Source: Blasia pusilla (taxonomy: Eukaryota). From it: a DNA stretch of 64,000 nt. The notes under the pieces are model-generated. The model saw only the letters and a list, made by a program, of their open reading frames with translations, searched no databases and had not been told where the DNA came from. This document shows, one piece after another, positions 1 to 64,000 of the stretch. The position numbers and the translations under genes are program-made. The stretch is from assembly GCA_050084515.1 (NCBI GenBank), contig CM114271.1, positions 20,770,001-20,834,000 on the forward strand, given 5' to 3'. Numbering within the stretch: position 1 is the first letter of the stretch; the number at the start of each line of letters is the position of its first letter.

Positions 1-1816
1 TCCACACACCCAATATCCCCAAATAAACTACCCAAATCCCAGAATCCCTCACACGTGCAGGGTAAAGGACCAGAATGGGTAACCTGAACACATGTCGATG
101 TCGCTCCTCATAAACTATGAATCTCGACCCCAACTCGTTCGTGGAGACAACTCCTCCAATCAGCAAGTCATACTCCTCCCGTACTGACGTTGCTCAAAAC
201 TCCTCGATAGACGGTGCAGTTCCAGCGGAACGGTGCGCGTTGCAGGCGGCACGGAACGGCATGGCCCTCGATGATGGGATGCGGCACTCGGCGGCATACC
301 CTCCTCAATCAACAATAAACCCACACTCTGCTCCACAATGCCAGAGCGGCTCCGCGATCAAGACGGTGCGGTATGGCCACGAGCGGCACGGCGCGGCAAT
401 CGACGGCGCGTTGCGGCTACGGGCGTCACGGCACGGTACCCAATCTTCGTTGAGCGGCTACCAATCACAACATAGCAGCAGGAAATCAAAACTCAAACAC
501 TATAACATGAGGTCATATGCCATCACAGGTTGATGACGGTGGCGGCCAAAACAAAGTTCGTGATGGCCACGCAAGTCCGAGAATCAACGAACGTTGTGGA
601 AGACCCTCCACTCCGTAACGGTGGCAATAGCAACCAAGGGTGGAAAACGGAAGGTGGACCATTGACGGTGACGGTTGACCGTTGATGGTGACGGACCAAT
701 GGTGACAGTGACGGTTGACCGTCGAAGGTGAAATTTTACCGTTGACGGTTGACAATGACTATGACGGCGACGGACGCCGCCGGTGTGGCGGCTGGTTTAG
801 GGTTTGCACAATTTAACCCTAAAAATTTCCTAGCAATGGCAGTATTGCACAGCGTGCACAGCTTCACGATCTATGCCAGCATTAAAAAATATTTGGAATC
901 GGACATTCCAGTAAAAACTGACAGGGATTGTTGTAAAGCCCAATGTCTCTTTCTTCTACCCAACATTCGGCAGCGCTTCCGCGCTGATTCCTCCCAAAAT
1001 AATTGTAAAACCTATAAAAATGCAAATCAGCAAGCGACATGGTGCTCCCGAAAGCACCGGCATGGGGCAACCCGCCCCCATACTCAATCCCTATCAGAAA
1101 TTGGGCAGCGCTTCCGCGCGCCACTCTTTCACACGAAAAATCGGCAAATGCAACGAAAAATCCAAGCAACCCTTGCTCCGATGAGCACTCCCATGAGCCG
1201 TTGAATGGGGAACACGGTCCCCAACCTACAAAAACAACGAGTGACCAGCGAGCTCCTCCATGAACCTCTCTCACTCTCTCATTCTCGCATTCTCTCTTTA
1301 TAAAGTAAGATTCAATCTCTCTCTACACAATCTCACACCATAGCTCTCAAAGGTGTGCACTCTCTCTCATGTCAAACCAAACCCACTCTCCTAATGAAAG
1401 GCTTGGGTTACACTCACAAGGCAAGGGACCATAGCTCCGCCGCCTCATGCCAAGAGGTTCAACAAAGAGAGAATGAGCTCTCAAGCTCTCTCTCCTTGGG
1501 ATATATACTCCTCCCCTCTCCCAAGCTCTCTCCATGGTAACCTATTCTTCCAAGTCACCTCTTTGGCTCTTGACCTGATGTAGGAGGTCAAGGGCCACTT
1601 ACCAAAAATAGAAAGTCGATCATATACTCAAAATGGTACTTACCTAAAATGGTAAGTTCCTCAATATGGTTCCAAATGAGCCAAAACGAAAGGGAAACCT
1701 ACTCTCTCAGGTTTCCCGGGGCCTCAGCAAGTCATCCTCGACCTCCTAGGCCTGTCCTCCACTACTCTTGAAGAGGCTCTACTAGATCTCATCGATCTAT
1801 CCTAAAGGACGTGATA
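1..1816 (-). mobile_element. 5' end of a second copy of the split-repeat Gypsy family: repeat A (1816-1301) plus leader region running off the window start
   Basis: Reverse complement of 1301-1816 aligns by eye with 19662-20176, 27227-27744 and 30125-30637. About 760-1300 aligns with the leader at 20177-20755. It starts TATCAC (consensus TGTCAC). Confidence 0.85.
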
Positions 1817-1835
1817 GGGTCTTTTCAGTTTACAT

Positions 1836-2180
1836 CTTGTTCAAAGACCTCATCTTGATCTTAAATTAAGGAAACTTGCTCCTCAAGCTGTATCTAGAGT
1901 TATAAGAAATTTTTAAGAAAAAATGGAGTTGTGATCAAAAGCCCAAAAATATTTAAATGATTTTGCAAACCTACGCAATCAAACCTTGTAGAAAAAGAGA
2001 GTCTTTCTACTTTCCATCTTCTTCAAGGACCTCATCTTGACCTGAAATTTTGGAGCCTTGATCCGCAAGATATATTGAGAATTCTTGAAAATTTTCAAGA
2101 AAAATGAAGTTGTCACCAAAAGAGTAAAAATATTTGAATGGTTTTAAGTACCTCGCATGGAAACCTTCTAGCAAATAAGA
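1836..2180. repeat. Two diverged tandem copies of a ~182-bp unit
   Basis: cttgttcaaagacctcatcttga... at ~1836 and cttcttcaaggacctcatcttga... at ~2018, colinear through aaaatattt..atg and aaacctt.tag. Confidence 0.7.
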
Positions 2181-3350
2181 ATTCGGCCCTTGGTAGAGTC
2201 CACGTAGGAGTTAGACGTGCAACAACATTGAAAACAAAGAAAAAATGCGTGCAGTCATAAATGTGTGGGGCTAAAAAACTGGAAACATGTAGGTAAAAAT
2301 TGTAAGTGCAGTAAAGAGGAAAATGCGTGCAACGTGAAAAAGTGGAAGTCGATAGGTAAAAATTGCAAGTGTAGCAAAAATATGGAAGGAATAAGTTGAA
2401 ACGGATGCACGCGATAATGAAGTTTGTGGGCAACGAGGTTGTGTTGGCATGAACTGAGAGTATGGATGTGGTAAAATAGGTAGGCTTTGTAAAGGGCCTT
2501 GCTTCATCACTTGTATGAGCAGGAGAGTATATTCAAAATAGCTAAGCCGTGGAACTCGAGTCTATATAGGTATGATCACTACTGTATATTAGCTCAATGT
2601 ATCCATGGTCATGAGATGGCAAACTATTATGCTCATTGTTGTACAGTATTTCAATGCATCTGTAGCCATGAGTTGGTTAACGTAAACCAAGGTAGTTCAG
2701 AGCGAGAGGTGATTTTAAAGAAGCAAGTATAGAAATTGTGAGCTGCAATATAAAATGGAAAAACTACAAGAAATTAGGTAGTTGAATGTCCTTTAGTAGA
2801 ATATATGAAATAAGTCTTTCTACATGATAGGTGAGGACTGAAACGTGAAAGTAGTTGCGGAATGCAAGGGCGTTGTATCGACAATAAGTTAAATTTGTAT
2901 GATTACCACGTTATGAGATGATTTAGAGAATATCAAAAAGCATCTACATCACATAATTAAATGCATCAACACACTGCAATAAAGTTCATGGGACAGCAAG
3001 CAGTAAACTTGTGGATAAGAAGCATAAAAATCGGAGTAGTTATAATGAGAATAAGGCATCTCGCATGCTTTACCTTGGCTTAAATGTAAGAGGAACCAAT
3101 AAAATTGCTAGTATGCTACAGTAAAGTTGTCATCGTTGCTTGTAGTAAAACTACAAGCAACGACGACAACTTTACTGTAGACAGAAAATGCAACAACAAT
3201 TGGGGGCATGGGAAGAGCAAAAACCAGAGTTGAGATTGGGGAAGTAATTTATAGGCACAGAAAATTGAGTTGGACATGGTAAGCCAATTAAATGTACTGC
3301 CCATAGCTATGTTTGGTGGTAGCAGTACGATACTGCTTGATGGTGCACAA

Positions 3351-4945
3351 CTATTGGAGGGCGACAATCAGATTATGTAAGTCGAGATTAGCTGGACATT
3401 GGTGTAGACAATGTTTCTCAAGGATAGCGTTGATTTGTTGGCGGAGAATGGCAATCTTGTCGACATTGTAGTCATGCTCCTTAGTAACTGATTGCATTAC
3501 TGTACATAAAATATCATTGTGACGCACACTATCATCGAGACGGTCTTGCACTATTCCAATATTATTGAGAGCTTCATCAAACAGTGTGATCGGAACGATG
3601 TCATTGTTGTAGATCAAGTCTCCCATGGGTGGTAGCTCAATCTTTGTGCTACGTGAACGTTTTTTTCTTTTTTGTCTTGCATAAATGCTTACTCTGCGTG
3701 AAGAAGGAGTATGGTAGCTAGATATCTTGGAGCAAGAACCAACACAACTATTAACAATGCTCAATTGTGTATTGTTGCAAACTTAGAATTGTGGACAAAT
3801 TGAAACACGTTGTAAGTGATACGAAGCATATAGTAGCAACTTGAAGTAAATATTGAGATATTTTAACGACTGTCAAATCTATCAACACTTAAACATGTGA
3901 TCACATGGTTGTGTGTGTCCAAGAGTAGGGGAAATGAAAATGAGGAAACTCACATGAAATGCAGTAGCTCCAAAACAAAAGAAGGAAATCGTAAAGAAAT
4001 CAATGTGGAATAAATGTGCTAGCAAAGCCAGAAGTTATCTTGAAAATTTTGATAAAAACTTTTTCTCTATAGCTGATTGAAACGTGCTGCCACATGAATG
4101 AAGTTGGTTAACAAAATTCTATGGGCCGATACAACCGGTAGTGAAGTAGGTTTAGCCTTGTGTCAAGTATGTCTAAGAAGAATTGAACAATCTGACAAGA
4201 AAAAAATTTTGAATTCAGCATCACTTTGCTCAATACCGGAATAATGTAGGTAGGCCAAATGTGGAAGCAAATGTGCGGGTACACGTTCAACAATGATCTT
4301 GCAAGCGTTGCCATTTAAAGATATGTTAGAGGCAATATAAGGTTTTAGTAAAACAGAATGTGAAACAATTAAGGATGTGAAAATCAGTGGGCAGTAAGCA
4401 TCAGGCTTACAAAGCACATATCTGGCGTCATATACACTTCCTCTTGTTTGGTGACTCTGATTATACAACTTGGGTCCCTGGTAGCTAGTTCCCTAATCGT
4501 ATAAGTGGGAAGCCTGAAAGTGTTCCGACTGTGTAGCACCCAAGGTGAAACTTGGTGAGCCTAAGTGGCCACTAGGAAGAGGAGTGAGGTTTGCAATCGC
4601 ATTAACAATTGTACCAACTTCTTTGGCAACTTTAATCCATTCAAGTAACTGAGCAGCTTTTGGAGACAAAAAAATTATCATCCTGTTAATAGGTAGCTTC
4701 ATGAGTACGCGCAACTCCTGAAATTGATCAGGCGTAATGCCCCCACTTAACCTTGAGTAGTGAACGGAAGCCTCTTGACGTGTTAGTTCGGCTTCATTAT
4801 ACTCAATATTTTTGTAGCTCACAATCTCCTTTTGAATCCCTATAGCAAATACATAACAATTACTGATGTCAATGAGTGGCAAAAGAACCCATTGAAAATT
4901 GCACCTATGATTTTTTACTTGTAAAAAAAAGGTGCAAGAGAACAC
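3351..4945 (-). pseudogene. Disrupted coding-like region of unknown function (probably TE or virus cargo)
   Basis: ORFs 4493-4945 and 4163-4468 are in the same frame, separated by one TAG. A probable frameshift at an A/T run near 4200 leads into 4108-4314. A further 137-aa ORF lies at 3351-3764, and TATAAAA is on the minus strand near 5025. No recognisable motif. Confidence 0.35.
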
Positions 4946-5869
4946 GTATTTACTTAGCTCATCTTGTGTGTAGTGTTTTTGGGGACATCTGAGTTAAGCA
5001 TGGGACAGCCCTCCTGCTTTTTTATAAACGTATGTTTTTGGAGGATGTCTATATTCTGCATGGGATAGACTAGCTACTCTTTCATGCACTATTCAAAGTT
5101 GAGTATTGTCTTTGCACCTGTAGCATGTCTACCTCTACATCGTCAACTTATTTTCGTTAACATATGCACAAAAGTTTGTGGCTTGATACTTAAGAAATTC
5201 ACCTTGCACTACTTTGTGTTTTTTGTTTCAATACCATAGAATGTATGCCTCATACTCACAACACAACCTAGAGAACAACATAATGGATGGACTATATAAA
5301 TTAAACATAAATATGCATTTGTGTCATTCAAATCCTTCACACAGTCTCGACCACTTCTTAAAATTTAACTATAGTATGTTTCCCACCATAAATTTAAATA
5401 TAATGTTGTTGATCAACCGTAAATGTAGACAACAATAAAGCTACACCACGTGTATCCCCGACAACATGCAGAGTCACCGCATGACTACTTGCACTGAAAC
5501 CCGCACTATACCACTTGTATTCGACATATTACTCACTAGGAAACAATGCTTTTCAAATGGACCATTCTTTCACAACATACTTAAAGTAAGGATTTAGATT
5601 ATTTACTTTAACTTAACAGTAAATGTTTACCTTATCTATTTTAGTTTTGAAAATGCCACACCCATTTTTAGGTATTTTAATGAAGTAGTTTAATTGGTCA
5701 TATTCCACTACGTTTACTACTTTTTTTTACTTAACTATAATTTCAAGTAATTTTTCAATATCTACCTCCACCTAACTTAGCTCCCTTATATTGGTTGATT
5801 GCGTGGGGCCGCGCTCTTGTTTCAAGAGTGGAGAATTTCGAATATGAGAGGTAGCTTATTTAGGGCGGA

Positions 5870-6270
5870 ACATGTGACTCGTTATATAAAGAGACATGCG
5901 GGACGGCTGAAACCCGCCTCAAAACCGAAGTAAGTAAGAAAGATCTCATGCGGCAGGTTGCGAAGATTAATGGGCTGCCCGGGGCTGCGAATCGACGGAT
6001 GTCGATTCGCAGTTGTCGCAATAGACAGAACCTGAGGGGCAGGCAGGAATGCCCGGATCGTGAGACACGTCGAGCGAGGCACCGAGGTGTCGAGCGGTGG
6101 CAGCATGCACAACATAGTATCGGCTCAGCCGACCACGTTATGGCGGCCCAGCCTCGATTACTCCACCGCGAAATTCGTGCCTCCATGTTGAATCAACGCT
6201 CCGATGAATACCATCCGCGAGAGGATGAATACAGCGGGCGTCAGCTCTTTCCGTAGTACGTCAAATTATT
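5870..6270 (+). promoter_or_regulatory. Putative oleosin promoter with ACGT-core (ABRE-like) and RY (CATGCA) motifs
   Basis: ACACGT 6065-6070, CATGCA 6104-6109, further ACGT cores near 6135 and 6258, TATATAAA near 5883. These motif types are typical of oleosin promoters, but short motifs also occur by chance. Confidence 0.35.
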
Positions 6271-6447
6271 ATGCAGTAGTATCTGCGGTGAAGTTGGAAC
6301 TTGAAGCTGCTGAGTCCGCGGCGGAGGGATAGCGATCGGGCTGCGAGAGGAGCTCCACTGCGCAGATATCGCGGGATCTATTGCAGTTCGTAAGAAGTTC
6401 AGAACGAGGAGGAGGAGTATTCGGTCCGTTTGAGTCGGAGAGCAGAG

Positions 6448-6936
6448 ATGTCGACGACCGAGCAGGTTCAGAATCGAGCTCAAGCGGTGGTGCAGAGAGT
6501 GCGCGAGCGAGGGCCAAACTCGCGGCAGGTGCTGGGGCTGGTGACGTTGCTTACAGCGGGAGTGGTGCTGTTGGTTCTCGGGGGTCTCACTCTCTCGGGA
6601 ACGGCGATTGCCTTGGCGTTGTTGACTCCAGTGCTAATCTTCTTCAGCCCGATCTTGATTCCGCTGGGAACGGTGTTGTTTCTGGCGACTGCGGCCCTGT
6701 TGACTGCGGGAGCTTTTGGACTCGCGGTGTTTTCGGGGATGTCATGGTTGTACAATTACGTCAAAGGGCGCCATCCACCAGGTGCGGATCAACTCGACGC
6801 TGCGAGGAGCCGCATTGCTCACACAGCCAGTTCTTTGAAGGATCGCGCGCTTGATTACACTCACAGCGTACAGGATTACATGCAGCATACAAAGGACCAG
6901 GCTGTCAACAGCGTTGACGCTGCTCCTGGGGCTTAA
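6448..6936 (+). CDS. OLE: Oleosin (lipid-droplet structural protein), 162 aa, intronless
   Basis: ATG at 6448 (MSTTEQ...). Long uninterrupted hydrophobic segment with the proline knot PVLIFFSPILIP (PX5SPX3P), preceded by GPNSRQVL and followed by SWLYNYVKGRHPPGADQLDAARSRI, typical of oleosins. Confidence 0.97.
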   Translation: MSTTEQVQNRAQAVVQRVRERGPNSRQVLGLVTLLTAGVVLLVLGGLTLSGTAIALALLTPVLIFFSPILIPLGTVLFLATAALLTAGAFGLAVFSGMSWLYNYVKGRHPPGADQLDAARSRIAHTASSLKDRALDYTHSVQDYMQHTKDQAVNSVDAAPGA

Positions 6937-9450
6937 ATCTTCAATGACGCTGATGGTACGAGACCTCCAGGCTCATGTACTCTTCTATCGTTCAAGGGGC
7001 ACACATTCGAGCGCTTTCATCAGAAGCGAGCGAGACAATACTCGATGTGCAAGATGCGTGCCAATTTGTGGGATATTAGGAAAGTTCATGAGGCAGCAAG
7101 TAAATATCTATTTCTTGGTTGTGTACTTTTAATGGTGACTATAACTAGCCGCAAACTTTTGAATCAGGTTTTCGCTACGCTGTAGGGTTTGAGATAAATA
7201 AAGATCCTGTTTCAACGAAAGACGTGTCTAATGTTCAAACTAAGATTTTTTTCGTTTTTCTTAATATTCTAGTGTTTTCCTGCCTTCGATCCACATAATC
7301 TACTTCAAATTATTCTCCAACCGTCAGAGAAAATAGTTCTTGCGAATGTTGGAAGTCAGATCGAGAAATCATCATTTTTGAATATTGTTTGACGTGCAGA
7401 GTCTTCATTCAAATCCAGTGAAATTACTTTTAAAACATCGAAAAAAATTAACTTGAAATAAACTTAACACCTGAAAGAAAATTCGAAGGAACGAACTAGG
7501 CTTCCAGAAAAACTTTGGAAGATTCGACATTTCGTTCAATTCAATTCGATGTATGTGAAAACTGCGCAGAGGGATAGCTAAAGAATGAAGAACTCTCCAA
7601 TCGTAATCATCCTAGAAGGATGGCAGTTGTAACATAATGAAAAAGATTTCCTTCCGGGAAATGATCTGACGTATTCTCAAGCCAAGCAAGTGAACTGGAA
7701 AATTCGAAGGAACAAGCCCTCTAAAATAAGTAGAGAGCGTAGCAATATGAAAAACACTTTTCATTTCATTCCCATAGATCAGAGAAAGAGCCATTGTAAT
7801 CTTCAGGGCGCCAAGCCCCCGTGAGACGCGCGAAAACCGAGAGACTTCAAATTGTAGGAAGCCTCAGCAAGCTTGTTTCTGGCATCGCTGATTCAACAAT
7901 ATCATGAGTCACCCTAACGTTTTGGTGATTGAAAATACTTGTCTGCGCGAACAACCACGTTCAAAACGGAAGGTTCTTCTACTCGGTCCAGCTTGTCAGC
8001 GGGTGTTACAGAGTCGCTTCAATATGAATTAAGGAACTTCCTGCATTTAAAGTATTCATGATCTCAAAAAAGCTGAGCATTACAGCATCAAGTTGAGATG
8101 ACGTACGTGAAGGTGGCGATTTGGTCTCTTCACATGTACAAGCAGCACATGGAGACGAGATCGTGCCGTTGTAGATCTAAGATACCCATGACAGTTAGCA
8201 AAATGAGTGGTTTCTCTCAAATGGTTTGCATGAGACGGGAGCGATGCGGCCTTTGCGCCAAACAGAACTGAGTTTTGCGTAAAGGTCATAAATGCTGGAA
8301 TGAGGTAGCAGCATTGACACCCAAATGATCTCTCCCATTTGAAAGCTGACAGCGAGACTGAAACGAGGAATCGAGCCGAAGATGACTGAGCTGACTTGAT
8401 CTTGGGGTTGTAGCATTCGGTCCTGTACAGCTTTGATTTCTAGCAATCACTGGTGCTCTGATCTTGTGGCATATGCGGAATTATAGCAGTCGAGGCCATG
8501 AGCCAACCCAGTCAACCCGAGGCCACCACATCCAGTGACTCAAAAATCAGAATCGATCCACAGAAACCTAGAAAGGTAACGGGACCTCACGATATGAGTC
8601 CATTTCCAAAAGGACTTTGCAAGAAGTAGTCCACGAGATGTAGTCCCGGGCTTATGGAAGTCGACGGATGCGAGAACTACGATTTCGGATGGACACAGTC
8701 GAGCTTTGTCTGCTCTGCTTGTAAAATTATGCCTCGTGTTTTCGTTTCGCGTCTTTGTTGGGATTTTTGTAGAATTTTGATGATGGCCGTTTGAATTTCA
8801 CTCGCACGAGGTCAGGGGCACCATTAGCAGGATGAGACTTCGGGTTGGAATTATAGCCGCAGGGACGCAGAGAGAGCTCGACAAAGAAGGCGAATCGAAT
8901 CTCACCATCACCGCATGCTTTCGGATAGAGTCCAGAAGGAGCTGCAGTAGACGACTCGGTTCCAAACTGAGCACACCTGATAAATTCAAACGTCTTCGGG
9001 AGCAAGTTCCCGGCAAGCATCATTCTCATTTTCACCTTCAGCACGGCCTCAGAAACTCGTTTGATTCTCAGAAAATCTCGTTCGTTGATGAGTACCGCCC
9101 CTTTCTCTACGGTTGCTCGTGTGCCAGCGCGTTCAGAAAACGATAAAACGCACTAGAAAATCTTGAGGATCGATTCGTAAGGCGAGACGGAGGAAACCAT
9201 ATGAGATCCTTATGAAGAGGGAGAATATCACTTTCTTCTGGAAGATACACGTACTTTTAATAGGTTTTTTCAAAGTTCGCATCCACAAATGGGTTATGGA
9301 GAAGATGCTTTGTTAGGCATCTTCACGAATTTTTTAAATCCCGATGAATTTTGCAGTGAGTGCGTAGATTTATGCTATGGAGTCCTTCCCATTGATTGGC
9401 TATGGATACGGGCCCCGTTGGAAGCTATTACGTAGCTAGCTCCTTTTGTC

Positions 9451-9480
9451 AATGTAAGATAGTAGTAACTATCTTACATT
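9451..9480. repeat. Perfect 13-bp hairpin near the 3' boundary of the CRE-like element
   Basis: AATGTAAGATAGT-agta-ACTATCTTACATT. Confidence 0.9.
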
Positions 9481-11321
9481 TAATTTCCTTTTCATTGTAA
9501 AATCTGAAACAAATTTAACAATAACACTAGTGGTTGGTCAATGAGGCGAGCCACCCCCACGACGTATCAGCGGCAAGGCTTGTGCACCTTGTAAGGCCAT
9601 TGAGATGCATTGTTGAAAATAAGTAGTAGCTAGAGAGAGAGAAGGATTACGGGAAGGGGCAAGGTGATGATTCTCGAGGGAGTGGTGAGTATATGTTTTC
9701 AGGAAAGTATTAAAAGACACTTGTAAATGACCAAAAACTTCAATTGCAAAAGGAATAAATCCATCAATCGCATGACTCACAGCATAACTTAACTCCTTGA
9801 TTCTTGCTGGTGCTTTGGCTGCCGAACCTTTGGTGTGTATGGCTCGATCGATACACCAAATCAGAACGTGTTGGATCAGCAACCACCACATCACTTAGTG
9901 TATGGAATCCCCCTCGAGACATAATGAGATTACTTCTTCGACAAGAGGTTGTTTGTGTGGTTGAAGGAGGACATGGATTTGCTCTTGCTCAACGGTGTAT
10001 CCTGCTGTACGAGTCACCAATGCTATTGCCTCTCTAATGGCATCATATGTGGTCATTTTTTCTCCACCATAAGCACATCGAAGAATATGGATACCCTTTG
10101 CATCAATAGGATCCCCGCATACACAATTCAACACACCTAACAAAGAAGGATGAGGAAATCCAAGGCGTGACCGCAAAGCTATCGAGAATATACTTCGAGG
10201 AAGACAAAATGGAAGAATACGAGGATTTCCAATTATCCACGCCTCCGCTCATGTACCTAATCATGAACACAAAAGAGCTCGATTAGCGTAAGAGGATGCC
10301 TTTGAGAAAATCCTAGAAAGGTGAATTTGGTGCAAATTCTTAGAGATATGCTCTTGAAGTCAATCAAGCCCTTCCGTCATCAATTGACATAAGGTGGTAG
10401 AATTTTTGTGTAGCAAGAGGAGGAAGAGCTCGGGCATATCTCAATTGTTGTTGAAATAAGAAGTCCCCCTCCTCTACATGGGCGACATGATCCATCGAGA
10501 TAGGTGTATCTCCTTGGAGAAACCTTGAAGCCATAATCGGTGCTATCAATGCCCAATTCTCCAAAAAAGTTGTTGGAGCAGATGTGACTATGGAGGAAAG
10601 CCCCACGCCTCCAAAAGAAATGGGCAACATCGATTGTCATGAATCCAAGACACCATCCTCTTTCTCAAATGTATTTGGGCCAAGAAATTGACCAAAAGTT
10701 ACCACGATAGAAGCGTAAAAAGAGACCAACCGATATAAAAACCTTCAAGTGGGAGGACAAGTGCGACGAAGGTAGGAAGGACGTCGTAGAAAATACTGGG
10801 AAAGAATCCTATAAGCCACTTGGGAATCCACTAGATGAGGTAATAAATGAAGTCATCCCACGTCTTTTAAAAGGGCCTTATCCAAGAACTTTGAGACATA
10901 GTCGATGAAGCCAATTGGGACCCCAAGAACCCTAAAACCTTCAATGGAAATGGGAAAATCAAGAGTAGGTGGGGGTGAATGTTTAGGGAAGGCATGAAGG
11001 AGATTACACTTGATATTTACTAAGTTGGACTTTAAGGGTTAAGAAAGAGAGTTGCTCCAAAATATGGGTGTAAGCTAGGAGGGACCACTTCAAAAAGGAG
11101 GACCTATAATGTGAGTGTCATCAATAATAAAAGGGAAAAGACAAGATGGAAATGCTTGGGTTGGTGCTCGAAGGGCACAAAAATGGGGAGTGGCAAAGAG
11201 TTGGTCACCCATGGGATCACCTTGACACGCGCCACAAGCTGATTGGAGAATACTATATTCCCCGAAATTAGTAGGATGAGAATAGATAATGGGCGCATCA
11301 TAGGCATAGAAGTGCACCGAT
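9481..11321 (-). mobile_element. 5'-truncated, decayed non-LTR retrotransposon with RT and restriction-like endonuclease (CRE-like)
   Basis: Minus-strand fragments in order: GACQGDPMG..LF and FIIDDTHIIG (RT), LPISFGGVGL, RLGFPHP..CVCG...GIHILRC (CCHC zinc knuckle), FIPFAIEVFG (RLE C-terminal motif). Many stops and frameshifts. Confidence 0.8.
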
Positions 11322-11357
11322 GTGCCATCTATCCATTCAAGTATGGATAGATGGCAC
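11322..11357. repeat. Perfect 15-bp hairpin at the 5' truncation point of the CRE-like element
   Basis: GTGCCATCTATCCAT-tcaagt-ATGGATAGATGGCAC. Confidence 0.9.
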
Positions 11358-14300
11358 GCGGTGCATCCTCAATCAACCTTCCTATCATGGGAAACATCCC
11401 TCGATGTAAAATAGTCGCAAACATCTCCTCGCTTATTATTGATTTTCTAGGATACAACCGAGATACTTCCTTACACACCGACATGCAATAATAAATATCT
11501 TCACTAAAGCCAAGGGTTTGGTTTATCTTAAAACGTTACAAGATTTCATGTAAACCTAAGCCCAAAATATCCTCACGATCATGTTCTACTACTATATTCA
11601 TATCAAAAATCCACATATATCCATGTGGAACTACCAATGTCTTCCCCACAAAAAGTATTACATCCCTTAAAAAGATGTTGAGCCTTTTTTAACTCTAAAG
11701 TAAATATTTCTACAAGAGTTGTCTCTACAACGATGGGCTTCTCCTTCAATCTCTCCGAGTGGACATACAATCTCTCCAAGTGAACATCTTGTTGGGCACA
11801 AAATGCATTTAATATCGGCCTCTTTGGCATCAAGTTCTTGGTTTTATGCCTTTGAAACTCTTAGAAATAATCTTTGCAATTCCAAGGTGAAACCATCCAT
11901 ACCCCTCCAAATGTAGGATCTTCTCTTCTCTAATGTAAGTTGGAAAAATCAATTTAGCCATGCCTCTCTTACAACCATGTTTAAAGTCATTCCTCCAATT
12001 GACTCTTTTCCTCTTGTAATTAGCATTGTCACTAGACTCCATTCGGTTATCTCCCGCTCCAATGACTTAGCCCCAATAAACATATAGCTCAGAGGAAGGA
12101 GATAGGAAGATTTTCTACTAAACCAACGAAAGAAATCTAAAGATAGAAATTAGGAAGTACCAAAAGTATAAAAGTCCGTAATGCTACAACAATGGCTCGA
12201 TCATTATACACAAACGTGGTTGATGGAATGGGGGATGTAGGTATTGGTTTTAGCACTCAAAAGGAATATATGCGTGCTTAGTTTATTTTCCGTGACCACC
12301 TCCAAATCCACGTCAAGATGCTAAATAAAGTCAATGAAACAAATATAAATTCGAGACCGTGAATCGAATATTTCAAAATCACCAAACAAGTTTAATGAGA
12401 CGAGCAAATTCCAAACTAAAATGTGAAATAAATTAGAATTTGTTGGAAACACAACAATGAATACAAAAATCCAAGTTGGTCAAAAAAAAATTTAACTATC
12501 TCCAAAGGCATTTATGAAATTTGGGGAGTAATCTAAAATTAATCCTACTCTCAACAGATTTCATTTTCTCGATGGTCTCTTTGTTGCAACTCCCACAACC
12601 TCTAATAGGGCATCTCGACTAACCTCCCTTAGTAAAGAAAATTCCCTAGGCCTCATACATATGGCCAAACTTCCATTAGAGGTCAAATTTTATCTATAGT
12701 CAAGTATGAGCTCTCAAATTTTTGCTAGTCCAATTCTCCATGGCATAGAATTTAGAGAGGCAGCGGCACCTAGACTGGTTCTCAAGTCAAATGGAAAGAT
12801 TTCGCTCCTAAACTAGCTCACATTCCGACGGATCCAGCGTCATAACATTTGATGGTCCTCCGGTGTACTTCAAGAGGAAATGTACGTACTCGTGAATTCA
12901 TGGAAGACCAAATTCAGTCTACATAAACTCGAATAAAAGCCTTGCAGATCGGGTAATCTCTTCATGGTTCGAGCTCGATCCTCGAGGAATGAGCAGTCTA
13001 ACCCTCGGAAACATAAATCAGCGCAACCCTCCTCCTAGTGCTTCGGTATTCTCAATTATGGTGGACAACACTCACAGCGTCGTGAAATGTTTGGATGCAC
13101 TGATTTTCTTGCGGGTATTCTCGAGGAGATTCGCTGGCTCCGATCCTCTTCTAAATGCAGTAGTCCCTGCACGGCTTGCAATCTCATTGAGGTATGTAGC
13201 TTTATAACAAAGAAACCGATCAGCAATGTAGCGTGCTGATAGACACACGCCTGCTCCTACAATCTCTTTCGTGATCGTGCACTCACGCTCCTCCTTCAAT
13301 TACTGCCTAGTCCCGAATTAACTTGAATTGCGCCATCACTCATTCTGATAAAGAGGCTAGATTCCGGAAACCGTGCTTCATAAACCCTGCTACAACTCTG
13401 CTCACAAGCAATTTCCAACTCTATATCAAAAATAGCACAAATCTCGTCCATTTGATACTAAGGAGTTTAGTTGCAACAGCTCGACCGTTTGCTAAACGAA
13501 ATTCCGTCCTGTTCAAGGACGGGTGTTGAAGACTGCAAAGTTCACGTCTTTGAGGTACTCAACTCCTTCCGCAGCGATCCTTCTTTGTGCTACATCGAGT
13601 CAGGAGCAGCCTACAAAGTTTGTGTGCAGCCAGAACTTTACGACCATTCATCTTTCCTCTGGGATTTTCAGTACATTACGCATCAAGTAGGTCAAGGATT
13701 TAAAGAAATTTGGTGGAAACAGCGGTTGGAACCGATTGTGACTGGATTAACAATTACTTTGGCATAGCTTCGTTTTAAAATATTTGTGGCCGCCAGTTTG
13801 CAGCATGCAGATTAAACCCCCAGGAAAAGCAAACGCTCATACCTTCTGTCATGAATCTTTACGACTTTTCTGGCTTCCCCAACTTTCTGGTCATCCATTT
13901 ATGTTACCACATCTTCAGGTCGATCTGGCGATGACAGACTTCCTGTGCTGCGCAGTAATTCCTGAAATTGAGAAACAAGTAGTTGAGATGCAAATTGAGC
14001 TCTGTAAGTAATCCCAATTCAGGCACTAACAGATTTCATCTCATTGTCTATCTGCATCTCAATTACACATCTGTGATTGAGATGCGAAGAGAAAATCGGA
14101 AGACTACTCCTAAATGTGTCGATGCAGTGTCAATAGCCGTGGCTGCTACTTCTCAGGTTCTACTTCTCAATACCGAGTGACTCCCGATTCTGACCTTAGG
14201 ACTACGGGCGTAGATTCTAATCATCAGACTCCGATAGAGGAAATTGTTACCCGCGAATTTTGTGAACTTTCAGCATGTTTCACTATTACATCACACACAT

Positions 14301-14760
14301 GATTCCACCAGAAAAAGTGAAGAAAATTAAAACCCCAGCCCCCCTGGGCCCCCATATCCACTAGAGTTTCACGTATGGCCGTGCGACAATGATGAAACAA
14401 TTCAAATTGTACGTTTTTCTGTTATGTGCGATGTTAACTAGACTCGTCATAACAAACTGTCAGTAAATCGAAGGTAACATAAAATCTTCAGTGAGAAGAA
14501 GAGCTCATGCCATTCGCCGTACATAGTTCTGAACTCTTTCGGTTCCCCATCTCTTTCTGCTCGTTCGTTTGTGGCTGCACAGTTTCCTTGAAAACTAGTA
14601 GAATTTTACTGTAACAGACGGGCCAAAATTAGATTCGTATCAGCATAGTGCAAACGGCTCGTGACGCATGGAGGGAATTTTGTAGAAGCGTGTGCAGTAA
14701 ACCTTGAAATTCAGAACGATAGGATCACAACGATTGAATGTGCTACTTACTTTTCCTTCC

Positions 14761-14842
14761 AGATCTTATGCTCCGGTCACACTGTCCTTCGAGGGTGTGG
14801 AAAGACACCCTCGAAGGACTGTGTGACCGGAGCATAAGATCT
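14761..14842. repeat. 38-bp-stem inverted repeat (one mismatch, 6-nt loop)
   Basis: Arm 14761-14798 pairs with arm 14805-14842, loop GGAAAG, single T:T mismatch. Confidence 0.95.
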
Positions 14843-15102
14843 TCGAGGACGAATCCTGCCTAGATGTAAAATTACATGACGAAAGACCGTCTTAAGATGA
14901 CCCGAAATACTTCGGTTGAGCGTGCTGGTCTCATATGTGACGGCAATTCGAGTATGAAGAAAGTGAATGGCTCTCTGGTTGCATGGGAATAGCGCATCTC
15001 ACGCCCTCAACGCGGTTTCAAAGACGAATCAAGCGCAGAGCCTCGCCAGATCAGGTATTCCCAAATACATCGACACCGCTATTCACCTCACTAGAACTCG
15101 TA

Positions 15103-15196
15103 GTCCATATTTTTCCAAAACCTGGATACGATTTAGACGAGCGGATCCAGGTTTTGGAAAAATATGGACCTGGATCCGCTCGTCTAAATCGTATCC
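15103..15196. repeat. Interleaved double inverted repeat (P-Q-P'-Q')
   Basis: 15103-15127 is the exact reverse complement of 15145-15169 (25 nt). 15124-15152 is the exact reverse complement of 15168-15196 (29 nt). Confidence 0.95.
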
Positions 15197-15872
15197 CCAT
15201 TTCATGTGGACAAACGCAGTAGGAACACCAAAGTAGAAGATCATAACCGTTGGGATCTCTCCCAGAGATGATGATCACAAACTGAATAGGCTCCATCCCA
15301 CTCGTAGTTTGACCGATCAGTATCAGGATCGTCCCAATTCAGTCCTTCTGTAGATGAAAGACTCACCAGGCACCCGAGCAGAGGTCAGAAGAACAAAAAA
15401 CTCCAATTGTCTTGCCTTTGTTCACCACAGCAGAAAATCAAACGATTTGACAAAACAACATGGCAGCCGTAAACTGCTAACAGGTCCTAAGCTATGAGAT
15501 CTAGACTAACCAGAGCAGAATTGACGCTCTCTCACATGCACTACGTTCGTTAACAACCTCCAGATCCTAATGTTTATTTGGACGCAACACTAGATGTTCA
15601 CGCCCGACGTCAGGATCACGAGATTCTCGCTGGCAAATAGGACAAACCAGTCGCTCGAGTGCAATACCGAAACCATGATTCGACTGAAGAATCAGCGCTT
15701 GTGAAGCAGGAACCACTCTCCCGACTCCCATGAACCCCTTTGGAAAGTAAATTAAATGTCAGTAGTGATCGTTTCGTGGTTCCACTCCATGCGCGCTTTC
15801 ATTTTGCGGAGAGGGTTCCAACGGAAATCCTTCCTAGAGCACCGTTCTCCGGAAGAAATAGCGCAGCGCTGA

Positions 15873-16023
15873 CTTTATACGTCTCTCAGATTTCCAGAAT
15901 CATTGTTGCTGCTCTCTAAGGGAATTGGAGAACTTGACGGTGGGACTAGTAAGGTTTCGTAACTACTTAAGAGCACGTGCCAACCTGATTAAATTAGTAA
16001 AAACGTGTCGAAGACGTCACGTA
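15873..16023 (-). promoter_or_regulatory. Candidate leftward Pol II promoter with G-box/ABRE cluster
   Basis: Minus-strand TATAAAG 15873-15879; CACGTG 15974-15979, ACGTGTC 16003-16009, GACGTC/CACGTA 16013-16023. Lies at the boundary between AT-rich DNA and a unique-looking block. Confidence 0.35.
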
Positions 16024-16869
16024 AATTCAAACTTTTATTTAAAAAAATTTTTATTGTTAACATGTGAAGTATTATCTTGCTATCCAAGTGTCAAGTAATA
16101 AGATGGTTTTATGTCAAAAAAAGTGTTTGAAAGTTGGTGTATAATTAGTATTGGGAAGAGATTAATGATGTATAACACATAAATTCAAAAAAATAAATTC
16201 TCTTAGCATGTGAAATATTTTGTTGTTATTCATTTGTCACTTGCCAAACATAGAAGTGTTTGCAAATCAAGAAGGCATTATCCCATAATAATATAGACAT
16301 TTTATGGTCTATGTGTTGGGTTCACTTCCTTTTATATTCAACTTCTCGTGTTATTATTCTTCAAAGGACAGAGAGGATTGGACGAAAGTTGATTCGTAAC
16401 TCTTTCTTGGTATGTCTCCCTTTCATTTCTTTAAACTCCTTTTTTATATAATATAAAAAAGGAAATATAAATTGCTCTCCCCTTGCTTGATCTAGGCTTT
16501 CTAATTGAAAATAAAGTAGGTTTTTAAATCTTTGTAATTCTTATTTTATTGAAAATATATTCTTTTTCCCTTCTTTAAATTTCGAATTTATTTCTCGTCT
16601 CCTTATCTAGTGCCCTTTCATTTTGCAAACACTTTTCTTTTTGACACCTGGCATTTTCAGCCAATAACATTGTTCACTTTGTAAACCAATAGTATCGCTC
16701 AAAATTAATTTTAAAAGGCACTTGAAAACTTTAAGACTTAATTATCCAAGAAAATTGAAACCCATGTATCACACAGGCTTACAATAGTATTCTTTAAAAC
16801 TTCTTAGTCCCATTTTGTGAAAAAATTTAGACCTTTTTCTTTTTCCGTTCCCCATTGGAACCGGCTTTG

Positions 16870-17218
16870 CATAAGCTTTGTAACTACTTACTCATCCCAA
16901 ACGCATCTCAGGTATGAAAGTTATGGTCCAAAATATAGTCAAACCCCATACGCTAGTCACTTTCGAAATTCAAATCTCAACCTCTTTGGTAACCACTCTT
17001 CCTAGACTCCACTTCTCTCAAGTCTTGATTCATGTTTAGTTCAGATTTCATGAGTCGCAACCATAAACAAATAAAACACTCAACTTGCGTCTCACATCCT
17101 ATGTCTCCTTCAAGAGGCTTCTGTTACTTCTCCAATGCGCAACCATCCTAGTGTCAACCCGACCACTAGAGTTTTGATACACCACCTTGGTGCACGCTTG
17201 GCTATAAGGATCATAACA
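16870..17218 (-). mobile_element. Old fragment of the chromovirus LTR family
   Basis: Colinear with 58880-59217 (aagttatgg, acgctagt, ctttggtaacc, cttcctagactc); terminus TGTTATGATCCTTAT resembles TGTCGCGACCCTCAT. Confidence 0.65.
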
Positions 17219-19025
17219 ATTTTTTCCGGAACCCTAATCTCCCCTATTGAAAAATAAAGCCCTCAAGAAAAAAAAATTCTTGCGTAAGAAATCTGAATTT
17301 TTTGCTTTAAAAAAAATCTCTTCCTCATGGATTAATTATAAAGCAATGGACACAATGAAAGTTTAATATTATGTCATGTAGAATAGATTTCGCAATTTTA
17401 GTCACTATAGCCCATATTAATTACTTTCAAATCACATATATTAATCTCAAAGAATCAAGATGTAGACTTTTGTTCTAAATACATATATTAGCAAGGTTAA
17501 AGGGACACTAAAACTTTGGTTGATATTTTTGCACAATAAAAAAAATCCTGATGTAAAAATATAGAGCACTTATGCATGGGCATCCATGGCCCCCGAAATC
17601 ACCAGCACCCTTGGGCCCCTTTTTCCTCCCCCCTTGGACCGTGGTCGGCACATGTCAAGAGCTTGGCATCCAAAATTTTAAATTTTCATAAAATTTTGGT
17701 ATCCAAAATTTTGGTAAAATTTTTTTCATCCAAACCTTGTACCATTATATTGGTAAGAATTTCTTACATGTTCATGTGGTAAACATACACCTTTCCACTA
17801 TAAGCGCATCCTTTAAAAAGATATTAAAATGTGATATATTTTTGCATCATCAAGTTTTGTAAAAGGCCAAGAGATTGAATTCTTTTATTTTGAGATAAAC
17901 TTCTCATAAACATTAATTAACTCAATATTGTCACGCCCAACATGCATCCATTTTACAATCCAAGGAAGGAAGAGTTTCTTATCTTGGAGTATGTAATTCC
18001 CTTTTTTAATTTAGTAATTGATATTATTAGGGGAGAATGCCCTTTAAATTTTACAAGATCCCTCCTTGTGACACCTACCATTTTCAACCATTCCAAATTT
18101 GACACATCAACATCAGCTTTAGGTGACTCACAGTAGACTTTAGAGCTTAATTACGGGGTTGATTTTGGGATCAACTAATTATTGGGTAATTATGGATTAT
18201 TTAAATTGTCCATCATTAACCCATGCATTGCACAAGCATTACCAGTGTAGCTCAAACAGAGGAAACACATACAACTTTAAATTTTAAATAGGAGAGGGGA
18301 ACATATATAGTGATAAATTTTAATAACAAGGGTTCTTATAAGGAATTTAAACGTTTAATTTTCAATTGGAGAAGGGAGAATATATCAGGAATAAATTTTC
18401 AATGAGTGACATGAAGAGAAAAAAATATTAAACTTTTCAATGAGGGCTTTCCAATAATTTTTTAGACGACTGCAGCTTATTATAATATTTAAGCTCCTCA
18501 TAATATTAATTAAATGATATTATTTTATTAAATTTTAAATTCATATATATCGTAAAAAATCTCTAGATTGGAACCGATAAGATCATTGATTATTAAAAAT
18601 TCATCATAAAACTATAAAAATTTCAATGAACAAGAGACCTACTTAACATTTCAACATTCCATAGAACATCCTTACTATTTAAAAAAAAATTTGTTGCAAG
18701 ACAGTTTCTTAATTAAAACTTCAAGTAAACTGACCAAAGAAACCTGTTTTTAAAATAGGGATTGAATATCACCAAAAGTACCCAAAGGCAATCGAAGGCA
18801 TGAAATACTCATCCATATCTCTAGCTAATACTTGTGAATGCTCTAGAAAAAAGGAAAAAATATACTTGCCTCAATTTGAAACAACCTATTTTTCTTTTGT
18901 CCTTCTAACACTCCACCTTCCTTCCTAAAACTTATACTTCCACATAGATAAACAAGTTTGTGTTTAGAACAGACTTGCACCAACATCCTATACTTTCCTC
19001 AACCATGTGGAGAAAGTCATTGAAC

Positions 19026-19661
19026 TTAGTTTGCACATATGTAAGTTCCTCGGGGCAAGAGTTGGAAGGATGAGTGCAAGCTAGCCCTCATTCTCTCATG
19101 GAATTTACATTGCGAAATACTATGGGGCAAGGGTGGGGAGTGCGGACATGGACGGAAAGTAGAAGGAAAAGAGGGCAAGGTTTGACGGAAATGGACAAGT
19201 CTGTCCATGGGCATGTGGACCCTGCGCACGCTATGTGAACGGTCCCTACGGGCCTCCAAACGTTTACAGTGTGCAGACTCTAAACGTTCAATCCTTGCCC
19301 ACATCTGTTTCCACGTCTCTCGCCCCACAGGCGACCAGGATACCAAACATGGATGCATAAAAAGTCCATCCCTAGGAAAACATGGAAGGACAAGTTTAGA
19401 CATGTCCACGGACATAGATTACAAGAGGAGGGGCCCATATATACTTATAGTTTATGATGGAAAATAGGGCAAGGTTGAGTGGGACAATAATGGGGGAGGG
19501 AGTGGAGGTGGAGGGAGGAAGAAATGGGAAACTCGAGAACATGTAGATAAGTGGAGGGGGAGGGGGGAGGGTTAGACCTACAAGAAGGGGTGAGTGGGGC
19601 CCATATGGATAATTCCTTCCATAGGACGGACGTAAGTCCACGGACATGGACATGTTTGTCG
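19026..19661 (+). mobile_element. hAT-type MITE-family sequence interrupted by the Gypsy insertion (resumes at 27873-27904)
   Basis: GGACATGGAC/GTCCA-rich sequence similar to 40464-40759. It continues after 27872 as gccgacacgaactttatccatatgcaacattg, matching the family's right end. The left boundary is uncertain. Confidence 0.7.
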
Positions 19662-20176
19662 TGTCACGTCTTTTAGGATATATCGATGAGATCTAGTAGA
19701 GCGCCTTTGTGAGTAGTGGAGGACAGGCGTAAGAGGTCAAGGATGACTTGCAAAGGCCCTGGGAAACCTGAGAGAGCAGGTTTCCCCTTCGTTTCGGCTC
19801 ATTTGGAGTCATATTGAGGAACTTACTATTTAAGGTAAGTACCATTTTGACTATATGGTCAACTTTCTATTTTTGGTAAGTGGCCCTTGATATCCTACAT
19901 CAGGTTAAGAGCCAAGGAGGTAACTTGGGAGCATAGGCTACCATGGAGAGAGTTTGGGAGAGGGAGGGGTATACCTGAAGGAGAGAGAGCTTGAGAGCTC
20001 ATTCTACCTTTGTTGAACCTCTTGGCATGAGGCGGTGGAACTATGGTCTTGCTTGTCTTGTGTGTGTAACCCAAGCCTCTCATTAGGAGAGTGGATTTGG
20101 TATGATATTGAGAGAGACCTGTGAGAGTGCACACATTTGAGAGCTATGGTGTTGCGAGAAATTGAATCTTGATTTA
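19662..20176 (+). repeat. Repeat A1 (contains putative TATA region and TSS near 20001)
   Basis: Direct repeat of 27227-27744, sharing diagnostic indels (atggtcttgcttg, gaatcttgattta) not found in the copies at 1301 and 30125. Confidence 0.9.
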
Positions 20177-20188
20177 CAAAGAGAGAAC
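20176..20188 (+). promoter_or_regulatory. Putative self-priming primer-binding site
   Basis: ACAAAGAGAGAA(C) is complementary to the family consensus ATTCTCTCTTTGT at the predicted TSS. No TGG-type tRNA PBS is present. Confidence 0.6.
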
Positions 20189-20759
20189 GAGATAAGTGAG
20201 AGAGCTTCATGGGGGAGCTTGCTGGTCACTCGCTGGTTTTGCAGGTTGGGGATCTTTTTTCCCCGCTCAGCAGTTCATGGGAGTGCTCACCGGAGGATGA
20301 GCCGAAGCGGCTCATATTTTATGTTTCCTTTGCCGATTTTTCGTGTGGAAGCGTTGCGCAATTTTTGATAGGTATTGAATATGGGGGGAATTTCCCCATG
20401 CTGGTGCTCTCAAAAGCACCATGTATCTTGTTGATTTTTTTTCCATAGGTTTTACATTTTTGTTGGGAGAGCGTGGAAGTGCTGCCAAATTTTGTGTAGG
20501 AGAAAAAGACGTTGCGCTTTACAACAATCCATGTATATTTTTACTGGAATGTCCGATTAAAAATATTTTTTGACGCCGTCGTAGATCGTGAAGATGTGCA
20601 CGTTGTGCAACAGATAATCTGCAATTTGAAGTGCGAGCAAAAAGTTATGGTCAATCTTGCAAAATTGCCATTGCTAGGCAATTTTTAGGGTAAAATTGTT
20701 CAAACCCTAAACTAGCCGCCGCGCGGACGGCGGCCGTCGCCGCCACAGTCATCGTTTAG

Positions 20760-20948
20760 GAGTTGGTGCGACTCACAACGGGCTAGGAAGTCTCGAGAGT
20801 TCAACCCGTTGACAGCATGGAATAGTATGTTCTAGCATTTATCAACACTCAGTTAGCTGCTATTTTGCAAGCTGGAGTGCGCGTGCAACAGTACATGTAT
20901 GTAGAGGTTGATGATGTTGCGAGGTGTGCTTCACTTCACTATGTAGAA
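20760..20948 (+). pseudogene. C5 cytosine methyltransferase remnant, N-terminal (motif I-II region)
   Basis: From 20841: INTQLAAILQAGVRVQQYMYVEVDDVARCASLH, the pattern that follows the FxGxG motif and includes the acidic motif II. Motif I itself is frameshifted. Confidence 0.6.
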
Positions 20949-21353
20949 AATATGATTCTCAAATGCAAATAATCTATATTAAAAGAAAGAAATAATATAT
21001 TTTACAATAAACATACGTAAAATATTTTTCAATCTTCTTGTAGAATATTAATGGTATCTACATAATAATGGATATACACATATGCTTCCAATATTAGATA
21101 GATATTCTTTCAATACAAAACCCATGTCCATCGCAGAACTCACAATGTAGCACCTTCACTAACATCATGCAAGAAAATTACGTCGTAGACATTATCTATT
21201 GATCCAAGTCCATTGCACATAAAACTGCTCGTAAAGAGTACAAACAAGCCATAAATAGAACTACATATGAGATATCTTGACAATGATGGTATCGCCATCA
21301 TTCTCATGGGAAATCCCATCATGCGCTCTTGTTTCTCAATATTGAGTTCTACA

Positions 21354-21603
21354 TAGGGTTGCACACGCACAAAGTCCGTGATCGTTGACACGTTCATATC
21401 CGCGGATTTATGTTTGTCATACGGATGGACGTGTTTGTGTTGGCTCAGGTATCCGGAAGCCCTCCCACAGACCGCCCTACGGGCCTACCATGGGCCCCGC
21501 AAAGGATGCGGGCTCTGTCAGCCTAGGTGTACGCGCCGGGCTCAGGTGTGGGCTAGGCATGTCTGAGGATATGTCCGCACTTGTCTGTTTCCGTGCAACC
21601 TTG
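21354..21603. mobile_element. hAT-type MITE
   Basis: TIRs TAGGGTTGCA / TGCAACCTTG; perfect 8-bp TSD GTTCTACA (21346-21353, 21604-21611). Confidence 0.9.
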
Positions 21604-21677
21604 GTTCTACAAAATGTTTTCTTATGCCTGATCATCCCAAATCAAACTAGAACATCCCTCCTTGTAAGTATTGGGGA

Positions 21678-23285
21678 AAAGGTTGCATATGGGCAAACTT
21701 TGTATCCGCGTATATGTCAATGTCTATGGACTTTCGTCAGTCCTATAGAAGGACTTGTGTAATGTACAAGAAGTATAAGAATTGATCTTTTTAGAGTTAT
21801 TTAATGAGTTTGATCCCCAAGAGGATCACGATTATGTGAAAAGAGAGTTTAAGTTGGCATTTATCTTGCAATAGTTGTAGTTAAGTGTGTACAATTCGGA
21901 TTCAATCACTGATCTGTCTATCCTTCTCTCCATTAGTTCCAAGATTTCTTTCCTTGATTCTCTCCAGTGGAATTGAATTCACGCTTAGGTAGATCTTCAC
22001 TCAACACCAAAGAACCTTAGAGAGACCTCAACAAGAAGTTGGCTTCTCCTACTTTCGGAACTCAATCCGTCTAGGCAGGCTACTCTCTATCAAACAGACT
22101 TCTTACAACTTGATGTTGAATATTCTAATGATGAAAGTGTTCTCCTGATCCACTCTTCACTCTACAGACCCAATAAGAATTCTCAGACATATGCATCGCA
22201 CATCAGAATGAAGAAATGAGTTCTTTACTACCGCATCAAGGATGAGAAAGCTTCAAAGTGTATACAAGCTTGAGAGGGTACCACTCCCTTGCTCGGACCA
22301 TTCCTACAATATAAGGACTTCGTGAAAGAATGATAAATAAATTCATGCTTCTTAAATATCTTTCAAGGTTGTAGTAGGTCCAAAGATCTGAAGCGTCTCT
22401 TATGAATCTAGTACCTATTGAGAGTTTAAAACTACCTTGATCTACGGTTCTCTTATCTTTTCCTATGATCGCTATGAATCCGCTGGGCTTAAGTGTCCTA
22501 ACTTCCTATCAGGTCCAAAAAGCCACGCCTCTTCCTAGCCTAACTATTCTAACGGTGTGCCGCTTGAAATCACGACAAGTCTTAGTTTCGCTGCGAAGTC
22601 TAGACCTCTTCTTCTTCCTTTGAGGACGAAGCTCTTCCTCTTGGTCTGAGGACGAAGCGCTGCATTCTTCACGTTTGTTCCAAGTGCTTCGTTCTTCGTG
22701 CTTCACTAAAGAGCAAAGTACTTCTTCCTCTTCTTCTTCATCGTGCTTCTTTCAAGAGCGAAGCACTTCATAAATAGGTTCTTAATAAGGCTTCGTTGTC
22801 TTTTCCAAGCTTTTCTCTGAGTCTTTACACTTAATTACTGCATTTCCCTCTCCTCTAAGGCAAGTCCTTGATTTTCCACCTCTCTGCCTTGTCCTAGGAG
22901 CCTCGTGAGCCACTTCAATACTACTCATTCTTCCAATACACAAACATAATATCTTAAAAAATGATGTATATACAAGCTTTACTTCATAGAGTCTTCATTC
23001 CTTGAATCAAAAGGTGCAAATCTCCAAAATTACAAAATTGTGGGTATCACAACTTGTCCACGTGGCCCCATCCCTCACTTCTTTCTCATTCCCCCCATTT
23101 GCCTTTGTGATCCGCACTTTTTGTTTCTTCTTCCTCTCCCCTCCACTCCATCTCCCCTTATTGCCCCACCCTTTGCCTTCCACCATGAACTATAAGTGTG
23201 AGCCCTATCTTTTGCAATCCATGTTTGTGGGCATGTCCAAACTTGTCCATCCAAGGGACAGATTTGTCCATTTTTTGCAACCATG
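21678..23285 (-). mobile_element. hAT-type MITE containing a nested solo LTR
   Basis: TIRs AAAGGTTGCA / TGCAACCATG; perfect 8-bp TSD ATTGGGGA (21670-21677, 23286-23293). Confidence 0.9.
21758..23051. mobile_element. Solo LTR (~1.3 kb) of an unrelated LTR family
   Basis: Ends TGTAAT...ATCACA; perfect 5-bp TSD ACTTG (21753-21757, 23052-23056); host MITE resumes in register. Confidence 0.85.
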
Positions 23286-23469
23286 ATTGGGGATAGGACA
23301 ATCGACTAGTGTGAAGGAGTATTTCTCTTGGCATGCTATCTATAGTATTGACCACACTCAATGGAGGTTGATTATTGGGCTTCATTTCTTTTGATCGATA
23401 TTTGAGATCCAAAATTGGATCTACCAGCAACTTGGATTGAGGGAAGCTCCATCAGTATCGTCCGTTTTT

Positions 23470-23600
23470 GTGACTTGTTATTTGCGTCTACCATTCAGGG
23501 TTACCAGAGTTCCCTACCGAGGGATATTTCATTGTTGGGGGCGCAGGACTTGGAGCGGGTAGGGACCATCGACTTGGTCACTGCTCGTTGGCCATGTCAG
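23470..23600 (+). pseudogene. C5 methyltransferase remnant with motif III and catalytic motif IV
   Basis: LPRDISLLGAQDLERVGTIDLVTARWPCQ matches the DI...D-hhh-G-x-PCQ signature; Pro-Cys codons at 23592-23597. Confidence 0.8.
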
Positions 23601-23859
23601 AATCAAATCTCCATGTGGCAAGACCCAAGGAGATTGATACACCAAGGGTGATTGGGAGAGACACCCTTGGACTTCTTGGGATGTTTTGTAGATAAGCCAG
23701 GAGATGGTAGCCACAGCATCAAGCGTGGTTGCGGGTACTGCACATGGAGATTTGATTTTGCAGTTGGTTGCAGAAGAGCAGTCGAGTTTCGTTGTTCGAG
23801 ACGGGGTTGCACCATAGCAACCACCTACACCCGCGTTGGAGAGTCCTACCATAGTCACG

Positions 23860-26780
23860 ATGGAGACATGGGAGCTTGATATGGGTCCTAAGATGACAAG
23901 AGGAGAGCGACGCTGGATACATCGTTTCCTTAGGAGTCATAGGAGTTGTTTTGCATTTAACATGTAGGATTTGGGTAACCTGATGGGTCCAGGGATCCGC
24001 ATTGAGTTTTCAGTGACACCTCGATCTTCCGACGACCCTACAGGTATAGTGACATGGAGAGGGCTCTGATTCAGAGTAGGAGCCTGGACTTGGTTGGAGC
24101 AAAACTAGTGGAGATGTCACATGGAGAGTATGCATTTGCCACTGTCATGCCCGCCAAGAAGGATGTGCATGGCAACAGGACAGATAGGTGGATGTGTGGA
24201 GATTACCGATCTATCAATCAGTGGACAAAGTCCGATAGATATGCCATATCCACTCTTGAGGAGATCTTTGATGCTATTGGGCCTGCAAAGGTCTTTAGTT
24301 CATTAGATCTTCGAGCCGGATACCATCAGCTGCCTATCAGATTGGAGGACAGGCAAAAGACGGCATTTTGGGGCATCAATCCTCACGAGAAGGATTGCTT
24401 GTACCACTGGCGGTTCTTACCATTTGGGTTAAAGAACGTCTTGGATGAGTTTCAAAGGGTCATGGATAGGATCTTGGCAGGTCTAGATGCTGCTAGGTGT
24501 TATGTTGATGACATCCTTGTCTTTAGCGTCACCGTTGATGAGAAGGAGCGACATCTAGAGGAGGTCTTTCGAAGATTATAGTTACATGGGCTGAAGCTAC
24601 ATCCAAGCAAGTGCAATTTTCTCTACGACCAGATTGAGTACTTGGGTCATACGATATACCCAGCTCGTGTTGATGTGCAGCAGATGAAGGTAGAGGTTAT
24701 TTTACCCATTCTACGCCCTACAGATATGAGTCGAGTTCGTGCATTCATGGGATTGGCAAACATCTATCGACAATAAGTCAAGGGTTTTAGCTCGATTGTG
24801 AAGCGGCTGACCTTGCTGACCAAGGTGGATCAGGAGGGGCAATGGGAGGATGAGCAGGAGAGAACATTTCACATGCTCAAGGATAGATTGACGTCCGCGC
24901 CCATATTGAGGATACGATGAGGGGGCGTCCTTTCTAGTTGCATACGGATTGGAGCATGTTCGGGCTTGGAGCCGTGCTCACCCAGCATGACGATGATGGT
25001 AGAGAGTTTTTGGTGGCTTACTCTAGTTGCTCAAACAACGTTGCAGAGGCGAAGTATAGCTCGTATGAGGGTGAGTGCTTGGCTACAGTGTGGGCTATCA
25101 TACATTTCAGATGTTATCAATCCGGAAATCCCTTTACCATCATTACTGATCATCAGCCGCTCAAGTGGTTGATGGAGTCTGATAAGCTTACATGGAAGCT
25201 TGCGAGGTGGGCTCTTTTGTTGCAGGAGAATGATTTCCATGTGGTGCAAAGACCCGGGATGCTCAACCAAGATGCAGATGGTTTGAGCCATAACCCATGC
25301 ATGAGTGAGCGAGATGCGAATGGAGCTTGTTGGCATGGTGAGAGTGATGAGGAGTTGGTGCCAAGATGGCATGCGTCAGCCTATTTGAGCTTGTTGGCTA
25401 TGGAGAGCCAGATTGCTGAGACTTCGATGTCAAGCTCTAATGTAGAGTCCTTAGATCCAAAGGCCGATGAGGAGACGACAAGTGACCGAGACATTCACGA
25501 TGATGGATTGGTCTTGAAGAACCTCCATACTAGAAGTATCGCGAGCACAGTGGGTGCTAGAGAGTGGGATCGGATCTTACAACAAGCCAAACAGTTTCGG
25601 TGAGAAGGCATACATGTGTTGCGAGTGTGGGAGGATGGTAGAGTGCATGTAGTGCCTCATCCTTTGCAGGGAGCACGTTTGGTGTGTCATGCCCACGAGG
25701 AGTTGGGTCATTTTGGAGTGAAGCGGACGTACATCTTGCTCCAGATTCAGTATTGGTGGCGAGGCATGCAGACTGACGTTTAGCGGTTTGTTGCCTGATG
25801 CATGGTGTGTGATCGAGTCCGAGCATCGTTTAATGCTCCGACTCCAAAGCTGCATCCACTTCCGATCATGGGTTTAGGTTATAGATGGATTTTGGATTTT
25901 TCAACACCTTTGCCTTTGACGGAGCGCCATTATCGCTATGAGTTGGTGATGGTCGAGCAATTCTCGAAGTAGATAGAGTTTGTTGCATTTCCTGACAAAG
26001 CGAGTGAGAGAGTAGCGTATGCCTTCCTAGATTGGGTGCTAAGTCATTATGGCACACTAGCTAAGGTGTTGACAGACCAGGGTATAGAGTTCCGTGGGGA
26101 GTTTCAAGCCTTGTGTAATCAGGCATTGATCGACCATCGCACTACTTCACGAGATCATCCTGAGGCGGATGGACTAGCGGAGCGGGTTGTGTAGATGGTG
26201 AAGAGAGGACTACGCAAGTATGGGTTGTAGAGAGGTCACCTAGGAGATTGGGACCTCCAATTGCCGTGGTTGGCGATGGGATACAGATTTAGCATATAGG
26301 CATCCTTAGCGTCTTTCTCATCGTACTTGCTTTTGTATGGTCGAAAACCAAATTTACTTGTGGCCATTCGTCAAGATGTTGGTGAGGAGTTGAATCTTGA
26401 TGACCTTCATGTATGGATACAAGCATGTTCTCAGAGGGCTGAATTATTTCAGAGATTGATGCCCATGGCGTTTGAGAACTTGGCGATTGCAAGCATGGGA
26501 ATACATTGAGGTATGCAACTATACGGGGAGGTGGTTATCTACCTACTATCTAGAGGTTTCATCAAGGAGACTATGTCTACTTGCAGCAGACGGCAGCCAC
26601 ATTGTTGGATGTGATTGCATGGTGCACCATCTTGAGAGTGCGTGAGGTTTTGCCATCACGTGTTCTCTTATTGGAGGGACGCAATGGTATGGTTTGGAAG
26701 GACCCTATGCGTAACTGTGCGCCATGTCACCTTCCGAACATTGACAGTATAGTTGATGCGAGCTTAGCAATAGTTCATGC
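23860..26780 (+). pseudogene. Gypsy pol: RT, RNase H, integrase (disrupted)
   Basis: RT: MCGDYRSIN, LDLRAGYHQL, KTAFWG, LPFGLKN, YVDD. RNase H: HTDWS..GLGAVLTQ, ECLA, TDHQPL. INT: H..H..C..C near 25690-25810, LTDQGIEF, DGLAER. Confidence 0.95.
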
Positions 26781-26790
26781 AAGCTTGCAA

Positions 26791-26931
26791 TGTATGTTGT
26801 GTGGTTCTGCCCGCGGTGCAGCCACTATCCTAGTCTGTGATGGATGTTCGAGAGGATAGCATATGGCATGTTTGATGCCACCTCTCACTAGGGTTTCTCA
26901 GGGATGATGGATGCATCTTAGATGTACATAG
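26791..26931 (+). pseudogene. PHD finger at the C-terminus of the integrase
   Basis: CMLC-x11-CDGC-SRG*HMAC-LMPPL...WMHLRC, i.e. C4HC3 spacing with premature stops. Confidence 0.85.
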
Positions 26932-27098
26932 CGTAGGTAGTTCTACATTCCAATTTGTGTCTATGACATGGATGACAAGAAGGCGACTAACGATGGGGCC
27001 ACATGAGCACCTGCCCTTCTTGCTCTAAGCGTTTGAGAGATGTATGTCATGGTAGGTAGGGAAAGATGGCTATCTACAGTTAGAGGGACCTAACCACC

Positions 27099-27111
27099 AA
27101 GTAGGAGGGCG
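27099..27111 (+). promoter_or_regulatory. Putative polypurine tract
   Basis: AAGTAGGAGGGCG directly abutting repeat B1. Confidence 0.6.
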
Positions 27112-27872
27112 ATTGGAGATATTTTGGTACTTTTTGTGTAGTTGTTTGGATGTCATGAGTAATCATGGGATCGTGTGTGTTTGTGTGTTTGTGTTCAGTG
27201 ATAGCGATGTGTATGCGCACGACAACTGTCATGTCTTTTAGGATAGATCGATGAAATCTAGAAGAGCGCCTTTGCCAGTAGTGGAGGACAGACTCAAGAC
27301 GTTGAGGATGACCTACTAAGGCCCTGGAAAAACTTGAGAGAGCAGGTTTTCCCCTTCGTTTCGGCTCATTTGGAGTCATATTGAGGAACTCACTATTTTA
27401 GGTAAGTACCAGTTTGAGTATATGGTCGACTTTCTATTTTTGGTAAATTGCCCTTGATCCCCTATATCAGGTCAAGAGCCAAGGAGGTGACTTGGGAGCA
27501 TAGGTTATCATGGAGAGAGCTTGGGAGAGGGGAGAGGTATACCTCAAGGAGAAAGAGCTTGAGAGCTCATTCTGCCTTTGTTGAACCTCTTGGCATGAGG
27601 CGGCGGAGCTATGGTCTTGCTTGCCTTGTGTGTGTAATCCAAGCCTCTCATTAGGAGAGTTGATTTGGTTTGACATTGAGAGAGAAATGTGAGAGAGCAC
27701 ACATTTGAGAGTTATGGTGTTGGGAGAGATTGAATCTTGATTTAATTGGAGATATTTTGGTACTTCTTGTCTTGTTGTTTGGATGCCTTGAGTTAGCATG
27801 GGATCGTGCGTATTTTTGTATGTGTTCAGTGACAGCGATGTATGTTGTGTACCGATGTGTATGCATAGGACA
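27112..27872 (+). repeat. 3' repeat block B1 (27112-27224) - AC - A2 (27227-27744) - B2 (27745-27872)
   Basis: B1 and B2 both begin ATTGGAGATATTTTGGTAC and end ...GACA; junction CACGACA-AC-TGTCATG. Confidence 0.9.
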
Positions 27873-28546
27873 GCCGACACGAACTTTATCCATATGCAAC
27901 ATTGCTACAAAGAAACCCAAGAGGGAGACCCATTGGGTGTGTTTGTCCCATGGACGGTAAAATTTGTATTGGTTGCAACCTTGATATGTTCCCATGCAAC
28001 TTGGTTAAATCCCTCTTTATTTTAAATTTAAATGCTTTCCATCGTTATGCCTCCATCTCAATTAAAAAAAAAAATTTGGACATACCCTAAAATAGTCCCT
28101 TCCTCCCTCTTCATCTCTATTACTTAGGGAGAATAGCTTCTTGAATTGCAAACACCTCTTAAATTAATTGACGCATGGCAATAAGGTAGCAAGAAAATGT
28201 TTTGGTAAAACGGAAAAAATATGAGTTTTAATCATTATTGGTCTCATGTATAGCACTAGATACACACTAGTTACTAATAACTAATAATGCATAAAATTTT
28301 ATTTCTTATTTTAAATGCGCTCTTCATAATTAATGGAATCGTGGAAAAATAAACTAGTTTTAGTGAGATATTGCTTCTTGAAAGGAAGGGATTTCTTTTG
28401 GAGGAAATTGCACCTTAGGTATATTTATTTAGTTCATCCTTCTAAAAAAAAGTAAGAAGATACAAATTTATTTCAATTTAAAAATATTGAACCCATGGAG
28501 AGAAAGAAATTTTCTCTTCTTTGCAGGAATAAACATGTTGTCTTCA

Positions 28547-28643
28547 CAACATAATCCCTTCCTCATGGCATTAGAAAGGGATTATGTTGGAATTTTCTAA
28601 CGTAATCCCTTTTATGTTAGAAAAGGGATTATGTTAGAAAATT
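28547..28643. repeat. Two adjacent hairpins built from one motif
   Basis: CAACATAATCCCTT / AAGGGATTATGTTG (14 bp), then a 23-bp stem 28591-28613 / 28621-28643 with one mismatch. Confidence 0.85.
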
Positions 28644-29141
28644 GGAAGTATGGCATTTTCTAAGTTACTCATCCCCCTCTAGACATGTGTCCCAACTCAA
28701 AAAAAATTCTTTTAAATTTCATATCTCCCATGATAGCTTCTTTTCTTTGGAAATAATTAAAAGTAAAAGTACATTTGGATATTTGTAAAGTAACGTCAAC
28801 ATTTTGAATGGGATTCTGTACAATAATGTACATGGATTTTGTGCGTCGAATTTGGGATCAGTGTAAGTTTTTGCTTAATAGCAGATTTCATATATTTATG
28901 CACGGTTTGGTACTTCTTATGCGGCTTTTGCTTCATTAAATGTATTCACTAATTAAGCGTGTTAAGATTACTAGTTAGGAGTCTCTCTTGTTCTTAAATA
29001 TGCAACTCATATCAAAGATCACGCATACAAAAGTTGGAACCAAAATTTCATGAAGTCCTTTGTTTGTGTCATATTTAATCATCATGAACATTACTTTCAT
29101 ATTGTTGCAAATAACACTTTTAAAACTTCATTTTTTATTAT

Positions 29142-31310
29142 TTAACCACATAGGTCAACGTGTATCGTCTCTAGAGGAGCCTTTGCTCTATTGCTGGACT
29201 CTTGTGGAGTTGGTCGTTGGTGTTGCTTGCCCATCATACAAGCTTCACATGCATCCAACACTCCAAAAATTGTTGGTAAATCAGAAACCATGCCAGATTT
29301 CTGCATCTGACTCAGTAAGGGAAAGCTTAGGTGACCAAATCTTTCGTGCCACAACTTACTACTACCAAGATCTGTATCTACACTTGTCGCGAAATCATAC
29401 AACTCGTACATATTTCCACGCCGTATATTTCATCCACTACTTTCCCATTGGCATCCTCAATGACTGCTCCAAATTTCTTAAAACAAACTTGTAAGTCGCG
29501 ATCACATAATACTGCTACTGAAAGTAAATTGCGCTTCAACTCTAGTACACACAGTACGTCAATTAACTTCTTTTCATCTCCTTTTTTTGAGACTAAAGAA
29601 ATTGTGCCTTTCCCTTCTACATAGCACTTTGCATTATTCCCAACTGTAACAACAATGGGCTCTTGCAGAGGCTATAAGGAGCTATACCAATCCTTATGAT
29701 TGGTCATATGCCTATAAGCTCCACTATCGAGCACCCATGCATCTTCACTCTTTGACTTAGTGGAATATTCTACCTGTGTGCAAAACTCTTCAATTGCTAC
29801 GCAAACATCCATCTCCTAGCAAGCATTCTAGTTCTACAGAATTTCTATACCCTCTTTTAGGTCTTAAAAAACCGTTCTTCTCATCCTAACTCCTCTTTCT
29901 ACAATCTTTGATAAGATGACGTAGCTTACCATAATCTAAGAATTTGAAAGCTTTCATTGGAAAAAAAATTTCTTGATATTTGAATTTTAATCATGATTTC
30001 TACCTCCCTGTACGTTGGTAGTAAATGCTGCATCACTTCCCTCTCTTGCTTTGAAGTGTATTTCCTCTTCTACCAACATTGCACTAAATTGTTCAAAAGT
30101 AAGCGACGTGGGTCTTACTTGAGTTTTCACGTCTTTTAGGATAGATCGGTGAGATCTAATAGAGCGCCTTCATGAGTAGTGGAGGACACGCTCAGTAGGT
30201 CGCGGATGACTTGCTGAGGCCCCAGGAAACCTGAGAGAGTAGGTTTCCCCTTCGTTTCGGCTCATTTGGAGCCATATTGAGGAACTTACTATTTTAGGTA
30301 AGTACCATTTTAGTATATGATCGAATCTCTATTTTTGGTAAGTGGCCCTTGACCTCCTACATCAGGTCAAGAGCCAAGGAGGTGACTTGGGAGAATAGAT
30401 TACCATGGAGAGAGTTTGGGAGAGGGGAGGGGTATACCTGAAAGAGAGAGAGCTTGAGAGCTCATTCTCTCTTTGTTGAACCTCTTGGCATGAGGCGGCG
30501 GAGCTATGGTACCTCGCCTTGTGAGTGTAACCCAAGCCTCTCATTAGGAGAGTGGGTTTGGTTTGACATGAGAGAGAGTGCACACCTTTGAGAGCTATGT
30601 TGTGAGATGGTGGAGAGAGAGATTGGATCTTACATTAATTGGAGATATTTTGGTATTTCTTGTCTCGTTGTTTGGATGCCATGAGTTAACATGGGATCAT
30701 GCGTGTTTGTGGGTGTGTTCGGTGACAGCGATGTATGTTGTGTAGCGATGTGTATGCGCACGACAGAATATTCAATGCAGTGACCAAACTGTCATACCTC
30801 GGAGGCAAAATCCTTATGCACCGACGTGCCAAATCTTCGCTAGACTTTGAAATTCCTACGGACGCCATCTGATCTTGAAGAGTCTTGATCCTCATCAAAA
30901 ATTTCTCCACGCTTTCTCGTTCTGAAAATTTCTCAAACATAATCTAATTCTCTAGATTCTGAATCTGAGTCTCATTCCTGGTTGCATACTGATTCTTTAG
31001 AATGTTCCACACCTTAACAACAATGGTCGTAGTCATGACAGAATAGTTAGTTACATTTGTGAAAATTGCATATAGAGCATTAGTGTTTCCATGCCAGCAA
31101 TACTTCACGATTGATATCACCAGAGAAAGATGAACATGCAGAACTCAAAGTAGCTTTTGGATTCAAATCGACCCTTGTGGTCGTCTCCCATATCTTCAAT
31201 TATTCGAGGATAGTTCTCATTTTGAACTTCCACAATGTATAGTTAGACCCATCTAACTTTCCTTCATCCAGCGGAGGAGGGCGAACATAATCTGACGAAG
31301 AAGTAGCCAT
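29142..31310 (-). mobile_element. Truncated Ty1/Copia gag-protease-integrase start
   Basis: ATG 31310 MATSS..KLDGSNYTLWKFKM (gag), LPPRYDSLVTAL, WVLDSGA..HMT (protease, ~29720), LWHERFGH..CEAC..GKQH..IHVDLCG (GAG-pre-integrase / INT start). Confidence 0.92.
30125..30765 (+). mobile_element. Solo A-B unit of the split-repeat Gypsy family inserted in the Copia gag
   Basis: A 30125-30637 directly fused to B 30638-30765; ends CACGACA; 4-bp TSD GAGT/GAAT; removal restores Copia frame ALNTQVRP. Confidence 0.9.
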
Positions 31311-31576
31311 CTCTTAAGAATTTGTGCAAACACACTAGATCGCCAGATATATAATACTAGAAAATAGATATGAAGAAATCACTAAAGTCTATTATAAATC
31401 TTGGAGATACCAAGTGGCCTAGTCCGTCGGTGCGCTCATAGAAGAGCTTCGATAGAACCTGAATATGGAGAAAACTCGACATACGAGAGTGCGCTACCGT
31501 TCCGGCTCTCGACTATTTCACTACTCGGGAAACTAGGGTTTTTTACCTATTTTTGTTTTTTTTTATTTATAAACAT

Positions 31577-31617
31577 CCTATATTGCATCAGGGTCTCGCA
31601 CCCTGATGCAATATAGG
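31577..31617. repeat. Perfect 18-bp hairpin
   Basis: CCTATATTGCATCAGGGT-ctcgc-ACCCTGATGCAATATAGG. Confidence 0.9.
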
Positions 31618-32729
31618 GTTAGATAATCCTAGTAACGCTATTTCCATAAACCACCTACGTCATATTACTATGAATCCTTCAACGTCTAAGTCAAAACTAT
31701 CAATCTAGGCTTCTCCTCATACAAGGGGGTTCATCATATTAATGGTGTTGAGAGAAGTGGATGTTAAGAATCCAACACGATGAAATACTAATATATATAA
31801 ATATATACATAAAAGATTAGATGTTGTATGATTTAAGCTTTCAAACGGTATGGATGCTTCCACGACAATAGAGGTGATTGACAAGAAAATCCTATATCTT
31901 GATGCACGGTAACTTTCAAAATTATTTCACTCCCTCTTAATATTTGAATCAATATTTTAGACCTTATACTACAAATTTAACTTTAATCTTCATTCTTTTC
32001 TCTTGCGTAGATATATCTCTTCTTCAGAGGCACGGTGAGAACTTTTTAAGTTTTATTTATATGTTGAACATCCAAGTATTGTAAGATTGGTTGTTCGTCT
32101 ACCCCAAAAATAAATGGGGTACATCAATGATGATGTTTCTCCCAATGATATTATACAAAGAAATAACAACACCATCCTAGCTACATGCCATTGGTTCACA
32201 ACTAATCGTCTTGATCCATCTATATACTTGAGGACGTCTATATCTTGAGTTTCTATCATATTGTTATTAAATTAATAAAAAAAAATTGCTTCGTAGGATG
32301 AGAAGAAGAAATAGTTATGGTCATCCTATTGGTCGCTTATACTTTATTCATCCAAGTACATTTTAAACTATATTATCCTTACATTGCCAACTTTGTTATC
32401 TTGACAAGAATCTTAATTTAGAAATATTCAAGTGGATAGAGATTTTACATTATTATGAAAAAAGATAATATACTATAGTTCTTAATATATAATAGAAAAT
32501 ATCATTGATTTCGATTACTTCTCCATCATGTTCAATGTGAAACTTCATATGAACACTTGAGTGTTCCCTATGTGTCTAGAATTCTATGTGCTATCATGAA
32601 GATACCTAAAAGGGTGAAAGGAAAAAGGAAAGTTCAAAATTTGAAAGGTCCCATTTAGAGGCTTATGATAGTGCTTACACAACCGCTCATTCTTGTGAGT
32701 TGAAGTCAATTTTTATACAAGACATGGGC

Positions 32730-33050
32730 ACGTGGAAGCGCTTCTCGATTTTCTAGTAGAATTTAAGTATGGGGACCATGTCCACCGTATTGGGGCTCTT
32801 GGGAGCACCATAGAGTTTATTTTTCTCTTGTGTGAAAGATTCATCAATTTCTATGGAAGAAACCATTGCGAGAGCGTTGCCAAATTGCTTGTATACGTAA
32901 GAGTCTCCATTGCAAGTTGTATGATAGTCACCGCCTATTTTAGATGAATTTTGGATGAAAGAGCTTATTTCATGATATTGTGGATTAAGAAGTTATGCAT
33001 GTTGTTAAAACAAGGTGAAAATTTTTGATGCATGAGTGCAAAGCTATGTC
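32730..33050 (+). mobile_element. Old relic related to the leader region of the split-repeat Gypsy
   Basis: Colinear weak similarity to 20340-20650 (gtggaagcg, tatgggg, agcaccat, tgccaaatt). Confidence 0.45.
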
Positions 33051-33270
33051 CATTTGTATGTGACAGGCATATCCACTGTGTCAGTATTAAGTAATTTTGG
33101 ATTGTAGGCATAACTCTTTAAGAGGAAGGTAGAAAAGTAAAAAATGTGTGGTTACTCTAGAAAAACTTGTTGTTTGGAGGCAAGTAAGTGAATTCTTTCT
33201 TTGGTGGATGTTGACCCAAGATTTGTGGGGCTTATAAGGATAAGATGAAAAATTGGATTAAATTTTGGAG

Positions 33271-34296
33271 TGTCACAATCCTCATACCCCAACGTACGAC
33301 GATGCAGAATATCAGAACTCTAATGGAATCACACTAAGGTAGAAGTGTGTCAAAGTCTGTGGAATAAGACATGAGTTGTAAGCAAGACGCGAGCCTTGTT
33401 GGGAGTGTCAAGTGACGATGGTCATGATCTAGTAGAACAAGATCAAATGCCAAGCCGGACTTGAGAGGAGCTCAAGTCCCACAAGAGTTGGGCGCCAAGG
33501 GGATTGCAACCTAACTTGGAACTTAACTAAGCACTTGGGGGTTCTCCGCATTTGAGGTCATAACGGCTAGATCCAAGATGCATTTGAGATGAATAAGGTG
33601 GCATTGGAAAGATTAGGAGAAGACAATTCCAACACACTAAAGATTCAGATAAATCCAAGAGCAAAGATTTAGAAATCATCCCTGAACTATCAAATTTACA
33701 TTTGGATTGAAGGCCCTATAGAGCGGCCTAAGAGGATTCTCCCAAAGGTGGGGGGGGTGCATATCTCTAAAAGTATATATACGAGGGAGGATTTCCAAGG
33801 AAGTTTGGGACCCAAACCCCAACTTGGGGAATCGCGGGGGTGGACCAAGGGCACAAGATGGATCGATACGTTGGCTTCAGATATGGACACCAAGCCAAGT
33901 CCAAAGGGATTAATTATAGATATCAACCTTGGATCTTGAACTAGACCTTGAAAAATGACTCATATACTAGGCAGAGCTAGAGAACTGTTTGAGGACCATT
34001 GGGCACTTGGGACCGCCATGCATGCTAACGTGATTTTAGGTTCCTAGACTATCAAGGAAGTATGTCCCAAGTCTTGAAACAAGGGGTTAGGTTGATATCC
34101 AACCTTGCTTGCATCTGTTGAGCTGAAAGGATAGTCTGAGTCTAGGACTTGGGAGATGTAAGACTAGTTGACCCAAAAAATGGCTAACATGCATATGCGT
34201 GGGTTTGGGTGCATATTAGTACAGAGAGCATGACCTACTAAATGTACACTTCCGTAATACATGAGACCAATTTTCAAAAGGAGTAGGCGCACCACA
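33271..34296 (+). mobile_element. Old solo LTR of the chromovirus family
   Basis: Starts TGTCACAATCCTCATA (cf. TGTCGCGACCCTCATA at 44039), ends GAGTAGGCGCACCACA (cf. GAGTAGGCGCACGACA at 45043); similar ~1 kb length; TSD only partly matching. Confidence 0.75.
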
Positions 34297-34518
34297 AGGT
34301 GGGGGTAAAAATTGGAATTGACTTGCATTTACAAGGGGTCAAATTACTAAAAAAATCTTTATCAAGGGAAAAAAAAACTAGAGGCACGAGTGTTGACAAA
34401 TTATTGGCCACATTACTATGGCTATCTGTTGTTCATATGTCATACCAAACATGGGTGTTGAGTTATTTATTTCTAGACAATGTTGTTGCCATTGTTTAGA
34501 GTAGTACAACTTTTACGT

Positions 34519-37500
34519 CACTAGAAGAAAACCATGGTTTTTATGACTAGGACTCAAACAACTAAGGTTCTTCATGATTGGGACTTATGACTAGAATTTT
34601 CCTGAAATAGTCATATATTTCCCCAAAAAATGAAATTTTAGTCATATAAAAATATGACTAAGTCATTATATCACTTTGGTACATGACTTAGTCATATCGA
34701 GAAATTACTTATTATGTTTTAAGTCATTTTAGAACACGAAGTCCCAACTTGTAGTATGTGAAGTTTCATTATGACTTAAATTAATAATTAAATGATATTT
34801 TCCCATGTACAAATGTATGAAGTTTTGCTTTCAACTCATATTGTTTTTATAACCAAATTTTGGAAAGAATTCTACTCAAACATTTGCAAGAAAAAAGTGG
34901 GAATTAAACATATCACCAACTAAAAGCATATCACTAGCTTCCAATCCATGCATGTTGAAATCATTCACTCCCAAACGAAAATGAGGATCATGACCGCTTG
35001 AGGCAAGCAATAGGATTGGGAAGAGAAAACACTCTTCAAGGGGGAGTAAAACCTAACTAACATAGTAAGCAAAGAGAGTACATAGTAATGTCACGAAGCA
35101 TGAAACTTGAAGTGGCATCGTAGGAGGTGGGAGATTGATAGAAACTGTGAAGGTAAGAGAGTGGGTACTGGAGCACCTTGTGATCTGACATGCTATTGCA
35201 CTCTTCCACTTTATGCAAAAGATGTAAACCACATTGCAGGGTGTAAACTTGAGACACATATCAAGATCTTATTATTTAAAAACCAAGTGTTAATAGAAAA
35301 TGAGTTTGAAAATAGAAAAGAACCACTCTTGAATAATAATATAGATTAAAAACAGTTTTTTAAAGAAAAATAAAAAGCAAGGAAGTTCAAAATTTGAGGC
35401 CATAAATTAGACAAATAAGGAGAAAATGATAAATAACCGTTCAAAAAGCAAGGTAAACTCGGAAATGCATTGCAATTCAAACTCGAGAGACCATAAATAA
35501 ATAAATTTAATAAAATGAGGAAAGAAGTGATAGTTAAGCATTTAATAAGAAAAAGAGGGTAAAATGCTTAAATATGCATCTCAATTTGAACTTGGCAAAG
35601 CCTTTGTAGCTCAAAGCGTTAGCTTCGCGCATGCGAAGTGGGAGAATCCCGCCATTTCCTAAATTCGATCTCCACACCTCATGAGCTTCGGGAAAGATAA
35701 AGTTCTCATTAAAGGAATGGCAAAGATGTTGCAGCCCCACCCTTCTTTGTCGAAAGAAAAGATGTAGACACAGATTTGTGGGACGCCCATGGTATGGTCT
35801 CTACCAATCTAATCCAACAAAATTATGGATATGAGATGCTATAGGTTTTGACTACTCTTCTTTTTCCCTCTTCTCTGGTCAGATTTTGGCGCATGTTCAT
35901 TACAGACTTGGGAAGATGAGAGAAAGCAAAGGGGACCACCTGAGGTCGTACATGAGGAGGAGTTATGGTGCAGCCTCGTTACAGATTTGGGAACTAGAGA
36001 GAGAAGGAAAGGGAGCAGCTGAGAAAGGTGGTACAGGAGAAGGAGAAGAAGTCAAAATTTGAGGAGGTGTGTGCGTTGGGAGCAGTAGGAGGAGCAGTTG
36101 GTTGGGGAGTGTAGTGGTTGTTGCTCAGCACGGCATGACAGTACGTCATGTGCAAAAAGAGGGTGGTGTTGGTGCTAGGCAGCACCGGAATCAGAGAAGA
36201 GGAACAAATTGTGAGGAAGAGTGGTGCGCTACCATCTGTGGACTTTGCCAAGAGAGTGGTGTTGGTGAGGTATGGGGAGAGCACATGGAATGAGATGGGG
36301 AAAATTTAGGGGAGCTTGGACTCTCGTCCCACTTCTACAGGAGAATTTCCAACAAAAACCTCTCGGAAAATTATGCTTTTCGATTCATTCGATGTTTGCA
36401 TCTACAAGTTTACTATGCTCCTCATTTTTGCATCCTCTTGGGTCAAATTCGGGATACGATGAAATTGGTGGAGCTGAATCCTTGATTGGAGAGGGGGGTT
36501 GGAATTGATCGTGTTGAATACTTATTTCTGTGCACATTGGTGGGATAATCATTGGAGAAGCCCTCTTCTAGCCACAGCTACAGGTGTTGAACAAATAGAC
36601 ATCTTTGCTTTGTTTCTTGTCTTTATCCTAGTTCCTAACATTACCTAAGTTGTTCGAATAACTATTTTGAACCTAGAGGATCATGAATGTTTCCGTACTG
36701 GACAAAATCACCAGAGATTTCAAAAGCAACATCAATCCATTGCTCTTCACCTTGGATGCATTTGTGGAAACCCACTCACGAATGATTTTTTTCCACACTT
36801 GGATTGATGATCTAAATGCAGCTTGACCACTTGGAAACTCGTGATGATTTCACAACCAACAGCCATTGCATTGTGACTCCCACAGGATTGGGGTCGAAAC
36901 ATTTTTCAACAATTGTTGCAGAGCAACAGTGGTGTGAGCGGCTTGGATTTCATACCTAGAAGCAGTGGAGAAGACTCTCCATACATTTGTCTTCACCGTT
37001 TGAATAAGGAACTTTCGCAGCTCAATCCATGTCTTTTCCGCTCATCATCTGCACATGTTTGTCGTCGTCATCTGTCAATCTTCTCCAATTTTTGTCACCA
37101 TCTTATGGTAAACCGTGTGGAGTCCAGTCAATATGGAGGTTAGCAATGGCAACTAGTTTGGTTGAACATTCTAGGAAAAAATCTGAATAGACAGAGACTA
37201 CTTGTACAATCGTGTCACCCATTACAAGCTATCTCTCAGTGGTTGTGATCATGTACATGTTCCAGTCTGTGGAGAATAGGATGTATCAATCTAGCTACAA
37301 GTGACAGAAAGAAGATTAAATATTGAGGCATGCATAGTAGGATTGCAGACGCCAAGCCCACCTTTGACTGCAGGCACTGGGCCCAAATCACTCAGATTGT
37401 GCTCATACACCACGCTGCTACTAACACTTCTTTCAAGGTTATCATCTGCTCCCTCGCCAGCAAATTCTTTGATCAACATCTCTTGACATGCTTGGCAGGA

Positions 37501-39697
37501 GAGGTTACTTTCCCATCTTTGCAATAAGTGTGTTGATTTGACAACTATTCTGTGGTTCTAGTTGGGACATTGTGTGTAGGATGTGAATGAAAAGCTGTGG
37601 ATTTGTCCTCCTCCACTGTATCAGGGAGTGGCAAAAGACAATGTTGCCTCAGGTAGATGGCAACACAACTTGCAGCATGAGGATGCCCCAGTGCTGAGAA
37701 ATTGGACGAATTCTTGGGCTGAACAGGTCAAGCTTGGAATTTGATTATTTAGCATTTGGACAATTTCAAAGAGAGAGTGGTAACAACACAGTTGTAGTTA
37801 TGGGGCAGGACGTGGTTCATGCAACAATGCTTTGTCACTATTTGGATCTTTACCAAACCCATCTGGGCTCCTTCCATCTAGACACGACCAGCTTGAGCGT
37901 CATCAACTTTCCAGACGGTGCATTCAGCAAGGGTATCATACGCTGTATAAACTACTCTCCTCATTTTGGACATTGGGCAGTGTCAGTGACAAGGCTTGCA
38001 AGAGCTGAGGCAAAATTCAAATCTGCAAAGTTACCACACTGCCCAAGCACCATGAGAATTTGGGTGAAGGAGCTCCAATCGAATTCCTGTCGATCACAAC
38101 ATGTTCTCCCTCTATCTCAGCAAATTACATTCCAATAGAAGCCATTATCATTTTCGACAACCAATGGTTGTCACATCTCCAGTGGGAGGAGATGGAGAGC
38201 TTCAAAGGATAGAATTCATCAGTGTCCAAGATCTTTGGTCATATGTCATAACTCCACCGAGGAACCTATTAGCACTGATTTCCAAATCCGTTCCTGGTTC
38301 GTTTCTTGCATGGTTTATTCTACCTCTACAATTGCGTTTCAACTTCTCTAGATCAAAAATTAAAATGTAGGAGCCAAATTTGGAGAGTTCATTGCAACTA
38401 GCGCTTAGTAATGTCGAGTCGTCATTTGTGAAGGTGGTCGTGGTTGAGGTAGCTGTCGTAATCTCAAAAGTTTTGGAGATGATTGTCGAAAGTGATCATC
38501 TCACATGTCATGTCCGTGTAGGAGAGTAGTGTTGTCAAGGAGGGGTTAGAGGAGTAGTATGTTCTATTACAACATTGGGAGAGCACACGTTCCACCTTTG
38601 GAACTTTTTAAGGTCATGGGGATGTGTGCGGCCCCGATCAAGATTATTCTCCTTTATGAATGGAGTAGTGATGTTTAGTAGTACTGATTAGCTCTTGCTG
38701 ATTATGTTTTCAAAGAGATTAACTATGAATACAATAGTTTGCTCTTGTATTTTCTATCTCGTTGTGTTATGTATGCATCTTCTCATTATTTCAGATTAGA
38801 TATATGCGTGTTAGAGAGGAATACATTAGAGCTCACTCCTTGTTACTATTAGACTTGTTAGTGGGAACGCTCCTATCTTGTAAATCTAAAACAAAATTAT
38901 TCTTTCACTATCATTTGGATGTAATAAAAGAGATTCTAGCTTTTAAAAAAATTACCATTTAAAAGAGTTAGTCATATAAAGCCAACTATAGTCATTTAAA
39001 CAAACCAAAATATGATTACTCATATTTTGTGACTCATGTACATGCAAGTATTTAAACATACCAACCTTATCAAGATGACTCAATCCTAGACTCAATCATA
39101 TTTTTTGATTTGTCCACATTTAGTTATTTAGACGAACTAGAGTGATTAGTATGACTTATGACTCAATCATTTCAAGTCATTTAGACAAATGACAGTGATA
39201 AATATGACTCGGTAGAACCTTATGACTCTATTGTCTCAAGTTATTTTGATAATTAGAAGTGATCAAAATGACTCAAATTTATGCTATGACTCAATCATAT
39301 CCAATCATTTAACCAAATCACAAGGATAAATGTGACTTTGTCATTCTTCGCGACTCAATCATATAGGAAAATCAAATGATGAATATGACTCAGTCATAAA
39401 AATTCATAACCACGTGTCTGAATATACCTTATTCACTTAATGTAATTTCCACGTCATATGGTGACATGGAAATCATAATATATGACTAAGTTTTCACATG
39501 TGGAAAAGCTTGTTGACGTATCAATCATATAACATAATGATTACTAGAGTCATTCCAAAATTACTCTAGTCATGGCATGGTACATGACTAGGCTTTTATG
39601 ACTCCATGAGTCATCAGTCATTACGAGTCATTTATGTACAAACATGACTATGATAAGTCATATAAGTAAGTCATAAAAACCATGATTTGTTCTAGTG
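34519..39697. mobile_element. Non-autonomous CACTA (En/Spm) element
   Basis: TIRs CACTAGAAGAAAACCATGG / CCATGATTTGTTCTAGTG; 3-bp TSD CGT on both sides; dense subterminal ATGACT/AGTCAT repeats at 34540-34780 and 38970-39675. Confidence 0.93.
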
Positions 39698-40463
39698 CGT
39701 CATCGACCGCTACACACTGATTGACTACAAATATCATGCCAACCTGCAATGGTTAATTATTTTGGCCATTCATGGGATCGAGTTTTGAATTTTTTCTACT
39801 CTGCCTAGTGATTGGTAGCTGCTAGACATTGATCAAGTATCGTGTCAAGGCGCTCATAGTCATAATGCGTCGCCAATTTTTGCATCGTACCACTCCTAAT
39901 CACGCTACACTATCTTGATCACGCAGCCGTACCAACGCTCAGACGCGGAGCATTTTTTCCCAATATATAAGTGATACAAGTTCTTGTTGCATCCTATCAT
40001 CAAGTGCCATGTCATTTGTTGCCATTTTGTGCCACCATTGCAGCAACGTACCATTATAACTATACCTCACTATTGAGGACTTAAGGAGGAGTGAGTACCA
40101 TTGGCATCTGGAAGTACAACTCGCTAATTGGAAGATTTTATCTTCATGATCGAGTTGGAGCCAAGTTTGGAATTGCTAAGGAGAAACACCAACATGGTGT
40201 TCAAGTTATGCTTTTTAGTCCTTTACGTACACATGTGAGGGATTTCCTAGTATTGGATATCTATTGTAGTATTCGGATTTTTACAAATGATGGGACTATC
40301 TTGGACGTATGGGATTATGGGACATAGAATTGTGTAGGATATCCAAAGTTATGATTATGCCAGGTTGATGAGGGGATAGAATAGCAAACGATTTGTCATA
40401 CCAATTTGCTTGTTGCCACACTCTACACGTCTCAATGGGAGACAGTATAAATGGAGTGATGCA

Positions 40464-40759
40464 CATGGTTGCACAAAATGGACAAGTCCTTATTCAGGAC
40501 GGACATGGACGGACGTTTGGACATGTCCACAAACATGGGTTCCAAGAGGTAGGACCCACACTTTGAGTCCATGATGGAAGGCAAGGCAAGGATGAGAGGA
40601 GCAATGAGGGAGGAGGGAGGAAGAAATGGGGGAGTATAGAACACGAAGGCAAGTAAGGGGAATGAGAAAGAAGGGAATGGTGGGGCCTATATGGACAAGT
40701 CCTTCCATAGGACGGACATAAGTCCACGGACACGGACTTTGTCCACATATGCAACCTTG
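40464..40759 (+). mobile_element. hAT-type MITE (intact)
   Basis: TIRs CATGGTTGCA / TGCAACCTTG; perfect 8-bp TSD GTGATGCA (40456-40463, 40760-40767). Confidence 0.92.
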
Positions 40760-42367
40760 GTGATGCACCTTTTAGGTTCAAGTGATTGAGGGATTACTCA
40801 CAAAGTTGAGAGTGATCATGCAAGGGGATCATCATGACGTCCTTTCAAGACTTTGAGAGACAAGGTGGTAATATTTTCAGAGTCTCCATATAAGAGACCA
40901 TCTCAACCTCTTTATGTGTCTTCCTCAGATGAAGGAGAGGTCGTAGAGAAGAAGGTTGTTAGTGCAACATTGCATATGTTGAGTAGTCATACCATTTGGG
41001 CATACAAGATACATAGCTAGGATAGAGGACCCCATATGTTTTTGGGAGATGTAGGTACCATAGAGTTGCACAACTTCATTGTAAAATTTAGGAGTTAGTG
41101 TGATTTGTGGAGGGCTATGAACTGTATAGAGTTCAACCCTTTCACAACATAGAGTGGTATGTTCCAACCTCCAAAGGGGGAACCCATGGACAATTACGAT
41201 GAGTTTTCCCATAGGTTTGTGTCTGACATCACTAGGAGAAATCCCTGGTTTTATGACTGGGTTATATGACTCATACAAGTCATACTTTACATTCCATGAC
41301 TAGCAATGACTAACGACTATTTTAGACACAAAAGCCAAATCATATTTGCCTTGCGATTGGGCTAACTAAGATGGTCGGCTTAGGCGGACGTTGGTATATG
41401 ACTAGAGGGTGTAGTCATGAGGCCACGACTGACACATCACTTTGATGACATGGAATAATGACACATCAACGCATGATATGGACTAATTGGTGTGACATGA
41501 CATTGATGAAGTGGAGTATGAAAGATAACTCGTGTAGTCATATCTAGGGTATCTGTCTAGTTACCACTAATGACTACCGTAGTCATGTGTAGTCATATAA
41601 AAGTACATTGTATTGAATGAAAATGTGACAAGTGTACCATATGGATGAGGAATCCACTTGGTGGTAATAGTCATGCCTCCATCAATCATTAAATTTTTGC
41701 ATTCAGTCATAGTTCACAACTCGTGTAGTCATATCAATTTTTCCACTACTGTAATTTACTCACGTAGTCATGTTTAGTCACTCGCCGAGTAGTGACTAGG
41801 GTAGAAGGCCCTACAACTAGTGTAGACATGATAATACGACTGTGGGAGTTGCGGGCATGACATTATGAATCCTATAGTCATTGCAATAGGACTGAATAAG
41901 TCATGTTTAGTGACTAGGTAGGAATGATACCTCACTACACCAATAATATTGATATGACTCGTAGTGACTGTAGATTTTATTTATGAGTTTATTAATATCT
42001 TTTGAAAGATCATTCACTTGTAATTGGATGTGAATTACTGAAATCCTTGTGTCCATTTCTGTTTGAATTGCAACCCTAAACCCTAAAGCATATACATGAA
42101 CATAAAATGCAATTTGGAATAAATGCACACAACCAGCAACATGGCAACTCAACAACAAGGGGATGAAATGCATATAGAACATAATATGAATGTCTTAAAA
42201 GTAAAGTCTGATATCAGAATTGGCATGGTTTCTGATTCTCATATCCAACAAACCAAATATCTTAAGCCAATAAAGTCACTTGAAAAGAGAAGTCTACGCA
42301 CCTGAGGTAGTTTGGTGCTAGAAAGAAAATCTACTCTACTAAATCACCTTCCTCATGTAATCTCTGG

Positions 42368-42600
42368 CTAGAGCATGCTTGATCCAAGAGCATCACCAAA
42401 TGTTTCTTGTGCCGGTTCATCTATCAAATTTGGCATCCATAGAGCATGTTCAGGCTCAAATACTTCATTGAGATCAACCCTAACCATGCCTAGTGGGATG
42501 TCCTTAGCATAGAACTTGTCTCTTCCACCAAAACCTAATATGACCTCTGACCCAAGAACCATCCTACTCAACTTTGGCTTTGTAAGTCGTACATGATCCC
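42368..42600 (-). pseudogene. C-terminal exon of CACTA ORF2 (TnpA-like)
   Basis: IPLGMVRVDLNEVFEPEHALWMP...ETFGDALGS resembles the C-terminal domain of plant En/Spm ORF2 proteins. Confidence 0.6.
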
Positions 42601-44038
42601 CGATTCGCAGCTACAAGAATACAAAAAATGAGCACTTAGTACCAATCCAAAATTTTCTCCCATGCATGTGCACCATAAATCTGAAAATAATCTGCTATGA
42701 ATTACCTATCTGAAAGACCATTCCCATTTTGAAAGATGATGTGAAAAGTTGACAAGTCCTAAGTGACCATGTAACTGTCCACAACAAGAAACATCAGTGT
42801 CGTCATTTGAACCTTTGATGGAAGAGGCCATTGTAGGCGAGAGAAGTTACCTTAATTATTTTCTTGGATGAGCCAGATCTGATTTCACTATCCTGCTCAT
42901 TTGCTACATCAGAGTGGAGCCTAGACTTCCATCTTTTGGCTGGTGATGATTTAGCTTGGTTATCCATACTCAAGTTTTCTGCACATAATTGTCATACAAT
43001 TCTGTAAGATAAAATGTCCACTATTTTGTTGATGGATAGAAAATGTGCAAATGAACCATTCAATAGGTCAAGATCCCATGCTTACGAGTATTCCTAGTTG
43101 TATCATCCCCAACACTTTCCGTGGAGCTTCTCCTCTTGGTGCTCTATTCTAGCCCTTCTCTACAGAATGAAAGTTGACCGAGATGAGTTAGAATATTAGG
43201 TACTTAACTACAATAAGTAATTGTATTACAAGTTCCTAGGTCTGATCAGGCAAAACAAGGCTCCTTACGACCAGATTGTGTAGTTGCTATTGCCTCCTTA
43301 TGTGTTGAGAGCTTCCACTTTCCCTGGTTGAGCTATTCCCGCTTCAGAAGTTGATGGATGTTCAACAACGGGTGTAAGTTACCAAACTCAAAAGGATTCA
43401 GATCTGAAGTACTATTACTGAGAAGATCAGCAAGTGATATTCATTGAATATGATAGATGAAAGGCAAGGAAGAAATAGAAAGGGAATCTTTACATTGAAT
43501 CGTGAGTTACCTTATGTTCTTTTCTCTTCCCTTGTTGCGGATGGTAGGGAGTAGGATGGTGGGTTAGGGGAAATTTGTTATGGTGTAGAAGACAAGTCCT
43601 TGGAGGTGAGCTTTGACACCATTTCCATTAGTACACCTAATGCTTTGTTCTGCCGTTCCATCTGCAACTTCACATCATCCAAATCTACACCACTTCTTTT
43701 CCACCTCCTCTAGTTGAAAAGTAACTCTAGATTCCACACTCTGCATGAATAGACCATATATTGGGTCAGAGAATAGAAGCTTTAATTCTGCTATGATACA
43801 ACCATATTCAACCAATGATACTCACTTCTTCAGCCATGACATATAGATGGGTTACAACAATAGTTAGCTTGTAAATATACCGGTGAACTCAATTGTGCAA
43901 AACCTGGTTGTTTGGGCAGGACTTCTCTCCCCATTGATTCCAGCCCTGTGCCCAAGGATCCTTTCGACACATTTGGCACCTCCACATGCACCTTAAAAAA
44001 ACCTGAATCTTAATTTCACATATATTGAAGGGTTGAAT

Positions 44039-47000
44039 TGTCGCGACCCTCATAACCAAACAACACCAAATACGCGCCAAGCGAAACATCAGAACTCAAA
44101 GGAACTCACGCCGCGAGGTTTGCGCTTTGGAGAGGCGTTTGGAAGAGTCTCTTGGAAAAGTCTAAGAGACGTAAACGTGGAACAGAGTTGTGCGTTTCAT
44201 GCGTTAGTGGTCGCGACCAGGAAACCTAGACCAAACGCGAGCCGAGACTTGAGATGAGTTGAGTCTTGGAGGTTGGTTGCCAAAGAGGTGAGAACCAGTT
44301 TGGAACACGGCTAGCGTTTGGGAGAATCTGACTGTGTTTAGGACCATAACGTTGAGCTCCGAGATGCGTTCGGGACAAGTAAGGACGCGTTGGAAAGCTG
44401 ATCTTGAGACGCTTCCAACGCACCAAAGATCTCAGCAAACGCATAAGTACAGGCTGAGATATTGGCCGAAAACGATTCAGAGAGCAATCGGGTTGAGGGC
44501 CAAGTGGTGTCTTCCCCTAAATGTAGGGGGCCCCGGAGATCCCCAGAAGTAATAGTAGGGGAGTACCTTCTCTGAGATGTCTCGGGAAACGAAACCCCAC
44601 TTTGGGCGCCAAACGGCGTTTGAGGGCAGATGAAACGGGAGTTTGGCGCTGAAACCCAAACCCAAACCTGATCCAAGGGAGTGGACTTTGTATGCCACAC
44701 TTGGATTCCAACCGAGATTCACGTGAGAGTCTTGGTGAGGAACTCATTGGATGTTCATCGGACGATTAGAACCGCTTAGGCGCGAAACGCCGTTTCAGTT
44801 CCTGAACCGACGAAAAGTCTGTCCCAAGTCTTTCGAGACTTGCCCGTGTTGGAAACCGCGAAACTAGGAAGGTTGAGCTTGAAGAGAGAGTCCGAGACGA
44901 GAACTCGGAAAGTAATCCCGCTGATTGATCCAAGACCCGACTAACCGGTGCGTGTTTGGATGCAGATTAGCGTTGAGAGCGTGACCTCAACGCACGCTTC
45001 GCAACAAACAAGATTAACGTTCAAGGAGAGTAGGCGCACGACACGTGGTATCGAGCAATTCCTTGATGAGCGTGAACTTAGGTCGTTGAAGATCTGGGCG
45101 TTTGGGGAGAACTCAAGGTAGCCGGAAGACCGCGACGCCGAGGAGGAACGCAAGAGGCGAGGAGGAGATCTGAGAAAAGGCGACGACTTCGCAAATGGCG
45201 ACCAAGGGCGAAGAACCGAGAAACCGCGAGTCAAAGCAAAGAAGCCAAGAGCGAATCAATGACGGACCGAGAGCCGGAGGTGGAATTTGCGACTCGAAGT
45301 GCCGAGTCCCAGACATGAGGATGTTCCAACCGAAAATCTTTCGCGGGACCTTCGGGTCCAAACTTAAACGATCCGGCCTTTTATACCCAAATGATGGGAT
45401 TGATGAAGGTGATGGCGGACCAGATGGTGAAACAGAGCAAGGTGATCTCGAATTCAAGTCAAATGGAGCCTCTAGCTCGGCAAGAAGCTTTGTAAGACTA
45501 ATTTGCCAACGCCATTCACACAGAATGGGGCGTTCTCGGAAAGTGAGCGAAGTTTCTAACGGAACTCGAACTCTATTTCGAGCGCAAAGGCAGATGAACA
45601 AGACAAGGTGATCAGAAGCGGTCACGTTTACGAAGGATCACGCTCTCCATTGGTGGACGGCTCACCGGAAAGAACATCTAGGTCGTGGGAAAACGTTGAG
45701 TTGGGAAGATTTCAAGGAGTTGATTGGGAACCGATTCACTCCGGAATATCAGGAGTACCGCGATGGCATGGAGGTGGTGAGGTTGCGCCAGAGTGGATCA
45801 CTTGGTGCTTATGTGCGAGAGTTTAGTGCGCTCATGAGTGCACTTTCCACGGACGAACATACTAAAAAGGTGATCTTCCTAAGTGGGCTCAAACCGAGTG
45901 CCGAGAAGGCTCTCTTTCGTATGCCTCACATCCCAGAGACGTGCGCGGACCTCTTGAGACTAGCCGAGCGGATTGGGGACGATGAGGTCCAACACCCGAA
46001 ACCCTTTGAGACCAAAAGTTTTTCTAAGTTCTGAGAAGAATAAAGGGACATCCAAGAGGGTTTGGAATGGGGGTGAGCGCGACCACGGAGGGTCTCGCCC
46101 AAATGGCTAAACGAGTGGAACTCAACGCTGAAGCTTTAAGGGCCGCCGTTCTGACGAAGTCAACGAATGCCAAAGTGATTTGTTATAATTGTGGCGAACC
46201 CGGGCATATGGCTAAGGAATGTGTGAGGCCCAAGGTTAGTAAACCGAGTATGATTGCGTTTGCCGCTAAGCATTTATCGGAGGGAGATCTAGATACATCT
46301 CTACAAGTCACCAAGAGGACGCCCAATTTGGTTTACCTAGGATCCAAGATCGCTAATCGCGATGTGATGTTGCTCGTTGATACAGGTGCTTCGCACTCAT
46401 TCTTGAGTCCGAGAATCGTAAAAACGTTGGGATTGCCAACCACCAAAGCGGATGAACCCATTAGGGTAGGATTCGCGGGAGGAAAATCCCACCAGACATC
46501 AGATCTGGTTTTAGGGCTAGTTGTGAGATGCGGAGTATTTGAGTTGAAGGAGAATTTTCTGATTTTGCGAGATGGACGGTATCGACGGAGTCTTGGGAAC
46601 ACGTTCTTGGATGCGTATGAGGTGGAACGAGGCGGAGACCTTTGAGGTTAAGCGTCTTGGTTAACGGCAAACGGATGGACGTCAGATTGGTTCGTGAGGT
46701 GCCTAGAAAGACGGAGTTGGTGAACGCCATCACGAGGACGAGTTTGGCGAGTTAGAGGAAGGATTCCTTTGCTTGATGAGACAGTAGAGGATGATGCAAG
46801 CGCAAGATGCAGAGATCAGAACTCAGCTTCAAGGGAGATCCTGAAACACTCAAGAGAGTTGTGAAAGAATTTGAAGATGTGTTGACTAAGGAGCTTCCGA
46901 CTGAGTTGCCACCACATAGGGCGGTTGATCATAAGATTGAGGTGATACGGGGATCTCAACCACCTTCAAAGGCACCATATAGGTTGAATCAAGAGGAACT

Positions 47001-50000
47001 TGCTGAGTTGAAGAAACAGTTGGGTGAACTCCTAGAGAGGGGTTACATCCGAACGAGCAAGTCACCTTATGGGGCGCCCGTCCTCTTTGTCAAGAAGAAG
47101 GATGGGAAGTTGAGACTCTGTGTTGATTATCGGGCGCTGAATAAAGTGGCGGTAAGGAATAACTATCCTCTACCGAGGATGGATGACCTCTTTGATCGAT
47201 TGTCGGGTGCCAAGTATTTCAGCGGATTGACCTGAAATCAGGATATTATCAGATTCGGATTGCCGAAGCGGATGTAGAGAAGACTGCTGTAGGACGAGAT
47301 ACGGTTCGTTCGAGTTTGTAGTAATGCCTTTCGGTCTTTGTAATGCGCCTCCGACGCGTTTACCACTTTGATGAACTCCATCTTTCACAAGGAGACGGAT
47401 GAGTTTGTGATCATCTATATAGATGACATACTCATCTATTCGAAAACACTAGAGGAGCACGCTCGACATTTGAAGACGGTGTTTGAGAAACTTAGGGCGA
47501 ACAAGCTGTATGCGAATGCGGATAAGAGTGAGTTCGGTTTGACGAAGATCAAGTTCTTGGGACATGTGGTCAGTGCGGATGGAGTGAGTCCAGACATGGA
47601 AAAGGTGAGCGCGATTGCCGAATGGGAACCGCCTTCCACGGTGAAGGGGATGCGAAGGTTCATTGAGAGTCATCGATTTTACGGACATACGTGAAGAATT
47701 TTTCGGGCATAGTGAAACCTCTCACGGATTGGACCGCAAAGTTTGCCAATACTACATGGACCGAGGAAGTGGATAAAGCGTTCAATCGAGTCAAAGAGAT
47801 CCTCTCGCAGGAACCAGTTCTGAAACTGCCGGAGTTTGAACAACCGTTCGAGGTGCACACGGATGCTAGTGATTTCGCGATTGCAGGAATGTTGGTGCAA
47901 AAAGGGAGACCTGTAGCATACGAAAGCAAGAAGCTGACCGACACCGAAAGGAGATGGCCTACTCATGAGAAAGAGTTGTTTGCGGTGGTTCATTGCTTGA
48001 GGAAGTGGCGTCACTATTTGGGACTTCACAGACTCGAGTATTCACCGATAACATATCGCTCAAGTATTTTGAGACCAGGATCGCGTGGCGCCAAAACAAC
48101 CGGTGGCATGATACCTTGGTGTTGATGAATGTGGAGCTAATCCACAAGCTGGGAAAGACAATGTCATTCCGGATCGTTAAGTCGCAGGATGAACACATGC
48201 CATCGACACAAGTGTTGAGAGCAATGTTCCCTAATGAAACAGACCTGGAAAGAAGGATTCGTGAAGGATACATGAAGGATGAGCAAGCGAGGGAGTACCT
48301 TGGGAAGTTAAAGCGGGGCGAAAAGGTGGCCAATCTGAGTTTGAGACACGGCTTGCTAAGGTTTAAGCAGAGCAGGATCTATGTAGGCCAAGGCAAGCTA
48401 CGAACCAAGGTGTTTGTGGAATGTCATGATGGACCTTTGGCGGGACACAAAGGGGAGAAATCCACTCTTGTTGTTTTGTCTAAGAGGTTCTTCTGGCCCA
48501 ACATGAAGGAAGATGTTGCTCAATATGTGAAAACATGCGTGACCGCCAAAGCGAACCAGCGTGTCTTATGCGAAGAAACAAGGTTTACTTCATCCTTTGC
48601 CAATCCCGGAGGGACCCTTGCAAAGCATTAGCATGGATTTCATTACGAGTCTTCCAGAATCTGAGGGATACAACGCTATACTTGTGATAGTTGATCGGTT
48701 TAGCAAGTTGGGGAGGTTTGTGCCGACGAGAGAGTGCGACGCCCACGCGACTTCGACTATTCCTGGATGGTTGGTGGCGTCGCACGGATTGCCTAGGAGC
48801 ATTGTGTCCGATTGGGATCTGAAGTTTACAAAGTGCCTTTTGGAAACATCTATTCAGGAGGTTCCGGACCAAACTCAGCTTTAGTACGGCCTTCCATCCT
48901 CAAACGGATGGGCAAACGGAAAAAGTAAACTCGGTCGTAAACCAATACTTACGGAATTACGTGAGTGCGGACCAAAGAGATTGGGCCAAGTGGTTAAGTA
49001 TGGCTGAGTATTGTTACAACTCGACTAAGCATTCTCGCAACCGAGAATCTCCGTTTTTCTGGCGTATCAAAGAGAACCATAAGGGCCTCTTGACTTAGCT
49101 CTTCGAAGGGCAATACATCGACACACACTCGTCAAGCAAACGGCGGAATGTTTGTTAGTGGAAATGCAGGAACAACAAGAGCGAAGCGAGAGAAAGTCTC
49201 GCCAAGGCTCAACTAAGGTACGTAAAGCATGCTAACAAAAGTTGGCGCCATGTGAGTTTCAAGTTGGGGAACAAGTGTGGTTGAGTGTTAAGAATCTCAC
49301 TCTTCCGAAAGAATTTCTCGAAATTGTCACCAAGTATCTTTGGACCGTATGTGATCAAGGCAAAGCCGTTTGAGGATGTGTACACGTTGAGCCGCTAAAC
49401 GAGTTCAAGATTCACCCGACTTTCCATGTGTCATTATTGAAGAAGTATCTTCAAGATAATGTGCGCCCGGAGCGAAGGAGGATGTTGAGACCACAACCGG
49501 TCATCGTAAATGAGGAACCGAGTTCGAGGTTGAGACTATTCTGCGTTCCAGACGTAGGGCCACCAATCTGAGTACTTGGTCAAGTGGAAAGGCTATCATG
49601 TGAAAGAGGCGACTTGGATTATGGAGGCGGATCTAGAAACATGCGCAAGAAGCATTGCGTGACTTCATATGGATGCAAGAAAGGCACGTGCGTTAGTACA
49701 TGGTGAAGCAATGGACATAACTTGTGACCGGAAAGCTTGGGCCGATAACCCATTGTAACTAGAAAGGTTTAGTTGTTGCAATAAAGAAGACATGGATTTG
49801 GAGATTCGATGCTTGTATTGTAATTTTGAGTTTGGTTTGTGCAAGGCAATGAGTAGTTCTTCATATGCTTAGGATGTAAGTCAAGGAGACCAAACAATGA
49901 GTATTTGAGGTGAGAGCTTGTATTCGAGATAAGGCATCTAGATCGGGACCAAGTGTTGAAGTACTAGCATTTGGGCTCGCCCTAACGCCGGGCGGGGGCA

Positions 50001-50387
50001 GATGAGTCTGTCTTGGGGTTTGTGGTGATCTCATTCATGTTTCATGACTGAACTTAGTGACGCGCCTAGGTGGAATACAGGTGACCCAAAAGTAGTACTG
50101 AGTTGGCTAGGTAGACAAAGGTTGTTTACAAATAGTGAGTGAAGTGTTAGGTTGCGGACTTAGTGAGCTTATTTTGATAGTTAGATTAGTTTGGCGTAAC
50201 TAGTCTAGGCTCATCGTAAAGCGAAGCTAATAAGTCTAAGTGCTGCAAGCGACAAACCTAAGACTTAAGCCAAAAAGAGGAATTGCGGGTTAGCTACCAG
50301 AACGCGATTCTGTGTTAAGGGGTCGGCTTCCCAGAACTTAACATCAATAAGGTTTGCGTTGATGAGGACATCAACCTTCTAAGGAGG
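44039..50387 (+). mobile_element. Ty3/Gypsy chromovirus, 3' LTR deleted
   Basis: 5' LTR 44039-45043 (TGTCG...CGACA); PBS TGGTATC(A)GAGC 45046-45056 (initiator Met tRNA type); zinc knuckle CYNCGEPGHMAKEC, protease LVDTGASHSF, RT YIDD, RNase H TDAS, INT, chromodomain ~49500-49690; breaks within the PPT. Confidence 0.95.
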
Positions 50388-50392
50388 CTCAT

Positions 50393-50430
50393 TTATTGGC
50401 TCATTTCCTTGCAAGGAAATGAGCCAATAA
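50393..50430. repeat. Perfect 38-bp palindrome at the deletion junction
   Basis: TTATTGGCTCATTTCCTTG|CAAGGAAATGAGCCAATAA. Confidence 0.95.
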
Positions 50431-50468
50431 TCAAAATATTGTATTACTCATGAACTTTATCATAAAAA

Positions 50469-51119
50469 CTAGGGAATGCCAAGATGACTTACATCAAGTC
50501 CACCTAGACCTGCGTGGCCAAAGTAATTTAAAGTTTGGACCTTGGCCTTTGCTCGAGCCATCTTTTCTGCCTTCATTTTGCCCTCCTCAGAAAGCCAATA
50601 ATCTACAAATCGTGCCCATGACTTCTCATCAATATGAGGGTGACACGAGATAGCGCAATGTGCCCCATGTAGTGTCCAATAGTTATTTACATTGGACCGT
50701 TCAATTTTCAAGAGTTGTGCTATTTTCTTCTTCATGAAATCGAGAGAAAGTGATGGTGCACTCACATACGTGTATGCCTCAACAATGTGATTCTGGACTG
50801 CATCCATGGTGATAGGATTCTGTTTACTAATCTCAATGCATGACAAGTCCAAGTACCTAATCGCCCATACCTTCAATTCATTCAGCCAAGGCTCATAACC
50901 TGGCACTTTAGGCGATGGAACACCATTAGGCATGAGTTTGCATCTAGGTTTTAAATTTTTCTCCTTCCTCATGGAGACATCGCGTGCCCATAAGTCACGC
51001 TTAGTGCGACTCCTTGTTCTCCTACAAGTGAAGACACCACCATTCCATTTCATGATGTCAGAATGAAGTAAGGACTTCTGAGAACTCACTATATAAGAAT
51101 CATGTTGAACTAAATACAA
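50469..51119 (-). pseudogene. CACTA ORF2 (TnpA/Ptta-like) exon
   Basis: PHIDEKSWARFVDYWLSEEGKMKAEKMARAKAKV...HAGLGG matches the Ptta/En-Spm pattern. Confidence 0.75.
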
Positions 51120-52809
51120 TCTAAAAGAAAAGTTTCCCTATTATTAATTCAGGATCTATCAAAATTTTTAACACATGGATTATGAACTTTGCATATACAT
51201 CGCAAACCTACATAATATGCACTAAGAAACTCACCACATGATTTCTGAAAACCATGCTTGAAATTCTGTTTAATCGGAATCGGACCAGCGTAATCAGTTT
51301 TGAAATGTGAAATTCAAACCAAACAATGCAGGAGCCAAACAAACACACATCTGAACTTAAAATGCAAAGCAAGAAGACTTGGTAATCTGATATTAGACAA
51401 CCAAATAGAGATTTTTCCAAAACTACAGAAGTGTAGACTAAACATTCGAGGTGCTACTTAAACATGTATGTGAGGTTATGGGAAAAAAATTTTGGCTGTA
51501 AAATCAAGAACGGAACAACTATCATCTGCATAAGGGGAAGTATTATCTCAAAACCAGAAACTTGGACCATTTTATGAGCCATTTGATCAAATATGTGGTG
51601 TACTCACACCAGGAACTAGAACCTATAAAAATTGGTCTAAATTTGATCATAGATCTTGTGTACTCAGACATGGAAGTACAACCTATAAAATCTGGTCTGA
51701 AATCTATTCTCTATGGAGCACCATACCATCCTTCTAAATCAAGACCTTTGATTGTTACTTATGTACAGTCCACTTTATCATATATTTGGTTGACGATTAA
51801 TGGAGAAACAGAAATCAGAAACACTAACTAAACAACGCAAGAGCCATTTGAACATACAAATGACATAAGAAAACAAGCATGTCATCTCCCTAAAGCCAAG
51901 AATGTAGAATGTAGACATAGAAGTGATGTGTATGTGCTAAAATTAGTGCCTATAAAATCTGGAAAACTAACTACCCAGGTATCATCACTCGATAGTCGGT
52001 AATATAGACTCTATAATCATTTGAGCATAAGTGAATGCTGAAAAGGGAGCAAAGGGAGCAACCAAACGAGACTTTTCCAAGGCCGAACGCTGGTGGCTAC
52101 TCAATCACGGATGCCTTCAACTCAAAAAGGCTAGTACCCATCAAATCTGCCCTCTTACTACCGGAATCCTATCAAATAGAGCTCGACATAATTGTGCAAT
52201 CAATAAAAATTGCATGTCCATGTTCTCTCCATTGTACACAATTACCTGTAGAAGCACCTACTTGTGGTGGCACATTCTCTGATAGGCTAGGTGTGGCGCA
52301 CGACTGGGATCTACTGCAATACAATTGGTCGTGTGGATTCCCGCTGGTCAATGGAGGCGCCAAAGGTGTTGGAGGCGACGGTTGGGATGGCCCATGTCCC
52401 TTGTATCCACAAAAAAATGCGAGTGATCATGATCACTCTAAGTTTCAATTATTTGAAAAAACATTAGAAGATGGGAAGGGTGGAACAGCAAGCTTACTTA
52501 CCCACGGGGATGGCATGGTCATGGAAGATTGAGCTCCATTCGACCATGGTGGTTGAAATTGAGTATCATATCCCATTGGTGACTGCATCATCATGGGTAC
52601 CCACCACGGCATCTGACTTTCAGCCCAAGGGGGGGCGGGTGGGAGTATGCTTGCGAAGACATTGCGCCCATTGATGGAGCTACGTCTAATGGCTGCACAA
52701 GCAAGTAGACATGTAACAGTTACAAAACAAATCTTATTACCAATTGATGAATTCAAGAGTTCGAGAAGTCATAACAACAAGTTACACATCCACTGAAGTT
52801 GAAATACCA

Positions 52810-52812
<3 letters not shown>

Positions 52813-52852
<40 letters not shown>
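52813..52852. repeat. (GA)20 microsatellite
   Basis: Direct reading. Confidence 0.97.
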
Positions 52853-52854
<2 letters not shown>

Positions 52855-54106
52855 TTTCCATGTATTTTATGACTTTACCGCCTCATTTGTAAGGGTGGAA
52901 ACCCGTACCAGTACACTTTCTGGTTTGGATAACTTAAGTGGTCACTCCTTTGCTTAGGTCTATTTGAAGTAGACATATCATTGAGTTAATACATATTACA
53001 TAACTCTGGAAATCAAAAACAACCAAAAAAAACAAGAAGATATGAAGAGAACATACTCTCCCATCCTCCAACCACAAATCGTTGTCCTCATCAACCTCCA
53101 AGAAGTCCATATCTAGAAGTGGACTATAGTGCGGGTCCTTAGGATCACTATCTGAAAAATCTCCTTGACTATTCTCTGGTGATATAATTTTTTAGTGGAC
53201 TTCTCCTCCAACCGTACACTACGCCTCTGTGGAAGAGTAGGACTCCAGAATGGCAATGGCCTTCACCACTCTTGGTTTAGCAACCCTTCAAAAAAAACTT
53301 CAAATTTAGTGAGACTTCAGCATGTACGAAACCATCACCAGCATGCTACACTTGCCAAAATAAAGTGAACGATAAAGGTTATCCAACATCACTCTTATCC
53401 TTCAACCCACCAAAGAACTCTGCCTCTTTTGCCTTTCTCTCTCTCACCCTACGATTACTCTCTTCCTCGTATGGATTAGGACATTGGTCAGCACTATCTA
53501 CACTATCCCACAATGAACTCCAATTGGAATCCACAATCACATCTGTCATATCATATGCACCGTTCCAGCGTATGCCTTCCTTTGGAGGCAACAAGTTAGC
53601 AAGAGTGACACCTAAAATGCTCTTTGTTTCAGAGTTTTACTTGCTACCAAAATATTGAGTCTTGCATGCCACAAATGTAGGAGTTAAATTTCTTTCCTCC
53701 ACATGTACTTACCTGCACACAACATAAGCACCACGCTAGCCTTGCTTGCCTACACGGAGGCAGCTCATAGAGGTTGTAACCCTGCTTATAGCTGTTACAT
53801 ACTTGCAAACATAAAGGACCATCCTCCGATGCAAAACATATGACACTCAATGTCAAGAGGGTAGTAACAAAGATATTCTCAAACCTCCCCATAACATAAG
53901 TCGAATATTTCAATTACAAAACAAGAAACTTAAGGGTGGTACCGTAGATACAACTAACAATTGTGCTACTCTGATTCTGAGTTATCAGAGTCCGAATCAC
54001 GACCATGTACCATATCGCAAACATGGATTATTGGCACATGTTGAACATCCACCCTAGCTGCTTCCATTTCTGCTTCACTCAGGACTGTAGCTCCTAAGGT
54101 GCTTAC

Positions 54107-57100
54107 TTATGGTAGGTTTCTTGGTTCCATGCATGTGGTATGGAGGGTGGGAAAAGCACTACAAGATCCATCTAATGATTCTATATCCTCAAAAAACACT
54201 CTACGAGCTCTAGCTTCCTTCCTCCTTACCACTTTCCATCCTCCACCCTCTTGAGCATCTCCATAGAACACTTGTTGCACTTGTGAAGGGAATAAAAATG
54301 GTTGGTGATCTAATGGCTCACACGATCTTAAGTTGGCCGACAAGAATCTCTCCTTGTCGGTTTTCATGGACCCTACTCTAGCATCCCAATCTGCCCTTAC
54401 CCACCGCCCTCGCATCAATATTATGGGTTGGTCTACAAGCCCATAATCAAGGAGGATAATATTGACCAAGACCCCAACATATGAGTATAAGCAATTCTGA
54501 TTGGGACTTTTCTCATCCGTAAATACAACACCTATTCCATTGTCATAAGTGTAGAATGGTATACCACCACTTGGTCCTTCGACCATGTAGTGGTTACCGT
54601 ATGCTTTCATACTCTTGTATAAAAGTGCTTTGCTATTAGGAGGGATAGATAACAATAATAAGTGAGCATCCGGGTCCTTTGAGTCGACAATTGCATCTTG
54701 GGTTATGGCAGGGCGAATCCACTTTTCAAAAGGAATGTCTCTTGAACTTGATTGATATCTCCTGTTCAAAATCAAGGCTTCTGGTATTAGTACATGGATA
54801 TTGTCGTTATTGTCAAATAACGACAAATAAATAGAAATAGACAAGCTCACTAAACATAAGCCCTATGTATCTAAACCACAACCATTGTAAGCATGTACCA
54901 TAGACAACTACCTTTGCCATTCCACCATAGCCTCCGTATTATGTAACACATAATGATGTGCTAAATTGATCATTTCTCACGAAAGTTGAATAGGAATACC
55001 CGCACCTTCTAGCTCCTCACCAACGATGCCCTCTTCCTCTCCATCATCCCACATTCGAGTCCGCACATCCTTGAACCTTTTCATATACTCCACCACAAAT
55101 CCTAATGCCTCGTCCTTCATATACCCTTCAGCCATACACCCCTCTCGCCTAGTTTTAGACCATACAATTTTTTTCATATATCCCATGTACCACTCCATTG
55201 GATACATCCACCGACATGCTACCGGCCCACAAATGTCCAACTCTTCTATGACATGAATCAACAAATGAGTCATCACATCAAAGAAAGACGGGGGGAAATG
55301 TATTTCAAGGGGACAAAGGGTAATGGCAGTCTACCCTTGGAGCTTGACAAATAAAGTAGGATCGTACACCTTTGCACACACCATTCTAAAAATGCCTGAT
55401 AGTCTAATAACAGTCATCCTTACATCTTCTTTCAAAAGACCTCGGATGCAATAAGGAAGGACTTGTTGAATGAACACATGGAAGTCATGTGATTTCAAAT
55501 TGCCCAACTTCCGATTAACCACATGCTTGCACAGTTCTCCGCAATAACCAAATGGCACTTTCAAATTATGAACCCTCGAAAGGAATGTATTCAAGTCCTA
55601 GGGAGATAGACAATAATCAGAAAGAGGTTTAACCAATACTTTGGCTCTAGTGGGGTGGGGTTGCAACCATAAATGACTTCAAATCCCACCGGCCTCCATA
55701 TCTCTTCTGACTTTCACTGTATCTTTCACCCCAAACAAGGTCTTAACCAGATTCTCGGAAATATTTTTTCTCCACGTGCATTACATCTAATGTATGATGT
55801 TTAAGCAAATTTTGAAAGGATCATGAAGGAATATGTTGCAATTCTCAATTTTAACATAATATATTGTTGCCACACTCAAATCGAACAAAGGCTATTCTCA
55901 TCTATAACGACTATTTTGTGAAACAAAGGAAGAATATACAAGATAGGATGCTAGCCAGTAAGGTAGCGAATATAGTATACTCAACCTTTTCACTCCACTC
56001 CTCTTGTAAGGATCACTAGGACCATCTTCTCAACCTCCACTCTCATCATATATCTTTTTTTATTTGCCCATACAATAATTTCTTCGGAAAGGAGTCAAGG
56101 CACATGTGGTCTAAGTTCTGCACTCCCATTGAAATGAGATCCATACCTACGAGTCCTCCACTCATGGTTCATGGCAAGATACCGACGGTGACAACCATAT
56201 ATGGGTTTGCCACAAGACTTTGAGAAATCTCAATCAACCCGAGGCCCACATATAGTGCATCCTAGTTTTCCACCGTGGCTCTGCCCAGAGATGGTTCCAT
56301 ATGTTGGGTAGTCATTTATCGTCCATAGTAAGCTAGCCTTGAACGTGAAGTTTTCCAACTTCCGCCTAATTTCCGAACATCATGAAATTGAACCCCTTTC
56401 CACATTTCCTAGAACTCTTCTACTAAAGGAAGCAAGAACATGTCTATATTTTTTCCATTTACACTCTCCTTTCCCGGTATGATGAAGCAAAGCATAACAA
56501 AGAACTTTTTTTCTGGAGCCAAGGAAGCATATTATAGTTAACAACAAGCACCGGCCATGTTGACCACAAGCTCAACTTATCTGAAAATGGATTCACACCA
56601 TCAAGCGCTAGCCCAAACCTGAAATTCCTCTTATCCTCATTAAAGTCAAGATATAAGTGGTCCATATGTCGCCATGCCTTGCAATCATTAGTATGTCTTA
56701 CTAAATTGTCCTTGCTTTGATTCAAGGGGGCCCAAGTTAACAATTCAGATAGAGTCCTACATCTAAACATACGTCTCAGCCGAGGAATGACGGGAAAATG
56801 CCGTAACACCTTATATGGTACCAGTGTTCTACCCATTTTCCTGAACCTTCGCTTCCCACATAGTGGACATATTTTTGCATCCGCCAAATCACCCCTGAAT
56901 AAAACACATCCTGTTGGACACGCATGGATGCTATTGTATCCTAAGCCCAGTTTAGTTATAAGATTTTTAGCAACATAATAACTTGGTGGGACCAAATTAC
57001 TCATGGGCAGGACCAGCTTGCAAAGGAGCTTCAAGATTTCATCGATTGCAATGTTTGGGACACTGTGAGTGGTTTGGATGTTGAAGAGTAACATCACAAA

Positions 57101-57600
57101 AGCCAATACATAAGTTTTTGCCGTAGGGAACAAGGGTTTGCATGCTTCAGCAAGCTTCTCATACTCATCTATATGCAGGGTCATTGGTTCTTCATACGAC
57201 ACATCTGGTTCTGGTAATTCATCTCCTGGGATAGACATATCACCAATTCCATACTCGTGTATATGGTCATATTTCTGAAAAAATATCATTGAGCATTCTA
57301 TGAATGTCAATTTGCTCATCTAAACCGACAATGGGAGAACTTTCCCGGCTATCCATATTGAAGGTTGGGGCTGATTGCATAAACTTATCCTCTTGACTTC
57401 TTTTTTCAGCTTGATCATGCACAAGCCACTCTTCATCTGAAGAGTCCCATCCATCTCTAGATTTTGACACCCTGCAGAGGTGCGAACATCCATTTCTTCT
57501 AAAATGGGCTTCCACCTTGGGGATGGACATCGTAGCCCCACCCTTACACTCATTGCATGGGCACCGCAATCTTTACGGCCTAATATACTAGCTCATGCGC
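54107..57600 (-). pseudogene. CACTA TnpD transposase (multi-exon, disrupted)
   Basis: RCPCNEC, IHACPTGCVLFRG, LRHFPVIPRLRRMF, FGLALDGVNPF..STWPV, LKSHDFHV, MTHLLIHV..GPV..WMYPME, QPFLFPSQVQQVFY...WKVV. Confidence 0.95.
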
Positions 57601-58211
57601 TTTCCCTCTGCCATAACTTGGAATCATGTGCATTCACTCTATCTGGGTGGTTCAAGTCCATTCTAAAGGGTATTTGAGTGGGTCCTCGCAAACTGTAAAC
57701 TGTAATATTCCAAACACATCGACAACCATCCCATATTTGCTTCAATAACCATCTCAAAAAATAATAGTTGAGATGCTATCATCAAGGAAAAATGTCTATC
57801 CATACAAAACCAACACAAGCATGATATGGCAGATATACCTAACATGGGACTTATCTCGGTTGAGATCTTAGTTGTCACTAAAGAGGCTCACTGGTGTGGT
57901 CCAACTCTCGCAAATCACGTTCCTGCAAAAAGGTAGCATCTCCATGTTTAAAATATACCTCGTTTTTCTGATAGCTATTGTTCATCCTCTGAATTGGTGT
58001 CGTTGGTCCGCTGAAATTACAGAAATAAATAAGTTTGAAGATCGGGTAAAGGATAATATAGTACATCCATATGGATTGTATAACATTTTATATTACAAGC
58101 TTTAACATATTGACGTTACATCCACTCGTGTGACAATGAATTTAATTATTTCAGAAGTTTTTTCTTGTACACCATGATAGTCTAAAATAAATTTGCTTAT
58201 CATATAAAACC

Positions 58212-61200
58212 AGTTGCGCCCCTACTCTCCTTGAACGTCAATCTTTAGTGTTGCCGAAGCGTGCGTTCAGTAGGTCACGAACTCATCGCCGATCTGCATC
58301 CAAACACGCACTCTCGTTAGTCGGGTTTGGGCCAACCGGCATTCCAACCCACCGAGTCCTCAACTCGGTGTCTCATCAAGCTCAACCTTCCTTAGTTCCT
58401 AGCTTCCAAAACATGGCAAGTCCTTCAAGACTTGGAACAGACTTCCTGGTTAGTCCAGGGATCTAAAACGGCACTTGCGCGCCTAGCGATCCCAGCTGTT
58501 CAACGGTCCTCGGGTGAGTTCCGAACCGAGACCCAAGTAATTGAGTCGCGGAGTGGAATCCAAGAGGGATGTCTAAAATCGCCTCACTGGACTTGGTGCA
58601 GGTTTTCCAACCCAACCCCCAAACTCGCGTTCCGTTCCATGCCCTTGAGCCGCCCCGTGGCGCCCAAAGTGGGGTTTGGGTTCCAAGCACTCTCGGAAAC
58701 CTTCCCTCTTACTAGTACTTCTGGGGTTCTCCAATAACCCCTCCCCTTTGGGAAAAGAGGGTCGGCCCTTCATTGTGGCCCTCAACCCGACTCCACTTAC
58801 AGTCGTTTTCGGGTTGTATCTCAGCCGCTGCTTATGCGTTTGTAGCAATCTTTGGTGCGTTAGGACTGACTCTTCATAAGCTTTCCAACGCACCTTTATT
58901 TGCTCCAAAAGCATCTTGGCGCTAAAAGTTATGGCCATAAATACAATCGGAAACTCTCAAACGCTAGTGGCGTTCCAAATCCGGATCTTTCCTTTGGCAA
59001 CCCACTTCCTAGACTCGACTTCTTTCAAGTCTCATTCCGCGTTTGGTCCAGGTTTCTCAGTCACGACCATAACACCTGAAACGCGACTCCTCGCTTGCTC
59101 GCGCCTCGCCTTGTCTCCTCTTTGAGACAACTCCAACGCAAGAAACCATCTTAGCGTGAGCCCGCTAATGTTCCGATGTTCCGCTTGGCACTTTGTTTGG
59201 TCATGAGGGTCGCGACACTCACCCCTCTTTTAGAGGTTGATGCCCTCATCGACACAAACTTTTATTATGTCAAGTCTCTTGGGCAGCCTACCCCTTGACA
59301 TTGAATTGCGTTCTGGTGGCTAACCCGCAATTCCTCTTAGTCTCTAGTTGTCGCTTTGCCCCACTTAGAATTATTAGCCTCTCCTCTTTGATAAGCCTGG
59401 ACTAGTTCCAAGGAACTAACCTATCAAATAAGCTAACTAAGTGTGCAACCTTAGACTCTTTTGACTCATAACTGTAAACATCACACTTGTTTACCTGGTC
59501 CACAAATCGTACTACTATTGGGTCGCTCTCGTATTTGACTTAGGCACGTCACTAAGTTTACTTATGTGGCCACAAGTAAGATCACCCCAAGCCCCAAGAC
59601 AGACTTTATCTGCCCCGCCGACGCTAGGGCGAGCCCGAGTGTAATCCAACACAAGGTCCTATTCTAGGTGCCTATCCACATACGAGCTCTCACCTCAAAT
59701 ACTCCTTGTGTGTCCTCTTGTCATACATTCTACGCTTATGATGAACGACTCATAGCCATGCACTACCACATACAAATTGCAATCAACACTGGTATCGAAT
59801 CTCCAAATCCATACACTCCTTTATTGCAACACTAGCATATTCTAGTTACAACGGCCTTTGGCCCAAGATTCCACTGGTTACAAGTCATGTCTCTAGCTTC
59901 TCCTTGTACTAACGTATGTGCTTCGCTTGTGTTCGCTTGAAGTCACGCAACAACTCTTGCGCGTGTTCCAAATCCGCCTCCGCAATCCAAGTCGCCTCCT
60001 TCACATGGTAGCCCTTCCATTTTACCAAGTATTCATACTTGTTGGCCTGACGCCTCGAACGTAAGATGGTCTCCACCTCAAACTCCGGCTCTTCATTTAC
60101 GATGACCGGGTGCGGTCTCACCACCTGTCTCCGCGCGTAACGTCCATTATCTTGAAGATATTTCTTCAACAATGACATATGAAAGGTCGGGTGAATCTTG
60201 AACTCGTCCGGTAGCCTCAACGTATACACATCCTCAAACGGGTTTGCCACAATCACATACGGTCCAAAGATACTTCTGGCAGTTTTTCGCAGACAACTCT
60301 TTCGGAAGAGTGAGGTTTGTTACACTCAACCACACTTGTTCTCCAACTTGGAATCGTACTTGGCGCCGACTTTTGTAAGCATGCTTAACGTACCTCATTT
60401 GAGCCTTTCGCGCGCTCTTCTCGTTCGCATCTCTACCAACAAACCTTCGCTGCCGCTTGTCGTGTTCATGCCAATGAAGTACCCTTCAAAGGGCTAGATC
60501 AAGAGGCCCTTTTCATGGCCCATCCGCCTCGTGGGTGGAAAAGATCAAACTCAGCTTGGTCTTAAACCTTCGAACAAGTGCTTCCAGTTAAAGCACCGGT
60601 AAACTTTGATCCCAATCTGAAACAATGCTCCTCGGCAAACCATGAGCACGCCACCAACTATCGAGGAATGGTTGCGCCGTCGATACGCCGTTATGGAATC
60701 CACCGTCGGCACGAATCTTGCCAACTTGCTAAACCGATCAACAATCACAAGTATAGCGTTGTATCCCTCGATTCGGAAGACTCGTGATGAAATCCATACT
60801 CACACTTTGCAAGGGTCCTTGTGGGATCGGCAAGGGATGCAAGCAAGCCCATTTCTTATCATAAGAGACTCGATTCGCTGGCGGTGTCACACAAGTCTTC
60901 ACATATTGAGCAACATCCTCTTTCATATTGAGCCAAAATCTTGTAACAGCCTAGCGAGATTTCTCTCCTTTATGTCCGCCAAGGGCCCGTCGTGACATTC
61001 CGCTAACACCTTGGTTCGCATCTCCGCCTTGCCCTACATAGATCCTACTCTATTTGAACCTTAGTAAACCGTGTTTCAAACTTATGTTGGCCACCTTCTC
61101 ACCCCGCTTCAACTTCCTCAGGTATTCCCTCGCTTGAGCATCCTTCATATATCCTTCACTTAATCCTTCTTTCCAGATCTGTTTCTTTAGGGAACATTGC

Positions 61201-64000
61201 TCTCAAGACTGTGGTCGTCGATGGCATGTGTTCCTCCTTGCGACTTAATGCATCCGGAATCACATTATCTTTACTCGGCTTGTGAATCAACTCAACATCC
61301 ATCAACGCCAAGGTATCATGCCATCGCAGCTTGTTTCGGTGTCACTCGATCCTGGGTCTCAAAATACTTGAGTGATATATTATCGGTGAATACTCGAGTC
61401 CTGTGGAGCCCTAGATAATGCCGCCACTTCCTCAAGCAATGTACCACCGCGAACAACTCTTTCTCGTGAGTAGGCCATCTCCTTTCAGTATCGCTAAGCC
61501 TCTTGCTCTCATATGCCACCGGTCTTCCTTCTTGCACAAACATTCTTGCAACCGCGAAATCACTAGCATCGGTATGCACCTCGAACGGTTTGTCAAATTC
61601 GCTGACTTCAACACCGGTTCTCGCGATAGAATTTGCTTCACTCGGTTGAATGCCTCATTTACTTCCTGGGTCCAAGTCGTGTTGGAAAACTTTGCTGTCC
61701 AATCCGTGAGAGGTCTAACAATTCCCGAAAAGTTTTTCACATAAGTACGATAAAACTGCACCGCACCTATGAACCTCCTCATCCCCTTTACAGTGGATGT
61801 GGGTTCCCACTCGGAAATCGCCGTCACCTTCTCCATGTCTAGACTGACGCCATCTAAACTCACCACGTGACCCAAGAATTTGATCTTACTCAAACCAAAT
61901 TCGCTCTTCTCTACATTCGCATACAGCTGATTTTCCCTTAGCTTAGACAAGACCGCTCTTACATGTCAAACGTGCTCCTCTAGTGACTTCGAATAGATAA
62001 GTATGTCATCGATATAGATGATAACATACTCATCCATTTCCTTGTGAAAAATGGAGTTCATCAATGTGGTGAACGCCGGAGGCGCGTTACATAGACCAAA
62101 AGGCATCACTACAAACTCAAAGGAACCGTATCTCAAATCCCCGCACGCAATCTTCTCCACATCCGCCGGCGCAATCCGCAATCCGACCGTAATATCCTAA
62201 CTTTAAGTCAATCCTACTGAAATATCTCGCGCCTGCTAGCCTATCAAAGAGATCATCTATCCTCGGAAGAGGATTATTGTTCCGAACCGTCACTTTGTTC
62301 AATGCACGGTAATCAACACACAGCCTCATCTTTCCATCCTTCTTCTTTACAAAGAGAACAGGTGCTCCATAAGGTGACTTGCTAGTCCTAATGTAACCCT
62401 TTTCCAAAAGCTCACTTAGCTGCTTTTTGAACTCAAGAAGTTCCTCCTGATTCAACCTATATGGTGCTTTTGAAGGCGGTTGGGAACCGGGTATGATCTC
62501 TATCTTATGATCTACGGCTCTATGCGGCGGAAATTCAGTCGGAAGCTCGTTTGTCAAGACATCCTCAAACTCCTTGACCACTTCCTGGAGTGGTTCTGGG
62601 ACTTCCTTCACAGCAGTGTCGTGATCTCTGCGTATTCTGCTTGTAGCCTCCTCCACTTGTCTCATCAAGCAGAGAAATCCATCCTCCAACTCGCCATGCT
62701 CCTCCCAGATCGAGTTCACTAACTCCATTTTCGCTGAACCTCACGGACCAACCGCACTCAGAACCGTTTGTTTTTAGCAAGACGCTCAACCTCAAGGGTC
62801 TACGTCTTAACCCCACCTCATACGCATCTAGGAATGTATTCCCCAAAAATCCGTCATTGCCATCCATTTCGCACACAGTGAAATTCTCCTTCAACTCGAA
62901 TACCCCGATCCCATTGTCAAACCCAAGACCAAATCGAAGTCCGATGAGACTTGCCTCAAATCCTACTCAAATGGGCTCGTCCGCCTTAGAGGTAGATGCC
63001 CAGCCTTCCTTCACGATTTCGGCTTAGGAAGGAGGCGAAGCACCTGTATCCACGAGCAACAACACATCGCGATCAGCAATCTTGGATCTTAGGTACACCA
63101 AATTGTGCGCCCTCTTGGTGAATTGAAGGGACGTCTGAGATCGCCAATGATGCTTAGCAAAGCAAAGGCAATCATACTCCCATTACTAACCTTGGTTTGA
63201 ACACCCTTTCGAAAGGTGCCTTGCCACGCTTGTAGCATACGACCTTGCCGTTCCTCGACTTTGAGTGTTGTCCTCCTTTCGGCCGCATGAAGTTCCACTC
63301 GCTTTGCCGGGCGCATTTACTCTCCTGGTTCGTCTTGGCCCCACCCCAGCCTCTTTTGAACGCCTCCTTATTTTTCGACTTCTTCAAAAACTTTTGGCTC
63401 GAAGGGTTTCGGTTTGGACCTCATCGTCTAATCCGCCCGCTTAGCTTCGTGGAAGGTCCGCTTTGGTCTCTCTGGCAACGCCAAGATTCGATAAAGGGCC
63501 TTTTCAGCCGCCGGGCTTGAGTCCACTAATGAAGATAGCCTTCTTTGCGTGCTCATCCATCTTTGGACAAGAAGTCGGGCCGACTAAACTCCCTCACATA
63601 CGCACTTAAGGAACCATCCGATCCGACGCATTCCACCGTGTCGCGAACCCTTGGTACTCCGGAGTGAACCGATCCCCAATCAACTCCTTGAACTCCTCCC
63701 AACTCAGAGGTGACTCGCCGCCCAGATATTCCTCTCGTTGAGTTGTCCACCATTGTAGAGCATGATCCTTCAGAAGAGTAACGGCTACCGTCACCTTGTC
63801 GCTCGCCAGCCCTCCCTCGGCATGGGCCTGATTCGAGCCTGTGAAGGAAATCCTTCACTTTCATGAGCGCCCACTCCAGTTGAATGGCGGGCAGGTGTAA
63901 ATCTTCTTGCAGAGCTTTTTGCCCGCACCGGTTTCGAGTGGCCTCTAACTCGCAATCCGCTTGCTTTGTGGGACATCCGCTCCACCAACACCTTCAACAA
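58212..64000 (-). mobile_element. Second chromovirus of the same family (5' part beyond window)
   Basis: 3' LTR 59217-58212 preceded by PPT AAAAGAGGGGTGAG; chromodomain EFEVETILRSR..YEYLVKWKGY..ATWI (59909-60090); INT, RNase H, RT (YIDD), protease and gag fragments colinear with 44039-50387. Confidence 0.95.

Follow-up and report, generated by a model that had tools for sequence, protein, structure and literature searches.

The window, by which we mean the whole 64,000-nucleotide stretch of Blasia pusilla DNA analysed here, carries copies of a decayed bryophyte-type Ty3/gypsy retrotransposon (Table 1). Integrated copies have the order TSD-A-K...coding...PPT-B-NN-A-B-TSD, in which the target-site duplications (TSD) enclose two kinds of repeat, a leader (K), the coding region, a polypurine tract (PPT) and a 2-bp spacer (NN). 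Repeat A is about 515 bp long in the window and carries a TATA-type promoter, and repeat B measures about 115-130 bp. The start of A, TGTCA[C/T]G, and the end of B, ..GCACGACA, together make the TG...CA inverted repeat, and the unit from A to B is bordered by 4-bp target duplications. Copy A1 belongs, as 5' repeat, to an element with a body that continues beyond the window start, and the left flank of A1 is unlike the left flanks of the other A copies. Besides the full element, which runs from A2 to the second B copy, there is a solo A-B unit inserted within a copia gag gene (minus strand). It is the A1 copy on which a self-complementary signal had been proposed.

Table 1 Features of the retrotransposon copies in the window.
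Feature	Position	Strand	Remarks
Leader K past A1	845..1300	-	77-81% identity to the leader past A2
Proposed self-primer binding site, ATAAAGAGAGAATG	1288..1301	-	directly past repeat A; complementary to the R-site
R-site, proposed RNA start, (C)ATTCTCTCTTTGT	1462..1475	-	starts 29-32 nt past the TATA-like motif
TATA-like motif TATATAT	1501..1507	-	GGTATACC at the equivalent place in other copies
Repeat A, copy A1	1301..1816	-	self-BLAST and four-copy alignment; TATCACG (consensus TGTCACG)...CTTTA
Left target-site duplication of full element, GTCG	19658..19661	+	3/4 letters match GCCG 27873-27876
Repeat A, copy A2 (5' repeat of full element)	19662..20176	+	TGTCACG...GATTTA
R-site of A2, ATTCTACCTTTGT	20001..20013	+	10/13 positions pair with 20176-20188
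Proposed primer binding site of full element, CAAAGAGAGAAC	20177..20188	+	partner of the A2 R-site
Decayed pol	23824..26928	+	RT, RNase H, integrase zinc finger, DDE integrase core, PHD-type finger (Pfam and alignment with P0009)
Polypurine-type tract, AAGTAGGAGGGCG	27099..27111	+	immediately 5' of B1
Repeat B, copy B1	27112..27224	+	ATTGGAG...GCGCACGACA; 85.9% identity to the other two B copies
Spacer AC	27225..27226	+	between B end (..CA) and A start (TG..); [A/G][C/T] in relatives
Repeat A, copy A3 (3' copy of full element)	27227..27744	+
Repeat B, copy B2	27745..27872	+	abuts the last base of A3 exactly; then GCCG 27873-27876
Right target duplication of full element, GCCG	27873..27876	+	directly past B2
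Solo A-B unit	30125..30765	+	A4 30125-30637, B 30638-30765; flanks GAGT / GAAT

The plus-strand Pfam matches to the decayed pol follow the Ty3/gypsy order of RT, RNase H and DDE integrase. RVT_1 (3.4e-16) and RT_RNaseH (2.2e-29) were detected, the rve match (1.4e-4) stays under the curated cut-off, and the PHD-type finger is broken by a stop. The window pol aligns end to end, at 57-62% identity, with the relative P0009 (1033 aa), which has Pfam matches to RVT_1, RNase H, H2C2, rve and PHD, and a relative pol with rve and PHD aligns along the window and along loci L048, L071, L067 and L060. At the protein level, the closest relatives come from liverworts and streptophyte algae. A tyrosine recombinase (PF00589) is absent from the window ORFs and, among the matches listed, from 52 relatives; the same 52 show no chromodomain among the listed matches, and relatives carry a PHD finger (PF00628). 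The relatives used for DNA comparison are 80 metagenome-contig loci gathered by protein search; the DNA pattern of repeat A itself gave 0 matches in the metagenome contigs. A DNA-methylase region is present in L048, L071 and L067, all of which match residues 1-326 of P0033, whereas the window has no match to these residues. The Pfam DNA_methylase match in L048 (3.9e-4) is under the cut-off.

The arrangement of the repeats is the same in relatives. None of the 15 upstream A copies (11 from the L048 family, 2 from the window, and those of L071 and L067) is preceded by B. In the L048 family, each of the 8 downstream A copies is preceded by a B end and 2 further nt, and a B start comes after 7 of them. 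The polypurine tract lies immediately before B1 in 6/6 L048-family copies with a located B1 start, as it does in L071, L060, L036 and the window. The split-repeat order A1-coding-B1-A2-B2 was found in the window, L048 and L071, with target duplications AAGG/AAGG in L048, ATTA/ACTA in L071, and GTCG/GCCG and GAGT/GAAT in the window (3/4 letters each). Among the 46 loci whose sequence continues for 1.5 kb or more beyond the match on the downstream side, 17 were listed with the B-A-B part of this order, and 11 remain after culling. The candidates in L074 and L075 were AT-rich false positives and were dropped, those in L067-L069 were a tandem repeat located further downstream, at about 6.5 kb, while that in L008 was doubtful; the latter two sets were removed from the count. 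L031 is a telomere-like tandem repeat and was also dropped.

The TG..CA ends and a short target-site duplication are those of a Ty3/gypsy element; a pair of equal LTRs, the 3' one immediately preceded by the polypurine tract, is replaced here by the order A-coding-PPT-B-NN-A-B. Three simpler definitions of the LTR were ruled out. It is not A alone, as B stands directly before A3 and also after A3 and A4. It is not B+A with truncated 5' copies, as 15/15 upstream copies begin at one base and their flanks differ. An LTR made of A+B around an ordinary body is ruled out by the leader K, which meets A at one exact base in every upstream copy, and by the polypurine tract before B. Repeat A by itself does not make up an LTR; it is one portion of the repeat formed in reverse transcription.

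The first-pass annotation had proposed that the RNA of A1 begins with a sequence complementary to the site right after the repeat. The parts of this signal were located on the minus strand where they had been placed: TATATAT at 1507-1501, the A of the Inr-like CTCATTCT at 1474, the claimed RNA start ATTCTCTCTTTGT at 1474-1462, and ATAAAGAGAGAAT at 1301-1289, where the similarity among A copies ends. All 13 positions of the two stretches pair, with 12 Watson-Crick pairs and one G-T, and C1475-G1288 adds a 14th pair to the helix. At minus-strand position 1300 most reads of the family have C, not T (28/30, 16/16 and 26/26 RNA reads in three runs; 11899/14327 in DNA depth), with which that pair would become G-C. 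The motif TATATAT is present in A1 as stated but is peculiar to it, the other three copies having GGTATACC. The claim that no TGG primer binding site lies beside the repeat was borne out, since the first TGG is found 42 nt past A1 and 34 nt past A2. ARAGORN detected no tRNA gene either in the window or in any of 26 loci, and Rfam gave zero matches against positions 1-2400. When A1 was dinucleotide-shuffled, a helix of at least 14 bp with the first 22 nt past A arose in 13/2000 shuffles, and in 3/1000 in a repeat run; the duplex energy of A1, -18.6 kcal/mol, was matched by 0/500 shuffles.

The second element of the window has the reported sequence ACAAAGAGAGAA at 20176-20187. The statement that the positions fit at both ends did not hold, however, because the A2 element pairs at only 10/13 positions with two internal mismatches. 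Its duplex is no better than chance (280/2000 shuffles for the helix, 139/500 for the energy). The partner repeat A3 reads ATTCTGCCTTTGT at the site where A2 reads ATTCTACCTTTGT, and the two mismatching letters in the R-site are shared by both copies. As A2 and A3 are both mismatched, the helix of the full element was probably already broken when it was inserted. In the predicted folds of the window family the helix contributes 0 pairs to the minimum-energy structure. Owing to competition from another GA-rich stretch in A, its pairing probability reaches 0.07 in A1 and 0.47 in A2.

An inspection of the relatives indicated that the pairing is kept while the letters are not. The first-pass annotation had called for compensatory changes across subfamilies, and this check was positive: in four lineages, 11-17 nt directly past the 5' A are complementary to a site 22-32 nt past the TATA box, with unrelated letters at both sites. 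The L048 family has AACATAGTTCTTTGAGT in A and ACTCAAAGAACTATGTT straight past A (17 nt, -24.5 kcal/mol, 0/500 shuffles). L036 has ACATTCTTGTCAAGT and ACTTGACAAGAATGT (15 nt, -23.6 kcal/mol), and L071 has TAGTTTTTCTA and TAGAAAAACTA (11 nt, 2/500 shuffles). L067 has 12/13 pairs and is not significant alone (254/500 shuffles). The duplex energies of L037 and L074 were reached by 0/500 shuffles each; the shuffle results for duplex energy cover A1, A2, L048, L037, L074, L071 and L067. Throughout the five lineages the site begins 22-32 nt downstream of a TATA motif, with 126-186 nt left to the end of A, and the complementary stretch begins at the first base past A. The A copies beside the leader and those beside B lose their likeness at the same base, which therefore points to the start of minus-strand DNA.

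The ten 5' copies of the L048 family allow the pairing to be followed column by column. A total of 87.1% of the cells pair, compared with 34-50% after the partner has been shifted 1-3 columns out of register. Three pairs (5 cells) are altered on both sides. L030 has two compensated pairs, and L074/L063 has one. The covariation is weak (0.170 against 0.140, reached by 32/500 shuffles), and uncompensated breaks occur in L018, L015, L012 and L037. L030 has its best duplex elsewhere than at the proposed site, and the L048 family has a second site in A, recorded for L006, that is also able to pair with the post-A sequence. In the AT-rich L071 and L067, control duplexes formed across lineages match the lineages' own duplexes in strength. 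In folds of RNA beginning at the site and running through the post-A sequence, the 5' end paired with the post-A sequence in all four lineages (6/6 folds of relatives, mean probability 0.79-0.97).

Complementarity might arise by chance in a GA/TC-rich repeat, the matches in relatives then being low-complexity coincidences. A2 and L067 behave like their shuffles, as this reading would have it, and the competing GA-rich stretch within A is also in line with it. So is a scan for 11-mers whose reverse complement recurs 100-230 nt away, which gave 21 matches in 161.7 kb where about 5 would be expected by chance on a rough estimate; most of them lie away from element ends and are unrelated to these, and no convincing new lineage came out of the scan. 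Chance is nevertheless a very improbable account, considering the 0/500 shuffles for A1, L048, L037 and L074 and the 2/500 for L071, the recurrence in 5/5 lineages of a partner 22-32 nt past the TATA motif with the other side at the first post-A base, and the sites of L048 and L036, which are not of low complexity.

Three raw RNA-seq runs with the same species label were mapped to the window. The transcripts are apparently sense to the element, as judged from the first-mate strand with the usual stranded-library convention assumed. The three runs gave no start or end peaks and no step in depth at 1474, the depth upstream of this position (~130-400) being equal to that downstream. A modest step at 1474 would be masked, because reads of the 3' copy cover the promoter part. 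Reads with loose ends at 1814 continue into the B end (74, 143 and 87 reads; agreement with the B-end consensus 0.65-0.77), and so do those with loose ends at 1817 (20, 59 and 24 reads; agreement ~0.92).

The lack of a start peak at 1474 would also suit a pairing that is conserved for a purpose other than priming, such as a 5' panhandle or a promoter-proximal structure, while a tRNA half or a small RNA primes at this place. Such pairing could serve packaging, dimerisation, translation control or template switching. The site falls within a hairpin, on its 3' arm, and the opposite 5' arm is a repeat of the post-A sequence, which suggests a structural role; the arms are CTCAAAGAAC-ATAG-TTCTTTGAG in the L048 family, CTTGACTTGACA..TGTCAAGTCAAG in L036 and CTCAAATCA..TGATTTGAG in L067. 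Moreover, tRNA halves prime some plant copia lineages, according to the part of Neumann 2019 (PMC6317226) available to us. Against this, a tRNA-derived primer would be expected to keep a common post-A motif, and the post-A sequences of the five lineages share none. The complement starts at the first post-A base, where the 3' end of a primer must sit, and its 11-17 nt are the length of a primer site. We consider a purely structural role unlikely.

The self-priming interpretation of the first-pass annotation is thus supported by a pairing retained in relatives with different letters and by the absence of a TGG-type site beside the repeat. That the pairing is kept with different letters in distant relatives makes it probable that the element self-primes its reverse transcription instead of relying on a tRNA. 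Transcription would begin at ATTCTCTCTTTGT in the 5' A, some 30 nt past its TATA motif. Over its first 11-17 nt the RNA would fold back onto the complement that starts at the first post-A base, and after cutting of the RNA the fragment would prime minus-strand DNA as in fission-yeast Tf1, with no need for a tRNA. The self-primer of Tf1 is 11 nt long, and RNase H cuts between nucleotides 11 and 12. The plus strand would be primed by the G-rich tract just 5' of B1.

With a primer site past A and a plus-strand primer before B1, the repeat made by reverse transcription would be B-NN-A. Relative to DNA with two repeats of the usual kind, the integrated order would then be permuted. The exact contact between the last base of A and the first base of B would follow if the linear DNA had its two ends joined, whether in circular form or through a template switch from one end to the other. 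Finally, the integrase would open the built-in CA-NN-TG junction by cuts staggered by 2 bp. We infer the first three steps (RNA start, self-primer and plus-strand primer) from the conserved complementarity and its position, and the last two (the B-NN-A repeat and the permutation) solely from the junctions. Cutting either junction of a circle should also yield the order A-B-NN-A-K..B, but this was seen in 0/15 upstream copies, so that the permutation would need a directionality.

The same repeat order, A1-coding-B1-A2-B2, is known from the PAT-like and Ngaro elements of the DIRS order. These contain a tyrosine recombinase, whereas the present elements have a DDE integrase, TG..CA ends and 4-bp duplications; we know of no PAT-like or Ngaro element that makes target duplications of such kind. 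In a DIRS-like replication the B-NN-A junction would template the missing cDNA ends and close a circle, the pairing would aid the template jump, and the G-rich tract would not be a primer. The layout is that of PAT/Ngaro-type elements as described in the available parts of PMC7192593 and PMC5890265, and the B-NN-A junction resembles a circle junction. A DDE integrase is encoded, however, with the tyrosine recombinase absent among the matches listed, the copies have TG..CA ends and 4-bp target duplications, and in every lineage the purine tract directly before B1 and the complement directly after A are repeat boundaries of LTR type. Replication of this kind seems quite unlikely.

The junction also looks like that of retroviral two-LTR circles, in which ..CA-NN-TG.. 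is flanked by inverted repeats. The retroviral junction arises when ends are joined and for the most part leads no further. The present junction differs in being encoded within the repeat made by reverse transcription, in its 2-bp spacer and in marking the ends of integrated copies.

Self-priming has to our knowledge been demonstrated only in fission-yeast Tf1. The present elements are similar to Tf1/Tf2 of Schizosaccharomyces pombe and the Tf1/sushi group in the post-repeat complement to the start of their own RNA (here predicted, 11-17 nt), and to Tf1/sushi in the missing adjacent TGG-type site, the gypsy-type gene order and the DDE integrase. Tf1/sushi elements have a chromodomain, whereas a PHD finger and split repeats (A-coding-B-NN-A-B) are found here. 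For plants, the available part of Neumann 2019 (PMC6317226) predicts self-priming in the Tcn1 clade (chromoviruses of mosses and club-mosses) and in TAR (Ty1/copia). As plant self-priming was already predicted in other lineages, the idea is not new to plants. Going by the same part of that paper, Tcn1 and TAR are likewise plant LTR elements, some of them from bryophytes, without a tRNA-type site and with a predicted self-primer; they are described with ordinary LTRs, and Tcn1 with chromodomains, as opposed to the split repeats and PHD finger here. No mention of a PHD or split-repeat lineage was found in it.

The closest description of the layout, and the one earlier instance with gypsy domains that we found, is KnitGypsy-Dnmt3 of Klebsormidium nitens, which combines DIRS-type repeats with typical Gypsy domains according to the Fig. 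4c legend in the available part of de Mendoza 2018 (PMC5890265), and the window element is alike in having Gypsy domains and DIRS-like repeats. A Klebsormidium nitens protein relative with 41% identity (P0040 in the Pfam search) carries RT, RNase H, H2C2, rve and DNA methylase. KnitGypsy-Dnmt3 has the methylase within pol, whereas the window copy is without a methylase match. In the available part of PMC5890265 we found no discussion of a primer site, polypurine tract, junction, target duplication or replication route. Split direct repeats elsewhere are mostly described for tyrosine-recombinase elements, as far as the partly available results of our literature search go, and in the literature self-priming was not found reported for the present split-repeat gypsy lineage.

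This lineage supplies conserved, co-varying candidate primer pairs, and self-priming would come to include elements that differ in integrase tail and in repeat layout. The polypurine tract stands before B and the proposed primer site past A, while the integrase-type termini are the start of A and the end of B; this poses the question of how a DDE integrase inserts a permuted copy. LTR finders built to look for a tRNA site and a pair of equal terminal repeats will overlook such elements or annotate them wrongly. We suggest tentatively, as a possibility that is still doubtful as a whole, that a gypsy clade with a DDE integrase in bryophytes and streptophyte algae uses a self-primer, makes a B-NN-A repeat, joins its cDNA ends exactly and has the CA-NN-TG junction opened to give the permuted copy. 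If this is true, a retroviral-type integrase would normally act on a joined or circular intermediate, and the DIRS-like layout would have arisen by convergence.

Judged from its arrangement, repeat A (about 515 bp, copies A1–A4) is part of an LTR and not the whole. Pfam places reverse transcriptase, RNase H and integrase core in order on the plus strand between A2 and A3, the rve match in the window falling below the curated cut-off. Along 23824–26928 the element aligns with 57–62% identity to the related 1033-aa protein P0009, whose Pfam domains are RVT_1, RNase H, H2C2, rve and PHD; its own coding frames carry many stops. Calypogeia, Riccia and Marchantia, all liverworts, supply the nearest named relatives, followed by Closterium and Klebsormidium. 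A leader, K, starting with [C/T]AAAGAGAGAA, follows both A1 and A2, and a shorter repeat, B (ATTGGAG...GCGCACGACA, about 115–130 bp), follows both A3 and A4. A third B stands directly before A3 across a two-base gap, NN (...CGACA AC TGTCATG...), and follows the purine tract AAGTAGGAGGGCG. The full element is therefore A-K...coding...PPT-B-NN-A-B, where PPT is the polypurine-type tract. A4-B is a solo unit within a copia gag gene. Four-base duplications are found at the full element (GTCG/GCCG) and at the solo unit (GAGT/GAAT).

A DNA pattern search of metagenome contigs gave no matches; protein alignment of the RNase H region yielded 80 metagenome loci (L-numbers) with 42–72% amino-acid identity. 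L048 and L071 are full elements with the layout of the window and unrelated repeat sequence. Self-comparison listed B-A-B downstream of pol in 17 of the 46 loci with enough sequence, 11 of them convincing. The B-A-B listings in L074 and L075 are AT-rich false positives, those in L067–L069 reflect a tandem repeat some 6.5 kb downstream of the match, and the doubtful L008 was left out of the 11. In the L048 family, 11 upstream A copies share the start TGTCATGACC, and their left flanks all differ. Downstream, ..CGCACGACA plus two bases precedes A in 8/8 copies and the B start follows it in 7/8; the tract CTAGGGGGG[C/T]G lies directly before B1 in all six copies with a located B1 start, and five different flanks follow the B2 ends. 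Target duplications are an exact 4-bp AAGG (L048) and ATTA/ACTA (L071). Conserved across lineages, the TGTCA[C/T]G start and ..GCACGACA end make up an inverted repeat. L048, L071, L067 and L060 all align with a pol that carries rve and PHD, and a tyrosine recombinase is listed for 0 of 52 relatives. A cytosine DNA-methyltransferase region (residues 1–326 of the related protein P0033) lies upstream of RT in three loci, whereas the window element does not match it; Marchantia and Klebsormidium relatives have Pfam DNA_methylase listed as well. In L036, an A copy downstream of pol has B before it and the primer site plus leader-like sequence after it instead of B, which resembles two elements in tandem; the final 130 bases of this contig are very GC-rich and may derive from another organism.

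The first-pass annotation had proposed that the RNA 5′ end expected from a promoter in A is complementary to the sequence directly after A. The TATA motif, the A at 1474 and both 13-mers are all present on the minus strand as described, and the 13 positions do pair (12 Watson–Crick and one G–T), with C1475–G1288 as a 14th pair. The pairing at A1 is unusual. Of 2000 dinucleotide shuffles of A1, 13 could form 14 bp or more with the 22 nt that follow A, as could 3/1000 on repetition, and the duplex energy of −18.6 kcal/mol was equalled by 0/500. The claimed fit of both copies holds for A1 but not for A2, where the site ATTCTACCTTTGT forms 10/13 pairs, equalled in 280/2000 and 139/500 shuffles. 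The partner repeat A3 has ATTCTGCCTTTGT at the site, so the A2–A3 element probably carried the mismatches already on insertion. As claimed, no TGG adjoins the end of A in the window.

The annotation had also asked for complementarity across subfamilies, and the pairing is kept in L048, L071, L067 and L036. With the window family, this makes five lineages in which both places stay paired though their letters differ. The shuffle comparison covered the window copies, L048, L071 and L067. Cross-lineage control duplexes fall clearly short of the native ones in the window family (−9.3 to −12.8 vs −18.6) and in L048 (−7.6 to −9.6 vs −24.5), and do not in the AT-rich L071 and L067. Across ten 5′ copies of the L048 family, 87.1% of cells pair, vs 34–50% with the partner slid; both-sided changes occur at three pairs, and the covariation score is weakly above shuffles (32/500). 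Compensated pairs were found in L030 (two) and L074/L063 (one), and uncompensated breaks in L018, L015, L012 and L037.

Features of the window element and its relatives
Feature	Location	Strand	Sequence or remark
A1	1816-1301	minus	
A2	19662-20176		
A3	27227-27744		
A4	30125-30637		
TATATAT, A1	1507-1501	minus	
Inr-like motif, A1	A at 1474	minus	CTCATTCT
Site, A1	1474-1462	minus	ATTCTCTCTTTGT
Post-A1 sequence	1301-1289	minus	ATAAAGAGAGAAT
Hairpin around proposed RNA start	1475-1500; L048:1835-1860; L036:8820-8860; L067:3220-3250		
A repeats, L048	1676-2017, 10350-10691		
B repeats, L048	10238-10350, 10693-10805		
A repeats, L071	2543-2840, 12165-12464		
B repeats, L071	11985-12165, 12454-12634		
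Pairing, L048			site AACATAGTTCTTTGAGT, about 27 nt after TATAAAG; post-A ACTCAAAGAACTATGTT; 17 nt exact, −24.5 kcal/mol, 0/500 shuffles
Pairing, L071			site TAGTTTTTCTA, 30-32 nt after TATAAAAG; TAGAAAAACTA, two bases after A; 11 nt, 2/500 shuffles
Pairing, L067			site ACTTTTGATGATT, 28-30 nt after TATAAT; post-A AATCACCAAAAGT; 12/13, 254/500 shuffles, alone not significant
Pairing, L036			site ACATTCTTGTCAAGT, 28 nt after TATAATG; post-A ACTTGACAAGAATGT; 15 nt exact, −23.6 kcal/mol
Methyltransferase region	L048:5828-6669; L071:7683-8639; L067:7636-8591		
A copy with flanks, L036	L036:8553-9317		
Second complementary stretch in A	L006:3860-3880		CTAGATTCTTTGAGTG
A copy with inverted segment	L022:3243-3880		downstream A at 3361-3698
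Copia-type gag, protease, integrase fragments	29142-29671, 30766-30943	minus	gag frame interrupted by solo A-B
Two tandem units, ~183 bp	1816-2180		75.7% identical; directly upstream of A1
Another gypsy-type element, inverted copies	44192-50382 vs 58218-63800		72-79% identical; RT and RNase H matches at 46930-48020 and 61319-62479

When the RNA from site to post-A sequence is folded, the 5′ end pairs with post-A in 6/6 relatives (probability 0.79–0.97). The window-family RNA does not fold in this way (0.07 for A1, 0.47 for A2), a second GA-rich stretch competing there. A hairpin, e.g. CTCAAAGAAC-ATAG-TTCTTTGAG, carries the primer-site sequence again in its 5′ arm and the proposed RNA start in its 3′ arm; RNAs with upstream starts could sequester the site in this way. 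L006 and other L048-family copies carry a second stretch in A that is also complementary to the primer site, the first having been lost from L006 by a 33-base deletion. In L022, the downstream A copy and post-A primer sequence run on into A in reverse complement, from the proposed start site back to the A start, ending at GGTCATGACA beside host flank. This resembles the product of a strand that ended with A and the primer site, snapped back onto its own complementary site, was extended and then integrated via the inverted A start.

Three stranded RNA runs with the host species label were mapped to window 1000-1900 at 85% likeness. Taking the first-mate strand under the usual stranded-library convention, the family RNA appears to have the sense orientation of the element. 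Depth is about 130–400 over all of A and about 25–70 over K. Within this interval the three runs show no step in depth at 1474 and list no positions where RNA molecules begin. Reads from 3′ copies also span the promoter half of A and would mask a modest step at the start site; the reads neither confirm nor exclude a start at 1474. The letter at 1300 that turns G–T into G–C occurs in 28/30, 16/16 and 26/26 RNA reads and at DNA depth 11899/14327. Loose ends at the A start continue as the B end in reverse complement, with 74, 143 and 87 reads at 1814 (B-end consensus agreement 0.65–0.77) and 20, 59 and 24 at 1817 (about 0.92), and therefore the B-NN-A junction is a regular part of family transcripts. 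In DNA contigs of run X1, summed word depth, which is not a copy number, is 2.5e5–1.1e6 in the A core (1310-1681), about 1e4 in K (1000-1300) and 5e3–2e4 in the first 130 bp of A (1682-1774); the A core seems far commoner than full elements.

Since K-adjoining and B-adjoining A copies stop being alike at the first base after A, minus-strand DNA must start there, and the sole conserved feature at that base is complementarity to the site at the expected transcription start. Tf1 is an established case of self-priming, its sequence directly after the 5′ repeat being complementary to the start of its own RNA. As this is the Tf1 arrangement, we read the post-A signal as a predicted self-primer site, which we regard as fairly likely; comparative evidence rather than a mapped start supports this reading. 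A self-primer site after A and a purine tract before B1 would make B-NN-A the reverse-transcription repeat. Integrated copies run from A start to B end, with no base between the end of A and the start of B. Joining the usual linear DNA end to end would give this exact joint, after which the built-in CA-NN-TG junction upstream of K would be opened, a 2-bp staggered cut there giving ordinary processed integrase ends. We infer that joining and opening gave rise to the integrated order. The alternative order, A-B-NN-A-K..B, was found in 0/15 upstream copies, and the joining-and-opening step leaves its absence unexplained.

Neumann 2019 (PMC6317226) predicts self-priming for the Tcn1 clade and TAR, together 12% of plant elements, and Novikova 2010 (PMC2864245) looked at a Selaginella Tcn1 element and found it to lack a primer site. 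A figure legend of de Mendoza 2018 (PMC5890265) depicts a split layout with gypsy domains for KnitGypsy-Dnmt3 of Klebsormidium, and our literature search returned that name from this paper alone. In the other literature listed, split direct repeats are a feature of tyrosine-recombinase elements (PMC7192593). The searches turned up no account of a self-primer site, of where the polypurine tract lies or of the junctions in this lineage, a point on which Neumann's 2019 supplementary tables may bear. The window element is a variant that joins two known kinds, the self-priming elements and the gypsy elements with DIRS-like repeats.

Follow-up and report, generated by a model that had tools for sequence, protein, structure and literature searches.

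Positions 19662–27872 of the window – the whole 64-kb stretch of DNA analysed here – hold the decayed remains of one copy of a plant Gypsy-type retrotransposon that is very abundant (Table 1). Repeat comparison within the window shows that its repeats follow the order A...B-A-B, without two identical LTRs, and confirms every repeat coordinate of the initial annotation. A1 and A2 are 90% identical over 518 columns, and B1 and B2 are 87% identical over 99 nt; B2 is the longer of the two because it – like the third copy in the window – has a short internal duplication. Matching between A1 and A2 stops at ...GATTTA, which is followed by CAAAG (leader) in the one case and by ATTGG (B) in the other, and B1, as had been claimed, starts with ATTGG at exactly the nucleotide where the match ends. 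At the A2|B2 junction the end of A meets the start of B with no base gained or lost. The inverted TG...CA termini are present, reading TGTCACG...GGACA in this copy and TGTCAYG...CRYGACA in the lineage.

Table 1. Coordinates of the element and of two further copies in the window
Feature	Position	Strand	Remark
Copy 4: 5' end, A (1816->1301) then leader (1300->752), no B	752..1816	-	
Left target-site copy GTCG	19658..19661	.	matches GCCG at 27873-27876 in 3/4 positions
Repeat A1, 515 nt, start TGTCACG	19662..20176	+	repeat comparison
TATA-like box in A1	19970..19975	+	30 nt upstream of predicted RNA 5' end
A segment complementary to first post-A bases (predicted RNA 5' end / self-primer)	20000..20013	+	
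Predicted self-primer binding site, directly 3' of A1	20177..20190	+	
Leader and start of first ORF (ATG 20209)	20177..20954	+	mosaic breakpoint at 20754
Nested or foreign sequence, ~2.5 kb	20955..23462	.	absent from relatives and most family copies
Broken pol	23824..26928	+	
RT	24006-24776	+	part of broken pol
RNaseH	24938-25603	+	part of broken pol
Integrase zinc finger and DDE core	25604-26491	+	part of broken pol
PHD-finger remnant	about 26794-26928	+	part of broken pol
Polypurine tract AAGTAGGAGGGCG, adjoining B1	27099..27111	+	
Repeat B1, 113 nt, end CACGACA	27112..27224	+	
2-nt spacer AC, flanked by CA (B end) and TG (A start); near-palindrome centre	27225..27226	+	
Repeat A2, 518 nt	27227..27744	+	
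Repeat B2, 128 nt, end GGACA	27745..27872	+	
Right target-site copy GCCG	27873..27876	.	
Copy 3: solo A-B unit, other subfamily, flanks GAGT / GAAT	30125..30765	+	

The coding region is badly decayed, with frame breaks near 24012, 24914 and 26491 and many stops. Pfam RVT_1, RT_RNaseH, Integrase_H2C2 and rve nevertheless matched at 24006–26194 on the plus strand; the order RT–RNaseH–integrase on one strand, the collinear tblastn match to relatives and the DDE motif bear out the Gypsy-type identity first proposed. The DDE integrase then reported stands in so far as the D,D-35-E residues are legible in the translated ORFs and lie alongside the zinc-binding domain of integrase, but the rve match of this decayed copy falls under the Pfam cut-off (E 1.4e-4). 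In the relative L057 the corresponding match is at E 1.4e-12, with a PHD match at E 2.7e-8, and the C-terminal domain of the relatives is a PHD (PF00628), not a chromodomain. None of the 59 ORFs of the window copy matched DNA_methylase (Pfam), and a DNA methyltransferase match in L057 is weak (E 0.0019). The DNMT-bearing N-terminal parts of the proteins P0033 and P0040 match the window copy in short stretches only, the sequence there having been lost or replaced.

The repeat layout is that of tyrosine-recombinase elements, and an element of the DIRS/PAT type whose recombinase was missed, and which acquired a Gypsy-like pol secondarily, would account for it. Beyond the layout nothing favours this reading, which we find scarcely credible: Phage_integrase is absent from all 59 ORFs of at least 50 aa in the window copy (Pfam, E <= 0.01), in agreement with what had been supposed, and also from 10 ORFs of L057, L064 and L020 (Pfam), while the intact D,D-35-E, the integrase zinc-binding domain, 4-bp target duplications and TG...CA ends are all in place.

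A layout shared across family and lineage

Two further copies in the window bear upon the nature of the repeats. The A|leader boundary of copy 4 (1816, minus strand) is identical to that of A1, and in copy 3 A runs straight into B at the same boundary as in the element, both as the initial annotation had described; the target duplication of copy 3 is imperfect (GAGT versus GAAT, 3/4). A1 and A2 have common indels that are absent from copies 3 and 4, and the reverse is also true; the element's two A copies therefore have one origin, and both junction types occur in both subfamilies.

Of 80 loci examined in related metagenome contigs, 16 independent ones have the same layout, the long form A...B-xx-A-B (xx being the spacer); they belong to three separate clades of a tree built by quick search, in which many forks are unsupported. 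B was seen at none of 15 5' ends (11 from the L057 clade, L064, L073 and the window's two). In 13 related loci, as in the window copies, the first base of A is the same although the flanks are unrelated, an observation that led us to reject the notion that B alone is the LTR and A a 5' UTR. Where B meets A internally (B-xx-A) the sequence is nearly palindromic, the CA that ends B and the TG that starts A being exactly 2 nt apart; this spacer length holds in 17 related loci and the window, the types being GC (9), AC (5, window included), GT (3) and AT (1). That the spacer is made anew at each insertion, or derived from the flank, was rejected: in the L057 clade it is GC in 6/9 with single-transition variants, and since it is conserved there and unrelated to each target duplication it must be inherited. 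At the A2|B2 junction the exact A-end|B-start joint of the window is repeated in L006, L014, L039 and the L057 locus, and the joint is inexact elsewhere (19 extra nt in L018/L020; L011 and L042 altered).

The 4-bp target-site duplications claimed for the element hold for the family, and less well for the copy on which the claim was based. Among ten elements with both ends visible the duplication is perfect in five (CATA, TCTC, TACA, TGTG and TTCA), matches in 3/4 positions in four – the window copy, with GTCG versus GCCG, among them – and is missing in one.

Raw WGS reads of the same species (run X10; 1,967 million letters, searched at 80% likeness) contain the same junctions. Among the 15 best-supported of 808 read joints, joints of B-end, two letters and A-start are represented by 208+165+71 reads, A|B joints by 222+82+37 and A|leader-type joints by 178+62; links from B-end to leader, or from PPT to A-start, are not found among these 15. 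The consensus of 1,685 loose ends behind 27864 is B-end, 2 nt and A-start. The junction pattern in the reads is far beyond chance, and the depth over pol, from ~1% of the run, is ~2,100–3,200 per bin with both directions summed. Over the foreign segment read depth is very low (20930–21787), and a joint spanning it (20924->23496) is carried by 64 reads. Loose read ends also pile up at 20754, the mosaic breakpoint in the leader and first ORF.

These data show the layout to be family-wide and lineage-wide. They also support the original view of A...B-A-B as a replicated family structure and not a rearrangement, a view that now draws on the 16 related loci, hundreds of raw-read junctions and the presence of both junction types in both subfamilies. 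The opposing possibility is a conventional Gypsy element whose A+B LTRs are identical; the window copy and copy 4 would then be rearranged, tandem, partly deleted or artefacts of assembly. The window copy is indeed heavily decayed, with foreign sequence inside, and solo A-B units resemble normal solo LTRs. But identical A+B LTRs, and B at intact 5' ends between A and leader, were sought and not found (0/15, window and relatives), and 16 independent loci in three clades, together with junctions in hundreds of independent reads, repeat one layout; the position of the polypurine tract, before B1 and not A2, points the same way. We consider this explanation very improbable and already largely refuted.

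Polypurine tract, self-primer and TATA box

Evidence as to how the repeats are used comes from the sequences that adjoin them. A G-run lies 0–5 nt before B1 in the window and 15 of the 16 long-form loci; the polypurine tract (PPT) is thus placed before B1, not A2, in this copy as in related long forms. A TGG-type tRNA primer site was found neither after A nor after B in the window or the relatives, and the 64-kb window contains no tRNA gene usable as a reference for a primer-binding site (PBS). Instead, in 9/15 elements a perfect complement of 10–15 nt to a segment of A starts within a few nt of the A end, and each of the nine was matched in at most 14 of 2000 shuffles. The three clades have three different self-primer sequences, which therefore covary with their complements. 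In copy 4 the pairing extends to 13/14 positions, 12 of them perfect, and 0 of 2000 shuffles gave one as long.

The complement is decayed in A1 and A2 (A1 pairs at 9 of 11) and intact in copies 3 and 4. It is missing or shorter than 9 nt in 6/15 elements – window A1, L057, L020, L008, L007 and L029 – an absence we attribute to decay. A in the L057 clade contains two occurrences of the complementary word, leaving the start site ambiguous there. A TATA box stands 26–33 nt upstream of the self-complementary site in A (29–33 nt in 7/9); the spacing seen in A1 recurs in copy 4, L064, L073, L016, L024 and L030. By the operational definition of self-priming in the available text of Neumann et al. 2019 (PMC6317226), for which at least 10 nt beginning 0–5 nt beyond the 5' repeat must be complementary to a site within it, these elements count as self-priming. 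The combination of a G-rich PPT adjoining B1 with bases after A1 that are complementary to a site in A, as in Tf1-type self-priming, is new.

A candidate route of replication and integration

The initial annotation gave no mechanism. The positions of PPT and self-primer suggest one, in which the layout would be a circular permutation of the ordinary product of reverse transcription. The element is an old, defective copy of a Ty3/Gypsy lineage with a DDE integrase, integrated throughout as A-leader/ORFs-PPT-B-xx-A-B, and we think it probable that the integrase cuts the internal palindrome of an end-joined cDNA. Transcription would start inside A1 and end in A2; as in Tf1, the RNA 5' end would prime the minus strand at the site that follows A1, and plus-strand synthesis would begin at B1. 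Given a PPT before B1 and a self-primer site after A1, the LTR is expected to be made as B-xx-A, so that the product would be an ordinary linear cDNA in which U3 corresponds to B, xx and the first part of A, and R-U5 to the remainder of A.

The integrated form would then be this cDNA, circularly permuted. A2|B2 would represent the junction of U5-end with U3-start, as in a 2-LTR circle, and the outer ends of the insertion would stem from the palindrome (CA-xx-TG) of the LTR that adjoins the leader. Joining of the cDNA ends could precede integration, giving a 2-LTR circle, or follow it through host end-joining; within one internal palindrome the integrase would cut both strands 3' of CA and insert the ends with a 4-bp stagger. 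On this reading only the long form could yield an RNA with a full A and a full B, and therefore only the long form could replicate; A-B solos and short A...B forms would be by-products. Two related ideas were discarded along the way. A plain permutation of a circle derived from an A+B LTR does not produce the observed order, and an R copy inside B finds no trace in the sequence, A-B similarity being not above that of shuffles in 4/4 families.

One observation sits uneasily with the proposed route. A randomly opened 2-LTR circle predicts A-B-xx-A...B insertions as frequent as long forms; none was seen, and the four loci whose 3' end is PPT-B|flank and whose 5' end is visible are all plain A...B. 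The mechanism therefore needs an asymmetry that it does not itself explain. Such an asymmetry might arise if the palindrome beside the leader became stably double-stranded first.

The absence of these forms would follow directly from template bridging, which has been proposed for the replication of PAT, Ngaro and DIRS elements. The RNA would run from inside A1 into B2, and the reverse transcriptase, by switching to the internal B1-xx-A2, would rebuild the outer parts of A1 and B2; the resulting linear cDNA, with A-start and B-end termini, would be inserted by the integrase in the ordinary way, with neither circle nor end joining. In its favour, tyrosine-recombinase elements are known for just this repeat layout (A-coding-B-A-B; available text of PMC5890265), and the internal junction holds both termini 2 nt apart, like an unprocessed end. 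Against this stand the conserved G-run before B1 and not A2, and the conserved self-primer site after A1 and not B1, from which cDNA ends are predicted at B-start and A-end. The RNA, moreover, offers no feature that would halt synthesis precisely at A-start, and the A2|B2 junction would need to have passed through RNA. On balance we regard template bridging as unlikely.

A different question is raised by the short A...B forms, of which there are ten, all from short-read metagenome contigs. They are scattered among the long forms in the quick tree, and three have perfect target duplications (L008 TACA, L029 TGTG, L067 TTCA). On another reading the integrase would insert nothing but simple A...B, cut at the palindromes from linear cDNA or from a one-LTR circle, and the long form would arise by later host homologous recombination, when circular cDNA crosses over with an A-B or A...B copy already resident. 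If such exchange takes place in A, the longer repeat, and not in B, A...B-A-B would be favoured over A-B-A...B, and homology-based insertion independent of integrase is reported for Tf1 (in the available text of PMC11042837). However, the exact A-end|B-start junction must still arise somewhere; crossover with an A...B copy gives tandem dimers, and none was seen among the relatives; long forms occur at distinct sites with duplications of their own (CATA, TCTC); and short forms supply no replicating RNA, leaving the observed abundance out of reach. We judge this history improbable. The short forms could be products of assembly collapse or of B1xB2 deletion, and not of direct insertion.

Tentatively, with a little less than even confidence, we propose that a whole lineage of retrotransposons with a DDE integrase in streptophyte algae and bryophyte-type plants has an obligatory joined-end intermediate of the 2-LTR-circle type, every insertion being a circular permutation. 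This would be a natural and obligatory version of the circle with two LTRs as integration precursor, a long-discarded idea, and would bear on the old question in retrovirology of circular integration precursors. PPT, self-primer, palindrome and target duplications together would make a concrete case for a DDE integrase acting on an internal palindrome.

Relation to known retroelements

The suggestion that the architecture was possibly undescribed did not survive a search of the literature. For KnitGypsy-Dnmt3 of Klebsormidium nitens the legend to Fig. 4c of de Mendoza et al. 2018 (PMC5890265) describes terminal repeats 'the same as that of a DIRS retrotransposon'. A homologue is the RT-RNaseH-DNMT-integrase protein P0040 of K. 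nitens: it is 41% identical over the RNaseH query and 36–51% identical per segment to the window element, and the quick tree places it in the same ingroup. Both elements have a Gypsy domain composition and A-coding-B-A-B repeats (as far as the available text of PMC5890265 goes). They differ in the DNMT domain, which lies in the pol of KnitGypsy-Dnmt3 and was not found in the window copy, and in that the window element inhabits a land plant at very high copy number. For KnitGypsy-Dnmt3 the available text of PMC5890265 mentions neither target duplications nor a PPT, a primer site or a mechanism, and our literature searches turned up no further description of a split-repeat layout in Gypsy elements. 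We take the window element for a genuine addition to a type so far scarcely described, and the mechanism proposed for it is new and testable.

With PAT-like, Ngaro and DIRS elements the lineage shares A1...B1-A2-B2 split repeats and the logic by which the RNA would carry an internal copy of the joined termini. Those elements have a tyrosine recombinase, no target duplication and a different RT lineage; the window lineage has a DDE integrase, 4-bp duplications, TG...CA ends and the Gypsy order RT–RNaseH–integrase. The proposed route would account for this convergence of repeat layout, the common logic being a joined-end intermediate opened away from the cDNA ends. From Ty3/Gypsy elements (Metaviridae), with which it shares pol order, DDE integrase, short target duplication and TG...CA termini, the window element departs in lacking two identical full LTRs – its 5' end is A only and its 3' end B-xx-A-B – and the combination of a tRNA-type PBS after the 5' LTR with a PPT before the 3' LTR.

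Tf1/sushi elements, and plant Tcn1, likewise have no tRNA-type primer site and have bases after 'U5' that are complementary to the upstream repeat (available text of PMC6317226). They have two identical LTRs and a chromodomain, in place of the permuted repeats and C-terminal PHD finger of the window lineage. 'PHD' has no occurrence in the available text of the plant reference classification (PMC6317226), and a PHD-bearing Gypsy clade is not mentioned there.

Retroviral 2-LTR circles offer a close parallel to the putative substrate, likewise containing a palindrome of two integrase recognition ends. In foamy virus and HIV-1, integrase is reported to be able to cut the 2-LTR palindrome, and circles to be able to feed integration (available text of PMC1180852, PMC1905944 and PMC4372172). 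In retroviruses the palindrome arises when cDNA ends are joined, and integration by this route is a side path; in the window lineage the palindrome would be inherited inside the LTR, the joined ends would make A|B, and this route would be an obligatory one.

Software that looks for two identical repeats will miss or mis-split this lineage. Judged by depth in ~1% of one run, it ranks with the most abundant repeats that this genome contains, and it is widespread in relatives.

Repeat layout and coding capacity of the window element

The initial annotation described, from sequence alone, a Gypsy element bordered not by LTRs but by split direct repeats: A at the left end, B-A-B at the right. Its repeat coordinates were borne out by direct-repeat search, self-BLAST and a four-way alignment, as were the same A/leader boundary in the minus-strand copy and the same A/B boundary in the solo unit. 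A1 and A2 are 90% identical in the alignment, and their match ends at ...GATTTA, followed by CAAAG (leader) in one and ATTGG (B) in the other; ATTGG are also the first bases of B1. Three indels are common to A1 and A2 and missing from the other two copies, and the converse is also true. Both junction types thus exist in each subfamily, and both A copies within one element have a common origin.

Features of the window element and its neighbouring copies (repeat analyses: direct-repeat search, self-BLAST and four-way alignment)
Feature	Position	Strand	Basis
Repeat A1	19662-20176	+	Repeat analyses
TATA box	19970		
Paired segment within A1	20000		
Leader	starts 20177	+	Repeat analyses
RT	24006-24776	+	Pfam
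RNaseH	24938-25603	+	Pfam
Integrase zinc-binding domain and core	25604-26194 and onward	+	Pfam
PHD-finger remnant	~26794-26928	+	Alignment to PHD-bearing relatives
Repeat B1	27112-27224	+	Repeat analyses
Spacer AC	27225-27226	+	Repeat analyses
Repeat A2	27227-27744	+	Repeat analyses
Repeat B2	27745-27872	+	Repeat analyses
Second 5' end, A	1816->1301	-	A/leader boundary present
Second 5' end, leader	to ~752	-	
Solo A-B unit	30125-30765		A/B boundary present

The claim that the element encodes a DDE integrase also held. The D..D-35-E residues are legible in ORF translations, Pfam recognizes the integrase domains, and none of 59 ORFs (at least 50 aa, both strands, internal region) matched a tyrosine recombinase: the families found among them were RVT_1, two RNaseH families, Integrase_H2C2 and rve, plus one weak chance match only. 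The copy itself is dead: many stops interrupt it and its frame is broken near 24012, 24914 and 26491. It also contains ~2.5 kb (~20955-23462) that is missing from relatives and from most family members.

Abundance, relatives and forms of the family

Raw WGS reads of the same species (run X10; ~1,967 million letters, ~1% of the run) and three contig sets were compared with 19500-28050 at 80% likeness. The family is very abundant: with the two directions added together, read depth over pol was ~2,100-3,200 per bin, and that of A and of B each roughly 1.2-2x pol. In three of the 15 best-supported of 808 joints, B-end is followed by two letters and then A-start (27849->27202, 208 reads; 27864->19662, 165; 27874->19662, 71). 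Three more are A/B joints that belong to the other subfamily (222, 82 and 37 reads), and in two an A variant continues into the end of A1 and the leader (178 and 62 reads). None of these 15 ran directly from B-end to leader or from polypurine tract to A-start, although rarer forms are possible. The consensus of 1,685 loose ends behind 27864 was B-end, two nucleotides and A-start, and that ahead of 19662 was similar to B-end plus two nucleotides. The two letters vary among reads (GT in 31, AC in 25, and others).

Protein relatives of the RNaseH piece occur in liverworts (Calypogeia, Riccia, Marchantia), Closterium and Klebsormidium; PHD (PF00628) is present in many of them and DNA_methylase (PF00145) in some. 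A DNA cytosine methyltransferase domain lies upstream of RT in relatives from Marchantia, Klebsormidium and a metagenome (proteins P0019, P0025, P0033 and P0040, the last from K. nitens), and a weak remnant of one is found at L057:7239-8642 (E 0.0019); none is seen in the window copy.

A scan of metagenome contigs gave 80 loci (L-numbers), which were analyzed by self-comparison and segment mapping. Sixteen independent loci have the long form – polypurine tract, B, spacer, A, B, or B-spacer-A broken off by the end of the contig or by a rearrangement – in the L057 clade (L006, L011, L014, L020 (=L018), L039, L042, L057 (=L053/54/69), L050, L023) and in other clades (L055, L064 (=L063), L066, L072, L073, L077 (=L078), L079); the whole arrangement from the first A onward is visible in L057/L053, L020, L064 and L073. 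A short form, in which A, leader, polypurine tract and a single B are followed by flank, appears at ten independent loci, all on short-read metagenome contigs, with both ends visible in L008, L029, L030 and L067 and the 3' end only in L009, L022, L025, L028, L048 and L070. Nine loci are left unclassified: three (L015, L021 and L027) have been rearranged or truncated, two (L019 and L034) reach a contig end, although L034 retains the junction, and four (L031, L056, L071 and L075) have no recognizable repeats. Rearrangement is also seen at L023:3361-3878, where an inverted partial A follows A2; at L027:3884-4547 the leader is joined to an inverted piece of B and polypurine tract.

At the 5' end, B stood neither before A nor between A and leader in any of 15 cases (two in the window, one each in L064 and L073, and 11 in the L057 clade). 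A quick maximum-likelihood tree built on the RNaseH region, with many unsupported forks, has the long form in three separate clades, two with support 100, and short and long forms intermixed; the window copy clusters with liverwort proteins, and the Klebsormidium protein lies within the same ingroup (support 93 versus four outgroup rows). The junctions in reads, the 16 long-form loci and the three clades confirm that A...B-A-B is a replicated family structure, as first proposed.

Termini, putative replication signals and a proposed route to the split layout

A begins with TGTCAYG and B ends with CRYGACA in all examined loci; the window element runs TGTCACG...GGACA, and its B1 ends CACGACA. Target duplications of 4 bp are perfect in five of ten independent elements with both ends visible (CATA at the L057 locus, TCTC in L020, TACA in L008, TGTG in L029, TTCA in L067); the window element (GTCG/GCCG) and solo unit (GAGT/GAAT) match, like L030 and L064, at three of four positions, and L073 shows no match.

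The spacer between B1 and A2 is always exactly 2 nt (GC at 9 loci, AC at 4 and the window, GT at 3, AT at 1). Where the spacer is GC, the junction forms a perfect palindrome, GACAGCTGTC. Each outer end of the insertion corresponds to one half of the internal palindrome. The L057 clade has mainly GC, with single transitions as variants, so the spacer is inherited and not newly made. One insertion site in different metagenome samples has TC in L053 and GC in L054, L057 and L069, an allelic difference at the palindrome centre.

B1 is preceded at a distance of 0-5 nt by a G-run (AGGGGGGCG, TGGGGGGGG; in the window, AGGAGGGCG), both in the window and in 15 of 16 long-form loci; L077 is left out because its boundary is illegible within a TA repeat. 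In form and position the G-run corresponds to a polypurine tract, and it would place the plus-strand start at the start of B. No tRNA-type primer site follows A or B. The bases directly after A1 are, however, complementary to a segment within A (15/15 in L073, 15/16 in L064 and L050, 13/14 in L067, and 13/14, 12 of them perfect, in the minus-strand window copy). Nine of 15 elements have a perfect complement of 10-15 nt that begins within a few nucleotides of the A end; for each of them, no more than 14 of 2000 shuffles did as well. In the other six, including A1 of the window element (9/11) and L057, it is short or missing, which is attributed to decay. Three clades have three different sequences: the pairing covaries. 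Seven of the nine also have a TATA box, which begins 29-33 nt upstream of the paired segment. To judge by sequence, this is the arrangement of Tf1-type self-priming, and it agrees with the operational criterion for plant elements in Neumann et al. (2019). In the L057 clade (L016, L024, L030 and L050) the predicted RNA start (A ~150-180) falls within a hairpin-like inverted repeat (CTCAAAGAAC-ATA-GTTCTTTGAG), whose first arm matches exactly the primer-binding word that follows A; the complementary word recurs ~80 nt further on in A.

Given a polypurine tract and a self-primer site, reverse transcription should yield a normal linear cDNA whose LTR is B-spacer-A: U3 should comprise B, the spacer and the first part of A, and R-U5 the remaining A. 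The A2/B2 junction would then be exactly the U5-end/U3-start junction of a 2-LTR circle. It is an exact A-end plus B-start, with no base gained or lost, in the window, L006, L014, L039 and the L057 locus; L018/L020 (19 extra nt), L011 and L042 deviate from this.

We infer that the integrated form may be such a circle, opened at the palindrome of the leader-adjoining LTR. Equivalently, integrase could cleave this palindrome in linear cDNA and insert the two synapsed ends, with the former cDNA ends joined by the host. If each strand were nicked 3' of CA, the two nicks would be 2 nt apart, and the CA-3'OH ends would be recessed behind 2-nt 5' overhangs, as retroviral ends normally are after processing. 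Reports on foamy virus and HIV-1 describe cutting of palindromic LTR-LTR junctions by integrase, and integration fed by circles (PMC1180852, PMC1905944, PMC4372172). RNA running from inside A1 to A2 would hold a complete A and a complete B in the long form only, so only this form could replicate. Solo units could arise by A1xA2 recombination or from an excised A/B piece, and short forms by cleavage at both palindromes, from a one-LTR circle or by B1xB2 deletion. Against this mechanism counts that we found no A-B-spacer-A...B insertions, though a randomly opened circle should give them. Their absence is consistent with the main rival, in which reverse transcription switches templates at the internal junction and makes linear A...B-A-B cDNA directly, as in the model put forward for PAT/DIRS elements; the positions of the polypurine tract and primer site are inconsistent with this rival.

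Known systems and the history of the window copy

The layout is that of PAT, Ngaro and DIRS elements, whose defining features are nevertheless lacking: there is no tyrosine recombinase, and target duplications are present. Gene order and integrase are those of Gypsy, but the two identical LTRs of that group are lacking. The initial interpretation holds in substance, except that the architecture is not entirely undescribed. The combination is in print once: the Fig. 4c legend of de Mendoza et al. (2018; PMC5890265) gives KnitGypsy-Dnmt3 of Klebsormidium nitens DIRS-type repeats and Gypsy domains; the accessible passages carry no further analysis. Our literature searches found KnitGypsy in no other paper and, for split direct repeats with integrase/DDE and Gypsy/DIRS in bryophytes, no other description of the layout. 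In its accessible parts the reference survey of plant LTR retrotransposons makes no mention of PHD, and its methods begin from paired LTRs. The window element is a new member of this kind, first noted in Klebsormidium; it comes from a land plant and has a very high copy number. New here are the lineage-wide layout with 4-bp duplications, the inherited 2-nt palindromic junction, the polypurine tract before B1 and the self-primer site after A1; together they make the putative joined-end, palindrome-cleavage mechanism directly testable.

Read-versus-copy differences over 19500-28050 comprise C>T at 427 places and G>A at 402, with 55-111 for each transversion type; the excess fits decay through deamination of methylated cytosines. 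Position 20754 is a mosaic breakpoint: 1,268 reads matching rightwards carry other sequence leftwards (agreement 0.83), and the similarity of the minus-strand copy stops at the same point, so the leader module of the window element is common to only part of the family. A second repeat family (19582-19651, 23052-23253, 40506-40737) is found close to the left end of A1 and recurs in inverted orientation within the foreign 2.5-kb segment; 52 reads connect 19528 with 23113 on opposite strands. Elsewhere in the window, 44192-50382 (+) and 58218-63800 (-) form an inverted pair, 72-79% identical, with Gypsy-type RT, RNaseH and integrase of a different lineage (~25-35% identity to the proteins used here).

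Follow-up and report, generated by a model that had tools for sequence, protein, structure and literature searches.

At 19662-27872, the 64,000-nucleotide stretch analysed here (the window) contains what is very probably a bryophyte Ty3/gypsy retrotransposon copy of the 'Gypsy-DNMT3' kind, dead, rearranged and carrying internal deletions (Table 1). This kind of element is already known; the copy is a new relic member of it and places the lineage in bryophytes. Remnants of a C5 DNA methyltransferase (DNMT), the tail that follows the DNMT, a conserved stop and the pol leader succeed one another in the order of the family. A preliminary description of this DNA had proposed a retrotransposon family with a C5 DNMT upstream of RT, a PHD finger and split repeats, and relatives of the element, which is of Ty3/gypsy type, support this architecture. 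That the copy is dead, as also proposed, is confirmed by the deletion of gag and protease sequence, the absence in place of DNMT motifs V-X and 14 stops in pol.

Table 1. Features of the Gypsy-DNMT3 relic and adjoining repeats, in window coordinates
Feature	Position	Strand	Evidence or remark
Repeat Q, further copy	19380-19660	+	abuts A1
Split direct repeat A1 (5' terminal)	19662-20176	+	90% identity, 518 nt, to 27227-27744
Leader, 5' untranslated part, shortened	20177-20748	+	
Gag N-terminal remnant (~aa 17-57 of relatives)	20749-20838	+	tblastn
DNMT motif I-II remnant	20826-20972	+	contains LAAILQAGVRVQQYMYVEVD; family HMM, tblastn
Interposed DNA, ~2.4 kb	20973-23405	.	splits DNMT at one residue (P0062 aa 599/599)
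Inverted DNMT motif IX remnant (core), putative	21278-21364	-	ERMMGFP; within ORF 21140-21484(-)
Repeat Q copy	23052-23285	-	adjoins inverted DNMT piece; 72% to 40464-40700
Inverted DNMT remnant between motifs VIII and IX, putative	23281-23436	-	LVDPILD...VVN...PR..L.T..SYPQS
DNMT motif III-IV remnant	23406-23651	+	DISLL...IDLVTARWPCQ; catalytic PCQ at 23592-23600
Post-DNMT tail	23647-23688	+	GDWERHPWTSWDVL; frame translation; profile positions 900-910 (weak, E=1)
Conserved in-frame stop, TAG CAA CCA	23815-23817	+	between gag-protease-DNMT ORF and pol
Pol remnant	23818-26928	+	leader, RT, RNase H, integrase, C-terminal region with PHD finger
RT	24006-24911	+	Pfam RVT_1 3.4e-16
RNase H	24923-25603	+	Pfam RT_RNaseH 2.2e-29
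Integrase	about 25604-26491	+	tblastn coverage of whole integrase
PHD finger region	26770-26928	+	aligns to P0009 aa 983-1027 = PF00628 (2.1e-9)
Polypurine-tract-like motif	27092-27111	+	AACCACCAAGTAGGAGGGCG; precedes B1
Split repeat B1	27112-27226	+	86% to 27745-27841
Split repeat A2	27227-27744	+	90% to A1
Split repeat B2 (3' terminus)	27745-27872	+	

The repeats of the element are split (A...B-A-B) and do not form two equal LTRs. The A-coding-B-A-B arrangement in the window recurs in full in loci L030, L056 and L066, where the same polypurine-tract-like motif precedes B1; B-A-B is present in L015 and L048, and four loci (L008, L012, L023 and L052) have a single B end instead. B1 ends in GCGCACGACAAC, as it does in relatives. 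In WGS reads that stem from other copies, similarity breaks off just ahead of 19662 in loose ends whose flanks are diverse (54 reads, agreement 0.36), which marks an element terminus; behind 27864 the loose ends read 'GCACGACA' before passing into diverse flanks (48 reads). Duplications of 4 bp can be read from the flanks of L056 (AAGG), L030 (TCTC) and L066 (AATC); the window flanks, GTCG and GCCG, are not an exact match. A1 and the leader together match 1814-752(-) with 78% identity over 1136 nt, and in relatives the distance from A1 to the start of gag is 1.1-1.3 kb. Repeat Q (19380-19660, 23052-23285 inverted and 40464-40743) was weighed as belonging either to the long leader of the family or to a repeat of its own.

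The coding remnant downstream of the stop is a Ty3/gypsy pol, with RVT_1 and RT_RNaseH both exceeding their Pfam cutoffs; for rve the window ORF reaches 22.5 bits, short of the cutoff of 32.6. A relative's pol protein (P0009) aligns by tblastn in 4 HSPs spread over three frames, with 38% identity in the leader and 57-63% elsewhere. At least 3 frameshifts and 14 in-frame stops interrupt pol, and two Trp codons of the PHD finger have turned into stops. Relatives have Integrase_H2C2 and rve, and no phage-integrase family was found in them by Pfam, so a tyrosine recombinase of the DIRS type is not part of the element, whose only DIRS-like feature is the repeat layout.

The stop that separates pol from the upstream ORF lies at the same site in 40 of the 71 metagenome loci that encode the DNMT module as well as in the window; of these 41 sites, 29 are TAG and 12 TAA, and CAA follows directly in 41/41. 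Marchantia ORF1 models (P0053, P0054) terminate at this stop, and the pol-only models of relatives begin just past it. In the bryophyte relatives, then, the gag-protease ORF closes with the DNMT, and the conserved in-frame stop parts the DNMT from RT, so that a plain Gag-PR-DNMT-RT fusion is excluded. RNAalifold on 36 distinct sequences gave only a weak consensus around the stop (-10.2), and single-sequence z-scores were +0.3 (window), -2.0 and -2.3; because of these values we claim no read-through structure.

The three stop-to-stop ORFs in which DNMT motifs had been noticed are all present, at 20826-20972(+), 21140-21484(-) and 23406-23651(+). We searched the 3280 six-frame ORFs of the window with a family HMM, a profile of the DNMT domain of relatives. 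The motif III-IV remnant scores best (E=1.1e-13, or 1.3e-19 with a liverwort profile); relative P0062 aa 599-646 aligns to it by tblastn at 23463-23606 (67%, 1.8e-14), and its PCQ lies 406 bp before the start of the RT ORF (24006). The motif I-II remnant follows (E=2.5e-8, profile positions 31-69), with P0062 aa 555-599 aligning at 20829-20963 (44%, 1.8e-8). Its motif I reads LAFINTQ against LFGGISTG in relatives, so that the SAM-loop glycines are lost. Third comes ORF 23451-23161(-), whose remnant at 23436-23281 covers profile positions 224-271 (E=0.021; 0.0057 with the liverwort profile; tblastn with P0062 aa 753-799, E=0.024). Fourth is the ERMMGFP ORF, at positions 286-316, where the match is borderline (E=0.095; 0.76 with a liverwort-only profile); tblastn places P0060 aa 579-607 (E=0.004), P0069 (0.011) and P0062 (0.019) there. 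The motif IX fragment is inverted and does not lie in place, and the AMDL that the preliminary description had grouped with it lies 31 codons past MGFP, in a different frame, and by itself has no significance (rank 189/3280).

Taken by themselves, the fragments are not long enough for the domain and structure libraries to recognize: they give no Pfam match to PF00145 at E≤1 and no PDB match by phmmer at E≤10, and a word-based search with the motif III-IV remnant found no protein of greater length. Their identity as DNMT follows from homology to relatives, by which the motif III-IV remnant overlaps the PF00145-matched stretch of P0019 (aa 460-478). The same remnant, run by itself against 1.84 billion representatives, gave 30 matches at E≤1e-3, with PF00145 in 9/30 and any other family in at most one member each.

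Damage to the copy begins in gag. The gag remnant is recognized by tblastn with P0069 aa 17-46 (E=3e-4) and P0054 aa 30-57 (E=0.041), and is 74% identical in nucleotides to 41087-41164, itself part of a better gag match, 41024-41260 (5e-11). Because gag from about residue 58 onward and the protease are deleted, gag residue ~57 now abuts DNMT motif I. Foreign DNA, ~2.4 kb long, interrupts the DNMT past motif II, and none of eight ORFs from this interposed DNA and the upstream repeat region matched a Pfam family at or above the curated cutoff. Motifs V-X are missing in place, with two pieces probably inverted within the inserted DNA; between PCQ and the post-DNMT tail, to which P0062 aa 906-923 aligns at 23662-23715, ~235-250 residues of relatives are absent. 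WGS depth is ≤1x in the unique parts of the interposed DNA, whose junctions and inversion are known from the assembled sequence alone. Only PCQ is kept among the catalytic motifs, motif I being LAFINTQ and motifs VI and VIII absent in place; the window copy therefore does not have the canonical series of motifs and is a remnant and no enzyme gene. It has no function, and no product of it can be made or act.

The RNase H ORF led to the relatives, in which PF00145 lies between the protease and RT. Among 52 of these RNase H relatives PF00145 occurs in 4 and a PHD finger in 14, many of the models being pol-only, and those with a DNMT include Marchantia, Calypogeia and Sphagnum gene models and Klebsormidium KFL_009030040. 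PF00145 scores 29-35.6 bits in P0019, P0033, P0040, P0025 and P0054, above the gathering score of 22, the profile being matched only in part (positions ~58-120 of 324). With the DNMT region of P0019 as query, 25 proteins were found, namely 16 Marchantia models, 1 from Calypogeia, 1 from Sphagnum and 7 further ones. Thus the family does match PF00145, and the module is shared by 25 proteins and the 71 metagenome loci; these loci have a median identity to the named models of 63.8% (Sphagnum) and 63.2% (Marchantia), values too close to point to a host. Intact relatives run from an A repeat through a long leader, ORF1, UAG or UAA followed by CAA, ORF2 and a polypurine tract to B-A-B. Their ORF1 encodes Gag with a CCHC knuckle, a DSG-type protease and a Dnmt3-like C5 methyltransferase, and their ORF2 RT, RNase H, a DDE integrase and a PHD finger (PF00628). 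The protease is assigned by its DSG motif only, as no Pfam protease family matched P0054 at E≤1e-3. In the RNase H tree a clade of 25 rows (SH-aLRT 82) unites the window ORF with Riccia, Calypogeia, the Marchantia DNMT models and loci that carry a DNMT; Klebsormidium lies outside this bryophyte clade, in an unresolved polytomy.

Several other readings of the fragments can be weighed against these data. That they merely resemble DNMT motifs by chance, in non-coding retrotransposon debris, might be suspected from their shortness (48-114 aa) and from the empty Pfam and PDB searches, but the probability of this is practically nil: the four best of the 3280 ORFs all fall within 20.8-23.65 kb, two of them at 1.1e-13 and 2.5e-8, and the motif III-IV remnant by itself retrieves PF00145 proteins from 1.84e9 representatives. 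For the motif I-II and III-IV remnants a chance origin is ruled out by the family HMM together with that search. A narrower version, in which only these two are real, the minus-strand matches are fortuitous and the C-terminal DNMT half was simply deleted, is unlikely yet deserves to be taken seriously. The minus-strand E-values are modest (0.021/0.0057 and 0.095/0.76), AMDL is not significant, and an inverted, interrupted half-domain requires several rearrangement steps. Against it, the two matches rank third and fourth of 3280, share one strand within the very 2.4 kb by which the DNMT is split, follow the order of the protein (224-271, then 286-316) and receive the same tblastn placement from three to four relatives each. 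It is extremely improbable that the fragments record a one-off event in which this copy, from a family itself devoid of methyltransferase, picked up part of a host Dnmt3 gene or pseudogene. The window does contain no second copy of the DNMT fragments, and many relatives' models are pol-only, but the DNMT sits at the same place in the 16 Marchantia models, Calypogeia, Sphagnum, Klebsormidium and 71 loci, and in 41 of the 71 the window pol (from 23862) aligns directly downstream of it with 68-75% nucleotide identity. The pol-only models start just past the conserved stop, and WGS reads cover 23374-23664 to a depth of 18.6x, compared with ≤1x for unique parts; the motif III-IV remnant is therefore common to many copies of the source genome.

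The enzyme had been compared with bacterial Dcm-like methyltransferases, a type that the profile search of solved structures does not bear out. With a profile of nine relatives the best match was DNMT3A (3.8e-13), with DNMT3C and DNMT3B at e-11; matches to DNMT3A, 3C and 3B spanned 3.8e-13 to 9e-9, and plant DRM (2e-5), HaeIII/HhaI (3e-5 to 6e-4) and DNMT2 (3e-3) were more distant. The alignment to DNMT3A covers motif I to motif VIII (LFDGIATG / RARYFWGNL) and, weakly, motif IX; motifs follow the order I-IV-VI-VIII-IX, which is not permuted, and FGG..G, PCQ, ENV and SRAH..R are invariant in 9/9 relatives. By these comparisons the domain is of Dnmt3 type. A Dcm or restriction-modification enzyme acquired by horizontal transfer is accordingly very improbable, even though PF00145 also covers bacterial enzymes and, among the protein-atlas neighbours, a C5-methylase cluster (commonest phylum Streptophyta) is followed by phage clusters at ranks 2 and 3. 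A further question is whether the bryophyte Dnmt3 module was acquired independently of KnitGypsy-Dnmt3, the Gypsy element with a Dnmt3 in Klebsormidium nitens (de Mendoza et al. 2018, PMC5890265), with a bryophyte host DNMT3 as one conceivable source. Repeated capture of DNMTs by retrotransposons is described in the main text of PMC5890265, two related proteins (P0071, P0072) carry the module between RNase H and integrase, and in the RNase H tree Klebsormidium lies in the polytomy outside the bryophyte clade. We nevertheless consider independent acquisition rather improbable, since both share the protease-DNMT-RT order, their DNMT domains have 43% identity over 254 aa (E=6.6e-53), far nearer to each other than to DNMT3A, RNase H and integrase are 36-47% identical, and the unusual A-coding-B-A-B repeats are common to both (PMC5890265, Fig. 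4c legend).

By name and architecture, P0040 (KFL_009030040) is a KnitGypsy-Dnmt3 member. As far as PMC5890265 describes it, that element shares with ours the Ty3/gypsy RT-RNase H-DDE integrase, the non-rearranged Dnmt3-type DNMT between protease and RT, and the lack of introns. The two differ in host, a charophyte alga there and a bryophyte-type land plant (by the RNase H tree) here; P0040 is one ORF through RT and integrase, whereas in the bryophyte relatives the DNMT ends ORF1 and a stop precedes pol; the bryophyte elements have a PHD finger after the integrase, a point before which the P0040 model ends; and the window copy, unlike KnitGypsy-Dnmt3, is a relic. SymbioDIRS-Dnmt3 of Symbiodinium likewise has a Dnmt3-type DNMT in a retrotransposon polyprotein and A-coding-B-A-B repeats, but it is a DIRS element with a tyrosine recombinase and an unrelated RT lineage, whereas a DDE integrase (rve) is found here; its enzyme carried out de novo CG methylation in yeast, and the Klebsormidium domain gave no methylation in a yeast assay that the authors call inconclusive (main text of PMC5890265). 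In contrast to animal DNMT3A/3B/3C, the domain of the bryophyte relatives is embedded in a Gag-protease polyprotein and has no PWWP or ADD domains.

In the literature searched, which included PMC5890265, PMC12344493, bioRxiv 10.64898/2026.05.21.726589, PMC11982613, PMC6453930 and bioRxiv 10.1101/363937, we found in the main texts no description of a land-plant or bryophyte Gypsy-DNMT3; supplements may list bryophyte sequences. Later papers there name only 'streptophytes' in their main texts, Klebsormidium was the only case of a DNMT-bearing retrotransposon that we found described from green plants and algae in these main texts, and they, that of PMC5890265 included, gave no mention of a DNMT ahead of a conserved stop. 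The relic and its relatives place the Gypsy-DNMT3 kind in land plants, in liverworts and, by named gene model, at least one moss.

Codon comparisons indicate that the DNMT is under purifying selection between subfamilies. There dN/dS is 0.14-0.25 (L018 vs 9 others), against 0.69-1.03 and 1.7-2.3 in out-of-frame controls, and distances per codon position are 0.31/0.20/0.52; the Ka/Ks given for KnitGypsy-Dnmt3 in the text of PMC5890265 is <0.2. Within the main subfamily, metagenome copies have a dN/dS of ~0.6; because this equals the out-of-frame controls (0.49, 0.57), these copies decayed neutrally after insertion. Nearly all of the 71 loci are decayed; of the 32 in which the DNMT core lies in one frame, only 3 have it free of stops.

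The position of the DNMT ahead of the conserved stop suggests that it is made in structural, Gag-like amounts. From this we tentatively outline a mechanism for the family, possible as a whole though doubtful. The methyltransferase would form the C-terminal domain of Gag-Pro and outnumber RT and integrase, which are made only when the stop is read through; it would be packaged in the particle, then freed by the protease, and would act as a de novo methyltransferase on newly made cDNA or on the fresh insertion. The integrase may read histone tails through its PHD finger and thereby influence the choice of insertion site. Chromoviruses, Ty3/gypsy elements with ordinary LTRs, carry a chromodomain after the integrase that presumably steers integration; the likeness is a chromatin reader at the integrase C-terminus, here a PHD finger and not a chromodomain, and we know of no chromovirus with a DNMT.

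A cytosine methyltransferase in retrotransposons reverses the usual logic by which the host silences the transposon, and the family may methylate its own cDNA. Carried further, and here we are more doubtful still, bryophytes including Marchantia polymorpha would harbour an old, still transcribed Gypsy-DNMT3 branch that predates the split between Klebsormidium-like algae and land plants. It would place Gag-Pro-Dnmt3 before a leaky UAG-CAA, form particles rich in methyltransferase and poor in RT and integrase, methylate its own cDNA before or at integration, and read histone tails through the integrase PHD finger; such an element would itself supply both a writer and a reader of chromatin marks. 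The benefit that a transposon draws from DNA methylation is testable in Marchantia polymorpha, since this genetically tractable species has 16 gene models with the domain. Other copies exist in the source organism and are transcribed at a low level, with 53-70 RNA reads mapping per run, mostly 95-99% alike.

Three stop-to-stop open reading frames (frag1 to frag3) carry the peptides that a preliminary description had assigned to a C5 cytosine DNA methyltransferase (DNMT), all within the dead Ty3/gypsy copy at 19662-27872. The PCQ fragment lies on the pol strand upstream of reverse transcriptase (RT), as described, slightly closer to it than the ~450 bp claimed. The proposed PF00145 check failed for the fragments alone (no PF00145 match at E<=1) but held for relatives, in which a direct scan places the domain between the protease region and RT at 29-35 bits (cutoff 22). 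The fragments alone also gave no PDB match at E<=10, and a word-based search with frag3 returned no matches. Against 1.84 billion representative proteins, frag3 alone matched 30 at E<=1e-3 (best 3.5e-10); nine carry PF00145, any other Pfam family occurs in at most one, and the rest are mostly short fragments ending near PCQ. In tblastn of relatives against the window, residues 555-599 of one such protein, P0062, fall on 20829-20963 (44%, 1.8e-8) and residues 599-646 on 23463-23606 (67%, 1.8e-14). A DNMT-domain profile from 15 relatives, run against the window's full six-frame set of 3280 ORFs, ranked frag3 first (1.1e-13), frag1 second (2.5e-8), a minus-strand ORF at 23451-23161 third (0.021) and frag2 fourth (0.095), with all remaining ORFs at E>1. 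By sequence similarity, the relatives settle the identity of frag1 and frag3 as DNMT, frag2 being a borderline match.

Features of the retrotransposon copy (window coordinates)
Feature	Position	Strand	Remarks
A1	19662-20176	+	90% to A2
frag1, stop-to-stop ORF	20826-20972	+	described peptide present
frag2, stop-to-stop ORF	21140-21484	-	described peptide present
frag3, stop-to-stop ORF	23406-23651	+	described peptide present
Catalytic-looking PCQ	23592-23600	+	406 bp ahead of RT ORF
RT ORF	24006-24581	+	RVT_1 3.4e-16 (Pfam)
RNase H ORF	24938-25603	+	2.2e-29 (Pfam)
Integrase pieces		+	downstream of RNase H ORF (Pfam scan)
B1	27112-27210	+	86% to B2
A2	27227-27744	+	90% to A1
B2	27745-27841	+	86% to B1

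The module is not confined to this copy. With the RNase H ORF as query for longer proteins, 52 matches were obtained, for which precomputed Pfam assignments give PF00145 in four and a PHD finger in 14. The four are Marchantia polymorpha models P0019 and P0025, Klebsormidium nitens KFL_009030040 (P0040) and P0033 (1516 aa), which encodes DNMT-RT-RNase H-integrase-PHD in a single ORF. Searching with the P0019 DNMT region brought up 25 proteins (16 M. polymorpha models, one each from Calypogeia fissa and Sphagnum fallax, and seven unnamed), and scanning metagenome contigs with a gag-protease-DNMT alignment yielded 71 loci, which argues against the one-off capture raised earlier as the opposing case. 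The window pol (from 23862) aligns in 41 of these loci at 68-75% nucleotide identity, beginning ~50 nt past the DNMT end. Residues 696-747 of P0019 map to 23869-24039, followed by the remainder of pol, at whose end lies the PHD finger (PF00628, 2.1e-9 in the relative P0009). In a 57-row tree of RNase H the window sits inside a 25-row clade (SH-aLRT 82) that includes Riccia, Calypogeia, Marchantia DNMT models and DNMT-bearing loci; outside this clade, in an unresolved polytomy, fall Klebsormidium, Closterium and Tetraselmis. The placement suggests a bryophyte-like host. Two related unnamed polyproteins of ~2000 aa, P0071 and P0072, have a homologous DNMT-like domain (35-39% to that of Marchantia) with ECQ replacing PCQ, situated between RNase H and integrase, and a PHD finger too. 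Either the module shifted within the polyprotein or there were two captures.

When solved structures were searched with a profile built from nine gag-protease-DNMT proteins, DNMT3A came first (3.8e-13, the alignment spanning motifs I to VIII), followed by DNMT3C and DNMT3B (~e-11), plant DRM (2e-5), and HaeIII and HhaI (3e-5 to 6e-4). Because the DNMT3 structures outrank the others, the family's enzyme is classed from its profile as Dnmt3-type, not Dcm-like. FGG..G (motif I), PCQ (IV), ENV (VI) and SRAH..R (VIII) are invariant in all nine relatives. The proposed dN/dS check gave 0.14-0.25 between two metagenome subfamilies (L018 versus nine other loci, 312 codons), against 0.69-1.03 and 1.7-2.3 in out-of-frame controls; distances by codon position were 0.31/0.20/0.52. 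Within the main subfamily the ratio is ~0.6, equal to out-of-frame controls (317 pairs, 26 gap-free of 32 loci with a one-frame core); those copies simply decayed after insertion. The DNMT core lacks a stop in only three of those 32 loci.

The two Marchantia relatives P0053 (1248 aa) and P0054 (1278 aa) begin with a Gag that has a CCHC knuckle, continue through a DSG-type protease motif to the DNMT and end there at a stop; in P0054 the DNMT is the sole Pfam-named domain, the protease being assigned by motif. The anticipated plain in-frame Gag-PR-DNMT-RT fusion is not the rule: 40 of the 71 loci, and the window at 23815-23817, have the DNMT tail on one side of a single in-frame stop and the pol leader on the other. 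P0033 and P0040 lack this stop. Of these 41 sites, 29 use TAG and 12 use TAA, and CAA is the following codon in every one. ORF1 (gag-protease-DNMT) and pol share a frame in 33 of the 42 loci with both flanking matches. This arrangement, with CAA directly after the stop, is similar to the context of leaky stops in some plant viruses; no conserved RNA structure was found downstream of the stop. The conserved stop suggests that pol is made by read-through and that the DNMT is part of the abundant Gag-Pro product.

The window copy has lost much of this, in keeping with the earlier view that it is dead. Gag residues ~17-57 (20749-20838, tblastn of relatives) adjoin DNMT motif I at 20829, the intervening Gag, protease and linker sequence, ~830 residues, being lost. 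The DNMT is split at a single residue of relatives (P0062 residue 599) by ~2.4 kb (20973-23405). Similarity past PCQ continues to ~23630 and the post-DNMT tail, HPWTSWDVL (23662-23688), then follows in a different frame; ~235-250 residues (motifs V-X) are therefore absent in place. Two inverted DNMT pieces lie within the 2.4 kb, one at 23436-23281 that covers profile positions 224-271, the other at 21364-21278, covering positions 286-316. The second, a borderline match, contains ERMMGFP of the described motif IX/X-like fragment, which is inverted, on the minus strand. The pieces are collinear on that strand and 1.9 kb apart, the gap starting with a copy of repeat Q. The arrangement may have come about by an inversion accompanied by deletions or by filling-in with DNA of another copy, or may be an error of the assembly; WGS read depth is <=1x in unique parts of the copy. 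Motif I lacks its glycines, pol comprises four HSPs over three frames with 14 stops, and in the PHD finger stops have replaced two Trp codons. No protein can be expressed from this copy.

The few RNA reads on the element (58, 70 and 53 per run) are 95-99% alike, include 23374-23955 and lie mostly in the sense-transcript orientation expected of a stranded library; they indicate that other copies are transcribed, rather than this one. At 21628-21918, at a depth of 0.8-2.6, reads have the mate orientation opposite to that elsewhere on the element, and the interposed DNA is probably part of a different repeat transcribed on the other strand.

What the family shows is that the catalytic motifs are conserved, that selection between subfamilies is purifying and that the DNMT keeps one position, at the ORF1 end. 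Conceivably, synthesis as part of Gag-Pro would give more DNMT than RT and integrase; the enzyme would be carried in the particle and act on cDNA or the new insertion by methylating it, and the PHD finger would guide integration. As a whole this mechanism is a tentative proposal, less likely than not. The Klebsormidium Gypsy-DNMT3 domain gave no methylation in yeast, a result its authors call inconclusive (PMC5890265), and our literature search found no other assay of a Gypsy-DNMT3 domain.

Since A1 matches A2 and B1 matches B2, the element is laid out A1-coding-B1-A2-B2, bearing out the split repeats noticed earlier; an 'A-coding region-B-A-B' layout appears in the legends to Figs 1 and 4c of PMC5890265. 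Mapping A and B of locus L056 onto all loci revealed the full layout in L030, L056 and L066, and in L002 as far as the locus end; B-A-B is present in L015 and L048, A lies ~3 kb upstream of the protease in 19 loci, and L008, L012, L023 and L052 have a single B at the end. Single-B versus B-A-B 3' ends (the latter in L015, L030, L048, L056 and L066) may stem from the replication mechanism or from repeat recombination. The window and three relatives have a purine-rich motif ahead of B1, and 4-bp target duplications can be read in the flanks of those relatives. WGS reads of the source organism accumulate over A and B; at 19662 and past 27864 they run out into diverse flanks, marking the termini.

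KnitGypsy-Dnmt3 of K. nitens (2018; PMC5890265) is of this known kind, and later papers include the wording 'streptophytes (Gypsy-DNMT3)'. The literature search returned no description of land-plant or bryophyte members, though supplementary sequence lists may include some, nor of a stop-separated ORF1 ending in DNMT or a PHD finger in these elements; in PMC5890265 neither 'Marchantia' nor 'liverwort' occurs. The value of the window copy is that it leads to a land-plant branch that is experimentally tractable.

Further pieces lie nearby. Repeat Q occurs three times beside family sequence, before A1 (19380-19660, +), beside an inverted DNMT piece (23052-23285, -) and upstream of a second gag (40464-40743, +), and also at 21721-21758 (-); its read depth is ~8x, and it belongs either to the long leader that the family has in this genome or to a separate repeat. 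The second gag N terminus (41024-41260; P0054 residues 9-84, 5e-11) is followed 190 nt on by a weak motif VIII-like peptide, HQRMIWTN (41449-41544, E=3.5), and together with its Q may be another internally deleted copy. Another A repeat with leader, 752-1814 (-), is 78% identical to 19664-20755 and is followed by 43-494 (-), similar to 39780-40244, the stretch that precedes Q and gag of the second copy, which suggests a leader of ~2 kb in this genome's family. A third A-B unit (30127-30766, 85-88% to A2-B2) lies 2.25 kb past the element end, with minus-strand Ty1/copia fragments between (gag_pre-integrs 4.9e-14 at 29142-29429; Pol_BBD 3.5e-12 at 29378-29671). Two further Ty3/gypsy pol remnants, 46930-48960 (+) and 60695-62512 (-), are only 25-35% identical to this Gypsy-DNMT3 family.

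Follow-up and report, generated by a model that had tools for sequence, protein, structure and literature searches.

A decayed Ty3/gypsy element of Blasia pusilla, on the plus strand at positions 19662-27872 of the 64,000-nucleotide stretch that we analysed (hereafter the window), carries split repeats in the order A1, internal region, B1, AC, A2, B2, and its insertion termini lie inside the LTR that its priming signals define. The layout is not a one-off, as the copies in the window, the sequencing reads of the species and related loci in other assemblies all share it; it belongs to a Ty3/gypsy lineage of bryophytes and streptophyte algae. We consider it likely that these elements insert from an intermediate in which the U5 end has been joined to the U3 start, with the DDE integrase cutting at a site internal to the LTR.

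Split repeats of the window element

The features of the element and of the other copies in the window are as follows.

1..1816, minus strand: second, more diverged copy, with A at 1816-1301 followed directly by internal sequence; runs off the window
19658..19661, plus strand: left target-site duplication, GTCG, alike at 3/4 positions with GCCG at 27873-27876
19662..20176, plus strand: A1, the 5' repeat, beginning TGTCACG; the U5-ending part of the reverse-transcription LTR
19970-19974, plus strand: TATA-like tatac, upstream of the predicted transcript start
20000-20013, plus strand: cattctacctttgt, the decayed partner of the post-A primer site and predicted transcript start (best-complement scan)
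20177..20189, plus strand: predicted self-primer binding site CAAAGAGAGAACG, read as the post-A1 bases caaagagagaacg; complement inside A
20177..27111, plus strand: internal region, with RT, RNase H, integrase and PHD-type finger
24006-24581, plus strand: RT (RVT_1, 3e-16; Pfam on single ORFs)
24938-25603, plus strand: RNase H (RT_RNaseH, 2e-29; Pfam)
25604-26191 and 26300-26506, plus strand: zinc finger and DDE integrase (rve, 1e-4; Pfam)
from about 26785, plus strand: PHD-type finger, interrupted by stops
27099..27111, plus strand: polypurine-like tract aagtaggagggcg, adjoining B1 and homologous to the tract in related loci
27112..27224, plus strand: B1, the start of U3 in the reverse-transcription LTR, ending ...GCGCACGACA
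27225..27226, plus strand: 2-nt spacer AC between the integrase-type termini
27227..27744, plus strand: A2, beginning TGTCATG
27745..27872, plus strand: B2, ending ...GGACA and joined directly to A2 (U5/U3 joint 27744/27745)
27873..27876, plus strand: right target-site duplication, GCCG
30125-30765, plus strand: solo A-B, with flanks GAGT/GAAT alike at 3/4 positions

A1 runs directly into internal sequence, with B absent between them, and is 90.0% identical to A2 over 518 nt when the element parts are compared with the window by blastn; in the same comparison, B1 (27112-27210) and B2 (27745-27841) are 85.9% identical over 99 nt. Two complete identical LTRs are thus absent from this element family, the 5' end having A only and the 3' end having B-NN-A-B, where NN is the 2-nt spacer. 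At 27220-27231 the element reads cgaca-ac-tgtca, with GACA at 27221-27224, AC at 27225-27226 and TGTC at 27227-27230, which confirms the back-to-back attachment sites that a preliminary description of this DNA had placed at the B/A boundary. Allowing up to one mismatch, CGACANNTGTCA matches the window 3 times against an expectation of 3.4, and 64 of 100 shuffles reach 3. As the bare motif is unremarkable, the weight of the site comes from its position at the B/A boundary and from its recurrence in related elements. GACA-AC-TGTC is the B1/A2 joint, the internal attachment junction of a replication-type copy.

The gypsy pol order of RT, RNase H and DDE integrase is present along 24006-26191. The integrase core is 66% identical to that of a relative (P0029), and the C-terminal stretch leading into the PHD-type finger shows 55% identity to the same protein. 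The window copy contains many stops, has lost gag and is dead; no methylase was seen in it, while the related locus L020 has a PHD finger (4e-10) and a weak methylase trace that falls below the cut-off (4e-4). The stretch 20925-23495 is foreign to the element family. Over 20886-23505 the depth of reads from the species drops from more than 2000 to 17-500, a read joint from 20924 to 23496 bypasses the foreign stretch (73 reads), and 881 reads diverge after 20841.

The minus-strand copy has its A preceded by unrelated flank, and its internal leader (1286-752) is 72% identical to that of the plus-strand element. The solo A-B is the product expected from recombination between A1 and A2. To follow the family beyond the window, we placed reads from one whole-genome run with the same species label, of which about 1% was sampled, on 20100-27950 at 80% likeness. 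The family is abundant in the species, its summed depth reaching about 2400-3400 across RT and integrase and roughly 4800 within A, and depth is unbroken across the A1/internal boundary (823 at 20165, 837 at 20188). The A/B joint, 20152 to 27745, was present in 234 reads, with variant joints in 58, 47 and 12, and a joint leading from B into the end of B1 was present in 455 reads whose far side reached up to 85 nt. A further 1672 reads continue past 27864 with the consensus GCACGACA-AC-TTTCACATC... (TTTCAC) at an agreement of 0.5; about half is the agreement expected if half of the B copies precede A and half precede flank. The start of A in these reads is TTTCAC, not TGTCAC, and the solo has TT and the minus-strand copy TA at the corresponding place, which indicates that the 5' TG is not uniformly kept in the species.

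Termini, spacer and priming signals in related loci

Searching with the RNase H ORF recovered relatives in liverworts and charophytes, many of whose Pfam lists contain RVT_1, RT_RNaseH, the integrase zinc finger, rve and PHD, some together with a DNA methylase. An alignment of 13 relative proteins then retrieved 80 metagenome loci with a pol alignment. These loci were compared with themselves and mapped with probes from L020, and records that flank comparison identified as duplicates were merged (L004=L014, L065=L066=L069, L015=L038 and L030=L037). The complete A-int-B-NN-A-B arrangement was found in four independent full copies (L004, L020, L066 and L078), in which A1 and A2 are 86-92% identical and B1 and B2 are 91-96% identical. 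Same-family 3' ends of the B-NN-A-B type are also present in L012, L016 and L040, and five loci belonging to other lineages (L033, L045/L079, L052, L054 and L061) have a B1/B2 pair shortly downstream of pol; an upstream A1 was not found in the lineages of L045, L054 and L079. Three loci, L001, L002 and L076, have ...GACA-GT/GC-TGTCAC... palindromes 3' of pol, but a second A or B was not found within the contig, and they were left out of the junction count.

Target-site duplications mark where insertion took place. In all four independent A-int-B-NN-A-B copies the duplications are perfect and 4 bp long (TCTC, AAGG, CATA and AATC), and they sit exactly at TGTCATG... and ...ACGACA. Given these exact flanking duplications, A begins, and B ends, at a true insertion terminus. 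Not every copy has the second A and B: in the best-sampled family, 12 of 20 independent 3' ends pass from B directly into flank, a form that the preliminary description did not foresee. Among these plain A-int-B copies are four full ones, and TG...CA termini with 4-bp duplications are again perfect in three of the four (TGTG, TACA and TGTT), the remaining copy having one mismatch (GGTA/AGTA).

The spacer between the termini was 2 nt long in all 13 verified junctions, that is, those with B on both sides of A, drawn from several lineages; in each, an end in ...ACA and a start in T(G/A)T... are separated by 2 nt. Its sequence is more variable. In family M it is GC in L016, L020 and L040, AT in L004 and L078 and AC in L012, while L066 has TC and its duplicate records L065 and L069 read GC. 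The other lineages have GT, GT or TC (two versions of one locus), AC, GT and AT, and AC is found both in the window and in the read consensus of the species. GC is the commonest spacer in the best-sampled family, where it completes a perfect palindrome, GACAGCTGTC (16 nt in L020). The length of the spacer is constrained and its sequence is not: of the conservation that the preliminary description had proposed to check, the 2-nt length held and the AC did not. When five early junctions showed four dinucleotides, we considered whether the spacer might be remade in each cycle. We rejected this idea in the larger set, as the variants are mostly R-Y transitions from the GC of CAGCTG and occur at a frequency like that of neighbouring CpG decay; we read the family M variants as probable decay of GC.

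We also asked where the priming signals lie relative to these termini. A G-rich purine tract directly precedes B, and the boundary between the two is constant in all 25 rows compared, so that the tract adjoins B and not A, as first described. In related loci the tract reads CTAGGGGGGCGAG, preceded by GGACCTAACCAC, and its counterpart in the window is aagtaggagggcg. At the other end of the putative LTR, the bases just after A have complements inside A. L020 carries a pair of 16-17 nt (ACTCAAAGAACTATGT/ACATAGTTCTTTGAGT), the minus-strand copy in the window an intact pair of 12 nt (AAAGAGAGAATG/CATTCTCTCTTT), and further exact pairs were found in L030 (12 nt) and in L056 and L078 (10 nt each). 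Each exact partner site precedes the end of A by 171-176 nt and has a TATA-like box some 30 nt upstream of it. With mismatches allowed, 8 of 12 5' ends had their best 14-nt complement at 172-177 nt from the end of A, and its score was reached by at most 2 of 200 shuffles in 5 of the 12; the complement is 13/14 in the minus-strand copy of the window and 11/14 in the plus-strand element, where species reads have T at 20188, restoring the ...GAATG of the minus-strand copy. Two families have different sequences at the same place, and the pairing co-varies.

These observations point to the post-A site being a predicted Tf1-type self-primer site and not a tRNA site. The preliminary description was therefore right in setting a primer site against the end of A, and only its kind needs revision. 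In a self-priming layout of this type, transcripts would begin within A, U5 would close that repeat and U3 would open where B does. With priming sites at the start of B and at the end of A, the reverse-transcription LTR would be B+NN+A, and with that LTR the A/B joint becomes the U5/U3 joint, both of which had been proposed beforehand. The proposal that integrase-type termini sit inside this LTR, head to head and 2 nt apart, is likewise borne out by the 4-bp duplications found around the A-start...B-end unit.

The A/B joint itself is mostly exact. Of seven independent copies in the best-sampled family, five have a blunt TCA-(G/A)-TTGTGG, in which the U5 end is flush with the first bases after the purine tract. 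The joint of L012 has lost two U5 bases and retained four bases of the purine tract, and that of L004 contains a 17-nt insert that partly repeats A. In the window copies the joint is TTTA/ATTGG, with the main read class one A shorter. By contrast, the spacing at the purine tract/B boundary and at B-NN-A is invariant. A mostly exact joint with a few irregular ones is what is expected if cDNA ends are joined anew in each cycle. The preliminary description had counted a variable A2/B2 joint against its own reading. Such variation does occur, two of seven copies deviating, and we take it instead as support for end joining in each cycle, since a joint remade in that way would vary.

In two stranded RNA runs, sense reads covered the internal region, B1, AC and A2 about equally deeply (45-270, in 262-nt bins), as expected if B1-NN-A2 is transcribed as U3, with the transcript start and end themselves being predicted. 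Reads across the A/B joint numbered 6 and 6 in RNA against 234 in DNA, and those across a comparison joint inside A 58 and 35 against 655, so that by these small counts the A/B joint is 2-3 times under-represented in RNA. As A/B joints are present in RNA, some transcripts read through. The lineage is transcribed in Blasia pusilla.

Proposed routes from cDNA to the inserted copy

In the cycle that we propose, A1 would be transcribed from a point about 175 nt short of its end, and the RNA would fold its 5' end onto the 12-17 nt after A and prime the minus strand in the manner of Tf1, a step that the covariation supports. The purine tract, to judge by its position, would start plus-strand synthesis where B begins, giving the LTR B+NN+A. 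The integrase sequences, with which A begins (TGTCA...) and B ends (...GACA), would then lie inside the LTR and face each other across 2 nt; that they are the termini is established by the target duplications. Before insertion, the U5 end (the end of A) would have to be joined to the U3 start (the start of B), a prerequisite of the inserted layout, and the A/B joint is present in every A-int-B-NN-A-B copy. A closed 2-LTR circle could serve as this joined form, as could a linear cDNA with an extended right end. At one B-NN-A site the integrase would probably cut each strand 3' of CA, and it would insert the product with a 4-bp stagger. With integrase termini placed inside the priming-defined LTR, a joined intermediate would be part of the normal cycle.

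Two other readings of the layout fit these data poorly. The solo A-B at 30125-30765 resembles an ordinary TG...CA LTR of A+B, and one could suppose that the window holds a one-off rearrangement of a canonical element with such LTRs, through loss or duplication of B, adjacent insertions or an assembly artefact. This is almost certainly wrong. The junctions are common to two copies in the window, to abundant read joints and to independent loci of other assemblies; the purine tract adjoins the start of B and not that of A, and the primer site adjoins the end of A and not that of B; and the joints diagnostic of a canonical [A+B] LTR, from B into internal sequence or from internal sequence into A, were not found among the 15 best-supported of 282 read joints, a selection in which rare forms may be hidden. 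It is also very improbable that the element is of the DIRS order, Ngaro- or PAT-like, and was moved by a tyrosine recombinase with the integrase as a mere passenger. The A-int-B-A-B layout is indeed typical of DIRS-type elements (as the legend in PMC5890265 has it), but Phage_integrase (PF00589) occurs neither in the Pfam lists of 55 relatives nor among the scanned ORFs of L020 (10 of 24), rve and the zinc finger are conserved in the relatives, and the copies carry TG...CA termini and 4-bp target duplications.

The form in which the joined intermediate meets the integrase is less easily settled. One possibility, to which we give somewhat less than even credence, is that a closed 2-LTR-type circle is the obligatory substrate of the DDE integrase, which would cut it, as in IS30 or IS3, at a near-palindromic internal site (GACA-GC-TGTC in the best-sampled family). 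The simplest closed-circle route is plausible as a prediction from the products, and the missing reciprocal form counts against it: a circle would hold two identical B-NN-A sites, and were these cut at random, half of the insertions would read A-B-NN-A-int-B. This reciprocal permutation, which the preliminary description had suggested looking for, was found at none of 13 5' ends (11 independent ones in the loci and 2 in the window). Its absence would be explained if no circle formed at all and the plus strand instead switched template from the U5 end of a B+NN+A LTR onto the U3 start, the main rival reading, which we regard as rather unlikely on present evidence. The linear cDNA would then be lengthened on the right alone, by an additional B or more. 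Cuts would be made at internal CA sites; the left-hand one would invariably fall where A begins, and the right-hand one either at the end of the first B, giving A-int-B, or at the end of the added B, giving A-int-B-NN-A-B. Extension at the right end alone accounts for there being just two forms and for the plentiful A-int-B copies with 4-bp duplications, and the single variable base (G or A) in the A/B joint fits a non-templated addition before a template jump. Such a route, however, would oblige the integrase to trim over 100 nt off the left end, the sample that bears on right-end extension is small (5 full copies with repeats), and fast A x A collapse of the tandem 339-bp repeats would explain the lack of reciprocal forms equally well.

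The plain A-int-B copies bear on the same choice. They could be B x B deletions, collapsed (A x A) reciprocal forms or direct products, the last arising from cutting of a one-LTR form or from internal cutting of a linear cDNA. No insertion was found both with and without its 3' A-B, the pair that a B x B deletion would leave, as the flank comparison of loci returned duplicates only. One further locus, L050, shows that cDNA of this family can run beyond the U5 end and yet be trimmed exactly at the internal ...CATGACA, which favours right-end extension. It consists of B-GC-A, the primer site and an inverted A (1 to ~179) that ends exactly in CATGACA before the flank, and it looks like a fossil of fold-back priming in which an over-long primer was copied by the plus strand and trimmed at the internal CA.

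Comparison with known systems

Elements of the DIRS order (Ngaro, PAT, Kangaroo and SymbioDIRS) have the same A1-internal-B1-A2-B2 arrangement, with a B/A joint that mirrors the joined ends. They encode a tyrosine recombinase. In the lineage of the window element there is instead a DDE integrase, and the copies show TG...CA termini and 4-bp duplications; tyrosine-recombinase elements are not known to make target duplications. Within this lineage the layout has been noted once before, in a 2018 figure legend that describes KnitGypsy-Dnmt3 of Klebsormidium nitens as having repeats as in a DIRS element and the domains of Gypsy (Fig. 4c legend, de Mendoza et al. 2018, PMC5890265). KnitGypsy-Dnmt3 shares a protein lineage with the window element, as judged from P0040, a Klebsormidium protein with RVT_1, DNA methylase and rve that is 41% identical. 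The legend's account does not extend to termini, target duplications, priming sites or a mechanism. Beyond that legend, we found in the literature no account of the termini, duplications, priming, spacer or mechanism, and beyond that paper nothing on a bryophyte gypsy element with a PHD finger, on REM1, on a split LTR or on a gypsy element with DIRS-like repeats.

The predicted priming resembles that of the Tf1/sushi group, in which the beginning of the transcript pairs with the bases that directly follow U5. Tf1 itself has two complete LTRs and an integrase that acts at the cDNA ends. The window lineage differs from Tf1 in that its termini are internal to the LTR and its C-terminus is a PHD finger; no chromodomain families were present in the Pfam domain lists of the relatives. 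Self-priming has also been predicted for the plant Tcn1 and TAR lineages (Neumann et al. 2019, PMC6317226).

The analogy with IS3 and IS30 drawn in the preliminary description seems apt in its geometry. In DDE elements of the IS3, IS30 and IS21 families the ends abut across a 2-3 bp spacer, and the junction is the reactive substrate. These are DNA-only bacterial elements that use no reverse transcription and take their spacer from the donor flanks. In the textbook scheme, LTR retrotransposons and retroviruses insert linear cDNA by their LTR ends, and LTR-LTR joined forms are by-products. The nearest biochemical precedent is the cutting of retroviral LTR-LTR junctions, as foamy virus and HIV-1 integrases cut palindromes at LTR-LTR circle junctions (PMC1180852, PMC1905944 and PMC4372172). 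There too an internal palindromic junction is cut 3' of CA on both strands, as would be the case here. In the retroviruses the palindrome is the U5/U3 joint itself and its cutting a side path at most; in the window lineage the cut site lies inside the LTR, the U5/U3 joint survives insertion and the route appears to be obligatory.

The observation itself is thus confirmed and extends to a whole lineage. Contrary to the textbook scheme, the lineage keeps the U5/U3 joint inside every replication-type copy, and it offers a natural system for asking whether the main substrate of an integrase of the retroviral type can be a circle or an internal site. It also links the unexplained split-repeat layout of DIRS-type elements to an element with a DDE integrase. 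If a closed circle is indeed the substrate, the supposed dead-end 2-LTR form would be a real integration intermediate, and the DIRS-like layout would be set by the relative positions of attachment and priming sites, not by the kind of recombinase. We reason, in addition, that LTR finders which require two full LTRs and matching duplications are likely to miss or misdraw bryophyte elements of this kind.

Non-family interior stretch and upstream flank of the window element

The decayed Ty3/gypsy copy in the window (19662-27872, plus strand) contains sequence foreign to its family at window 20925-23495, where read depth is 17-500, compared to >2000 elsewhere. RNA reads over window 21672-22981 come mostly from the opposite strand, and comparison within the window showed that ~23050-23285 is similar to 40464-40700 on the other strand (72%). 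The stretch at 20925-23495 probably represents one or more other repeats in place of gag. After window 20841, 881 whole-genome reads from the same species carry on as GAGGGGGCGCCCATGGACGATTACCATGAG, with an agreement of 0.92; these reads probably enter the gag ORF at its beginning, a part lost from the window copy.

The upstream flank of repeat part A1 (window 19420-19660) is G-rich and repeat-like, with ggagg runs and repeated ggacat...tccacggacat. This flank is probably part of another mobile element into which the window copy inserted.

Spacer differences and an aberrant copy

Two metagenome loci carry one insertion in two versions with a common 3' flank (L045:13040-13056 and L079:13036-13052), and the 2-nt spacer at the B|A joint reads GT in one and TC in the other, such that both bases differ. 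Among three duplicate records of another locus, the spacer is TC in L066 but GC in L065 and L069, a difference of one base. The differences in both sets are transversions, which methylation decay does not explain.

A further metagenome copy has an aberrant order of parts:

L050:3245-3885, aberrant copy: B-GC-A, 16-nt primer site, inverted A (1 to about 179), unrelated flank

The inverted A segment ends exactly at ...GGTCATGACA, with the unrelated flank next. This structure looks like a plus-strand copy of an over-long fold-back primer, cut back by integrase at an internal CA.

Related subfamilies and a methylase trace

In RNA run X16, ~100 reads at window 27078-27112 match only the conserved stretch ahead of the purine tract and then run into GTTGTGGTACACTTGTG..., the B start of the metagenome family (family M). 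The window's species therefore appears to transcribe another subfamily as well, one that resembles family M.

Upstream of the reverse transcriptase in L020, a family M locus, positions 5627-6094 gave a weak, below-cut-off match to C-5 DNA methylase (PF00145, 3.9e-4). The full methylase domain is present in several relatives, which ties the lineage to KnitGypsy-Dnmt3.

Elsewhere in the window, at 39028-39337, lie five tandem-like copies of a ~53- to 64-nt unit (60-83% identity to the reference copy), each starting with T[AGT]TGA[CT]T and ending with ATGACT, which bear no relation to the element.
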